A program made the position numbers and the translations under genes. From Cenococcum geophilum (lineage: Eukaryota): a stretch of DNA of 64,000 bases. The stretch spans positions 9,548,001-9,612,000 of the forward strand of contig CP158635.1 in assembly GCA_050273025.1 (NCBI GenBank). The letters are read 5' to 3'. The notes under the pieces were generated by a model. That model had not been told where the DNA came from, searched no databases, and saw nothing but the letters and a program-made list of their open reading frames with translations. Shown here in pieces: positions 1 to 64,000 of the stretch. Position 1 is the first letter of the stretch, and every line of letters begins with the position of its first letter.

Positions 1-2715
1 AGACGAGAGACAATATAAAGACATAAGAAACCAGCTAAAGAATACCCTAAAAAAAGAAGTAAGGAATAACTGGAGACGGTTTATAAACGAGCATACTTTT
101 AACTTAAGCCTCCCCTATAATAAGGGCCTTTGGGATATAGCAAAATAGGTAAAAAAAAAGGCAGGGCGCCCAGTAGAAGACTTATACCTACCACCCCTAC
201 AAAGAGTAGGAGAATTATAGGTCATAAATAACAACGATAAGAAGGCAAAGATCCTTATAGAAAGGTTCTTCCCCTAACCGGCTCTAGCAGACCTTAGTAA
301 TATCACGGGCGAAATACTGGTAACTCGCCTGCGGGTTAACAGCGACATAATAATAGAGGAAATGGCTAGAACCATTAGCCGCCTTTTAAATAATATAGCA
401 CTAGGACTAGATAGGATTCTAAATAAGGCCCTAAAAACCTATGGGCCACTTATAGCACCTTAGCTTACAGATATAGCTAAAGCATGCTTTACTATAGGCT
501 ACTACCCGCGACTCGGAAGATCTATAACAACGGTTATCCTATAAAAAGAAGGTAAAGCAGATTACTTAATCCCAGGAAGCTACCGCCCTATTGCCTTAGA
601 AAACACCCTTAGCAAGATCTTAGAAAGGGTAATAGCGGAATATATAGCAGATACGGTAAAAAAACACGCCCTACTACTATAAAGCCAAATAGGGGCAAGA
701 AAGAACCGCTTAACACTATTAGCACTTACGCTACTCGCTGCCACCATTAAATCTGCATAGGCGATGCGAAAGGACTTTATAGTATTAATGCTTAGCCTAG
801 ACATTAGTAGTGCCTATAACAATATACCCCACAAGCGTCTCCTATATATCCTTAGGGTAAAGGGCTTCCTAGAATAGATTATACAATTTATCTAAGGGTT
901 TATAGGCCAGAAAGAAACATTACTAGTCTTTAGCGGATACCAGAGCCCCCCCATTGTAGTTGCAACAGGAATACTACAAAGATTACCCCTCTCGCCTATA
1001 CTCTTCCTTTTCTTTATAAGTAACCTACTTAACTCCTTTAAGAAAGGGGCAACCTAGGGGATAGGCTTCGTTAACAATATAAACCTAATTATATACGGGC
1101 CAACAGCCGCAAAGAACTATAGAACACTAGAGAAAGCCTATAACACTTATATAGAGTGGGCAAAACGTTATAAAGTCTAATTCTTACCAGAGAAATACCA
1201 GCTAATCTATTTCATAAGAAAACATAACTAATCTACAGATCTCTAGCATATAATTCGCATCTAAGGCTTTAGGGGTTAACTAGTTTAGGGCCTAAGGGTA
1301 TTAGGAGTATGGGTAGACAGCAAGCTCCAGTAGAGCGCATATGCGGCATAAGCGGCCTGTAAAGGCCAAGTACAGTTTATCACTTTATCCAGGATTATTA
1401 ATTCTATATAGGGTCCATGCTTTTAGAGGTCACGCCTACTATATACAGCAGTCGTCCGGCCAACCATAACATATAGATCCAGTATCTAGGCCATTAGAGA
1501 AACTAAGAAGGGCCCCCCAAAATTACTCCTTAAACCACTTTAAAAGGTCCAAACAGCCTGCCTCTAGAGTATCACAGGCGGGTATAAGCGAACGGCCACA
1601 GCACTGCTTAAGAAGGAATCCAATATTCCCCCCCTACAGTTACATATTAAAGCCGCTGCAATATAAAGAACACAAAATAAATATAACTCTAATGTTATAA
1701 AGTACATTAAGACACGCCTAAGTAAACTATAGAGGGACCCTAGGGTGCCCCGTAGGAAAACAAACCAATAACCCTAAAGTAGGGAAGAGATATTAGAGAA
1801 ACAGGTAAAAAAAGCAGAAGAAGAATAGTGCCGCTTTAGGGCCCAGGCCTATATAGAGGAGGAAGGGAAACGTATAAGAGGTTAGCAAAGATAATAGTAA
1901 GATAGAGAAAGGAGCTAAAGTAAAATATGTAAGAACGCCAGGAAACCATCTACCGCAATACAATACTAGTTAGACTAACGCTAGAGAGGCGAATGGGAGT
2001 TAAAGGTATAGAGGCTAACTTAGGCAAGACGAACCTAAGCTATAGCATAGTTAACGCTATGGGGGGTAAATACCCAAGGGCTCCGAGAAGGCCTAATAAA
2101 GGCAGAAAATATAATAGCAACACTCTTAAGAACAGGAATAATAGGACTAAAAGATTGGCTTTACTAGGTGGGTGTCCTAGTAGGTAGCCCAAGATGTGAA
2201 TATAGCTGGCCAAGACAGACACTAAAACACATAATACTACTATGCCCCCTACGCACCAATCAAGAAATAATACTCTTAGTAGCTAGCACAGAGAACTATA
2301 ATACACTACTCTTAACATAAAAAGGCCTTAAGGCGGTTACCCAGTGGCTTATTAGTTAAAATGTGCTAAATCAGTTCCGGGTTGCAAGGGAAATAGTAAT
2401 AGAAGGTAAGAGGGCGAGCAGCAGGTGCCCCCTAGTAACTCTACAATAGTAGAGTAAAAGTTTATAATACTAGCGCGTCCGTAGGCTTATTACAGCAGCA
2501 GTGGTTCCCAAGGAGGTCAAACAGTAAGGTAGTAGAGCACCACAGGCGACTCGCAGGCGCTAAGCAGGCGAGTCCCAAAAGGCGGGGAGATAGATCACGG
2601 GGTTTTCTCATTTTTCTTAAATAGAGTTTTCTCCCTACATGTAAATAAGGAGTAGTCCGCATAGGCCCAGTAGGGATCCGAATCGGACGTTAAGCAATGA
2701 ATTATTATTATTATT
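1..2715 (+). mobile_element. Tad1-type LINE (non-LTR retrotransposon), 3' part: RT, C-terminus, 3' UTR and (ATT)n tail; RIP-degraded, 5' end outside window
   Basis: The + frame at 581 reads YRPIALENTLSKILERVIAE. GFVNN (RIPed GFVDD) lies at about 1064-1078. There are many TAA/TAG stops, and the element ends in an attattattattatt tail at 2701-2715. Confidence 0.9.
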
Positions 2716-2826
2716 AGATAACCCCGTACGGTTTTCCTTATCTCCTCTTAATAGAGTAGTGCCCTTAGAGAGGGCCTAGTGACTAGGGCTTAGGCACAAA
2801 AGATACCCAGATATATATATATACAT
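2716..2826 (+). mobile_element. 3'-terminal remnant of a second LINE family
   Basis: GGTTTTCC is followed by GAGTAGTGCC...GGCAC, the same stem layout as the other LINE 3' UTRs here, and then an (AT)n/ATAC tail at about 2811-2826. Confidence 0.55.
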
Positions 2827-3310
2827 CCCGCTTTTATCTTTTAGTTTTAGGATAGTAGAACGGATGAATCCCCCTTACGCCTTTAATAGGCCTTAGGGGG
2901 GGGAGGTATAGCATATATAGCAATGGTTAACAAGAGACAGTATATAGGGGTGGTTAAGATATAGGGCATAACTATAAGCATATAGCAATCGATCGGTAAG
3001 GCCTAGCTAGGACGTAGTAAACCCTAGCTTTAGATAAGCTAGAGAAGGAAGTAGTGGTTCTTAAGGAGTTTAAAACATCCAAGGAGGAGGACGAGCTATA
3101 GGCCCGCAGGGCCACTGCTCGTACAGGTATGGCAATTTGGGGTTTTTTATCCTACTAAGGTGGCTCATAGGGTTTTTCCTCCCCCCTAATAGCAAGGGGT
3201 TTTTCCTATTAATATTACTTTCCCCTTATATACGGAGTAGTCTGCGTGGGCCTAGATAGGATCCGTATTAGACGTTAATTAAAGAATCTACTAATAAAAT
3301 AAATAAATAT
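2827..3310 (+). mobile_element. 3'-terminal remnant of a third LINE
   Basis: gagtagtctgcgtgggcctagataggatccgtattagacgttaa closely matches gagtagtccgcataggcccagtagggatccgaatcggacgttaa of the first LINE. It is followed by an (AAAT)n tail. Confidence 0.7.
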
Positions 3311-3408
3311 TTACTTATTTAAGACTTTAAATTTTTATAATAATAGCCCTAGGGGTTACTATTTTATAAAGGCTAGAATTTTACAATTTTATATAGGAAA
3401 AGGGTATA

Positions 3409-3834
3409 ACGTAGTAGGCGGGCAAGCTGCCTATGCGGGCAAGCTGCCCATATCAAAACCCTACCAAAAATTAGAAAATTCACACCTTAATATCTTAATA
3501 ACTACTTAATAATAAATTCTAATAATTTAAATTTAGACTTCCATATATACTCTATAGCTTCTATTAAAGTTGTATAGTAAATAGTTTAGTAGTTTTTAAG
3601 ATATTAAATTTTAGGGGCCGAAACGAGGCCATATTACTATATCTTAAAAACTACTTAACTATTTACTATGAAACTTTAATAGAAGCTATAAAGTATATAT
3701 AAAAGTCTAAATTTAAATTATTAGAATTTATTATTAAGTGGTTGTTAAGATACTAGGGTGTGAATTTTCTAATTTTTAGTGGGGTTTTAATATGGGCAGC
3801 TTGCCTATATAGGTAGCTTGCCCACCAACTACAT
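3409..3834. mobile_element. Foldback MITE, pogo/Fot1-like (ACGT termini, TA TSD)
   Basis: Inverted arms of about 196 bp (3409-3604 and 3639-3834) surround a 34-bp spacer. TA flanks both ends (3407-08, 3835-36). The termini are ACGT and ACAT (mutated ACGT). Confidence 0.85.
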
Positions 3835-4009
3835 TATAAGAGGTAGTATTATGCGCGAGGTGGCACGGACTCCTATATATACTTAGTATAATATAGTATA
3901 TATACCGCATCTTTAGTATATATAACTACTAAAGACAAATTATAGCTACTAATATGCGTTCTGTATTAGTAAAAGTTAGTATTATTAATCTTTTTCTAAC
4001 GGCTTCTTA

Positions 4010-4861
4010 CCTTAGCAAACTTAGACTATAGAATCGACGGATCTTTTATATTCCGCTCCGCGCAAAGTCGATTCTATAGTCTTATTTTAGTAAACTTAGA
4101 CTATAGAATCAATTAGCGGACATACGTATATCCGCAAGCGGATATCGCTAACCTTTTTAGCTAAAAAGTTAATTTTATAGTCTAAGAGACTTTTCTACAC
4201 TTTATTAAGCGATCTGACTTTATTTATATATAGAGCAGTTACCTTTTTTTAATAAAATCAATCTACACCCCTATAATAGCTACTATTTTAGAAATACTAT
4301 TAAATTAATCTATAGAAGCAGCTCTATAATTGATAAACTTTTAAGCCTTATATATGTGCCTATTGCAACGTTATAGCTAAGCTTGCGTTAAGTCTTATAT
4401 TAAGTCTCGCATTTATATAGGGATATATACAATCTTTAACAAAATTAACAAAGCCACCTATATAAGGTCAAGGGCTGCATATAGGCTTAAAATAATCGCA
4501 AGAGCTAGATCTACTAGTGATGGATTTTAGCTTTTATATATATACTTATTACTATATTATAGGTAATATTAGGATTTCTAATAACGGGATTTTGTTTTAG
4601 CAAAAATAATATTAACTTTAGGCAGTTGTGGGCCAATTTAGACCCGATATTTATAAAATATTAGGTCGCCTCTCTAATTAATAAACTTTTAGTAGTATTT
4701 TAAGTTGTTATAGTTAAGTGATTTAACCGCGAATATAGGAAAAATCGTAGGTATTGTCGGAGCGCCTAAGAAACGTTAGAAATGTGGCTTAGACCACATT
4801 TTTGATTTTACGTTAAGCGGATATAAAATTATTCCGAATATATAGTCTAAGCTTGTTAAGG
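4010..4861 (+). mobile_element. Non-autonomous TIR element, 'CTTAGAC' family, copy A
   Basis: The TIR is ccttagcaaacttagactata / tatagtctaagcttgttaagg, flanked by TA. The internal core is repeated at 5068-5440, 5850-6475 and, inverted, at 6590-7400. Confidence 0.7.
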
Positions 4862-4879
4862 TAATCTCTGGTTTAAGGG

Positions 4880-5062
4880 ATCTTTTAGCACCTCTTTATA
4901 AGCTCCTTAGGCTTATAACTCCTTCCTCCCCTATTAGTTCGTCTCCTATACAAGGGTATTACCTACCCTACTCTTTACTATATTGTCCTCTTCTATTAAC
5001 TCTCCTTATAATTTATACCCGGCTTATCTATTCCCTACTATATACCTAGGCAATACCTTATA
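4880..5062 (-). mobile_element. Partial LTR, same family as solo LTR 54109-54364
   Basis: The reverse complement (tataaggtattgcctagg...ggagagttaatagaagaggacaatatagtaaagagta...) aligns with 54109-54290. Confidence 0.8.
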
Positions 5063-5780
5063 GTAGTATATAATTTTTAATAAAATTAATAAAACTACCT
5101 ATATAAGGTCTAGGCCTTATATATAGGCTTAAAATAATTATAAAGCTAAATCTATTAATGATGGATTTTTGGCCTTTATATATATACTTACTATAATATT
5201 ATAGGTAATATTAGGACTCCTAATAACGGGTTTTTTTTATATAAAAATAATCTTAACTTTAGGTAGTTATAGGCTAATTTAGATCTAATATTTATAAAAT
5301 ATTAGGCTATCTCACTAATTAATTAACTTTTAGCAGTATTTTAACCTATTATAGTTAAGCAATTTAACCGCGAGTATAAGGAGGGTTATAAAAAAAGTCC
5401 GGTTTCTTAAGAAACATTAGAAATGTGCCTTAGACGTAATTTTAATAGTATATTACAAACGTGGTTAGTTACCTACTTGCGGACCAATTAACTCCGCACT
5501 AATAGAACCACGTGTAAGGGGGCAAGGTGCTTCAAGGCAGCTTCAAAGGAAATAAGATTCTATTAAGAGCTAAATTATATAGACCTTGTAAGTAATAAGA
5601 CGTTCGGACAAGGAACAGAACAGATTCGGGTCAACGTGGTCAAGATATAAGGGTAGCCGTGGTACGTGCACGTACGTGCACGTACTTCGAGAGGCTTCGA
5701 CAGAATTCCACTGTCGTCGAGTGTTTCACCGAGACGTCCTTACTGTAATGGGACAGTCCCATTACACCACGTCTAAGCTT
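5063..5780 (+). mobile_element. 'CTTAGAC' family copy B (5'-truncated; right end interrupted by a solo LTR)
   Basis: The core matches copy A at 4425-4795. After removing 5513-5771, the right end is the reverse complement of the copy D start (cttagacgtg). Confidence 0.65.
5513..5766. mobile_element. Solo LTR (254 bp), weakly RIPed
   Basis: Termini are TGTAA...TTACA, with TSD CCACG at 5508-5512 and 5767-5771. Removing it restores the host TIR. Confidence 0.85.
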
Positions 5781-5782
5781 TA

Positions 5783-6480
5783 CCTTAGCAAGCTTAGACC
5801 ATAGAATTAATTAGCAGATATTGCTAACCCTTTTTATTAAAAGGTTAATTCTATAGTTTAAGGGACTTTCGCAATATTTATTAAGCGATGCGACTCTATT
5901 TATATATAGAACGGTTATCTTTTTTAATAAAATTAATCTACCCCCCCTATAATAGCTATTATCTTAAAAATACCGTTAAATTAATTAGTAGAAGCAGCTC
6001 TATAATTAATAAACTTTTAGGCCTTATATATACGCCTATTATAATATTATAGCTAAGTTTTACCGCGTTATCTGAATTTATATAGGATTTGTATAGGAGC
6101 TGTATATAATCTTTAATAAAATTATTAAAGCTATCTATATAAAGTCTAGGGCTATATATAGGCCTAAAATAATTATAAGAACAAGCTTTATAATTAATTA
6201 ACTTTTAGGCCTTATATACGTACCAATTATAATATTATAACTATCTCTAGAATCTTATATAACGCGATTTTTAACTAAATTAAAATTAATCTTAACTTTA
6301 GGCTATTATAGGCTGCTTTTAATCCAGTATTTATAAAATATTAGGTTGTCTCCCTAATTAATAAACTTTTAGTGATATTTTAAGCTATTATAATTAAGCA
6401 ATTTAACTACGAATATAGGGAAAATTGCGGATATTACTAGATTGCTTATAAGTGTTGGAGAAAAGCCTTAGACATAATTG
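5783..6480 (+). mobile_element. 'CTTAGAC' family copy C (right TIR missing)
   Basis: It starts ta|ccttagcaagcttagaccatagaat and is collinear with copy A. Confidence 0.65.
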
Positions 6481-6500
6481 CAGCGGTTTTATATAAATTA

Positions 6501-7400
6501 CCTTAGCAGGCTTAGACGTGATTCCATTGGTGTGGATTTTCAATCAGTCCGCAAGCTAACTAACTACATTTGTGCAAAACTACTAAAATTACGTCTAAGG
6601 CTATTTTCTAACGCTTATTAGGCACTCCAATAATATCTATAATTTTCCCTATATTCGCGGTCGAATTGCTTAACTATAATAGCTTAAAATACTACTAAAA
6701 GTCAATTAATTAGAGAGATAACTAGATATTTTATAAATATCGGGTCTAAAATGTCCTACGACTTGCTTAGAGTTAAGATTATTTTTATTAAAGAAAAAAA
6801 AAACCGTTATTAAGGATCCTAGAGATAGCTACAGTCAAATCTCTTTAATATAATACCGTTTGTTCGGCCGAGCGTATCGTAATACTAATAGTATTATTAT
6901 ATTAAGAGTTATATATAGGGTAAATAAGCAGGAAAAAGATAAGCTTTATACCTAAAAAGGCTTAGGATGTCTACCTCGCGGGCCAAATAGGGCCCTCTCC
7001 CGTACAAATTCTCTATTAGTTATAACGATATTAGTAGTAAGTGCTTAACGATATTCTCAAAAGTCAGATTATCGTAATATTACACCAAAAAAGGCTTAAT
7101 CAAGGGGTGTAGATTGTAATGTAAAAGTTATCGTTATATACCCCATACCGTATTAAGGAGATTTGACTGTATTAATAGATTTAGCTCTTGTAATTATTTT
7201 AAGCCTATATATAGCCCTAGACCTTATATAGATAGCTTTAATAATTTTATTAAAGATTATATACAGCCCCTATATAAATTTAGATAACGCGAGACTTTAC
7301 GCAAGACTTTACGCGAGACTTTAGCTATAATGTTGTAATGGATATATATATAAGGCCTAAAAGTTAATCAACTATAGAGTTACTTCTACGGATTAATTTA
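6501..7400 (-). mobile_element. 'CTTAGAC' family copy D (inverted, interrupted by a MITE)
   Basis: It starts ta|ccttagcaggcttagacgtg. 6590-6820 and 7172-7400 are reverse complements of the shared core. Confidence 0.65.
6832..7169. mobile_element. Tc1/mariner-type MITE (CAGT termini, TA TSD)
   Basis: The 24-bp TIR reads cagtcaaatctctttaatataata on the left and cagtcaaatctccttaatacggta (rc) on the right, differing by 4 transitions. TA lies at 6830-31 and 7170-71. Confidence 0.85.
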
Positions 7401-7770
7401 TATAGGAGCTTTTTGAAATGGCTATATTTTAAAAGCTTATATATATAAATGCTATATAAATTAAAAACAGGTGTCGCATAGCTATTTATTTTTAAAAAAT
7501 ATTATTAAAAAAATTTACTAAAATAGTATAGTGTGTTTTTTTAGGGGGGTAAATTACTATATAAAATATACTATTTTATTTTTTAGGCGCATAAAGACAT
7601 TTTTTTAAATTTTTTTTTTATAAATTAACTTAAGACTATATAAGCTTTAAGTTTAGGACTTTATATTATTAATATTGTATTACTAATACTGTTTTTATAG
7701 AGGTAGAAAACTAGGGTTTTATATGGGAAACGAGCACGAGTTTAGGGGGTCGCCAAGTTCTAGGGACCCG

Positions 7771-8750
7771 AGCTTATTAATAACGCCTTATGGGACTACC
7801 TTTACGACTTCTGCTCTATATACCTAGACGATATACTTATTTATAGTGACGACCCTTTTAAGTATACTATAATAGGGGAGCCGTATATAAGCTAGAACTT
7901 CCACCTACTCTAGCCACCTATGGGATATGGCCTATATTTTACCCTTAGCTACTATACCTTTACTAGCCTAAACCCTTACCAGGACAGATATAGCCTAAAC
8001 CCCTACTAGTACTAATCTAAGATAAGAATAAAGACGAGAACCATAAGGAGTAGACTATTAAACAAATTATTAACTCTAAATACTTTAGTAAAGGCAGAGG
8101 ATAGCGGCTCTACTATAGAGTTATCTATATAGGATTTAATATAGACTAGCCAGAATAGTAACTATAGGAAGACTTTAAAAACGCAAAGGATCTAATTAGC
8201 GATTTCTACTATATAAACCCACAGAAACCGGGCCTAAGTAGAGATTTCGTGCCTAATCCTCTATGGGAGCCCTTATAGAGTTAAACCGTTATATATTACG
8301 ATGTAAGGGTAAATTGCCGTTAGATTCCCGTTAGATTGCCGCAGATTGCCATTACGTGACCGTTAAGATGTCTAGGAACTTTGACCGGCGGTTAAAGTTA
8401 TCTAATTAGTTGGATTTTTAGGTGCCAAGCCTTATTACGTAACGTTGTTACATGCCTTTAGCGATATCCCCTTTTCTTCTCTATACCTTAAGTGTCCCCT
8501 TTTATATATATATAGTAAACCACAGCGTTACTGGAGCTTCGCCTCTAAAGGAGGGGGGTAGTGTTATAGAACCCCACCGTAAGGGCCTTATAGGAGAGCC
8601 CTGTGCTCTTATATATACCTTATATACAGCTTATGTTAGCTACGCGTAAGTATATTACCTCCTTATGCCTTTGACCCTTATAATCGATCGCGTAACGTCT
8701 TGCAGACTCCTTAAATATATATATTCTATAGCCACTGCCCCTATCCTATA
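7771..8750 (+). mobile_element. Internally deleted Gypsy derivative (RT fragment, chromodomain, 3' UTR, 3' LTR at 8562-~8750), same family as 55672-62015
   Basis: 7771-7869 matches about 58888-58987 (YLDD region) and 7870-8561 matches about 61122-61823. PPT gaggggggtag precedes an LTR homologous to 55672-55863. Confidence 0.9.
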
Positions 8751-10192
8751 TTAACGGCTAAAGGAAGAGGTAGAGGAGTTAACCACCTTTTATATAAGGT
8801 AAGGATTATATAAGTACCGCATCATACCCTTTAAACTGTATAACGGCTCTATATCCTTCTAAAGGTTTATTAATAACGTCCTTTTCGACTACCTAGACGA
8901 CTTCTATACAGCCTATATAGATAATATCCTAATCTACTTAGACGACCCGCTAAAGCACAAAGTCTACATTAAAAAGGTCCTATAGAGGCTTTAAGAGGTA
9001 GGCCTATAAGCGGATATTAAGAAGAGTAAGTTTGACGTTACCAAAATAAAGTTTCTAGGTTTTATTATTAGAACTAATAGGATTGCTATAGATACTAATA
9101 AGCTAGCTATAATTAGAGATTAGGAGCCCCCTACCTTTGTAAAAGGGGTATAATCCTTTCTAGAATTCTGCAACTTCTACTAGGCCTTCTTAAAGGATTA
9201 CGGCTAAGTTGTATAACCGCTTAGTAAGCTTACAAGGAAGGGAGTATAGCACTTACTATGAGAGGAAGAGCTTAAAGTCTTTAAATGGGTTAAGGCTTTT
9301 ATACTATTAGGTAGTGTAATTAAACACTACTTACTATTCCGAGACACCCGCGTAGAGACTAATATAAGTAATGGAGTAGTAGCTAGGGTACTAAACTAGC
9401 TATAAGACAATAGGACCTAGAAGCTAGTAGCCTTCTTTTTAAAGATAATGTCCCCTAAGAAGATGTGGTATAAGATCTATAATAAAGAAATACTAGTAGT
9501 AATAAGAGGCCTATAGGAATGGCGAGGTCGCCTTATCGGCCTCTAGTGTATACTTTTTATGGTAGTTATAGATTATTAAGCCCTTAACTATTTTATAACT
9601 AAAAGGCTACTAAACCTATAGTAAGCCCGCTGGGTAGATCTACTAGCTAATTTCTATATATAGATTATATATAGGCCAGGTAGGGCAAATATAGTTGCTA
9701 ATACTCTATTATAAAAGTAAGAGGACCTAAAGACATAGAAAGAGAAGGATGTAGCTATACGCACCATATACTTAATTAACCCCGCCCTTATAATCGCTAC
9801 ACTAAAGACAACCTTAAGGGACCCTTTGTAGTAAATCGCAAATAGGAACCGTATAAGCTGGTTAATTAGATCCTCCAGGCTAATTAAACTAGCGAGTCGC
9901 TAGTAGGGCTATGTTAGCTAGCTAAGTAAGACTAGAAGGGCTGGAAGCTCTAAGAAGGACTACTTACCTGATTTAGCAAGCTAATAGTCTCTAATACTAA
10001 CTGCCTCCGTACCTACCTTATTGCGGAGGTACACTCCTATTAAATAACTGCTTACCTAAGTATAAGAAAGACCAAGAGGCTTATAGCAGACTAATACTAT
10101 TAGCTAGGATTAGCTTTAGATTATAATATATATATAAGTAATTGTAGGACCTACAGGAGGACTTATATACCTTATAATAAAACTTTAGGCCT

Positions 10193-13100
10193 TGTTAGCG
10201 ACTTAGTCAATCGAGGTACGAGTACGGCGAGAGGGACGCGCAAGCCTGTACGATTGGGTTGTCTATAAACGAGGATCCAAAGCTAGAGAAAGGAAAGGAG
10301 AAGAAGGGTAGCGCTACTTAAAGTTTTATACAATCCTCAAGTCACGTAAGCTTATGTAACTCTACGTCTACCATAACGTCTACCATAATCCACCGTTTTC
10401 CACCAGCGCCGTAACATTGCCCCCCCTCCGAAAAAGCCTGCCCTTAGACTTTATATGTCCGTATTATGTCTATAGGATGTTCTTATCTATATGCTTAATA
10501 GGTAGCTTATTATCTTTGCTATACTAGCACTCCATCTATTTATCTAGATACTTTAAGGGTCCTAGCTTATTAGGGTATTAGTTATAGAATTTTTTAAGCT
10601 TCTAGGGGTAACCTATAAAGTTTTAGGCGGGGTACTAGGTTGGGTCTAGATTGTAACCTTTCTATTAGATATGGTATTTTAGCGTTCCTTATACTAGTTT
10701 ACAGGCTAGTATTTTATTAACTTCCCATTTGTCGTCGCCATTAACTTAAATTAGTAGTAGAGGCTCATTCTTTTATCTAGGTAGTGGGTTATTTGCAGCT
10801 TTTTATAGCTTATCTGGTAAGAAAATAGGGTGGACTTTAATTAAGTCTAGGAGTTTAACCTTATATAAGTTGCCTTCTTTATTAAGGATCTTATATAGTC
10901 CTGCCATCTTATAGTCTATCTTACAGCTAGGCTATTCTGTCTTTTAGTTCTTTATTATAACCTAGACCTTATTACCTACAGTAAAGTTAGACTTACGCCT
11001 ATACTTATTTGCCTACTATTCTATTAATTTCTAAGCCTTCTCTAGGTTCTTATAGGCTACCGTTTATACTTCTTCTAAGCGTTTAGCATATTGCTATACT
11101 TCTTTATAAGATAGTTTTTTACGCGTGGTTTATAGTCCTTCTAGTCTTTTCTAGTTAAAGCTTATATGGGGTAAGTATTCTATTTTTAGCTAAATAGGTG
11201 CAAACCCCGTAGAGTTATAGGGTAGGGTTGCCTAGGCGTAGTCCATTATAGGTAGTAGTTTGCTTTAGTTGTCCTAAAAGTAGTTAATAAAGGGCCGGAG
11301 TCTCTAGTCTAAGTATTAATTTACAATCTCCGTCTAACCGTTTATCTAAGGGTAGTATGCCGTAAAGAGCTTTAGCCTAATACTTAGGATCCAGGTAAAC
11401 TCGTTCTAGAAGGCTAATATAAACTACGGCCTATAGTTAAATACGATAGTATCTGGTAGTCCGTAAATTTGGTAGATATAGTAGATATATAGTTAGGCCG
11501 CCTCTTTAGCATTAATATTCTTATAATAGGGGATTAATAATAGGCGCTTGCTAAAGCGGTTAACTAGGATTATAACTATATTATATCCGGCGCGGTCTAT
11601 AGGTAACTTATAAAAGTCTATAAAGATATACTGCTAGGGGCGTTCTGGTATTAGGAGTGGCTTTAATAGCCCTAGGGTCTTATCTTGTGGAATTATAGAT
11701 CTACAGCAGTTATCGCAGTTCTATATATAGTGGTTAATATCTATAACCATTCTAGGCCAGTAGTAGCGGTCGCTAATAATTCTACGGGTTTTATTTTTTC
11801 TAGGGTAGGTCGTAGAGACCTAAGTATATGCTTCGGCGATAAGCTAAGTCTATAAATCCTATTCCTCTACCACTACTAGCCGTTTCTAGTGCTTAAGCAG
11901 TCCGTTTTTAAGGGACTATAGGCTAATAGCATCCTTTACCTTTTTACGGTACTCCTATAGAGAAGGGGCCGTACGGTTTGCCTATAGTAGTTTATTAATA
12001 AGGTTAAGTTCCGTAGAGTTAATGGGATATATCTTAGCGTCTAAAGGGTCTATATTTAGTTCTGCCTATATCTAGGGGTTAAGGCGCTCTAGTTATAGTA
12101 GTGTCTAAATCTATAGTAAGATCTTTGCAGCTGTTTAGTTATCTAGGTCATGTTAACGACTTATAAAAGTATCTGCACGGTTTATAGCGCCTAGTCTATA
12201 TATAATTAAGAAGTTAAATTAAAATAGAATATCCGCCTAGTATGCCTGCTGGGCCGTAAGGGCCTTATAATCCGATACTACCTAGATAAGTTTAGGGGTC
12301 CCTTCTAGCTATGCACATTAGTACTAAAAGTAAGAGATAATAGCTAGCATTTCTTTATTATGGAAATGGCAGTTTAGCTCAGCGTCTATTATAGTCTTTA
12401 AATAGTATATAATAGGGTACTATTTTCCATTAGGTTACTTCTAGAAATAGACACTAGCTATTACACTATCTAAGGTATTAGTTTCTAGCATTAAGGGCCG
12501 TTTTAGGTTAAAGTGGGCTAGTAAGGGAGCTAATACTAGCCGTTTCTTAAGCTTATTAAAGGCCTACCTATAAATAGCGTTAAAGTAAAAGGGCTGGTCT
12601 TTTTTAATAAGATGGTTAAGAGGCCGGGCGATTCTACTATAGTTCTTAATAAAGCGTTAGTAGAAGTTATAGAACCCTAAGAATAACTAGATTCCTTTTA
12701 CGGTCTATAGTAGTTCCTACTAGTTAATTACGGCCGTCTTCCCTAGGTCCGCCTTAATTCCGTCTATACTAATAATAAACCCTAGGTACTTTATACGCTT
12801 AATACTAAATTCTAACTTTTTAATATTAGCCTGGAGGCTAGCCTTGCGGAGCTACTATAGGACTTTATAGATATGCTCCTTGTATTCTAGCTTATTCTTA
12901 GAGTAGATTATAATATTATTTAGGCAGGCCGTATAAAAGTTGTCAAGGTAGTTAAAGAGTACGTTGTTTATATACCATTGGTACGTAGCTAGTCCATTAG
13001 TTAGTCTAAAAAGAAGTACCTTATATTTATACGTTCTGTAATAGGCCTAAAATATAGTAAGATCCTTAGACCTAGGGTCTATCTTAATTTAGTAGAAGGC

Positions 13101-16078
13101 CTAGCGGATATCTAGCTTTATAAAGATCTTAGCTCTACTTATTTAGGCTAGAGTTTTATTAAGTAGGGGTAGCAGATAACAGTCCTTATAGGTTATATTA
13201 TTTAGCTTATAGTAGTTAATGCAGAAGCAGAGTCCTCTATTTAGTTTTTTAATAAAGAGAATAGGCGAGTTAAAAGGGGCTTAGCTAGGCTTAATAAAGC
13301 CCGTACCTAGGTTATTAATAAGGTACTACTTTATAGCCTATAATTTGGTAGCAGACTACTAATAAAGGGGGCTATAGCTAAGGGTGTTTTCCTTATCTGG
13401 CTTAATCTTAATCTTATAGTTATATGGTTAGTAAGGCGGAAGTATATTGGACGCTGCCTTAGAGAATACATCCTTAAATTTCTGATATTAATAGGGCAGT
13501 TTTTAATCTACTAGTTCCTTATCTATAAGCTCGCTTTCTTATCCGCTAAGCTTACTTTTCTTTTCCTTAATTATTTAATTAATTTTATATAAGCTAGTTA
13601 TAAAGGTAACGGTATTAGGCTGAATTAAGTTCTAATAGAACCCTATGGCGCTAATATAGCAGATATTAACTAGTAGAAGGTCCGTAGGTTTCTTTACTAA
13701 TATTTATTAGGCCATATTTTGCCGTATAGAATTTATAGTCTTCCTTAGCTTACGTTCTATTTTCTATAAGTTATCCTTTTGGTTAATTAGTTTAGTATAG
13801 CGTCCGATATTTTTAGCTTTCCTTTATAGCTGCGTAGGGCCTATATTTTCTATAGGGGGCTTAATTAGGTCACTATTAACTTCCTAGGCCTCTAGTGCGG
13901 GTAGCGTAATATAGGTAGTCTATAGGCGGCGCAGTATATAGATCCGTTGCAGATTAAGCTATATATCCTTCTTAAAGGTCTAGTCCCTATATATAGCATT
14001 AGCCTAGTAAATAGTATTAATCTAGGGCTGTATAAGGTTTTCTATTATAATGCTAATTTCTTTTATAAAATAAGGGGTTAGGGGTAGGGTTTTAGGCTAG
14101 ATAAGCCGTCTACTCCGTATATTAAGCTATAAGCCTAGATAGGCTAGCTATTTTCTCCCTAAAATTATATTATAGCTTCCTAGGTCCGTAATAAGAAAGG
14201 GAATATTATATTATCTTTGTCCGTTAACACAGAGGTAGATCCGTAAGATAGTTATAATAGGTAGTTCTATCTATCCGTTATACCCGCGGATAGGGATTAG
14301 TTTAGGTAGTTCTTTAAGGGGTATATTTAAAAAATTAGCCAGCTTTACGGCATACTAGGTGTCTATTAAGGTAAAGGTATTTACTCTAGAGTTAGCTAAA
14401 GTAGAGGTTAAAACTTAATATCTATTATAGAATAAAGTATAAGGGATAGTGTAGCTTCTTCTACTAACTAGCCAACCCAGATTAATATATAACATATTAA
14501 TTCCTTTTAATCCTAAAGAGGAGTTTTTCTCTAGGGTTCCTTTTTTTCCAACTCTGCCTCCATACTATCCTCCTAGATTAGTAGGACCTTATCCTTTTTA
14601 ATATTTGTTAGGTATTTAGCTATACGGTAACCCTTTTAACCTTATATAAAGTAAGCTCCTTAGTCGCTAAGGGCCTACCTACGGGGGTCGCTATATAAAG
14701 GCCAAGTATACGCTGGAGTTATGGCGGGACTAGCTGTACGGCTAGCTACTAGGTTAATAGTAGGCGGTACGGTCGGTACTATAGGGGTTGCAAATATTAC
14801 TAGGGCACTACGGCCTATTTTTATAGCACTTATATTTTAGTTGGCGGAGCTTCTAGCCTTATACCGCTCTATATATACCTTAATTCGCTAGAGGCCCTAG
14901 TTAATAGCTAGGCATTAGTCTATAAGTTCCTTTAGCGTCTATACGGTAGTATAAACCGGTAGTATAGCGCGCTATAGATCTAGGGTAAGCTTATTAAAGA
15001 GGTCTAGCATTAGATCCTCCTAGGGAATTTAGGCCTATTTAGATAGGTGCAGAAAGCGGGTCTAGAAAACCAAGAAGGTTTCCGTTATTTTCATTATTAG
15101 GCTTTTATAATTAAAATGGGCGTTCTATACCTTAAAGGGGTCCTTATAAATAGAAGACAGGTAGTTAATTATCTCTTCTTTAGAGAGGAAGGGGTCTGCC
15201 AAGTCCTAGGCGTATCGCGGACGTAGATACGTCTATACGTCCCTACCAGTACGGCCAAAGACGTAGGCCATCTTAGCTTAAGTAGTAGGGAAGTGGTCTA
15301 TATTAACTTTAAGCTTGTCTTATAATTAAAGCTTCTAATTATTAAATATAGGGTTAGTTCTATCTATAAGTAATAGGGGGTCCGCGACCTTTATAGACCG
15401 GGATAATACTATACGCTAGGCTAGGGCCTTAAGGACCGTAGCAAGTCTATTTAATAAGTCATTAGTTAATATAGGGGTATCTCTAGCCTTAAGCAGCTCT
15501 CGCAGTCGTTTAATTTCAGCATTAGCTACCGCGAGTTTCGCCTAGGGGGTTAAGACAGTAATTATTTTATTATTAGAGGTATTTAAGGGTCCTATAGCTG
15601 CTTTACTAGCTATAGTATTTCTTAGCATAGTGGTAAGGGTATTAGGTAATTTCTAGTAGGTTTCTGTAGGGGTTCTGGCCTATATATGTTCTGTGAGTCC
15701 TATTTTATTCTTTTCTATTCTTTCTAGTTCTATTTTGCCTTTTTAAGTTTAGGTAATAGTCTTTAGGTCTAATTCTATATTCTGTTCTAGTTTATAGTCT
15801 TATAGATATATTTAAGTTCCTTCTTAGGAAAAAGAGTAGAAGAGCTTTAGATAATGTTAGTGACTTAGTTAATTAAGGCATAAGCACGGCAAGAGGGACG
15901 CGCAAGCCTATATAATTGGATTGTCTATAAACGAGGATCCAAAGCTAGAGAAAGGAAAGGAGAAGAAGGGCAGCGCCACTTAAAGTTTTATATAATCCTC
16001 GAGTCACGTAAGCTTACGTAACTCTGCGTCTACCATAACGTCTACTATAATCTACCATTTTCCACCAGCGCTGTAATA
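10193..16078 (-). mobile_element. Complete Gypsy chromovirus (5886 bp), RIP-degraded
   Basis: LTRs of 224 bp at 10193-10416 and 15855-16078, TSD GGCCT at 10188-92 and 16079-83, and PPT at 10417-10430 on the minus strand. gag-PR-RT-RH-INT-chromodomain is readable on the minus strand. Confidence 0.95.
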
Positions 16079-19000
16079 GGCCTGCTGCATCCTCTACTAA
16101 TTAGTAAACGCTACTAGCAGTACGTCTCTTTTAATTTTAAGTCCTTCCTAATAGATAAAAAGGGCTTTAACAACGTCTTTATAGTTATTAATAAACTAAG
16201 TAAGAGAGCCTTCTTACTACCCTACTATAAAACTGCTACCGTAGCGGATATAGTAAACCTATACTACTAATACGTCTGGCGCGTGTACGGCCTCCTAAAG
16301 ATAGTTACATTAGATTAAGGACCCTAGTTTATCTTAGCCTTTACAGATAAGCTATATAAACTAACTGGCGTTAAGTAAAAGCTCTCTATAGTTAGTTACC
16401 TACAAACTAATAGTAATACGGAGGTACTAAACTAGTACATTGACTAACGCTTAAGACTATTTATTAACCACTACTAGAACAATTAGTTAGAGCTCCTCCC
16501 CTATATAGACTTTATATAGGCAATCTTACTGCATAAATCTACTGGCTTTGCACTATATAAGCTAGAGCTAGGATTTAAGCTAAGGCTCTACTTTAACTGG
16601 GAGGAATGTATATAAATAGCCTTAATACCTTATAAGAAGCTAACACGATAAAAAGCTTAAGCCTTCGTATATAAAACCTAAGACGCAGTTAAATGGGCGA
16701 AAGATAACTTAGTTAAGGCGTAAGAGCGGTAAATAAGGCAAGCTAATAAGCGCCGTTATAAATTAGACCTTGGAGTAGGTAATTAAGTATACATTACTAA
16801 GAAGGGCTAGGCTACTAATTAACTAAGTATTAAGCTATATAGATAGTGTTACGGACGCTTTAAGTAAAGGGCTATAACTACTTAGAGAGGAGTCGGAGGG
16901 AGCTAGTTAATTAATTGAGGTATAGTCTAGGATGGAACCCGTAGAACTATATAATAAAGAATAGTAAGCAAGTTATATAACGTTATACGCAGTATACGCG
17001 AGATATGGATTGTATGTACGTACAATACGTATAACACGTACTTTACGTATAAGGAGAGTTTCTTAGGAGTACAGATATGTATTTAAGGACTTATAGTCCC
17101 TACCTAGATAGTTCCTTTCCTTATAGTGAATCTTAGAATATAATTGGAGTTAATCTGTTAGGCAACTACTCTACTAGTTATTATTATTCGTTGTTAACTC
17201 GTTTAATATCTATACACCTAGCCTATTAATAAGTCCACCGTAGTTCCTGCTATAAGGCTTCATTACACATTCACTACTACGGTTATAGTATTAACGGGAA
17301 GTTGAATAATATGCCACTAAAAGCACCAGTTATAACGCCGTCTATAGTAGTAACTACCTTAGGGACGAGCGAGGACGCCAGTATATTAAATACAAGTTTA
17401 TAGCTAGTCATAATAGGTCAGTTATAGAAAATGGTTAATTGATTAATAAATAACAATTAAATACTTAAAGATTAAATTAATGGAATTAGAGCAGTAAAGG
17501 TTAAGTTACCATTAGTTAAACAATTCTTAGGAAAGAAGTTAAAGCTTAAAGGATTTCTTATATAAATGCAATTTAAGGTACTATAAGAGGGAGTAAAGTT
17601 AGCTACACCTATAGACCAAGTAGTCTATATAGGACTGTTCTTATTAGGAAGGGTATTGGAATAGTTTAAGCTATACCTTACTAATATACAGGAAAAAGGA
17701 GACTAGACTACTAACTTAGAAGTTAAGTTTATATTCTTAAGTTAGGGAGGATTTGCGGAATAACTTATATAGATATTTAGGGACCCTAAAGCAACAATAA
17801 TAGTAGAACGAAAGCTTTAAAATATAGTATAATGTACTTTAGCAATTAAGTATATAACCTAATTTCAGATACTATCGGCATAGGTTAAATAGAACGATAA
17901 GGCGCTTATGGTATAGTATAAATAGGGACTTAAGGCTAAAGTCTAGGACGTAATTATTCTAATAGAAGATGCGGAAACAATAAGAGACTTAATTAATTAA
18001 GTAATTAAGATTAATAATAGGATCTACTAAAGGGAACAAGCTAAGAGAGGGTAAGACAGAGTTTTATAGTTATATAAGGCGTAGAGCACGTATTAATAAA
18101 GCTAAAATTAAAAACTATAGAATAGGCTAGAGCTAATAGACTTAAGCGGCACTAAAGAATCTAAGAGATAGAATAAGAAACTATAGAAACCTAGAGGTTA
18201 AGGATTAAGTAATTATAGAACTAAGGAGCAGAGGCTAAACTAGGGATCTTAATAGTAGAAGACGTTTAGGCGGACTCTATAGTAAAAAGATTGGTTTAAA
18301 TTAGGAGCTTATATAAATTATAGAAAACAGGGTTATTTCGCCAAAGACTATAGAGGTAGTTAGAGTAACCACGCGGTAAAAGGTATAAAATCGTTAGAAT
18401 ATAATAATACGGATATAAGGGTATTACGCAGGACTAAGGAGTATTTAATTAAACACTTTACGTTTTGTTATAATAACGCATACTAAATTTATAAGGACGC
18501 TAAGTATGGCGCAAGCTATTAGCTATAAGAGCCTAAGTTAAAAGGACTTAAAGGAACTAGAGAGTTAGATAAAGAATAAAATTAAATTTATAAGCTGGAT
18601 TAAGATATTATAGTAATATATAGATAAAGATTAGCAACCATAATAATAGAGTTAGAGTACTTATTAATTAATAGTGATAAGGAAGAAAAAGGGACTAACT
18701 GGGAGTACCTAAACCTTAATAATATAATAGAAGTAGAGACTAAGACTATTATAGAACATAGTTTAGTAGCGGGTATTATAAAACTACTAGATATAGCATC
18801 TATTGCTTTATAAGATAGAAGGAGTAATATTTAAAGATAATTAAGTAAGTAGACAACTGCTAGTGCTAGCTTACTACTTAATAAAGGCAAAAGGCTATAG
18901 GCTTAAGATTCTTAAGCAGAGATATAAGACGCTTAAGATTCTTAAAATAAGATAAAACACACCTAAAAACCTATAATAGACAATAACTAATGGGAAAGGG

Positions 19001-20898
19001 TAATAGCTTAGTTCTAAGACTAGCAAATAAGTACGGGACATAAGTTTAAGAACTATAAGTTTAGGGAATAAGTAAAGACGTCTATACTAGGGGAACACAG
19101 TGTTTAGCCTAAAGGTTAAAAAGTTAATATAATAATTAAAAAGTTTAATAATATTAAAAACCTATATATAAGACGCGATAAGATAGAAACTATAAAGGAG
19201 TTTAGGCAAAGGATTCTTACATAGCAAGAAAAGAAGTTTAATTAGAGATTATATAGATGTATAAGGGATAGAGCACCTATATAGAAAGTAACTAATAGGC
19301 CATAGATAGGCACGCTAAGGGCAAAATAGTTAAATAAACTGGAATAAGAAGAGGATCTAGGAATCCTAACTAGATTTAAAAAAACATATACTAAAGGTTA
19401 TTACAATATAGCAATAATAAGGTACTTTCTTATAGATAGGCTGTATATACTAAGCCAGTTATATAGAAAGTGGTATAGATAAAGGCATAATAATAAGTGG
19501 GAAGACTTTTATATATAGTTAGATAAAAAGGTTGTTTAGGATTAACCTATTATAGAAAAACATATAAATCATATTAAGGGAGCATTAATTATAATGTTAA
19601 GGAACCTAGAAGAAGGATTTAGGGACTAGAGAAATAATTAATAAATCTTAGTACCTATAAAAGAAAGACTAGTAGTTAGAATAACTAAATAGAGGTTTAA
19701 TCTTAAGGATAAAGATAAACTAAGAGTTAACCTAAGTTACCTAGCGTATTATATATTATTATAGATAGCTTATATAAATAACACGTATAATATACATAAA
19801 ATACTAAAGGACAAAATTTAGAAGTACCTAGTAAGGATATATTAGGTACCGGATAAAAGGCAATATAGAGATGCTAAGTATATACATAGTTGGCACCTAG
19901 TAGAAGTTTAAGGATAAGGAGACTTAATACTTTAACTAGGAAGATTACTTATGGAAAAATACCTAGATAGATAATAGTGGTAGAAGTGCCTAAAGAATAC
20001 TTATCTATAGTATATAGAGGAAAAGAAGCAAACTAAGTATTAGCCTAGGTTAGACTAAGTACAAATAGGATCTAGTAGCTAGTAGTTAGGAAAAGGAGAG
20101 GCCTATAAAACTAGAGGGAACTAGTAGTAAAGCCTTAGACCCTTAAAGGAATTCTAGAATAATACCTAAACTTAAAAGTTAAATGGCGAGATTAACAGTT
20201 TAAAGTATTAATAGATAGTGGAGTAATAAGGAACTACATATTACCAGTAGTAGTGGAAAGGATAAGGTTACCTTATAGGTAGAAGGAATACCTATATCTA
20301 CTAATAACAATTTTAGGAGATTAGATAGCCTATAGAGAAGATATTATTAATCTTAAAATAGGACCTATTTAGTTAACTATTAAAGAAAGACGAGTTAAAA
20401 TATCTTTTAATATCCTACTATTAGGAAAGGATAAGGTAATACTAGAAATGCCTTAGTTATAAAAATATAATCTAAAGATTAATTAGGTTATAGGTCAGGT
20501 TAATATTAGGGATACTTAATAATATAAAATATAACAGCAAACTAAGTTAGTATAGTACTAAGTTGGAGTAATATATAAAGAGACTAAGCGAGGCTTAAGT
20601 TATATACTAAAGAGATACTATAAGTATGGGAAAAAGTTATGGTTACTAAAAAGTAAAAAGCTGTTAGAGTATATAGTATAGGACTATAAGATAGAATTAG
20701 AACTAGAAATAAGTCTAAGGTTCTTTCTAATATATAAGCTTACTAAAACCAAGTTAATAGCGCTTAAGGAGTTTATCCAGGAAAACTTATAAAAGGGATA
20801 TATTAGACTATTATAGTTATTAGTAGGATATCTAGTACTATTCATCCTAAAGAAAAACGGAAAACTTAGGATGTGCATTAACTATAGACAGTTAAATA

Positions 20899-23800
20899 AT
20901 AATAAATTTAATTTACCGCCCGTCCTAGTCCCCCTAGTGGGTCCACGCAGGCTAATACCTTCTATAGGAAAAACTCTAACTTAGAGAAAACCCTACCTTG
21001 GGCCGCGCTAGAGAGATAGCAGCGTTCCAACATTAGAGCGCCAGCGGCTCGCCTTTTACCTACCTTTAAGTCTGCATATTAAGCTAACTGGCCGCGCTTT
21101 ACGGATAATCTTACTCTACCCCCTTCTTTCCTTATCCTTTTACCCTTATTTTTTTACTAGTCCTCTAGGCTTTAAAAGGGCTAGTATCTACTTATGTCCT
21201 TTATATCTATTACCTTTACTACCTAAAACTAGGGTAACGCACCTAACTATACTAGCTATTTTGCTGCCGCTTAGGCGCTTTCTTTATTATTTAAAACATC
21301 TTAACGGCGTTTAAAGGCGCATTTTGCTATAAAGTCCGCCCTTTAGTAGTATGGATACTAAAATAGTATATAGTGGACTGTCTGCCTTATCTAGCTATAT
21401 TCGCACTATAGGAGAACCGCTAATACACTAATAGATGCAAGCTATGTATTAAGCCCTATTACCTCTATACAAAGAAGAAATAGTACTATAGCCTTTACTT
21501 TTGTTAGGCCTTTATATAATAGGATTATAGGTTTCCCCTATAGGGTCTTCTATATGGTTTCTATATGGTCTTTAGCCTTTACCTACTACCGTTATCGCCA
21601 TTCTAAATCTGCCTATTTCGCGATAAAGGTGGTTGCCTGCCTTTAGTGCTAGTGACCTCCTATATAGTAGCGGCGCTTTACCTACGCTTTGCCGGCGTTC
21701 CGCTAGCCGCGCTTATAGAGGTTTATTATAGCTTCCCGCTTTATATAGTCCTTCTAGTATATAAGAAAGCCTTATATTTTATTTTTACGGTCCTTTACGC
21801 GTTCCCTAAGCGCTTCTAATAGTACTAGTAGCCGTTTTATTTTTTGCTAGCGCTTTACTAATATATTTTAGATACTATTAAGTGCCTCTACTAATTCCTT
21901 TTTTACCCTATTAGAGGCCGTCTTAGCGGCTCTTTAGAGGGCTGTCGTTTTAATATGGAGTTGGATTAGGGGAATAGCCGCTTTCTTCTCCATTGCAGCT
22001 ATTAGTATTCGCTAGTATGCCCCTATAACCCTACGGAGACACTAGTTTTAGACTTTCTATAGTGGTTTAAGCAAGCTTTTCGCTGGCGTTCCGCCGTTGT
22101 CCCGTACTCCCCACACTTAGGCGCTATATAGCATTGCTGGTTGGACGGTGGCTATATATAGGAGGCGTAAGTGGCGTATTAATGGGCCCTATGTAGACGC
22201 GGTAATTCTTAATATTGCTTTAAAGGCTGCTAAGCCCTTACTTATAGCCTTTTTAACCTGTTCTTTCTATTAGAGCTTAAGGTCTACCTAGATCTCTAGG
22301 ACTCGCATACTAGTTTTCTAGGGGGCTGTTTTGTAGCTGGCAATACGCACGGTAGACGCAAGATCTATAGTGGCGTGGTGTTGTTGCCTTATAAAGTATA
22401 TAAGCTAGTACTTCTTAGGGGCAAACGCCGCCCCGTGTTAATTTGCCTATGCAGCGTAGTAGTTATAGGCGGCCTCTAATTGTCGACAGTTCTCTGCTGT
22501 GGAGTCCCCTTAGGTAATAAGGTTTGTGTTATCTATAAAGCTAAACCCTAGCGTGCCGCTATTAGGGCGCTAGAATTCCTCTAATAGCTCTAATATAAAA
22601 AAGAGAAATAAGATTGGTGATAAGGGTGACCCCTAGGGGATGCCTGTCTATGTTTAAATCTAGTTGCTCTTATATCCTATAAACTTAATACGGGTTTTAT
22701 ATGCTGTTAGGAAGCTTTATATAAAGTCTATAAGCCACTTTAAAAAGCCTTTTCTTTTTAAAATATAGAGGAGCCTTTTATAGGAGACGTTGTTAAATAC
22801 CCCTACTAAGTCTAGGCTTAGCATTAACACTATATACCCGTGGCGCGTTTACTACACTATTTATACGTAAGAGCTAAGTAGTTCTACCGCTAATAGTATA
22901 GATTATTTACGCCTTACTCCTATCTAGTTCTAAGGGAGTAGCCTATGCTCCTCCGCAGCCTTAGATATAATATTAGCTATATACTTTTCTAGGACTTTTG
23001 CTAGCGTGTTTTTAAGGGTAATTAGTCTATAGCTACCTAGGAGAGAGTAGTTTTTCTTTCCTTTTTTATATAATACTATAGTTATAGATTCTTTAAGGCT
23101 TTTTAGTATTATTCCGCTAGTAAAGCAATAACTGGCTGCTTCTGCTAAATCTTTTATAATAACTAGGGCAGCCACTTTAAGGACTTTGTTTGGTATGCCA
23201 TTTAGCCCTAAGGCTTTTCCATTTAAAAGACTCCTAATAAGCTTACTAATTTCTTCTGTTAAGATAGTGGGGCTAATATTAAGCATATTTTGTTCCCTTA
23301 TTATCTCTATATTACTAAGGTCTACTGTTTTAGTTTTAGGAAAGAACTTAGCTATAAGGATATTGGCCTTTATAATATTATTGTTTATTAAGGGATTCTT
23401 AGTAGACCTCCTAAGGTCTAGTAAATAGGGGTCCGCCTTTACTATGCTTGCTTTTCTGCTCTATTTTAATAGAGTCTAAAGTCCCTTATTATATGGTTTT
23501 AATTAATCTTTAGTAAGTTTATAAATAAAGCGTCTTTAGTTATTACAACTAACTCTCCTAGTCTCTTTTTATAGTTAATTATTTAATGCTAAATATCTTT
23601 AGTGGTCCTTAGGGTTGTTATAAGCTTAGAGCTATTGTCGCGCCTATTAGGCGCCGGCGTGGAGCTATATAGCCTATGGCGACTATTCTTAATGGGCCTA
23701 CTAGCTAGGCTGTGCTTATAAGCAGTATTCTTTAAGTGCTTACTTAATCCCTTCCTAAAGGGCTTAAAAGGGGTCTTTAAATGTGGTCTAGTTAAGCTCC

Positions 23801-26153
23801 TAGATGCTTTAGAGAAAGCCCTATAAGTTTAGCTTCTTAAGGGCGAGGCGCTAGTGTTCTGCTAGTGGATAGCTAGCGTTATTAATTTGGATGCGGATTG
23901 GTATATAGTCTCTTATAAGGGCCTATTCCTTAACTATACTATAAAAGTTAACTTTTCTGTATAGATCTAGTGATATAAACATAAGGTCTATTATACTCTC
24001 CTATTACCCTCTTTTCTATATAGGCTCTCCTTTTGGTATGGCGAGTACTAGGCCTTTAGTATTAGTTTCGGCTAGAAGGCGTTCCGCCTGCTCTTCGCTA
24101 GCTATATGCTTTCCGCCCTATATTAGATAGTAGGTGTTAAAGTTACCTAAGAGTATAATTTCTCTCTTGGCTTCCTTAATAGCTATTTTAACCTTAGGCC
24201 ATACCCTAATCTAAGGGCCATTTTCGCGTGGGTTGTAGATATTAATAATTGTAGCCTTTAGCCCCTTTAGGCGTACCTAAAGGGCTATAGTAAAGGGGCT
24301 GTACTATCTACGCTTCTAATACGCGGCGTTAATATTCCGGCTAATTATAAAGTAGACCTTTATTGTAGGGAAAGCGTTATATATAAGTATAAATCCCCTA
24401 GGGTAGTATATTAATTTGGTGTATCTATTATATACCGGCTCCTAGATTATAAGGACCTAGTAGTCCGCCAGCGTAGCGCTGTTAAAGAAGGGGCAATATG
24501 CCCCTTGGTTTGCATTTCCGTAGTTATACTAGATAATTATATACTTACTTATTTAAAGTAGGTGTGGGCTTATCCATGTCTATGTCCTATTTCTTATCAT
24601 TTTCGCTATTAACTATTATTTCTCTATTAGCGTAAAGCCGGAGCCTTAATTATAATCTATCTTTACTTGCTATTTTAATAAAAGATAGTTTGCCTAGTCC
24701 CCGTTTAAGTGGTTATTCTTAGGTCCCTAGGTAAGACATTTCCCGTCCTCTTTTCTTATTAGTGCTGATTATGAGGTTTCCTAATATTAAGGGTTGGTAT
24801 ATTATTTCTGCGGCTTTTTATATACGGAGCGACTGCGTTAAGAGGGCTATTCTCTTTATTTGGATACCTTTAAGGTAGCTTTAAAAGGTCCTACACTCTT
24901 TTTTTTACTATACTTTATAGGCTTTACCGCAGTTAATATAGAATACCCTTTTCTTAGGGCAATCTGTGGTATTATATAGTCCTATATATTACCTATATTT
25001 TATTTGCTTTCCATATACGCTTTATATATGCCCCTATTAATTATAGCGGTAGTATTACTTTATAATTACGCTATTCTTAAATAGCCTAGTCTTAAAAAGC
25101 TAGAATTTAATAACTATCCTACTTTTTACAATTTTTTGCTAAATTACTTAGGTTAGGATGTTAATTATAATTATTCCTCTAGTCTTCTTAGGTTCTCTCT
25201 AGGTGCTACTGGAGTTTACCTGGCGTTTTACCTACGCTTTGGGGTTGTATAGCTATTGGATCCGGCTAATAGCTATTTTAGGCATAAGGCGCTTTATAGC
25301 TTTATAAATAGATTAAGTTAATTCCAAATTATCTATATTCCTTTTATTATTAATTAAAGTCTTAAGCGGGACTCCTAGTACTTCTAGGAGGTAATCTTTC
25401 CTTAGTATTCTAAGTCCTGGCGTATCTAGCCCGCTTAAGATTTAGTTCTTTATTATTTAGGAGGGGATATAGATATCTATATCCCTACTGTTAAGGGTGC
25501 GTACAGCGTATACGCTTAGTATTATTCTCTAAATAGTCTTAAGAAGCTCCCCTAGTTCGTGGCCCTGGGGCTCCTTAAGCTAGACGCGTATACTTGCTCT
25601 TTATGGTGCCGCAACTGCATTTACTATATAGGCCGCCTATGCAGCGACGGCTGCCTAGGTTTAGACCTGTATTAGGGAAACTCCTAGGCCTAGGGGTCCT
25701 CCTTTACGCGTTTCTTTTTGGATTTTCTTAATACTAGCTTTAATTCGGTTAAGCTAGGCCTTAGTCTTTTATTCTTAGGTTATTTAGGGGACTAGACGCG
25801 TTAAGAGGGCTTTAATATACTATATTGCCTTTTAAATAGAGGCAAGTATCTAGTGCCGTAAAGTTTCTTTCTTTTTTTTTATAAGATTGTCTTTAATTTA
25901 TTTAAGTGTTTCCTTTAGTTTTTGCTATTGCTAGCAGCTGTCCTTTTCGCGTTGTTGCCTACCTGGTTTATGGTTTGGTTCCCGCGCGTCGCGACTCTTA
26001 CGACTCTAGCGGGAAGCCTGCGCCCCTCCGTCGTCCCCCATGCTCTAGATGGGGGCGACGTGGTTTTATGGGGTTTCTCGGTGTGGGAAATAGGATTCCG
26101 ATATCGGGTTGCTTTATTAAGTAGTTTTGGGCTAGTTTCGCTGCTGTTGCGGC
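20899..26153 (-). mobile_element. Full-length Tad1-type LINE (ORF1 with zinc knuckles ~26030-24550; ORF2 APE endonuclease + RT + CCHC ~24545-21100)
   Basis: The 14-bp TSD TAGACAGTTAAATA lies at 20885-20898 and 26154-26167, and the sibling element has the empty site at about 48763-48777. EN motifs IIQYNYGNAN and LGNFN are present. The RT fragment is ORF 22930..23286 (LGSYRLITLKNTLAKVLEK). There is a (TAT)n tail. Confidence 0.95.
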
Positions 26154-26885
26154 TAGACAGTTAAATAGCATTACTAGAAAGGATTAATATCCTTTACCCT
26201 TAATTAGTAAAATCTAAGACAAAATAGGTAATATGTAAATCTTTATAAAAATAGATCTAAGATAGGTATACTATTAGATTAGGATTAAGAAAGGCAATAA
26301 ATAAAAGGCAGCCTTTAGGTTAAAGGAAGGACTATATAAACCATTAGTTATATAATTTAGGCTTATAAACATACTAGTAATATTCTAAAAGCGAATTAAT
26401 AGTATATTAGGAGAACACCTTAATAAATCTTTATAATTACCTTAAAGAAACAGCTAAACTAGTATAAGAAAGAATAAAAAGGTACTATAATACTAGGAGG
26501 TCTAAGGGACCAGATCTTAAGAAGGGAGATAAAGTATAGCTACTATATAAAAATTTTAAGAGTTAACAACTAAGTAAGAAATTAGACCACGTTAGACTAG
26601 GACCATTTATTATTAAAGTAAAAATCTTAGAAGTTATATATAGACTTAACTTATTAAAGAAAATAAAGATCTACCCTATATAGCATATTATAATATTAGA
26701 ACTAGCATACAGAAATATTAAACCACTAGTCTATAAGGCAGATATATATAGAGGATAAGAAGAAGACAAATAGGAAGTTTTAAAGATTATTAGTTATAAG
26801 GACATTAATAACAAAATATAGTATAAGGTTAAGTAAATAGGCTATAATAAGACTACCTAGGGGTCACTAAATAATCTAAAGAACG

Positions 26886-27537
26886 CTATAGGAAAGGTAT
26901 AGGAGTATTAGAAGAGGATAGGTTAAGTAGTATTAATAAAAAAGGATTACTAAAGAATAAGTCACCTAAGGGGGACCCAAGAGGAGCAGCTTCTATGGTA
27001 TTTAGAGTTATTTCCCTCTCCGTTAAAAAAGAATCCGTTTTTTTATTGCTAAGTTTTTATAAACCTTATTCCACTAGTTTCTACTCCTTAGAATATACCT
27101 TTTTACAAACCTTTTTAAGACAAAGTAGCTGGGCAGATGCCGCAATCTAAGTATTTAAGGCCTTTTGCTTAGCGTTATAAGAACGCTTAAGTTTAGCAAG
27201 AGCCTATACTAGGTTACTATTAAGTTTCGCAGCGGTAGATTAAACACAAGACCCTATAATAAATTACTTAGGGAACTTAAAGACTATTAAGAGTAATAGG
27301 ACACGTATACTTAGCATTAGAAGAAGAGCGAACATTATAGGATAATTAAATATTCGCTTTAATGCACTCTAAATAGGAAGAGGGTTGCTAAGATAAAGGA
27401 CTTGCTAATATAATATAAACTAGCCCCTTTTTCACACAACAAGAATATAGAGATGGTATTATTTTACTAAGAGATAGTATTGCAGTAATAGTTTAAGCGC
27501 GACGTTGTGCTTACAAGGAAGAATATACTTTAGGTAT
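26886..27537 (-). pseudogene. Antisense accessory gene of Gypsy copy 1: Zn(II)2Cys6-like domain + coiled coil, putative 55-nt intron at 27254-27308 (RIP-inactivated)
   Basis: The minus frame reads YSCCVKKGLVYIILASPLS*QPSSYLECIKANI*LSY. With TAT read as TGT this gives C-x2-C-x6-C-x13-C-x2-C-x8-C at 27337-27447. It is conserved in frame in copy 2. Confidence 0.7.
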
Positions 27538-29260
27538 AATAAGTAAAAATATTAACTAAGTTAATTAGACAGATATTATACCTTTAGTAAACAACTTAGA
27601 GATATTAAAAATCTTTAAGGACAAAGATAAAGAGGAGGGAAATAGTATTATAGACGCTTTAAGTAAAGGGCTATAACTACTTAGAGAGGAGTTAGAGGGA
27701 GCTAGTTAGTTAATTAAGGCATAGTCTAAAATGGAACCTATAAAACTATATAATAAAGAATAGTAAGCGAGTTATATAATGTTGTACGCAGTATACGCAA
27801 GATACGGATTATATATATATATAATATGTATAATACGTACTTTATATATAAGAAGAGTTTCTTAGGAGTACGGATATATATTTAAGGACTTATAGTCCCT
27901 ACCTAGATAGTTCCTTTCCTTATAGTAAATCTTAGAATACAATTAGAGTTAATCTATTAGGTAACTACTCTACTAGTTATTATTAGTCGTTGTTAACTTA
28001 TTCAATATCTATATATCTAGCCTATTAATAAGTCCACCATAGTTCCTGCTATAAGGCTTCGTTATAGATAGCTTATAGGGCCCTATAAGATTCTAAGCAT
28101 AAAGGACACTTATATATTATTAACCTACCCCTAAATATAAAGATGTTAAACGTCTTCTACACTAATTAACTATAAAAGGACCTAGATAACCCCTAACTAG
28201 GTTAAAATAGGGAGTTAAAGGAGCTAATCCTAATTAATAGCAAATCAGAGTACGAAATTAATAAGATCCTTACTAGTAGAACCTCCTACGGAAGGCTATA
28301 GTATAAGGTTAGCTAGGTAGACTATAACCTAAACGACATCTGGTATAATACAGACGGCTTTATTAGCGTTCCCTATAAGATTAAGGCGTTCTATAATAAA
28401 AGACCCCATAACGCCAGGCCGTCTACGCGGCTATTATAATGGCTAGAGGTGTATTATAAAGGTGTAGATCTAGAGCCTACGGAGGATAATAATAAAGTAG
28501 AGAAGGATAGAAAGACAAGACGGATAAGGAGAGCCTAACTATAAGGATTAAGGGCAATCCTCCCTACTTAAAGGGGGGTAATATAACGGTTTGTCTATAT
28601 AACTACTAGGAGGCGTTGTTAGTTAAGGAATAACGTTGCTCCAACTACTAAATATGTATATACTTGTCTACTATATCCTTTCCTCAAACTCATTACCTTA
28701 GTCTATTTATAATATAGCCTCTAGAGCCCTTAACGCCTTACCCTATTAATTTGTGTATTTGTTAGCCGTAACAAATAGAAGAATTTGTTAACTTGCTTAA
28801 TAAGCCATTTTTTTTAACTCTTTAGTTAAAGCCTTTATTAAAAAAAAGGAATAAAGAATTAATTAAAAGAAAAGTTGTAATAGCTTACCCTATAAGTTTA
28901 AGTCTTTGCCTAAAAACTTTATTATTACTATTATTTAATTAGGCCACTAGATATTAGAAATTAACCTACTAAATAACTCTGCTATCTTTTTTATAAACTT
29001 TATAAATATAAATTAAAGCTTTAACTAATAGGCCAATAATATTGATAAGTTATTAAGTAATTAGGATAACAAAATAGGTAATAAACTAATAGCCTTTTTA
29101 TTCACCTTTCCTTTATACTTTATACCTTAAAATCCTTACTTAAACAATTACAATACAGTTAATTTTATAACTTTACTAACCAACTATATTTAGTATACTG
29201 GCTTACCAAATCATAAAATGTATATATTTACTACCCCAATTAATAAAAATGAGCCTTATA

Positions 29261-29669
29261 ACGTAATCCACCACTAAGCCGGCCAAACCACCAAGCCGGC
29301 CACCCCCATTCCCTACCAAAAAATCGTGAAAATCGCAATACAATATCTCAATAACTACTTAATAATAATTTCCAAAAATTTATATTTAAACTTGCATATA
29401 TACTCTACTTTATTTGCTTTAATTTTAGATAAATCTATTAAATAGTTTTAAAGATATATAGTTTCTGATCGTAAATTCTACTCTAATCTTAATATCTTTA
29501 TAACTACTTAATAGATTTATCTAAAATTAAAGTAAATAAAATAGAGTATATATGCAAGCTTAAATATAAATTTTTAGAAATTATTATTGAATGGTTATTA
29601 AAATATTGTATTACAATTTTTACAATTTTTAGTGAGGAATGTGGTGGCCGGCTCGCTGGTGGATTACGT
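29261..29669. mobile_element. Foldback MITE, pogo/Fot1-like (ACGTAATCCACCA termini, TA TSD)
   Basis: Inverted arms at 29261-29457 and 29492-29669 surround a 34-bp spacer. TA lies at 29259-60 and 29670-71. Confidence 0.88.
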
Positions 29670-30190
29670 TATATATAATTAAGCAATTAATAGCTTAAAT
29701 AGTAAAAAATGGATAAAAACAATAATAAAGAAAATATAATCTTTAATTAAAAACCGGATATAGGAATTTATTAATCTTATTAACCTTAAGCCTCTTTATA
29801 AGTCTTTTATTAGTAAATAGGTATTTAAAATTAAAAAGGGAAAAGATAGTAATATCCTCTGCTATAAGGCTAGATAAGTTATTAAAAAAAATCTATAACA
29901 ATATAGTGTTAATTATAACTAGACCTTTGCTACAGTGGTAAAACCTATAGCCTTTAAAGCTCTATTTACAATTATTACCTACTAAAACCTTAAAATTAAA
30001 TAGATAAATATTAAAACTGCCTTTTTCTATAAACCAATTAATTAACAACTTTATATTATTATGCTAAAAGGTTATAAAAAAGCTGATAAAGTCAGCTGCT
30101 TTAAAAGGCCCTTTATAGACTAAAATAATTACTTTAAATTTAGTATAAAACACTTTTAAAGGTGTATAATTACAGCACCTGTTGTACTAA

Positions 30191-30262
30191 ACGCGTGCTT
30201 ACGCGTTCGGTACACCAGGTACGCGTTTACGCGTTCAGTGCACCAACCACTCGCTTACGCGT
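30191..30262. promoter_or_regulatory. Cluster of five ACGCGT (MCB-type) hexamers in Copia LTR, in ~28-bp tandem units
   Basis: ACGCGT occurs at 30191, 30201, 30221, 30229 and 30257. Four are retained in the 3' LTR (~36278-36349). Function is inferred only. Confidence 0.45.
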
Positions 30263-33200
30263 CTGGTGCACTTATAAAGCACTAACTAATTAGAGGGGAG
30301 GTGCATTAGTATATAGACCACGTAGTCTGCTTTATATAATCGACAGTCACCATCCAAACAAGTATATAATACTATATGTATTTCGTGCCCGTAGATACAA
30401 CTTACTTATGCTATTAAGTTAGTACAAACACTAATTAGTAAGCGCGCACAGATTAGCAATTACTTAATACCTCCCCCCAAGTAATACACACGACAGCGAC
30501 TACCTATTTAGACTCCTAGTACGACCTGCTAGAAGGTTAGAAGTTAGGGATTACGGACTTATCTCTAACTCTGTATACTTATTTAAGTCTTAGTATAGTT
30601 TACCGGAAGTTATAGACGCAAATATAGACCTATACAGAACCCCTATCCTTAACCCCCTTAAACCTTAAACCTCTTTAGACCTTTTATAGAAACCCCTTAC
30701 CCTTCTATAAACTATTACGGACCCATTAATCGATTTTACGGACTATTATAAGACCTCTTCACCCGTTATAAGCTGCTACTACCCGCTACGCACTATACTA
30801 TACTATAGTATAGCAGATATTAGTAAGCAAGTTAGCGAAGGTTAAAAAAAGTGGAGATAAGGAGTTGACGTTACGTCTATAAACGACGTTAACGACTATA
30901 TTAGTTTTAAAATCCTTAAATATAAACACTTTAAGCTTATAAATAACGACCTATAGGAGTAATACTAGGAAGACTTTACGGATTTTACAGAAGCTATTCT
31001 TAAGGCCTATAACCCTATTACTATCTATAAACTATAAACCCTTTTACGTAACTAAGGTATATAGGTTAAAAGGAATAAACAAGTCACTATTATATAGTCC
31101 TTATATAATATAATATATAAGAAGGACCAAACGGAATAGACTAAAGAGGAAATCCTAGACCAGTTCTAAGAAATTAAGGAACTCTTTACTTCTTCTAAAC
31201 TTAATATAATTGCTAGCCTTATACCTAACCTACTTAACTAAATTCGTCCTATAAACTTAAGCGGCTTTAGACTTAACCTTATTGGCTAAAATATACCCTA
31301 CTCTTAAGTTATGGATTATAATACCCCTATAAACTAAAATACGGACCAAATTACCCCCGCTATTTAAGTCACAGATTCGCAAGCTATATATTCGCAAACT
31401 ATAGATCTGTAAGTTATAGATCCATAACCTACCTAAGTAAAGACCTATAGTAAGGAGCTAGCTAACCTAGCTAAGCTCTATACCGACGAATCTAAGTATA
31501 GCGGTGAAAATAATAATTTTAACTTTAAACTAACTATCTTTACGGACCTCTACTAGAAGGCTAATATTCCTAAATAAGAGTTTAGCTAAGCCTACTCTAC
31601 TATACTACGCGGCCTAGCACTTAACCACTACTATACTAACCTTAAGAGTAACCCCCTTGGTGTCCCCTTTAATAAGCTATATAAAGCTACCTATAACTAC
31701 TTTAAAAGACCGGAATATAGGCGTAATATCCTTACCTAATAGAATGCGACTAAGCTACGGACCGTAATTAATAAGAATATTAAAAAATCGACTACAGAGT
31801 GTCTGCAAATCCTTATTAAAGACCTCCGGCACCTATAGCACGGCCTTAACGCCAAGCTTTAAATAAATAACTTCCTATATAATAAACTTATTATAGCTTA
31901 CTAGGAAGTAGAGCCCTATAAGTACGCCTATTATAAGCCTATAGATACTTTAGCTGGCCTTATTAATGACCTACGCTCCTCTATTATAACGTATAAAGTC
32001 TTAAACCTACTAGGTAGCACTTAAGCCTTCGCCATAGATATTTAATATCCGCAGATAGACTTAGACGTCCACTTTACGGACCGCCGTTACCGCTAGCAGC
32101 ACCTATACTAACTAAGTCCCACCTATAACCCCCACAGCAACTCCTATATAAAAGTATACCCCCACAGATAAACAAGCTAGAAATACTTCGTGTATAGTAA
32201 GGAAGGATGTTAGTCTATAAGGCATACCTAAGAAGAATATAATAGGTCTAAGAAGAGATTTAATAAACGGATTAGCTAGTTTATCTTAGAATACAAAGAA
32301 GAGGAAGAAGAGGAGCCCCCTAATAAGTTAATAGAAGCCCTTATAATTAACTTTAACCTAAATAACTAGAAATAGGAGACCCTAGAGATGTTCCTAATTA
32401 CTTTTAGACCTTTTACGGACAGCTAAGTCTTTAATATTACGACCGTATTAGCCGACCGTTCCTTTATATACTTAGTTACGCCTAAAAACGATTCTATAAG
32501 TACCCCCGTTACGGACATTATAGATTATAAATAGGACCTATTTATATATATTACTACAGAACGCTATACCCCTAAGGAATTTTATAGTGTTATAATCGAC
32601 ACAGGCGCCTCTAAAAAGTCTATTATAGGCTATAGACAATACCTCGTATATAGGACTACCGTAAATAATAATACGGATATTAATATTGTGTAAACTAGGG
32701 CCGTAAACATCTAATTCGGCATTAGCTTAACTACATTAATTAGATTAGTTGCAGTTAAGACCCTAATTAGCCTAGTTAACTTCTATATAGTAAAAGTAGA
32801 TACCCCTTTCTTACTTTGCCTTGCGAACATAGATAGGTTATAGGTTTACTATAATAATATTACGGACACCTTAATCGGCCCTATAACTGCCCTAGAAAGT
32901 AAGTATATTACCCTGCTAATTATATAACGATTTAGACACCCATTCCTTATATAGGGAGAGACTTTACGGACCTATATTTAGGAATCTTTTAACTATAACC
33001 CGTGCTACCTTACTAGTACGGAGATCTACCGTCTGTACCGCCGTTTCAGCTACCTATTAGCCGAAAAGCTATATAGAGTCCTTAAACGCTCTAGACACAA
33101 CAACGTTAATAGGAAGGCAGTTAATTACCTAACTAAATACTGCTCCTTTTACTAGAAATACGGACGTTCCCTAGGCTAATTTAAGTTTACCCTTTATAAG

Positions 33201-33994
33201 GACCTTAACTTTAACTACTTAGTATACGTAGATATTATGTATATTAACGGCAGCCTAGTATTATATATAATTAACGAGGTAACCCGCTACTAAGCCGCCT
33301 GTTAGTTATAAAATATATCCATAAAGTATACTTAGGATATTTTACGGACCTGCTAGATTAACACGTATATTAGACCTCCTAAGTATATTACCTATAACGC
33401 CGGTAGGAACTTTATTAGTAAGGAATTCTAGTAGTATACTATGGCTATAGCTATATTAACAAAAGCTGTTCTAGTTAAGGCGTATTAGTCCGTTAGGCTT
33501 ATTAAGCGAGCTTACCTAGCTCTACGGAGAGCTTATTAGATTATTATAGATAAGTATAAGGACATTTAAAAGAAACTAGCTTTATAGATAGCCGTAAAAG
33601 CTATTAATAATACCGCTAGCCCTAACGGACTAGTACCTACCCTCTTAGTTTATGGAGCCTACCTAAGGATAAGTAACCTAGGCCCCCCTACCCTATTTAT
33701 TACGGAACGAGCAGCTATAATATAGAAGGTAATAGCCGAAATAGTTAAATTACGGGCTAAATAAACTATTAATAACGCCTTATACTACCGTAACGGACCT
33801 AATATAACCTTAGTATATAACCTCCCGCTTAACTCTAAAGTCCTTATATAGCGTAAAAGCGGTAGTTAGAATGGACCTTACTGTCTACTAGCCGTAGAAA
33901 ACAAGATATACTGCGTATAGCTTCCTAGCTAGCTAACTAGCTTTAGAAGCATATCTATAAAACCCTACTTTCGGCCCAAAAATACCCATAACAT

Positions 33995-34070
33995 TAAGCT
34001 AGATAAACTAGAAGCAACCGCTAAACTAGACAAACTAGAAATAACTGCCGAATTAGATAAACTAGAGGTA
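33995..34070 (+). repeat. 27-bp in-frame tandem repeat x3 in Copia INT-RT linker
   Basis: aagctagataaactagaagcaaccgct / aaactagacaaactagaaataactgcc / gaattagataaactagag, encoding (K/E)LDKLExTA. Confidence 0.75.
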
Positions 34071-37000
34071 CCCTTATCTACCCTAGAGGTCCCCTAAAAA
34101 CCCACTAAACCTACTAAACCTACCGTAAAGCGTAGCTAAGGACGCCCCCATAAGAATCCCGTAATAGAAAACCACCTAACCTCCGTAGGCACATCCACAA
34201 AGCAATCTCCGCCTATAGATATATCAGTTCTAGTATAGGAAACCCCTTTAATAGACTTATAGCGTAAAGAGATTAACAGACTACTTAAAAAGGGTATCTT
34301 TATAATTATAATAGAGAGAGATGTTCCGTAAGGCGTCCGTATATTTAACTTACGCTTTATTAACAAAATTAAGCACCCTAGTACTAATAAAGCCTTTAAG
34401 AAATTAAGGCTTATTATATAAGCTTATAACAACTAAGGAAAGGACCTAATCCTTATATAATTGCCTATAATTTAACGGGTTAGTTAACGGATTATACTTA
34501 TACTTACGCCTAGACTATAGTAAACTAAATCTATAGCCCTTTACTTACGGGATATCTTATAAGCCTATATATAGTCTAATACCTACCTAAGTAGGGATAT
34601 CTTTATACAACCACCTTATAAGCTTAACCTATAACTAGGAACAATTTTATAGGTTATAAAACCTCTTTACAGAGTACTAGAAGCCAAAAACTATTAGTTT
34701 AAGATATACTACTAGCACTACGTTAGTAAACTTAAAATAGAATAGTTAACTTATAACCCCTACCTCCTATATAGCCCATTAAACGGCCTTAGTATTATTG
34801 GACTCCAAATAGATAATACCCTCTTCTTAGTAAACCGGACATTTACGGATGCTAAAGAGACTAAACTATAAGAAGCTAAGTTCCTAGTAAAGCTATAAAA
34901 GTAGTTAACTAAGTAGACTCCAATTAAGTTTAATAAAGGCTTAATTATATAAAAGGGTAACTTAATCTAGCTAACCTAGGAATGCTAAGCTTAAAACCTA
35001 AAGCTTATTATAGTAAAGCCTACGGACCTTACTAGTTCCTATAGAGAGACTTATAAGACCGTAAATATAAAGAACTAATACGCTATATAGCGTGCAAGAG
35101 GTGCCTATATTGCTATAGTCTGCCAACCTAAATCTACCTATAACTTATCCTTTATGGCCTAGGCAGTAGATCTATAAGAAGAAAATATTAAGTAGCTTAA
35201 TAAGCGTATTTAGTGGCAAATTAACAATGCAGTAAGGGGACTTACTTTTATACCACTAGACTTAAGTTCCTTTAGCTTACTAGTATTTATAGACGCCTCC
35301 TTTACTAATAATAAGGACCTATTATTACAAATTAGCTTTATAATTATACTTACAGACCATAATTAGGACGCAAATATACTATACTAGTCTTTAATTAAGT
35401 GTAAATAAGTAACCCGTAGTATACTAGCTTCTAAACTATATACACTAGCTTATAGATTTAATATAGCAGCCGTAATTAAATTAACGGTCCAGAAGATTTT
35501 ATAACTAAAGTAGTTACCCCTAGTTTTATACACCAATTTAAAGTCCCTTTACGACTGCCTAGTTAAACTAGGTACGACATAAGAGAAGAGGCTTATAGTC
35601 GACCTAATATACTTACGTTAGGCTTATAAACGACGTAAGATTATAAAGGTTAAATAGATTAACAGCAGAGACAATCTAGCGGACGCTATAACTAAGGCAA
35701 AGCCATATTAAGCCCTTAAAACCCTAATTAATATAAATAAGCTTAACCTAAAAGTTATAAAATAGGTAGAATGGGACTAACAGAGTACCTATAGTACGCC
35801 TACGGCCCGTTAAAAGGCCGTACGGCTTATTATACGGCCTATTCTACGGACCGTAAGCTATTAGGTAGAAAAACGGTGGAAAGCTATAATAGAACTTAGT
35901 AGACTTACGTGACCTGCTAAATTCTACTATATTCTGCCATAGTAGTTAAATTAACTAATTACGATTTTCTATGCCGGGCATAGAAAATCGCCATTAGCTT
36001 GCTTAGCACTAGCGCCTTAGCGGCCCTTAAAATCTAACTTATGGCTTATCTACTGCCCGTTAAAAGGCCGTACGGTTTATTTTACAGACTATAAGTAGGA
36101 CTTACGGCCAGCTTAAGGTACCGTTTGGAAGGCAGCCTAGACGGCACCTTAGGGGAGATTTCCTATGTATTTTCCTTTATGTTTTATAGTTTTATTAAAG
36201 CAATTACGGAGGCTATACATAGGTGGTTTCATTTTTTAAGTACTGCCAGTGTATAATTATAGCACCTGTTGTACTAAACGCGTGCTTATGCATTTGGTAC
36301 ACCAGGTACGCGTTTACGCGTTCAGTGCACTAACTACTCGCTTACGCGTCTAGTGCACTTATAAAGCACTAACTAATTAAGGGGGAGGTGCATCAGTATA
36401 TAGACCACGTAGTCTGCTTTATATAATTGACAGTCACTATCTAAACAAGCATACGATACTACATGTATTTCGTGCCCGTAGATACGACTCACTCGTGCTA
36501 TTAAGTTAGTACGAACAAAAGGTTTTATTAAAAAAGCTTAAACTTTACTATTTATATGCAGATTATAATATATTTACCACTAGTAAAGGATAACAAGGTT
36601 TAATTATATCTGCCTATATTAATAATACTAAAATTATTTATAAAAATATAGCGGTAATTAATTGGGTAAAAGCAGAGCTTAAAGCAGCCTTTTAAATAAT
36701 AAATCTTAGGCCAATAAGCTTTTATTTAGGTATTATAGTTATAAAAAATCAAATAAAGAAAAAAACTATGCTTTTACAGCAGGCTTACCTTATTAAAACT
36801 CTTAAGCGCTTTAAATTGCGAAAAGCTAATACTTTACTAACACTTATAAACACTTAATTAAACTTATAGTTAATTAAGAAACTACTAATAAGGACAATAT
36901 TAGAAGATACCAGAGTATAATTAGCTTAATTATATTTCCTATAATAAAAACAAAGCCGGATATTACCTTTACAGTATTAACTATAAGCCATTTTACTTAT

Positions 37001-38205
37001 AATTTTGCCTCTATTTATATAATAGCTATAAGGCTTATTTTTAATACTTAGTCAGCTTGTTTAATAAAAGAATTACTTATAAAGGCAATATAAACCTAAA
37101 CCTTATACTAATTGGTTTTAATAATATTAATTAAAAATAAGATAAAACTATAAAGTACTTTATATTAGGCTTTGTATTTATATTAAATAAAAGACTAATT
37201 TTATAAAAATTAAAGTTATAAGCTACCGTTTTACTATTAATATGCCAATTAAAATATATAATTTTAACAACTGTAGTAAAAGAGGCTATATAGCTTTAAC
37301 TTCTAATTACTAAACTAAGCACGCTAAATTAAAATAAATAATTTATTAGGATTTTAATTAAAACTTATAACTAAGCTATAAAGATATTGGCTAAAAATTT
37401 AATTTAATATAATTAGATAAAGCACATCAATATCCAGTTTTATTATATAAGAAATAAAATAAATAGTAATAGGATTGACTTTATATATATTACCTCAATT
37501 AATATAACAGCTAATAGCTAATAGCTTTACTAAGCCTCTTATAGGTCCTTAGTTTTATACCTCCCTTAAGCACCTTTAGATAATATAGGAGCTTAATTAA
37601 CTATATTACACCTTAATAAGAAATTGGTATACAATAAGTAAATTCTTAGAAGGTATACTAAATAACGCCTTAAAGCCTCAAAACAAGTAATAGAACTTAA
37701 CCTTAATCTATTAACCTACTACTAAAATCTAATAGCCATAATATTAGGGAGAGCTTATACTAATAAGAAAAATAGATATATTTTAGGAGAAATATAAAGT
37801 AAGGCTATTAGACCTTTAGAGCTCTATAGGTAATGCAAAACACTTATAGAGAGGTGCTGCCAAATATTTAGGGGGCGTTTTATAGAGTAGGCGCTGTCTT
37901 TAGGCGCTAGGGAGGATATAACTCCTTATTAAATACTTATTATACCTTAGAGGAGCTTTAGTAACCCTTATTAAGCAATCTTATACCCCTATATACAGTA
38001 TATATAGCAGTATTATTAACTAAGCTTAAGGGAGGGTGTTGGCGAACAAGTTTATAACGATATTACGCGATAAGACTTATAAGGAGAAACCTCTTGGCAA
38101 GAATCTGACCAATTAGACAACTTTGACCATGCGGTTAAAGTTCTATAAAATCTCAACTACTACCTATATAAAAGATAAGCAATATATAAGCTTTAGCTTA
38201 ATAAC

Positions 38206-41200
38206 TATTACGGGACACCCCCGTAACACCTTGCACACGTCCACCTATTTCTACTAACTCAGCAATTAGAGACCAACCGCGAAATAGCAATCTAACGGCA
38301 ATTTACGGCATTCTGCCATATTCTACCAAGTTCTACCAAATTCTGCCAAGTTCTGCTAGGACTATAACCTAAACTCTATTCTGCCTATATACGTATTAAC
38401 TAAGCAACTAAGTTAACGATATATGCCCTTTCTTCCTGTTTTCATACCTTCTTTCCTTACGCAACGTCTTGACTTTATTACGCAGTTTATATATATAGCT
38501 TAATAATACCTACTTCGCTATATATTATTACCGCTTGTGCTTACTCTGTAACACTACATTATGTTAAAAACTTACACTACCCTCTAAAAATACAGAACGA
38601 CCCTAAAGCCCCCGTAACGGCCGACGCTATTATAGCTGCACTCTAAGAATAATTAGCAGGTATATAGAAGTCCTTTACGGACGCCCTTATATAGCATTAA
38701 GCCACTTTAACTTATTAGTAAGCCGAATAAGAAGCATAATAATAATAATTAATTAAAGCACTTTAAGAAGAAGTCCGTATCCTTAAGATGCCTATATTAA
38801 GGCCTTAAGACCAAACACCATCTCTAAAGATAAACACGCGGAACGCAAGCCCCGAATTAATAGTAGTTACTCACCCTATAGAGCCAACTACTACACTAAA
38901 ACGATCTAAGAAACTACTAGACCCCCTAGTATTTACCAGTAAATGACAAGAGCTTTAGTTATTCTTAAGCCGGCTTAAGAATAAGCTAACCAGTAATGCT
39001 AACCGCTACCTAACTAAAGCTAACTAACTCTATTACGCCCTAAGTTAACTAAAAGGAAACGCAGCTAACCTTATTAAACCTCTCTAACCAAACTTAGTAT
39101 AAAGCCTAGTTATACTTCTTAAAGCTATATATAGTAACCCAAACCACCAAGCCACCGCTTAAAGAAAGATAAACCAAATAACTTAAGAAAAGAAAAGTTT
39201 CCTAGTATACTTCTCCGAATTTAACCGCTACGTAAAGGAAATAGGCTGAAATAACTCCACACTAATTAACAGCCTTATTAAATCCTTAAGCCCTAAACTA
39301 AAAACCTCCCTAATAGGCGTAGACCTCCTAGAAACTCTTAACGCCTATATAAACGTTATTAACAAACGGTATAATAATATACTACGCCTTACACTAAAGC
39401 CCGTTTATTGGTATAATATAATAACCCTACAAATATTTACTAAGTTATCGTCTTAACCTAAGCACCCTGACGCCATAGATATTAACACTAAGACCCTAGG
39501 ATACGCCCCATTAGGGTCCTCTAAATAAGAACAACGCATTAAGCTAGGCCTTTGCTTTAAATATAGAAGTAGCTCCCACCTCTTAAACCACTACTCCGTC
39601 CCTATACCCCGAAACGATTTATAAATGGCTAGCACTGGCAGCCGTCCACCATATTAATCTTCTAGTTACCGTCCCTAATCTTTATCTAGTTCCACCCCTA
39701 CGTCTAGTAAGCACTATTTATAAGGACAAAGCTACAGCTAACGTCCTATAAGAACCCTACCCTAATTACCTCTAAAAGGAAGGTCCTAGAGCTAAGTCGC
39801 TTTCTAAGACGGCTCTGCTATAGGATCTCGTTAAATGCATTTAACGTCACAAACTCCAATTCTTGGGACCGTAGCATAACCATTAACTGCTGTCTTTGGT
39901 AGAATAGTTAATAGGCTAACGCTTAAATCCTAATCAATATAGGAGCTAGCGGCATAGGATTTATTAATAAGATCTTTATGTAAAATAATAATTTTACCCT
40001 AACCCCCCCCCAACCGGCATATTAACGTATTTAGATTTAATAGTAAACGCACTATCTTAGGCCGTATTACCTACGTAGTATTCCTAAGACTCCAATACCT
40101 AAACCATAAAGAATTAATTAAACTTTTCGTTACCACCCTTGGTTACTTGGTGATCCTAAAATAACCCTAGATAAAGCTATATAAGGTAACTATTAATTAG
40201 GACAACCTTAAGCTTCTATTTACTGCCTCCCATTATAAGTAGAAGTGCCTTATAACTCGCCACTTAAACCCAGAACTAAAATCTAAAAAATCCACCAGGA
40301 TCCACCAGTTTAAAATTTCCATAACTGTCCACCCTATACCTAAGAAATCCACCAGATTCCACCAACCTAGGAATTCCACTGAATTCCACCAACGTAAGAT
40401 CTCCACTAATACTTACTCCACGCCTAAAAATTCCACCGACATCTACTAAGGACCCAAAAACTCCACTAAATTTTATAAGTTATTACTAAGCACTACACCG
40501 CCCCAAGCCAAGTAAAAGCTTAAGCTCTATACACGGAAATACTAGAAGGACTAGTATTCCACTATAAAAAGGATTCTTAAAGAACCTGAACCTAAATCTA
40601 ATACTAACTCCGTACCTGATACTAAACCTAAACCTAAATAAGAAACTATAGACAACCTAAGTGAGCTCGGCACCCTAGATATCCGTATAATTGGAGCTAC
40701 CCCGCTAGCGCAACTTGCTAAGAAACCCGAGCATATAATCTTCGCTATTATAATGGCCGATATTAAGAAGGCCTTAGCACTAAAGAAGCACACTAACCCT
40801 ACTATAAAGGTACTAATAGAGTATTATTATCGCCTAGATGTATTCTTACGAAAGGAAGCCAATAAGCTACTAGAACACTAACTATACGACCATAAGATTA
40901 TACTTAAAGAAGGAAAGCAGCCTAGATTTGGACCTGTATACGGGATATTCTAAAATAAACTCTAAGTACTATAAAAGTATTTAGATAAGAACCTAAGTAA
41001 AGGATTTATTAAAGCAAGCTTGTTGCCTATAGCCGTATTAGTAATCTTCGTTAAGAAACCTAGCGGCGGTCTACGCTTCTATATAGACTACTAAGCTCTT
41101 AACGCTGTTACCGTTAAGAACTAATATCCAATCCCGTTAATATAAGAGACGCTAAACTAATTAAGTAAGGCTCATTACTATACAAAGCTCGATATTATCT

Positions 41201-44162
41201 CTATATTTAACCGTCTCTGTATTATAAAAGGGGACGAATAGCTTACTGCATTTTATACCCAATATAGACTATTTAAGTACTTAGTAATACCCTTCAGCCT
41301 CGCAAACGCTCTAAGCTCGTTTTAACATTATATAAATAACACCCTACGCCCTTACCTAGACATCTTCTATACTACTTATATTGACGACATCCTAATATAC
41401 AGTAATAACCTGACCGAATATTAAAAACACGTTAACCTTATCCTATAAGCCCTATATAGAGCTAGTCTATAATTAGATGTAGATAAATGCAAGTTTTATA
41501 AAACGGAAGTCCTATACCTTAAACTCCTTATTTCTATAAATGGTATATAAATGGACCTAAAGAAAGTCAAAGCAATTGTAAACTAGTAAGAACCCAAGAA
41601 CGTTAAGGACGTAAGAGCCTTTATAGGATTTACTAATTTCTACTAACGGTTTATTAATAACTTCTCCGCCCTAGTTTTACCCCTTATAGCTCTAACCTAA
41701 AAGGATAAAGTCTTTATCTTTAATAAGGAATACAAGAAGGCCTTTACCTATCTAAAGGTTATGTTTACTACTACGCCCATACTCTAATACTTTAACCTAA
41801 ACTGAATAAGTATTATAGAAGCCGACTTATCTAACTACGTCACTAGAGGCATCCTATCTCAGTATAACGAGGATAGAGTATTACACCCTATAGCATACTT
41901 CTTAAAACGACTAAGCCTAGCCGAATATAACTATAAGATCTATAATAAGGAATTATTAGCTATTATTAGGTGTTTTAAATAATAGCGACCTAAACTAGAA
42001 GGCGCTAGATTTCCAATTAAGGTCCTTAGCGACTATAAAAACCTATAGTACTTCACAACCACGAAACAGCTAAGTCATCGTTAGGCCCGCTAGTTAGAAT
42101 ATCTATCTTGTTTCCAATTCTCGATTACGTACTACCTAGGCGTCTAAGGTTAGAAGCCTAATGCCCTAACCCAACGCTTGCAAGACGCGCCAGCCCTAGA
42201 AGAAGCGCGCTCTTACTAAAATCAGACCCTACTTTACCCTAAACTATTTAACCCTCCTACTAAAGATCTTACGGTATACGTCCTTAAAATAACTAATCGA
42301 TTGATTAAACAGATTATAGTTAACAAATACCTAAATAACGAGTTTATCCAAAAGACGCTTAAGCTAATATAAGATGGCATTAGATGCTTTAAAAAGATTT
42401 CTTTAAGTAAATACAAAGCCCGCAGAAATCGCTTATATTACTAGAACCATCTAGTTATCCCTAATTACGATAAGCTTAAGCTTAAACTCCTTAAACACGT
42501 ACACGATCTACCTATCGCCGGCCACCCGGGCCAAGGAAAGACCCTAGAACTACTCTAACGGGAGTATTATTGGCCGAATATATATAATATAACACGAAGG
42601 TACGTCTCTAGCTGCTATACCTGCCGACGAGCTAAAGCCTCGCATAAGACGTATAACGGTCTTTTAAAGCCGCTGCCCGTTCTAGACCGAAGATAGAAGG
42701 ATATCTTAATTAACTTTATTGTTAACCTTCCTAAGAGTAGAGGCTACACAAATATTATAGTAGTTATAGACCGACTATCTAAAATAAAACACTTAATCGC
42801 CTGCCCTAATATATTAACGCCTACCGTTGCCCAACTATTCTTAGATTACGTATAGAAACTCTATAGACTCCCTAAAACGATTATCTCCAATAAAGGCAGC
42901 TAGTTTGTCTTGGTATTCTAAAAGGAACTAACTACTTAACTCCGCATTAAAGCACTGTTATTTACCGCGTATTACCTAAAAACGGATAGCTAAATAGAAC
43001 GCGTAAATGCTATAATGGAATAGTATATTCGGATATATACGTTATATTTATAGGATAACTAGATCAACTGGCTTGTATTTACCAAGTTTACTATAAATAA
43101 TTCCGTCTTGGAAACTACAAAAGTCTCTCCGTTCCTAGCCAATTACGGCTAGTACTCACAAATAGGTTTTAAACCCTTTAGTAATGTCCCTTACCCTACT
43201 TATTACGCCTTATAAGTTGTAGAAGTAAATAAATTCGTAGAGAAGATAGAGGAACTATAATAGTTCCTTACTAATGAGATAATATAGGCTTAATCTGTCT
43301 ATAAAGCCGCAGCGAATAAAAAACGAACCCTAGTACCGGCCTACTAAATTAGTAATTTTGTCTAGCTAGATATAAGAAATCTAAACACGAAATGACCTAC
43401 TAAGAAACTTAATTGGAAGAACGCTGGCCCTTATAAGGTTGAAAAGGTTATCTCTCCTTATACCTACTAACTAAAGCTCCCTAATACGGTTAAAATCCAC
43501 CCCATATTCTATACGTTAGTCCTCCGCCCTACTACCCCTATATTAGACGCCCTGCCTAGATAGATATAAGACCCTCCCCTACCAGTTAAAGTAGATAGTG
43601 AGAATAAGTACTTTATTAAAAGAATTAACGATATTAAGTATGATAAACGGAAACGCTAATATATATATCTTACAAAATGGAGAGGCTTTATTAAGTCCTT
43701 ATGGGAACCCGTTAACTCTATAGGACTTATATAAGCCGCAGAAGACTTTTACGAACTTTATCTAGAACTACTACAGCCCTATCTCGCAGAAGCTCGAGTT
43801 TAAAGGGGGGGTACTGTTACGGGATACCCCCGTAACACCTTGCACACGTCTACCTATTTCTATTAACTTAGCAATTAGAGACTAACCGCGAAATGGCAAT
43901 CTAACGGCAATCTACGGCATTTTGCCATATTCTGCCAAGTTCTACTAAATTCTGCCAAGTTCTGCCAGGACTATAACCTGAACCCTATTCTGCCTATGTA
44001 CGTATTAACTAAGCAACCAAGTCAACGATATATGCCCTTTCTTCCCGTTTTCCTACCTTCTTTCCTTACGCAACGTCTTGACTTTATTACGCAGTTTATG
44101 TACATAGCTTAATAATACCTACTTCGCTATATATTATCACCGCTTATGCTTACTCCGTGACA
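38206..44162 (+). mobile_element. Complete Gypsy chromovirus (5957 bp) inserted in the old Copia 3' LTR
   Basis: LTRs of 348 bp at 38206-38553 and 43815-44162, TSD ATAAC. Zn knuckle at about 39550, RT YIDD at about 41377, integrase HHCC at about 42500-42625, chromodomain at about 43600-43760, PPT aaagggggggta. Confidence 0.95.
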
Positions 44163-44521
44163 ATAACCTACTAAACCAATAGGATATAAGAGCATCTTAG
44201 CTGCGTAATTTACAGTGCCGCGCCTAAAGTAAAAACGACAAGATAGGATGCTAAGCACTCGTATATTTATGTGGAGAAGGAAACGTGTAAATATAGAGAA
44301 TGGACGCGTAGCTAAGGGAGTAATTAGCTGCTAGTACGGAGGTCGCTAATATAGCCAATTATACCTTCCTAGTTAGGCAGTTTTGCTTACCACCTACTAG
44401 GAGAATATGAAGTTCGACGTTAGACGCATTAAATTTGTTTTTAAAGCTTTAAATAAAAATACAATATATATATTTAATTGATTAATTAATAAGCTAGCTA
44501 ATTAAAAGGTGTTAAACTTTG

Positions 44522-47500
44522 TGTTACGGACGCTTTAAGTACAATGTTACGACTACTAGGAGAGGAGTCGGAAGAAGCTAGTTAGTTAATATAAGTACGG
44601 TCTAGGATAGAACCAGTAGAGCTATATAATGAGAAATAGTAGCTAAGGTTATATAATGTGATCTATATAATCTATATAATCTATAAGGTCCGCGATAGAG
44701 TAAATAGAGTAGACAGAGTAGACGGAGTAAGGACTTCTATAAAAGTACGGTTGTGTATTTAAGGACCCTTAGTCCCTACCTAGATAGTTCCTTTCTTTGT
44801 AATAATTCTTAGAATACAATTAGAGTTAATCTATTAGGCAACCACTCCACTAGTTATTATTACGTTATTAACTTCCTACTTTACCTATATACCTAGCCTA
44901 ATAACAAATCCACCGTAGTTCCTACTATAAGGTTCCGTTATATAATTACTACTATAGTTACGGTAATAGAAGTCAAATAATATACTACTAAAAGCAGTTA
45001 TAACGACGCTATTAATGGTAGTAATAACCTTAGGGTTAGTTAATAATACTAGTATAGTAGATACTAACTCGTAACTAGTTACAGTTAAATAGTTATAGGC
45101 AATAGTTAATTAGTTAATAGATAATAATAAGGTATTTAAATAAAGGGTTAATGGAATAGGAGTAGCTAAGGTTAAGTTACCTTTAATTAAACGATTTTTA
45201 GGAGAGAGATTAAAGCTTAAAGGATTCCTTACGTAAATATACTTTAAAGTTACACAGAAAGGAGTAAAGTTAGCGATATTTATGGATTAGGTAGTATACG
45301 TAGGATTATTCCTAACGGGAAGGGTGCTTAAATAGTTTAAACCCTACCTTACGGAAATATAAGATAATAGTATAACAACTACTAATTAGGAAGTATAATA
45401 TATATTTTTAAGCTAGACTAAATTTACGGAATAATTAATATAAATATTTAGAGACCCAGAAGTAATAACTATAGTAAAAAGGAAGCTTTAGGACCTAATA
45501 TAGCAAACCTTAGCAATTAAGTATATAACGCAGTTTTAGATATTAGCTATATAGGTTAAATAGAATAATAAGGCGCTTATAGTATAGTATAAATAGGGAC
45601 TTAAAGTAAAAGTCTAAAATATAATTATTCTAATAGAAGATACGGACACCCTTAAGGAATTAATAGATTAAGTAATTAAAATTAATAATAGGATCTTCCA
45701 AAGGGAATAGGCTAAAAAAGGCTAGAATAGAGTTTTATAGTTGTATAAAGCGCAAAGCACGTAATATTTAAAGTTAAATTAAAAACTATGGTATAGCGTA
45801 GAGCTAATAGACCTAAGTAGTACTAAAGAAACCTATAAGAGATGGGGAAAGTAACTATAGAAACTTAGAAGTTTAGAATTAAGTAATTATAGGACTAAGA
45901 AGCATAGGCTAAACTAAGAATCTTAGTAGTAGAAGATATTTAAGCGGACTCTATAGTAAAAGTAATAGTTTAAAGACGGAGCATATATAAATTATAGAAA
46001 ATAGGGTTATTTTGCCAGAGACTATAGAAGTGGTTAGAGTTACTATATAGTAAAGGGAACTAGACTAATAGTATATAACACATATATATAGAGGGATAAT
46101 AGTGTACTACAAGGAACAAAAAAATATTTAATTAGAAGTTTTACGTTTTGTTATAATAACACATACTAAATTTATAAAGACGCTAAGTACGGTGTAAGCT
46201 ATTAGCTATAAGAGCTAGAGTTAAAAGGACTTAAAGGAACTAGAGAGTTAAATAAAAAATAAAAATAACTCTATAAGCTAGATTAAGATATTATAGTAAT
46301 ATACGGATAAAGATTAGTAGTAATAATAATAGAGTTAGAGTACTTATTAATTAACAGCGATAAGGTAGTAGAGGGAACTAACTAAGACCGCTATAGAGTA
46401 AGGTTTAGTAACGGGTATTATAACACTATTAGATACGGCATCCATCGCTTTATAAGATGGAAGAAGAAATATTTAAAGATAATTAAGTAAGTAGACGACT
46501 GCTAGTACTAGCTTACTACTTAATAAAGGTAAAAGGCCAAAGGCTTAAGATTCTTAAGATAAGATAAGAAATAACTAAGATTCTTAAGACGAGATAAGGT
46601 ACGCTTAAGGACCTATAATAGACGATAACCGATAGAGCAGAGTAATAGCTTAGTTTAGTAATATATAAATAAGCTTAGGACGAAGTTTCCTAAAGGTATA
46701 AGACTTTTAAGATAAGATAAGTAAGATTTAAGACTCTTAAGATAAGATAAAAATACTAGCAAAGCCTAGTTGAACTAAGGCTAGAGTATAGCTTAAGAAA
46801 AAATTGAGCTTAGGATTAAAGAATCTAAGGGACTAAGTATTTGGAGTATAAATAAGAATACCTATAAGTAAGAAGTAAGGAGCTTTATTATAAATTAGAG
46901 AATCTATAATATAAATAGCAGTTAGATTAGGAGACAGATATATAAACTTAAAGGACTTATTAGGGGAATATAGTGTTTAGCCTAAAGATTAAGAAGTTAA
47001 TACTACGATTAAGAAGTAAGAAAACTTTAAGGATCTAGTTATAAGACATAAATACTAAGAAACTATAGATAAGTTTAGAGTAAGAATCTTTATATAGTAA
47101 AAACAAGGACTAGATATAAAAGCTAGTATACTAGATTATATATAAGATAGAGCACTAGTATTAAGAATTACTAATAGGCTAAGAGTAGGCATACTAAGAG
47201 TTAAGTGGCTTACTAAACTAGAAAATAAAGAGGATCTAGGGATTTTAACTAGGTTTAAAGAACGATATATAAAGGGCTGTTATAACGTAGTAATAAGAAG
47301 ATACTTCCTTACGGATAGACCGTATATACTTTAATAGCTGTACTAAAGGTAGTATAGGCAAAGATATAATAATAAGTAGGAAGATTTCTATATATAGTTA
47401 GATAAGAAAGTTATCTAGAACTACCTAATTATGGAAAAAGCAATAAACCATATTAAGGGAGCCTTAATTATAATATTAAAAGATTTAGAGAAACGATTAG

Positions 47501-50500
47501 AGGATTAAAAAAGTAAAAGACGTATCTTAATACCTGTAAATAAAGCCGCAATATTTAGATTAATATAATAAAGGTTTAAACTTAAGGACGAGGATAAGCT
47601 AAGAGTTAACCTAGGTTACCTAGCATATTATACCCTATTATAGATAGCTTATATAAATAATATGTATAATATATATAGAGCACCAAAGGATAAATATTAA
47701 AAATACTTTATAAGGATGTATTAGGCGCCAGATAAGCAATAGTATAGAAATACTAAGTATATATATAGCTAGCATCTAGTAAAAGTTTAGGAGTTAGAAG
47801 ACTTAATACTTTAACTAGAAAAATTCCTTATAGAAGAATGCTTAAACGGATAATAGTAGTGGAAATGCCTAAAGAATATATATCTATAGTATATTAAGGA
47901 CAAAAAGCGAATAAAGTATTAGTTAAAGAATAAGTTAAGTATATCAGGATCTAACAGCTAACAGTTAGAAAAAGTAGAGGCCTATAGGATTAAAGGAAGC
48001 CAGTAGTAGAGCCTTAGACCCTTAAAGGAATTTAAGGACGATACCTAAATTTATAAGTTAAATAGCAAGATTAACAGTTTAAAGTACTAGTAGATAGTGG
48101 AGTAATAAGGAACCATATCTTACTAGCAGCAATTAAAAGGATAGGGCTACCACATAGACAAAAAGAGCACCCTTATCTATTAGTTATAATTTTAGGAGAT
48201 CTAATAGCCTATAAAGGAGGCATTATTAACTTTAAAACAGGACCTATTTAGATAACCATTAAAGGAAGATAAGTTAAGATGTCTTTTAATATATTACTAT
48301 TAGGGAATAATAAGGCAGTATTAGGAATGCCTTAGTTACAGGAATACAATCTAAAGATTAATTAGATTACAGGGTAGGTTAATATTAAAGATACTTAACG
48401 CCGCAAGACGCAATAATAAGCCAAGATAGTATAGTACTAAGTTGGAGCAATATACAAGGAAACCGAGAAAGGGTTAAGTTATATACTAAGGAGATACTAT
48501 AAATACGGCAAGAAACTATAGTCACTAGAAAGTAAAAAGCTATTAAAATACGCAGCATAGGACTATAAGATAGAATTAGAACTAGAAATAAGTCTAAGGT
48601 TCTTTCTAATCTACAAGCTTACTAAAGAAGAAGAGAGAGCACTAAAAGAGTTTATTTAGGAAAACCTATGAAAGGGATATATTAGACTATTATAGTCATT
48701 AGTAGGATATCTAGTACTATTTATACTAAAGAAAAACGAAAAACTTAGGCTATATATTAACTATAGATAGTTAAATAGCATTACTAGAAAGGATAGATAT
48801 CCTTTACCCTTAATTAGCGAGATTTAGGATAGGATTAGTAATGCGTAAATCTTTACAAAGATAAATCTAAGATAGGCGTACCATTAGATTAGGATTAAGG
48901 AAGGCGACGAATAAAAGGCAGCCTTTAGGTTAAAGGAAGGATTATATAAGCTATTAGTTATATAATTTAGGCTTATAAACGCACTAGCAACGTTTTAGAA
49001 ACGTATTAATAATATATTAAGAAAACACTTGGATAAATTTGTTATAGTATACCTTAACGACATTATTATCTACTTAATAAGTGAAGAAGAGCACGGAGAA
49101 CACGTTAAATGGGTCTTAAAGAGACTATAGGAAGAACAGATGCTAGTAGTAATTAAGAAATACAAGTTCTTTACTAAGGAGACTAATTTTATTAGATTTA
49201 TTATTAAACTAGGCCAACTTAGTATAGATCTAAAGAAGATTAAGGCTATAGTAAATTAGTAAGAACTAGAGAACGTTATATAGTTAAGATTGTTCCTAAA
49301 GTTTTATAATTACTATAAAAGGTTTATAGCTTAATAGTTAAAGGATATTAAGCTGTTTATAAGGTTAATAAAGAAAGAAGAACCTTAGGTATAGGGAGAA
49401 GAATAGAGGAAACTATTTAAGGAGGTTAAGGAGTTGTTTACTTAAGACCTAGTCCTTAAAATCTACCAACCGAAACTAGAAATAGTGGTTAAAACGGATA
49501 TATTAGACTTTATACTAGGGGCGTGCTTTTTATAGAAATATAAGAATAGATAGCACCTAGTAGTATACTATAGTTGGAAGATAATACTACTAGAACTAAA
49601 CTATAACATCTATAATAAGGAGTTATTAGGTATAGTTACAGCACTTTAGAAATAAAGAGTATTCTTATAAGGTATAGAGAAACTATTTATAGTTAAGATG
49701 GATTATAAGAACCTAACGGGGTTCCTAATAACAAAAGAACTTAATTAGAGATAGGTTAGATAGGCAGAGATACTTATAGAATACCATTTCGAGATTTAGT
49801 ATACTAAGGGTATAAATAATGCACGAGCAGATGCCTTAAGTAGAAAGGCTAAACTATAAAATAATGAAAAGCCATTAGGGGCTTTACTGCGAAAAGATAT
49901 AGATGGTTTAATTAGGTATAATTATCTAAGAATTGCAGTAATAAGAGAAATTAGTTAGACCTATAAATTACTAGAAAGTGACTAGTTATAAAAGATCTAA
50001 GACGTATAGGCAGAGGATTTAAACTTAGAGTAGTATAAAAATTAAGAAGTAATATACGTACTAAGGGGCATTATAAAGGAGTTTGTTAAGTTATTCTATA
50101 AGGGACTAACTTAAGGATATAATAGAGCTATAGGCTTAGTATTAAGACTCTAAGAGGAGTATATTATTAATAAAATCTAGGGACTAGCAAGATAAGTTAT
50201 AAAGAAATATCTAAATTACTAAAGAAATAAACTAGCACAATATAAGCTATATAGAGGACTATAACTTATTAAAATACTAGAAAGACTATGGGAGGTTATA
50301 TTATAGGACTTTATTATAAAGTTGCTAAAGTTAAGAGATCCTATTACTAGACAAGATTATAATATAATTTTAGTAATAGTAGATATGGTAATAAAGTGGG
50401 GATACTTTATAGTATGTATAGAAGAAATCTTAGCGGAAGATATTACTAGAATTTATATTAAAGAAGTGTTTATAAGACATAGGGAATTAAGTAAAATTAT

Positions 50501-52511
50501 ATTAAATAGAGATTTAAGATTTGTAGTAGTATTCTAAGAGGTATTCTTAGCGGAATAAGGAGTTTAAGCAGTAACTTCTACCGTATATTATCCGCAGATA
50601 GACGGTTAAATGGAAATATTAAATTAGACGCTAGAATAATATCTAAGGCATTATATTAATTATATACAGAATAATTGGGTATTACTATTACTAGTTATAT
50701 AGTTTATATATAATATAATACCTTAAAAAGAAATGGGTATATTACTATTTAAGGCGAACTACGGATACGAGCTAAGAATATCATTATCACTATATTAGGT
50801 AAAGAAAATAAGTAGTATAGCTAAGTAAAGAATAGAAATACTAATAAATCTTTATATATACCTTATAGAAACAGCTAAGGTAGTATAGTAAAGAATAAAA
50901 AAGTATTATAATACTAAGAGATCTAAGGGACCAGATCTTAAGGAGGGAGATAAAGTATGGCTACTATATAAAAATTTTAAAAGTTAACAACTAAGCAAGA
51001 AGTTAAACTACGTTAGGCTAAGACCTTTTAAAATTATATAAAGGATTTCACCGGTTATATTTAAGTTAAACCTATTAGCTAAAATAAAGATCTACCCTAT
51101 ATAGTATATCGCCATGCTAGAACTAGTATATAGGAATATTAAGTTACTAGTTTATAAGGTAGACACGTATAAAGGATAAAAAAAAGATAAATAGTAAGTT
51201 TTAAAGATCGTTAACTATAAGGATATTAACGATAAAATATAGTATAAGGTAAAGTGGATAGGCTATAATAAGACTACCTAGAAACTACTAGAAAATTAAA
51301 AAAAAAATGCTATAGGAAAGGTATAGGAGTATTAAAAGGAAAAAGGTTAGGCAATATTAATAAAGAAGGATTACTAAAGAATAAACCACCTAAGGGGGAC
51401 TTAAGAGGAGCACCTGCCGAGGTACTTAAAGATATTTCCTTCTCTATTAGAAGAGAATCCGTTTTTTTATTACTAAGTTCCTATAAACCTTATTCTATAA
51501 GTTTCTACTTCTTAAAACACACCTTTTTATAAACCTTCTTAAGACGGATTAACTAAGTAGACGCAGTAAGCTAAGAATTAAGAGCGCGTTGCTAAGTATT
51601 AGTAGCCTCCTTTTTAGTGTTACGGGAATAATAAAGTTTAGTAAGAGTAATTAAGAGCTTATCGTCGAGCTTTATAGCAGCAAATTAAACCTAAAACCCT
51701 ATAATAAATTACTTAGGAAACTTAAAGATTATTAAAAGTAATAGAACGTGTATACTTAGTGTTAGAAATAGAGCGAATATTATAGGACAATTAAATATTT
51801 GCTTTAGTGCACTCTAAATAGGAAGAGGGTTGCTAAGATAAAGGGCTTGCTAGCGTAATATAAACTAACCCCTTTTTTGCATAACGAGAATACGGAGATA
51901 GTATTATCTTACCTAAAGATAATATCGCAGTAATGGTATGAGACCGACGAGCTATAGAAGAAGAAGAAGGAGCCTTAGGTATAATAAGTAAAGATATTAA
52001 CTAAATTAATTAGACGGATATTATACCTCTAGTAAACAACCTAGAGATACTAGGTATCTTTAAGGACGAAGATAAAAAGGAGGGAGATAGTATTATAGAC
52101 GCTTTAAGTACAATATTATAACTACTAGGAGAGGAGTTAGAAGAAGCTAATTAGTTAATATAAGCACGGTCTAGAATAGAACTAGTAGAGCTATATAATA
52201 AGGAATAGTAGCTAAGGTTATATAATGTAATCTATATAATCTATATAATTTATAAGGTCCGCAATAAAGTAGATAGAGTAAATAGAGTAGACGGAGTAAG
52301 GACTTCTATAGGAGTACAGTTGTATATTTAAGGACCCTTAGTCCCTACCTAGATAGTTCCTTTCTTTATAGTAATTCTTAGAATACAATTAGAGTTAATC
52401 TATTAGGCAACTACTCCACTAGTTATTATTACGTTGTTAACTTCCTGCTTTACCTATATACCTAGCCTAATAACGAATCCACCGTAGTTGCTGCTATAAG
52501 GTTCCGTTACA
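44522..52511 (+). mobile_element. Complete Gypsy element with 421-bp LTRs, copy 2 (7990 bp)
   Basis: LTRs at 44522-44942 and 52091-52511, TSD CTTTG. It has gag, a long extension, PR (LVDSG ~48087), RT (YLND = YLDD ~49050), RH, INT and a chromodomain. Confidence 0.95.
51310..51982 (-). pseudogene. Antisense accessory gene of Gypsy copy 2: Zn(II)2Cys6-like domain + coiled coil, putative 55-nt intron at 51699-51753 (RIP-inactivated)
   Basis: The minus frame reads (I=M)PKAPSSSSIARRSHTITAILSLGKIILSPYSRYAKKGLVYITLASPLS*QPSSYLECTKANI*LSYNIRS, with the motif at 51782-51892. Exon 2 is collinear with copy 1 plus a 7-codon insertion. Confidence 0.7.
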
Positions 52512-53540
52512 CTTTGCGCTAGTATAGCTTCTAGCTTTATAGAGGCTTAGGAATATCTTTTACTAGTTAAATATAGCCCTCTTTATATTTAAATTACTAC
52601 TATCTTTCTGTCTTCTTTAAAATCTTCTATATAATGCATTGGTATAGTAAAGCCTTTAGTAAAGGATCTGTATAAGGCTCTATAGAGCTTAATTTAACAT
52701 TAATTATCTTATTAGTAAAGGCCTTAGTAGAGGCTCTGCCATTATTTACGGCCTTATTAAAGGCAGTAGTAAAGTCCTTTTTCTTTACTTACTTCCTTTT
52801 TAAATCATTAATTATATTCCAACTAATATTTATATCCTTTTAGTGTTTTTCCTCCTACTACTACCCCTATTACTGCTTATACTGCTACTTTTACTATTAT
52901 TTAATTTAAAGCTTTATAAGGCTAATTTTAAATATTGCCTTTTTTATATTTCTACCTATTATATTTAGTTAATTTAAATTAATTACAGCTAAGAAGAAGA
53001 AGGAGGTTTAATAAGTAATAAAGGTTTAAGTAAAAGCTTAAAAGAGGAAGCTGTTAATTAAATAGGCGGCTAAAAGGGTTTTTATTTTTTATAATAATAA
53101 GGGCAAAGCTTTAAATCTTAATTGTTATATAAAAATTCTAAATTAATTAAATTATAAGGTAGATAAGGACCTATTTATATAAACTTTAAAGGTTTTAATC
53201 ATTTAATAATAATAATACCTATTTAGCTTCTTAAGTGTCTTCCAATTTTATATACAATTAATAATATTTTTATAATAATTATTTCCTCCTTTATAATAAA
53301 TAGCCTCTTAAATATAATATAGAATTTGCTTAATTTAAGCCTAAATTTATCATTATTTAAGCTTTTCTTATCCCTTAACCTACTGATAAGAATCAGCCAA
53401 TTAAATCAATACAATTGACTATATATTTTTACGGACTTTATAAAACAAATGGCACAGCTATTTATAAGAGTTAAAGAACTTAATTTAAGGATTAATAGAA
53501 TGGGCTTTATTAAAAAACGTGACAAATAATAGGCTAGTTA

Positions 53541-54655
53541 CGTTACTAAAACTTAGTATATAAGATCTGTAGGATCTGCAAAGACTGTTATATACCTAAT
53601 ATATTGATAGACCTTATATATTAAAGGGGATTTATAAGAGGAATTTATATATTTATGGACACAGTCTCTACTGTAGATAGTTTTACTCTTTGTAGTAAAA
53701 TTTAAAATATAATTGAAGTTAATCTGTTAAGCACTAACTCTACTAGTTAAGTGTATTTTATTGTCTCTTTATTTATATATCTAACACTTAATAATAAACC
53801 CCACTGTAGTATTTCCTATAAGGGTTTATTATATATTTATTATTAAAGTTATATTTAAATATATAATAAAATGCTATCTAAAACAATACTTGTAATAATA
53901 ATATAAGCTTTAAGTTTAAAAGGAGTAATAAATATTAATATGGCTAATAGCAGTAATTTGTAGGTAATTATTATAGTATAATTAAAGTCAATTATAGTAT
54001 AATTAAAGTCAATTATAGAATAAATTAAAATAAATTAATTAGTAATGGTTAATAGGATTAATGAGATTAGAAGTATAAAGGTTAAGTTACTTTTAATTAA
54101 AAGGGTTATGTAAGGCTATTGCCTAGAGTAGACGGTAGGGAGTAGGTAAGCCGAGTATAAGTTATAGGAGAGTTGATAGAAGAGGACGATATAGTAAAGA
54201 GTATAGGTATAGCCTTGTATAGAGACAAACTAATAAGGAGGATAGGAGGGCTGTAAGCCCAAGGAGCTTATAAGAAGGTGTTAAGGCCTAGCTAAAGGCT
54301 AGCCTGGGCAACCCCTAAGAGCTCCTAGGTGTGTATTTAAGTAAGGGATAAAATATCCCTTATAGGTTAACAGTACTAAATTAAAATTAAGATTTTTATT
54401 TTATTTTAAATAAAGTTTAAATTTATATAAAAAGGGGCTAAATTAGTAATAGTAGTAAATTAAGTAATATATATAGGATTTTTTTTAACTAAATAAACAA
54501 TAAAGTAATTTAAATTATATTTTATTAAAGTACTAAAGAAAAATATAATAATAAGCAATTAGGAGGTTAAATATATATTCTTAATATAAAAAAGGGTTAT
54601 AAATTAATTTATATAAATATATAGGGACGTAAAAGTAATTATAATAACAGAGTAT
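53541..54655 (+). mobile_element. Older relative of the 421-bp-LTR Gypsy family: 5' LTR (~53541-53833) and gag start, interrupted by a solo LTR and cut by a LINE
   Basis: It shares gttaatctgtta.gca..actctactagtta and the LTR 3' end with 17147-17267. gag KVKLLLIK continues after 54369 as a highly degraded homolog of 17530-17810. Confidence 0.75.
54109..54364. mobile_element. Solo LTR (256 bp)
   Basis: Termini are TGTAAGG...CCTTATA (RIPed CCTTACA), with TSD GGTTA at 54104-08 and 54365-69. A second partial copy lies at 4880-5062. Confidence 0.85.
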
Positions 54656-55671
54656 ACTATTATTATTATTGGTTCTATTTATTGCCCTACGCGGTCCCTT
54701 TTTTAGGTCTATATAGGCTACTGCCTATCTATATAGGAAAATCCCTATAAGGGGGAAAAACCTAAGTGTTTCCTTATAGCTAGTCTTACGCGTTCCGCCT
54801 TTGCCTAGCTAGTGTATCCTTATATCTTTTGTCTGCCTTATATACTATACTTTTTAAGTATATTAGAAGATTTAAGGGGAGTAGTAAGAGGGTCTAGCGA
54901 TTCGCTAGTGTGCCGTCTATAGCTTAGTAGGGGGTAATTAGTCCTTAAGGGGCTGGAATAGGGCATATCCCGTGGTGTCCTTCTATTAGATCTCGTGTGC
55001 TATTTAGAACTACTAGAGGATACCTTATCCTATAAGCCATTTTGCTACTATTTATAAGCCCCTACTTATAGAGAGTATTTAGGTAATATTATTTGTGCTA
55101 GTACTAGTAAGTAGCTGGTCTATTACTAAGTGGTGGCTGCAGAATAGTAGTGTATGGCGTACTGTCTAAATAGGCCATCTATATGTGCATTAAGGTGTAG
55201 TATTTGGAATATAGATGCTTATAAGCTATACGTTTAGACTTAGGACCTCCGTCTGTAGTAGGAAGGCGGCTGTAAATTCTGCCTTCGTTAGTTCTTTATA
55301 TAGGAGGAGAGTTAGTATTAACTATGGGGTGTTCTATATGGCTGCTTCTTGTGTTTTTATTACCTCTTTCTATTATTACTTCTATTTAAGATCTGCCTAT
55401 CTTATAATTAGTGTAATAGATCTCTATCTATACTAGCAGCCTCCTATCCTCTATTGCCGTTATAATACTCTACTAGTATAGCGTTGGGTCTCTGTCTAGT
55501 GGGCTAGTAGTTTCTATATTTCTTTTTCCCTCTCTACTATTTATAGGTAGAGGGCTTTCTGGCTAATATACTTAGGCGTGTCTCCCCTTTAAGGGGCCCT
55601 TACTCCTTATATATATCTTATTCCTTATATACATTTTAACGTCTAGCGTATTTTTTCTTCCACTGGGTGGC

Positions 55672-58600
55672 TGTCACGGAACCCTACCGCAGGGGCCTCC
55701 ATAGGAGAGCCCCGTGCTCTCGCGTACACCTCGCGTATAGCTTATGTCAGCTACGCGTAGGTATATCACCTCCTTACGCCCTTGACCCTTACGATCGATC
55801 GCGCAACGTCTTGTAGACTCCTTGAATATATACGTCTTGTAGCCACTGCCCCGTCCCGTAACATTACGTTGCGCCTTTTTACCACTGATACCTAGCCTAT
55901 AACTAATTCTACATCTCTATAATACTATAGGCGCTGCTAGAAGCAGCGTGCCTATAAGTTACCTTACTTTATACTTCTAAGGAACCCATAATAGTAAGAC
56001 GATATTCCTTACTAGCTATTATATTAAACCCAAAGAACAATCTAATACCTATACTTAACCTACAACGCCAATTAATCCCAGAAGAATTTAATTTATTAGC
56101 CCTAGCCTTAACCCTTAAGGAGATAGATACCAATAATGTCTTATTTTTTATTAACTATATAACTACGGATAAGCAAGCGGAAGGGCTACTACCTATTAAA
56201 ATTAAAATACAAGACGCCGAGACGTTTATAAAAATAGTAGCATAAGAACCTAATAAATACTACCGCCTTCTACAGAACTACTACCTAAAGCTTATATAAG
56301 CCGAGATGCGTACTACCTAAGATCGCGATATTATCTAAGACCTATAAGCTTATAAGGCGCTCGCCAACAATACGCGTTAAGAAACCAAAGATAACCTCTG
56401 TGTGTCTAAACGCGACGTCTAATAGTTAAAGAAGGCTAAGATTGTACTTATTGCTACGGTTACTAAAAGAGAAGGCATAATTAAATACCTATAATCTCAG
56501 CTTAACAAGCACATTTATAATAACACTAGACACCTCTCTACTGCATATAACGCCACTTAAGTCTTTACGCCCCTGGCAACTTTACCTACTTAACGCTTAA
56601 TGGAGAGTTAGCGCTAAGCAGCCTTACCTAATAGAAACCCCTACTAAAGCGATGATAAAAGCTATAACGACCGAACCTAAGCTGCCACCGTAGGGTCTAA
56701 TATATGTTACCCTAATCCCCTAGTTTTCTAGGGAGACCGCAAAGAATATAGCTACTAGAAAATACAAATCTACGAGAAACTAACTTAGAGCGCCTGCCTT
56801 TTTCCTACGGAAGATACTAAGATTAGCTATATTATCGGGTAAATAAAGGGTATACTATTTAATAGACTCTTCGCCTAATAGGAGACTAATAGCCCCCGGA
56901 AGTAGCAGTCCTACTAAGAAGTCCTTAATAATCTTAACCTAATATACCGCGACTATAACCTACTAGCCACCAACCAAGCTAAACTACGTGCCCTAAAGAT
57001 AAGCCCTACTAAATTATTTAACGAGTTTTATATTAAATTCCAGGAATATACCGGAGCCCTTACCTAAGACGATACTAAAGACTAGGAAGATCTCCTTAAA
57101 AAAGTCACTTATCGCCTTAGTTACGCAGCCGCTAGCTATAACTATAATAATATTTATAATATAGTAGCAGCCATATAGAAGATTAAACGACGACTAAATT
57201 AGATCGCTACTATAAACCCCCGCCTAAAGATCTCCCTATAGAAGCCCTCCGGACCTACTAAACTACTAACGCCTACTACCCTAAGCAACACTACTAGTCC
57301 TAATATTAACCTTTCTATACTAACCTTCCCGTAAAAGCTACTAGATAGAGAACGTGAGCTACTCTAAAAGCTAAAGCGTTGCTATAGATGTTATTAAGAA
57401 GGCTGTTATAGCTATAGCCTAAACTGCCTAATAGCTAGGTTTAGTAGCCGCCGCCTAATACTTAACCTAGTACCTTAAATACTAAATACGTCGCTATGTG
57501 CCACTACCGTATAAGACAAAGACGTAGTAATAGTGGTAGAGTCGGATACGGAAACGGAAAACGCCAAGTCCTAGCCCTAAGTTGTAGGTTAGGACGCCCT
57601 AATAATAAGGGGATCTATATATCGGCCTGCTTAATAGATAACTTAGTAAAGATAAATGGACGGAAATAGATAGTTTTACCCATAATAGGAACTACTGCTA
57701 AAAAATAATATAAAAGCCGTTTTATGATTAATTGCGAAGCTACTAATAAATTTATAGATACCTAATTTGTGCGCACTTATAACCTACCTACCTTACCCCT
57801 TACTAAAGCCCGCGCCCTATAACTCGCTAACAGTAGTTATACCGCATAGAAGATTACCTATATAGTACAACTCTATCTAGATATAAATAGGCACCAGGAA
57901 GAACTCTGGGCCTATATTATACTACTTGCTAACTACCCTATTATCCTTAGAATAAACTAGCTTAAATAACACAACCTTACTATTAACTAGAAAAAGAGAG
58001 AAGTAACCTTTAACTCTAAATACTGTAGAGAGACCTGCCTAGGATATAGCCTAGCCGCCTTTATCTACTCCCTAGGATACTAACCTAAGGAACCCCTTAT
58101 TACCCTACCTACGACCAACTACTACTACGTAAGTGCCGCGGCCTTTTACCGTATAGCACGTAGGAAAGGCTAAACCGTTACCGCAGCCTTTTAATTACGA
58201 CTATATAAGCTTAATAAAGAACAGGACCACGTCCTTTATAGTAATAGAATAGATATAGTTAACCTTTTAGAAAACGATGCCCCCGCAAAACTCTACGGAC
58301 TTTTACCTTTAGACTTTAAGAAGTTTATAAAGCTTAAAAAAGGACTTACCAACAAGGAACTCCGCAAGCTCCTCCCTAAAAGGTACTATAACTTTATTAA
58401 CGTGTACTTATAAAAGAGCGTAGATATACTCCCCCTATATTAACCTAATAATTATACCATTAATATTAAATAAGGAAAAACGCCACCCTATAAGAGACCC
58501 TACCCAATATTAAAAGACAAACTTTTAGTTGTTAAAAAGTATATTAACAAACACCTTAATAAAGGGTTTATTCGCCCTAGCATATCCCTAGCAGCCGCCC

Positions 58601-61600
58601 CTATCCTCCTTACTAAGAAGCTAGGAGGAGGTATTTAATTCTGCGTTAACTATAGAGGACTTAACGCTATCACGATTAAGAACTAATACCCCATACCGCT
58701 TATACGTGAGACTCTTAAGCGGCTTAGCTAAGCCAAAATCTATACTAAGCTCAATATCATCGCCGCCTTTAACCGCCTCTGAATACGAGAAGGTGATAAA
58801 TAGAAAACTGCATTCGTATTACGCTTTGGCCAATTTAAATATACTATTATACCCTTTAGTGTATATAACGGCCCAAGTAGCTTCTAAAGCTATATTAATA
58901 ACGCCTTATAGGACTACCTTAACGACTTCTGCTCTGCGTACCTGGACGATATACTTATTTATAGCAATAACCCTTTTAAGCATACTAAGCACGTTTAAAA
59001 GGTCCTATAGCGCCTTAGGGACGTAGGACTTTATATTAATTTAAAGAAGTGCGAATTCTTAGTTATAGAAGTAAAATACCTTAGACTAATCGTTACTACT
59101 AAGGGTGTCCGTATGGACCCTAAGAAGGTACGCATAATTACCGAATGGCAAACCCCTAACTGTATTAAAGACGTATAAGCTTTCCTCAGTTTTACCAACT
59201 TCTATTAAAAATTTATATATAACTTCTTAGGTGTTATAGCACTACTTATAGCAATAATGCAAACGAAGGGTCTTTCTGTAAAAGGAAGAAAAATATATTT
59301 ACATTTTATCTGGACGCTTAAATGCAAGAAGGCGTTCTAAGACCTTAAAGATGCTTTTACTAAAGCACCTATCCTAGCTCACTTTATACTAGGATAATAA
59401 CTCTATCTTAAAACTAACTCCTTAGACCACGTTAACGCAGGCGTCCTCTCCTAAATAGGTGACGACGGTCTCCTCTACCTAGTCGCATTCTATTTATTTA
59501 AGCTTATACTATAAGAATATAACTACAAGATCTATAATAAGGAACTTCTCGCAATTATATAAGCGTTTAAGGAATTCTAACTAGAACTCTCTTTAGCAGA
59601 ACCTAACTAGCTAACTAAAGTCCTTATAGATTATCGCAACCTTAAGTACTTTATAACTATAAAACAGCTAAACTAACGCTAAGCACGCTGGAACGAGTTC
59701 CTCTCTGGTTTTAACTTCAAAATTATATACAGGCCAGAAGTATAAGGTACTAAGCCTAATAGCCTAACACGCCGCTTACAAGACCTTCCTTAGTCTAAAG
59801 ATAACCCCTATAACCAGTTCCAACAATAAACAATCCTAAAAGTACGGAATTTAGCCTTAGGTATACTACCTATAATAGAGCTAACTGTACCTTAGCTCCA
59901 CACTATAGAACTAGAATTACCTCCCGAAATTAACGAGCTTATTACTACGGCATATAATACCTCTATTAACCTATTACTGTATTAACTTATTGCCGCAAAG
60001 ACCGCCGGCGCCCGTACGCTGCTAACTAAACTCTAAAGCTTAGGCCAGATTAATATAGCAGCCTTAGAAGTAAAAGAGAACAGGCTCTATTATAGAGGCC
60101 GTCTATTTATCCCCAACTTAGAAAATCTACAATAGCAACTAATCTAAATGGCCTACGACCTCCGATTAAGCGGCTACCTAGGTAGAGGAAAAACCTATAA
60201 GCTTCTTAGCCAATACTACTTCTAGCCTAAAATAATAGACTTAGTTGAACACTTTATAGGCGCCTGCTACAGTTATAAGCGCGCTAAGGCCTTTAATATA
60301 AAGTACTAAGGACTACTACACCCTCTACCAGTACCTATACGACGATGGGCAGATATCGCTATAGATTTCGTTATTAACCTACCACCCTATAAGCGACATG
60401 GCCGTACCTATAAGAACATCCTTATAATAATATACCGACTTATAAAAGAGCGCCACTACGTCCCAACTGAAGGCGTAGCCATTAGCGACGTTACTAACGC
60501 CTTCCTTCGCGAAATTTACCGATTATATGGGTTACCTAACTTAATTACGTCTAACCGAGGCATATAGTTCGGCTCTGATGTATAGAGACAAATCTGCTAA
60601 CGCCTTAGCATCTCTATTAAGATATCTATATCCTTTTACTATAAAACTGCTAGGTAACCAGAAAACGCTAATGCTAGCATAAAAGCGTACCTACGACAGG
60701 TAGTCGCCTATAGTTAAGATAACTAGGTAAATTACCTCCTACTAGGTAAATTCGCAGCGAATAACTACGTCTTAACTACTATAGGACTTACCCTATTCTT
60801 CGCGAACAAGGGATATTACCCCCAATCCGGCATAGAACTACCAGAACCTATTAATAAGAAACTGCCATATAGAAAACGCCTTAAGATACTACTTGCCGAC
60901 CAGTATACAAACCGTATAAAAAATCTACTCGACTACTATAAGGGAGAAATGGCCTGGGCTTAAGTAAAGTAGGTTTACTTTACCGACCGTTATAGAACGC
61001 CACTACCGGAGATGCGTATTAGCGACTAGGTATAGCTAGATATACACAATATCTCTACGCAGAGGCCTATAAAGTTACTTAATTATAAAAACCTTAGCCC
61101 CTACCTAATTAAACGAGTTATTAATAGGGGAGCCGCATATAAGCTAGAGCTCCCACCTGCCCTAGCTACCCGCGGGATATGGCCTATATTTTACCTATAG
61201 CTACTATACCTTTACTAGCCTAACCTCTTACCAGGGCAGATATAGCCCGAACCCCTATTAGTACTAATCTAAGATAAGAACAAAGATAAGAACTATAAGG
61301 AGTGGACCGTTAAACAAATTATTAACTTTAAATACTTTGGCAAAGGCAGAGGACGATGGCTCTACTACAGAGCTATATATATAGGATTCGACATAGATTA
61401 GCCAGAATAGCAACTATAGGAAGACTTTGAAAATGCAAAGGATCTAATTAGCGACTTTCACCACGCGAACCTATAGAAACTGGGCCTAAGTAGAGATTTT
61501 ATACCTAATCCTCTATAGGAGCCCTTATAGAGTTAAACCGTTGTATATTACCACGTAGGGGTAAATTACCGTTAGATTGCCGTTAGATTGCGGTAAAGTA

Positions 61601-62015
61601 TAATCACGTAACCGGAATATTATTAAGATGTCCAGGAACTTCGACCGGCGGTCAAAGTTATCTAATTAGTTGGATTCTTAGATGCTAAGCCTTATTACAT
61701 AACGTTGTTTTAAGCCTTTAGCAATACCCCCCTTTCTTCTTTTCTATACCCTAAGTGTCCCTTCTATATATATATAGTAACCACAGCGTCGCCGGAGCTC
61801 CGCCTCTATAGGAGGGGGGGTAGTGTTACGGAACCCTACCGCAGGGGCCTCTATAGGAGAGCCCCGTGCTCTTGCGTACACCTCGCGTACAGCTTATGTC
61901 AGCTACGCGTAGGTATATCACCTCCTTACGCCCTCGACCCTTACGATCGATCGCGCAACGTCTTGTAGACTCCTTGAATACATACGTCTTGTAGCCACTA
62001 CCCCGTCCCGTGACA
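55672..62015 (+). mobile_element. Complete Gypsy chromovirus (6344 bp)
   Basis: LTRs of 192 bp at 55672-55863 and 61824-62015, TSD GTGGC. RT AYLDD at about 58936-58950, then integrase, chromodomain at about 61300-61470, and PPT ggagggggggtag. Confidence 0.95.
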
Positions 62016-62300
62016 GTGGCCTTATACTATAACTGCTCTTTATATAGTAGTAGTGTTAATATAAACGTCTAGTAGTAGGACTGCCGCTTCGCGTTTAAGT
62101 ACGGCGCGTAGTATTCTCTTATAGGCCCCTATAGTTCTATATAGGCACTAGTTTTATAACTTAGTTAGTGGCGCTAGGGAGTTTTTTACTAGCACCTTAC
62201 CGCCTAGTCCTAGGCCTTAGATCTAGGAGCTGTATAGCATTATTAGCCTTATAACTACTATATATAGTAGGCGTATAAGTCTAAAAGAGGGTCCCTATAT

Positions 62301-62560
62301 TGTAACGTTTCCTATCCTAACGTCGCTATACGGCTAAAAAGACACGGAGTGCTTGCGAACTTGTTATAAGCGCGGCGGGATCTAATATATATACTCTTAT
62401 AATTGCCCTCCCCCCTATAGCTTGGCGTTTAAGGACAAACGTATAGTAGGGAGGGCAATTATAAGAGTATATATATTAGATCCCGCCGCGCTTGCGATAA
62501 GTTCGCAAGCACTCCATGTCTTTTTGGCCGTATAGCGACGTTAGGGCGGGAAATGTTACA
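62301..62560. mobile_element. 260-bp palindromic (foldback) insertion with TG...CA ends and 5-bp TSD
   Basis: Arms at about 62301-62419 and 62442-62560 are near-perfect reverse complements. TATAT lies at 62296-62300 and 62561-62565. Removing it restores the LINE frame IATLI(W)GPSF. Confidence 0.9.
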
Positions 62561-64000
62561 TATATTAAGGTAGCAATTTATAATACTGCTAAGAATGCGG
62601 CTGCTCCCTTATAGGTTACCTGTGTAATATACTTATTCTAGTTTAGTCTAAAGTCTACCTAGACCTTTAGGATCTTAAGGGTAGCTTCTAGTTTTGCTTT
62701 GCAGCCCTAGATGTTTACTATTAAGGCTAAGTTATTACTTGCCTTTCTTTTTATTATAAAGTGGATAAGTTAGTATTTGTCTAGTGCGAATTTAGTACTA
62801 TATTATTTTATCTATGCGATATATCTGTTATATGCCTAGTTTAGCCTAGTGCAGTTTTCTACTACTATGTTTCCCTATATAATTAAGTTTATATCATCTA
62901 TAAATCCTAGGGCTATTATATCCTAGCTATTATTAAATATCTTTAGTAGTTTAGATATAAAGAAGAGGAATAGGATTAATAAGAGGGGTAATCCCTATTG
63001 GATACCTGTGGGTATTAGTATTAATTTGTTTTTATATCCCTTAATTATAATTTTTATAATACGCCCTATTAGGAATACTTAGACAAACTTAATTATTTAG
63101 TCTAGTAGGCCCTTACTTCTTAAGATTTATGGGAGTCTCTTATATAATATGTTATTAAAGGCTCCGCTTAGGTCTAGGCTTAGTATAGATATAGTATATC
63201 CTAAGTAAGCTTACTATACCACTTAGACACTATAGGTAATTAGAAAGAGGGCTAAGAGGGTTAATTGTTTCTTCCTTGCGCCTATTTATATCTACAGTAG
63301 TAACTTCTATACTTCCGCCGCTTCTTATATACGTTTTATAACTATCTTTTTTAGAAACTTACCTAAGGCATTTTTTAGGGTAATTAGGCAGTAACTTCCC
63401 AGAAGGGAGTAGTTTTTTTCTTTACCTTTTATAGGATAACCGTAGATATTACTTTAAAGTATTTGGGTAGTTCGCCTCTCTAGAGGCAGGCGGATGTGGC
63501 CTTAGGAAGTAGTATTACTATTACTTTTACTATAGCTTTAATTACCTTATTTAGGATCTTATCTAGCCCTCGCGCTTTACTAATAGGGAGCTTTTATATA
63601 GTGTCCTTTATTTCTTTTACTAATATTATATGGCTTATTTTAATAGGTAAGGGGAGGGATTAACTACTAATGTCCTATAGGTCTACTTAGCCCATGCCTA
63701 GGAAGAACCTTTCTGCTAGTATTTTGATTTTTCCCTTATTATTATTTATATACTAGTCCTAATCTATTTAGCGAAGTGTGGGTAAATGGGGGTCCCCTAG
63801 CGTCTCTTTAGCGACTTATCTGCTCCATTTTAATATATACTAAAGTCCCTTATTTTATGGTTTAGTAGTATTTAAAGTAATTTTTTTTAGGAATTGGCGC
63901 TAGTTATTTCTACTCTCTTTCCGTATTATCTTCTTAAGCCTATTCTTTAAGGCCTTATAGCTCTATTAGTGGTGGGCTTTACCTATTACACCATACTATC

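Follow-up and report, generated by a model that had tools for sequence, protein, structure and literature searches.

We consider it probable, at roughly 0.8, that a lineage of ascomycete Ty3/Gypsy chromoviruses carries a genuine accessory gene opposite gag-pol, a figure that applies to the whole explanation, i.e., the accessory gene, its antisense transcript, and the regulator proposed as its product. Two copies of this gene were identified in the window, which is the whole 64,000-nucleotide stretch analyzed here. It is very probable that they are remnants of a real spliced gene borne by the elements, and both are dead, with the start codon gone, four to five of the six Cys lost, ten stops each, and the 5' splice site destroyed. 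Both copies being dead, the window itself adds nothing functional. Natural un-RIPed relatives served as the reference, and where a frame was broken, its stops were read as X.

The host element is a Ty3/Gypsy chromovirus by its LTRs and by the order of protease, RT, RNase H, integrase, and chromodomain, which were found in element 2 of the window and in the related locus L003. The latter is a complete element with gag and a pol encoding protease, RT, RNase H, integrase, SH3, and chromodomain. Searched by tblastn with the L003 pol, the pol of element 1 was found in three pieces. In element 2, 108 nt separate the antisense start codon from the 3' LTR, and the polypurine tract falls within them (Table 1).

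Table 1. Positions in the window of the two antisense gene copies and of the parts of their host elements
Feature	Position	Strand	Basis and details
5' LTR of element 2	44522..44940	+	LTR pair alignment; contigs break at 44522
Degraded pol of element 2	47919..51374	+	Pfam, with stops in the frame read as X; tblastn with L003 pol, 59% identity over 1152 aligned columns
pol domains of element 2	RT 48723-49194, RNase H 49470-49785, SH3_Tf2-1 50946-51123, chromodomain-like ~51183-51330	+	Pfam
Polypurine tract of element 2	52060..52090	+	Directly upstream of the 3' LTR; purine-rich, near-invariant in L001-L003 and the window; lowest transversion diversity
3' LTR of element 2	52091..52509	+	Starts with TA (RIPed TG); 91% identity with the 5' LTR over 438 aligned bases
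Antisense gene copy 2	51982-51310	-	Two exons, RIP-killed
Copy 2 start codon	51982-51980	-	Reads ATA-CCT-AAG; ATG RIPed to ATA; aligns with the L003 ATG
Copy 2 exon 1	51754..51982	-	76 codons and first base of a Trp codon; 2 premature stops; alignment to L003, HMM (A4) E 1.4e-29
Copy 2 six-Cys module	51782..51892	-	37 codons, C-x2-C-x6-C-x13-C-x2-C-x8-C; now Y,Y,Y,Y,C,Y
Copy 2 intron	51699..51753	-	55 nt; 5' GT RIPed to AT, 3' AG retained; maps to L003 499-553 (GT..AG)
Copy 2 exon 2	51310..51698	-	GG of the Trp codon, 128 codons, stop TAG 51312-51310; 8 premature stops; HMM (A3) E 5.8e-29
Antisense gene copy 1	26886..27537	-	Exon 1 27537-27309, intron 27308-27254, exon 2 27253-26886; HMM E 2.1e-24 (A4) and 5e-36 (A3)
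Copy 1 six-Cys module	27447-27337	-	Y,C,Y,Y,C,Y
3' LTR of element 1	27646..28069	+	89% identity with the 5' LTR (~16847-17270) over 428 aligned bases

Copy 1 sits in the rearranged element 1, starts with ATA-CCT-AAA at 27537, and holds 10 premature stops. The 55-nt segment of both copies begins with AT, ends with AG, and shifts the frame by one base. Its removal creates the T|GG junction and leaves spliced readings of 205 codons in copy 2 and 198 codons in copy 1, with 10 internal stops in each. The two copies are identical at 661 of 826 aligned bases, 128 of their 165 differences are transitions, and the one indel of 21 nt is in frame. Compared to the un-RIPed L003, copy 2 showed 238 C>T/G>A changes next to 28 reverse transitions and 58 transversions, an excess that marks RIP. 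The TA/AT ratio across the whole 64-kb window was 1.44-1.96. Exon 2 of copy 2 codes for a long helix and the C-terminal tail, as read from the AlphaFold2 model of the related protein P0041 and the alignment to L003, and mapping from L003, where the overlap was measured, puts its last ~10 codons across from the point where the pol chromodomain ends.

Profiles of exon 1 (A4) and exon 2 (A3) were built from relatives outside the window, A4 having four un-RIPed or little-RIPed rows and four lightly RIPed copies with stops read as X. Each profile matched both copies and nothing elsewhere in the window. The other Gypsy families of the window matched neither family profile and lacked a six-position C/Y pattern with at least three Cys. 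The frame conserved between the two copies and the 37-codon Cys spacing, both proposed in the initial annotation of this DNA, were borne out at the positions listed.

Searches with exon 1 of the window led to eight related ORFs and those with exon 2 to 26 at E <= 0.001, and from these P0040 and P0041 were reached. In a scan of metagenome contigs, 289 related stretches came up, and the analysis continued with the best 80 loci. Among 25 loci compared by composition, only L001-L003 were un-RIPed, with a GC content of 0.45-0.48 and TA/AT ratios of 0.71-0.88, and the remaining 22 had TA/AT ratios of 1.40-1.85. In L003, the antisense gene starts with an ATG at 258 and is preceded by an in-frame stop nine codons upstream; the ATA of the window copies had been taken for a RIPed ATG, and the un-RIPed relatives indeed carry ATG there. 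Cys was present at all six positions in each of the five un-RIPed full exon-1 sequences (L001, L002, L003, P0040, and P0041), and the spacing was the same in all un-RIPed members. Over 95 copies, the six positions held only C or Y, save an alignment offset at Cys1, which agrees with the earlier reading of the TAT codons as RIPed Cys.

The intron was likewise confirmed as real. It is 55 nt long, has GT..AG ends, and lies at the same place in L001-L003. Over 85 copies, its 5' end reads GT in 16 and AT in 69, and its 3' end AG in 82 and AA in three. The database proteins P0013, P0039, P0040, and P0041 are continuous across the exon junction (..AEW|S..), while P0037, P0029, P0042, and P0043 run into the intron. 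The continuity of the first four could stem from spliced RNA or from gene models. The intron runs antisense to the genomic RNA, and for that reason it stays in that RNA unspliced and survives retrotransposition.

The gene was found to be consistently element-borne and antisense: in 100 of 100 exon-2 copies, the pol chromodomain ends on the opposite strand at the 3' end of the copy. In intact relatives, the antisense start lies ~100 nt inside the 3' LTR boundary, just beyond the polypurine tract, and the gene stops across from the final ~10 chromodomain codons. Between gene and pol flank, transversion distances correlated with a Spearman coefficient of 0.35 over 3570 pairs.

The comparison of L002 with L003 gave antisense dN/dS values of 0.06 (exon 1) and 0.21 (exon 2). 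Read in the sense frame, exon 2 gave 1.48 for the same pair and 0.83-0.87 against L001. Counted by coordinate modulo 3 (classes 0, 1, and 2), the differences between L002 and L003 amounted to 8, 3, and 27 in exon 1 and to 39, 14, and 15 in exon 2, so that the variable position follows the antisense frame across the intron. For the test over 85 copies, transversions alone were used since RIP makes none. Their diversity was 0.070/0.031/0.140 in exon 1 (p 2e-7) and 0.152/0.073/0.060 in exon 2 (p 1e-5), and flat in the intron. The variable position of exon 2 is the antisense third and the sense second position, and for the sense third position the transversions of these 85 copies gave p = 1. In exon 1, the third codon positions of both strands coincide, and selection there is for this reason not assignable to one strand. 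Indels in the exons, compared across L002, L003, and the two copies of the window, measure 12, 15, and 21 nt and are all in frame. These patterns in the aligned copies support past purifying selection on the antisense frame. The initial annotation had named Tyr in un-RIPed copies, a missing GT..AG intron, and missing selection as outcomes that would speak against it; Cys, GT..AG, and selection were found instead.

In L002 and L003, the pol frame is open throughout the region of the antisense gene and into the LTR, while only 0.1-1% of 5000 synonymous shuffles of the antisense gene left the sense strand without a stop. New here is that the gene of intact relatives is embedded in an open pol tail that synonymous shuffles rarely keep open. 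The gene had been placed in a spacer between chromodomain and 3' LTR, a location that was not upheld, as the intact relatives place it inside a pol frame that runs into the LTR. Antisense gene and open pol tail together form a clean natural case of opposite-strand reading frames.

The product of ~197-205 aa consists of a basic N-terminus, a short helix, the six-Cys module, one helix of ~100 residues, and a tail that is unstructured and conserved at its end. The module is made up of two C-x2-C-xn-C half-sites. AlphaFold2 modeled residues 98-199 of P0041 as a single helix with a pLDDT of 94-99. The Cys module was modeled at low confidence (pLDDT 45-68 in the full model, mean 59.9 when the domain was modeled by itself), and each C-x2-C was given a short helix. 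The enrichment of hydrophobic residues at heptad positions a and d of the long helix is a weak signal, equalled by 88 of 2000 shuffles for LIVMFA and by 332 of 2000 for LIVM. The helix has a high content of Ala, Glu, Arg, and Lys, and since its middle is almost devoid of a hydrophobic core, it may be a single stable helix and not a coiled coil.

Two Pfam families approached the Cys module from below their cut-offs. Zn_clus (PF00172) scored 13.4-18.6 bits against a cut-off of 21, with weak matches in six of the eight A4 members (best E 0.002), most of which laid residues 34-53, i.e., the first Cys triad, on profile positions 17-37 in the second half of the profile and were thus out of register. 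DUF3716 (PF12511) scored 13.4-20.1 bits against a cut-off of 22 in five of the eight A4 members and in P0043, and its alignments spanned positions 3-59 or 4-59 of 59 in L003, L002, L005, and P0043. In the Pfam search of P0040, P0041, and P0042 a DUF3716 match was absent. L003 reached 20.1 bits with DUF3716 and 14.9 bits with Zn_clus. As a sequence match, DUF3716 appears to be the better fit of the two, though both stay below cut-off. In the ESM Atlas, the nearest cluster (score 0.92, 212 of 256 features) bears the automatic name 'Zn(2)-C6 fungal-type domain-containing protein' and has no common Pfam family, and the first family-bearing neighbour of the Cys module was a DUF3716 cluster with a score of 0.76, which is a lead only. 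A sequence profile search of the PDB with exon 1 returned C2H2 fingers (E 0.014-1.4) and Ski (0.66), which were taken as chance, and no Gal4-type chain. Foldseek of the Cys-module model against the PDB gave no match at E <= 0.001, and in a VIA-align comparison of the same model with 48,161 chains the best Z was 2.7 and a Gal4-type chain did not appear; both structural comparisons are uninformative because the model is poor.

The proposed course of events begins with an antisense transcript that would start in or beside the 3' LTR, and the 3' LTR of element 2 would be the likely promoter site. The transcript would be spliced and then translated into a protein that may bind zinc and nucleic acid, and this protein would serve the element, e.g., as a regulator of its transcription or chromatin state. 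That the product is a zinc-dependent DNA-binding regulator is put forward tentatively, with somewhat less than even odds. None of the raw RNA reads labelled with the same species (X1, with ~12 in 100 of its run covered) fell on 51225-52055, and the RNA contigs X2, X5, and X8 showed no contig piece or joint on 51502-52055.

The next candidate, which we hold to be possible at about one chance in three or slightly below, keeps the gene as real and denies its product the role of a DNA-binding regulator. The protein would be a protein- or RNA-binding helper of retrotransposition, acting on Gag, integrase, chromatin, or genomic RNA, or else the antisense RNA would be the main effector and the protein secondary. 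The composition of the helix with its weak heptads and a Cys module under the threshold of every DNA-binding family are consistent with this, and by the layout an antisense transcript would be able to base-pair with the 3' end of the genomic RNA. A review holds that antisense ORFs in the interval from pol to 3' LTR may matter for retrotransposition (PMC7264820). Purifying selection at the protein level, however, shows that the protein matters and not RNA alone, and the DUF3716 lead favours DNA binding, as far as the cited passages on that family go (PMC4650311, PMC10776026).

A true Gal4-type Zn(II)2Cys6 protein with a dimerising coiled coil, acting as a sequence-specific transcription factor, is improbable, and the membership that the initial annotation had favoured found no support at the Pfam cut-off. 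It draws on the six Cys in two half-sites with a modeled short helix each, on the long helix that follows the module, on the weak Zn_clus matches, and on the automatic name of the nearest ESM Atlas cluster. The spacing is also close to that of Gal4-type clusters, C-x2-C-x6-C-x5-12-C-x2-C-x6-8-C, but the central loop of 13 exceeds this usual range by one residue. Basic residues between Cys2 and Cys3 are few, with one Lys only in most members. Further against it stand the Zn_clus scores, all of them under the cut-off and most of them out of register, the higher score of DUF3716 in L003 with the whole profile covered, the PDB sequence profile search without a Gal4-type chain, and the lack of a common Pfam family in the Atlas cluster. 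By far the least credible account makes the antisense frame a by-product, with the pol C-terminal tail or cis-acting nucleotides as the conserved thing and the ORF and its 'intron' due to chance; the open pol frame, which the shuffles rarely reproduce, and the coinciding third positions of exon 1 fit it, but it is contradicted by the exon 2 codon-position counts and the 85-copy transversion pattern, and the sense dN/dS over exon 2, the shift of periodicity exactly at the 55-nt GT..AG segment, the six Cys invariant in un-RIPed copies, and the exons joined at T|GG in database proteins speak against it as well.

The family is widespread, as the 289 stretches of a single contig collection and its several Ascomycota clusters within the ESM Atlas show, and it was selected as a protein, yet it is missing from standard annotation. 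To our knowledge, extra genes of LTR retrotransposons are rare, and we know of none in fungi with a known function. The layout, a backwards gene at the pol / 3' LTR end, is already described as brtn of Boty. The original description is reportedly that of Zhao et al. 2011 (Virology 417:248). Passages that cite it place brtn of this grey-mould element as an antisense gene at the pol / 3' LTR end (PMC8365987, PMC7264820, PMC4227169, PMC5987419). As described there, brtn resembles the present gene: a fungal Ty3/Gypsy chromovirus carries it as an additional gene, oriented against gag-pol and at the same end, and it is likewise missing from standard genome annotation. The same sources report a Monilinia transcript that matches truncated Pol and BRTN, which fits a close or overlapping layout. 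In contrast, the citing passages carry no mention of the six-Cys module, the long helix, the intron found here, or the overlap with an open pol tail, and the two are likened by position and not by sequence. The name BRTN was absent among the 18 cluster members listed for ten proteins, and a literature search brought up no antisense gene with a Cys cluster from an LTR element of fungi. Retrotransposon activity in Botrytis is linked to small-RNA effectors (PMC8365987).

In plants, Grande1, RIRE2, Retand, and PvRetro13 carry antisense ORFs between pol and 3' LTR, termed aORF-3R, which according to the consulted part of a review occur in most copies of a family, are conserved comparably to other element proteins, and are of unknown function (PMC7264820). 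As far as that account goes, they share with the present gene the position, the orientation, the presence in most family copies, and the conservation. The present gene occupies the strand opposing gag-pol, where pol ends and inside the boundary of the 3' LTR (100 of 100 exon-2 copies; ~100 nt in L003 and 108 nt in the window), and its prevalence and conservation are seen in the 289 stretches, the dN/dS of 0.06 and 0.21, and the antisense periodicity of 85 copies. The aORF-3R differ in that they belong to plant elements and that no Cys module is reported for them in the text consulted, and a relation in sequence would not be expected.

For the domain itself, DUF3716 proteins of Ascomycota provide a parallel. 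REP9-1 and REP9-2 are described, in the parts consulted, as DUF3716 proteins of an IS3EU-type DNA transposon in Zymoseptoria tritici (PMC8232023). F. graminearum PSC58, a DUF3716 protein, is reported to be orthologous to N. crassa NCU05718 (PMC10776026), which by the cited passage is a direct binder of double-stranded TTAGGG (PMC4650311). Alignments of the Cys module take in nearly the full DUF3716 profile, and DUF3716 genes are also transposon-borne in the case of REP9. The present family, however, scores below the cut-off, and REP9 is a class II element whose genes are not described, in the passages at hand, as antisense to a polymerase gene.

If the product is a DNA-binding regulator, fungal retrotransposons would bring their own transcription or chromatin factor, which would bear on the escape from silencing or its tuning. 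A precedent for the orientation is HBZ, the antisense bZIP protein of HTLV-1, whose transcript starts in the 3' LTR and is partly spliced and which acts as a helix-based nuclear regulator. HBZ differs as an unrelated bZIP protein of an animal retrovirus without a Cys module, whereas promoter and function are putative in the present case; as a retroelement gene running backwards from the 3' LTR end it may offer an analogy for the mode of action. The protein-level selection, the open pol frame, and the lead to DUF3716 are all compatible with a broader and rather doubtful extension, to which we give about one chance in four. In it, many ascomycete chromoviruses would carry a spliced antisense gene within a pol tail kept open by selection, with both strands read over ~650 nt. 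Its zinc-cluster-like product of DUF3716 type would be made from the 3' LTR, bind DNA, and control the element's own promoter or nearby chromatin, as a fungal counterpart of the HTLV-1 antisense regulator, and DNA transposons (REP9) as well as telomere-binding proteins of the host would have recruited this domain too.

The entire 64 kb is made up of LTR retrotransposons, and its composition is that of AT-rich, RIP-type fungal DNA throughout (GC 0.26-0.42, TA/AT 1.44-1.96). In element 2, Pfam domains for RT, RNase H, and Tf2-type SH3 were identified in the pol frame read with X at stops, followed by a chromodomain-like stretch. Element 1, of the same family, is rearranged: pol residues ~373 to ~972 are absent, and ~5 kb of other DNA separates the first two of its pol-like pieces. 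More distant Gypsy pol remnants, with 24-36% identity to the pol of L003 (a related metagenome locus), occur at five other places in the window, and profiles of the antisense gene found no match in them. The pol-to-LTR gap of the element ending at 43722 is only about 90 nt.

Positions of the elements, the antisense gene and the open pol frame (window coordinates unless a metagenome locus, L002 or L003, is named)
Feature	Position	Strand	Remarks
Element 2, LTRs	about 44522-44940 and 52091-52509		91% identical to each other
Element 2, pol	47919-51374		degraded yet colinear
Element 2, polypurine tract	52060-52090
Element 2, antisense gene (copy 2)	51982-51310	-	intron 51699-51753
Element 2, equivalent of pol tail	about 51310-52200	+
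Element 1, whole	16847-28069
Element 1, LTRs	about 16847-17270 and 27646-28069
Element 1, pol-like pieces	20058-20918, 26155-26427, 26414-26950
Element 1, antisense gene (copy 1)	27537-26886	-	intron 27254-27308
Distant Gypsy pol remnants	8656-9708, 10650-13499, 16004-16585, 40858-43722, 58348-61164
L003, antisense ATG	258		in-frame stop nine codons upstream
L003, antisense exon 1	258-498
L003, antisense intron	499-553		55 nt, GT..AG
L003, antisense exon 2	554-903		stop 904-906; product 197 aa
L003, pol frame past chromodomain	29-906
L002, pol frame past chromodomain	3784-4718

Both minus-strand copies of the antisense gene start with ATA-CCT-AAR and contain a 37-codon module with six positions at spacings of 2, 6, 13, 2, and 8, occupied by Y,Y,Y,Y,C,Y in copy 2 and by Y,C,Y,Y,C,Y in copy 1. 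The frame is shifted at the same place in both by a 55-nt AT..AG segment, and a T|GG codon arises once this segment is taken out. All of this agrees letter for letter with the initial annotation. Once spliced, copy 2 reads as 205 codons and copy 1 as 198, and each is interrupted by ten premature stops. At 661 of 826 aligned bases the copies are identical; transitions account for 128 of the 165 differences. Relative to L003, C>T/G>A changes number 238 in copy 2, against 28 transitions in the reverse direction and 58 transversions. Given this spectrum, ATA is a RIP product of ATG, the TAT codons of TGY, the 5' splice-site AT of GT, and most stops of CAR and TGG. Both window copies are dead remnants that were killed by RIP.

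Relatives were sought with undoctored frames, X at stops, and no de-RIPed sequence. The exon 1 query matched 8 ORFs, all RIPed as well and with each of the six positions occupied by C or Y; the exon 2 query retrieved 26 proteins (E <= 0.001), several of them un-RIPed, from which P0040 (152 aa) and P0041 (239 aa, C-terminus included) were reached. In a scan of metagenome contigs, 289 stretches proved related, and the top 80 loci were retained; among the 25 loci with composition values, three were un-RIPed (L001, L002, and L003; GC 0.45-0.48, TA/AT 0.71-0.88) and the other 22 RIPed. L003 is a complete chromovirus with a CCHC knuckle in gag and protease, RT, RNase H, integrase, SH3, and chromodomain in pol. 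The initial annotation had taken TAT, ATA, and the 55-nt segment for a RIPed Cys codon, start codon, and intron, and the un-RIPed relatives bear this out: L003 has ATG and GT..AG at the corresponding places, and Cys occupies all six positions in 5/5 un-RIPed full exon-1 sequences (L001-L003, P0040, and P0041). Across 95 exon-1 copies, C or Y alone occurs there, the 'L' and 'P' tallied at Cys1 being a one-residue alignment offset. The branch-site consensus is YTRAY, and a similar site lies 12-15 nt 5' of the AG in the L003 intron. L001 represents a more distant lineage (exon 1 62% identity, pS about 0.6-0.7) that retains the antisense gene and its intron despite frameshifts in pol and exon 2.

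The end of the pol chromodomain lies opposite the 3' end of exon 2 in 100/100 copies from the loci and the window, most overlapping the query by 40-49 nt, so that the antisense placement noted for the window extends to every exon-2 copy. In L003, the Pfam chromodomain match reaches about 30 nt into the antisense gene. Transversion distances of the gene and its pol flank are correlated (Spearman 0.35, 3570 pairs). At the sequence level, these observations establish the antisense gene as element-borne. Because it runs antisense to the genomic RNA, its intron would, by established logic, escape splicing there and pass along at every transposition. The junction is crossed unbroken (..AEW|S..) in P0013, P0039, P0040, and P0041, on contigs of 0.9-1.4 kb, from which we infer spliced RNA, the alternative being gene models; in P0029, P0037, P0042, and P0043 the reading continues into the intron. 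In P0044 the exons are joined by three or four residues that differ (..AEC-TFH-VRS..), making this stretch longer by one residue than ..AEW-SRV..; this points to a different splice choice or to a copy whose intron is shortened. No raw RNA reads fell on 51225-52055 in about 12 in 100 of run X1, which carries the same species label, and this fits a dead, silenced copy. Reads of X1 piled up to 13 deep on the 77 nt of 46166-46242 (90-95% alike), fitting that stretch alone and unlike the sequence beyond both ends; they probably derive from a transcript of another locus sharing a short similar piece.

The AlphaFold2 model of P0041 (16 aligned sequences) contains a single helix at residues 98-199 (pLDDT 94-99), a short helix at each C-x2-C, and a disordered tail. 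Heptads in the helix are weak, being reached by 88/2000 shuffles for LIVMFA and 332/2000 for LIVM, and the hydrophobic core is almost absent from its middle third. Zipper character is best in the most conserved part, which holds K-V-R-S-K-E, invariant in alignment A2. For P0027, a helix-region piece, the source name 'vacuolar-type H+-ATPase subunit I/STV1' is most likely a coiled-coil-driven misnaming. The Cys module was modelled with low confidence (pLDDT 45-68 within P0041, mean 59.9 alone), and two fold searches with this model returned nothing usable. The Pfam profile DUF3716 matched 5/8 exon-1 members and P0043 over nearly its whole length, below cut-off (13.4-20.1 vs 22 bits). In the ESM Atlas, the nearest clusters consist of Ascomycota proteins around 200 aa long, and one (score 0.92) bears the automatic name 'Zn(2)-C6 fungal-type domain-containing protein'. 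For the module alone, 28% of the members of the first family-bearing cluster (score 0.76) carry DUF3716. Both serve as leads only. From the sub-cut-off matches, these leads, and the literature, the module is therefore a Cys6 domain that seems closest to DUF3716, with two half-sites resembling Zn2Cys6. It is probably zinc-binding, and DNA binding is plausible.

Transcription would proceed from the 3' LTR side: the start codon lies ~100 nt from the LTR and the frames of P0041 and P0043 extend upstream across the complement of the polypurine tract. The six Cys would bind zinc, and the product would bind nucleic acid and serve the element itself. That the product is a non-DNA-binding helper, or acts mainly at the RNA level, is possible but somewhat unlikely. 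A true Gal4-type factor, as the initial annotation had proposed, is doubtful: Zn_clus matched 6/8 members, but all scores were below cut-off (13.4-18.6 vs 21 bits), the first Cys triad mostly fell on the profile's second half, and the exon-1 profile met chance-level C2H2 fingers alone among PDB sequences. Of the initial annotation, the gene, cysteines, intron, and selection hold; Gal4 membership does not follow from the Zn_clus scores, and the function proposed there stays conjectural.

The pol frame of L002 and L003 passes the chromodomain, crosses the whole antisense gene, and stops within the LTR, leaving both strands open, so that the backwards frame could have been a by-product of the pol tail; this is very improbable, being contradicted by the exon-2 differences between L002 and L003 and by transversions in 85 copies. 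The intron provides a natural test, as the strands' third codon positions coincide in exon 1, and past the 55-nt shift the antisense third position is the sense second position. Between L002 and L003, differences by coordinate mod 3 (classes 0, 1, 2) numbered 2, 3, and 20 in the chromodomain (sense dN/dS 0.02), 8, 3, and 27 in exon 1 (antisense dN/dS 0.06), and 39, 14, and 15 in exon 2 (dN/dS antisense 0.21, sense 1.48). RIP makes no transversions, and transversion diversity by class was 0.070, 0.031, and 0.140 in exon 1 (p 2e-7), 0.152, 0.073, and 0.060 in exon 2 (p 1e-5; sense third position p = 1), and flat in the intron. The exons of L002, L003, and the window copies differ by indels of 12, 15, and 21 nt, all in frame. 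As judged from substitution patterns, with periodicity following the frame across the intron, the spliced antisense frame was selected as a protein, and the purifying selection anticipated initially is found.

The intron itself is conserved to the level of non-synonymous sites, with transversion diversity of 0.041-0.051 vs 0.14-0.15 at antisense third positions and a 20-nt core identical between L003 and window copy 1. Candidate causes are signals for splicing, some cis element, or the pol frame that overlaps it.

Past the chromodomain, the pol frame of the intact relatives stays open for ~280 codons and reaches a stop inside the 3' LTR. The gene thus lies within the open pol frame of L002 and L003, instead of in a spacer between chromodomain and 3' LTR as first described. 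The sense frame stays open in just 0.1-1% of 5000 synonymous shuffles of the antisense gene; the tail is therefore kept open beyond chance. Against L001, its sense dN/dS over exon 2 is 0.83-0.87, and the frame seems to be held open without conservation of its amino acids.

No paper in the literature searched describes a fungal LTR element with an antisense gene for a Cys cluster. DUF3716 is found in two genes carried by an IS3EU-type transposon of Zymoseptoria tritici (PMC8232023) and in F. graminearum PSC58 (PMC10776026), the reported ortholog of N. crassa NCU05718, which directly binds double-stranded TTAGGG and has no annotated DNA-binding domain (PMC4650311). Analogous antisense ORFs, with function unknown, are described for plant elements (PMC7264820). 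An antisense extra gene at this position of a fungal Gypsy element is already known from brtn, carried by Boty-like elements in Botrytis and Sclerotinia (Zhao et al. 2011, via citing papers), compared here by published description only. New here are the embedding of the antisense gene in an open pol tail, the frame-shift test of selection, and the tentative link to DUF3716.
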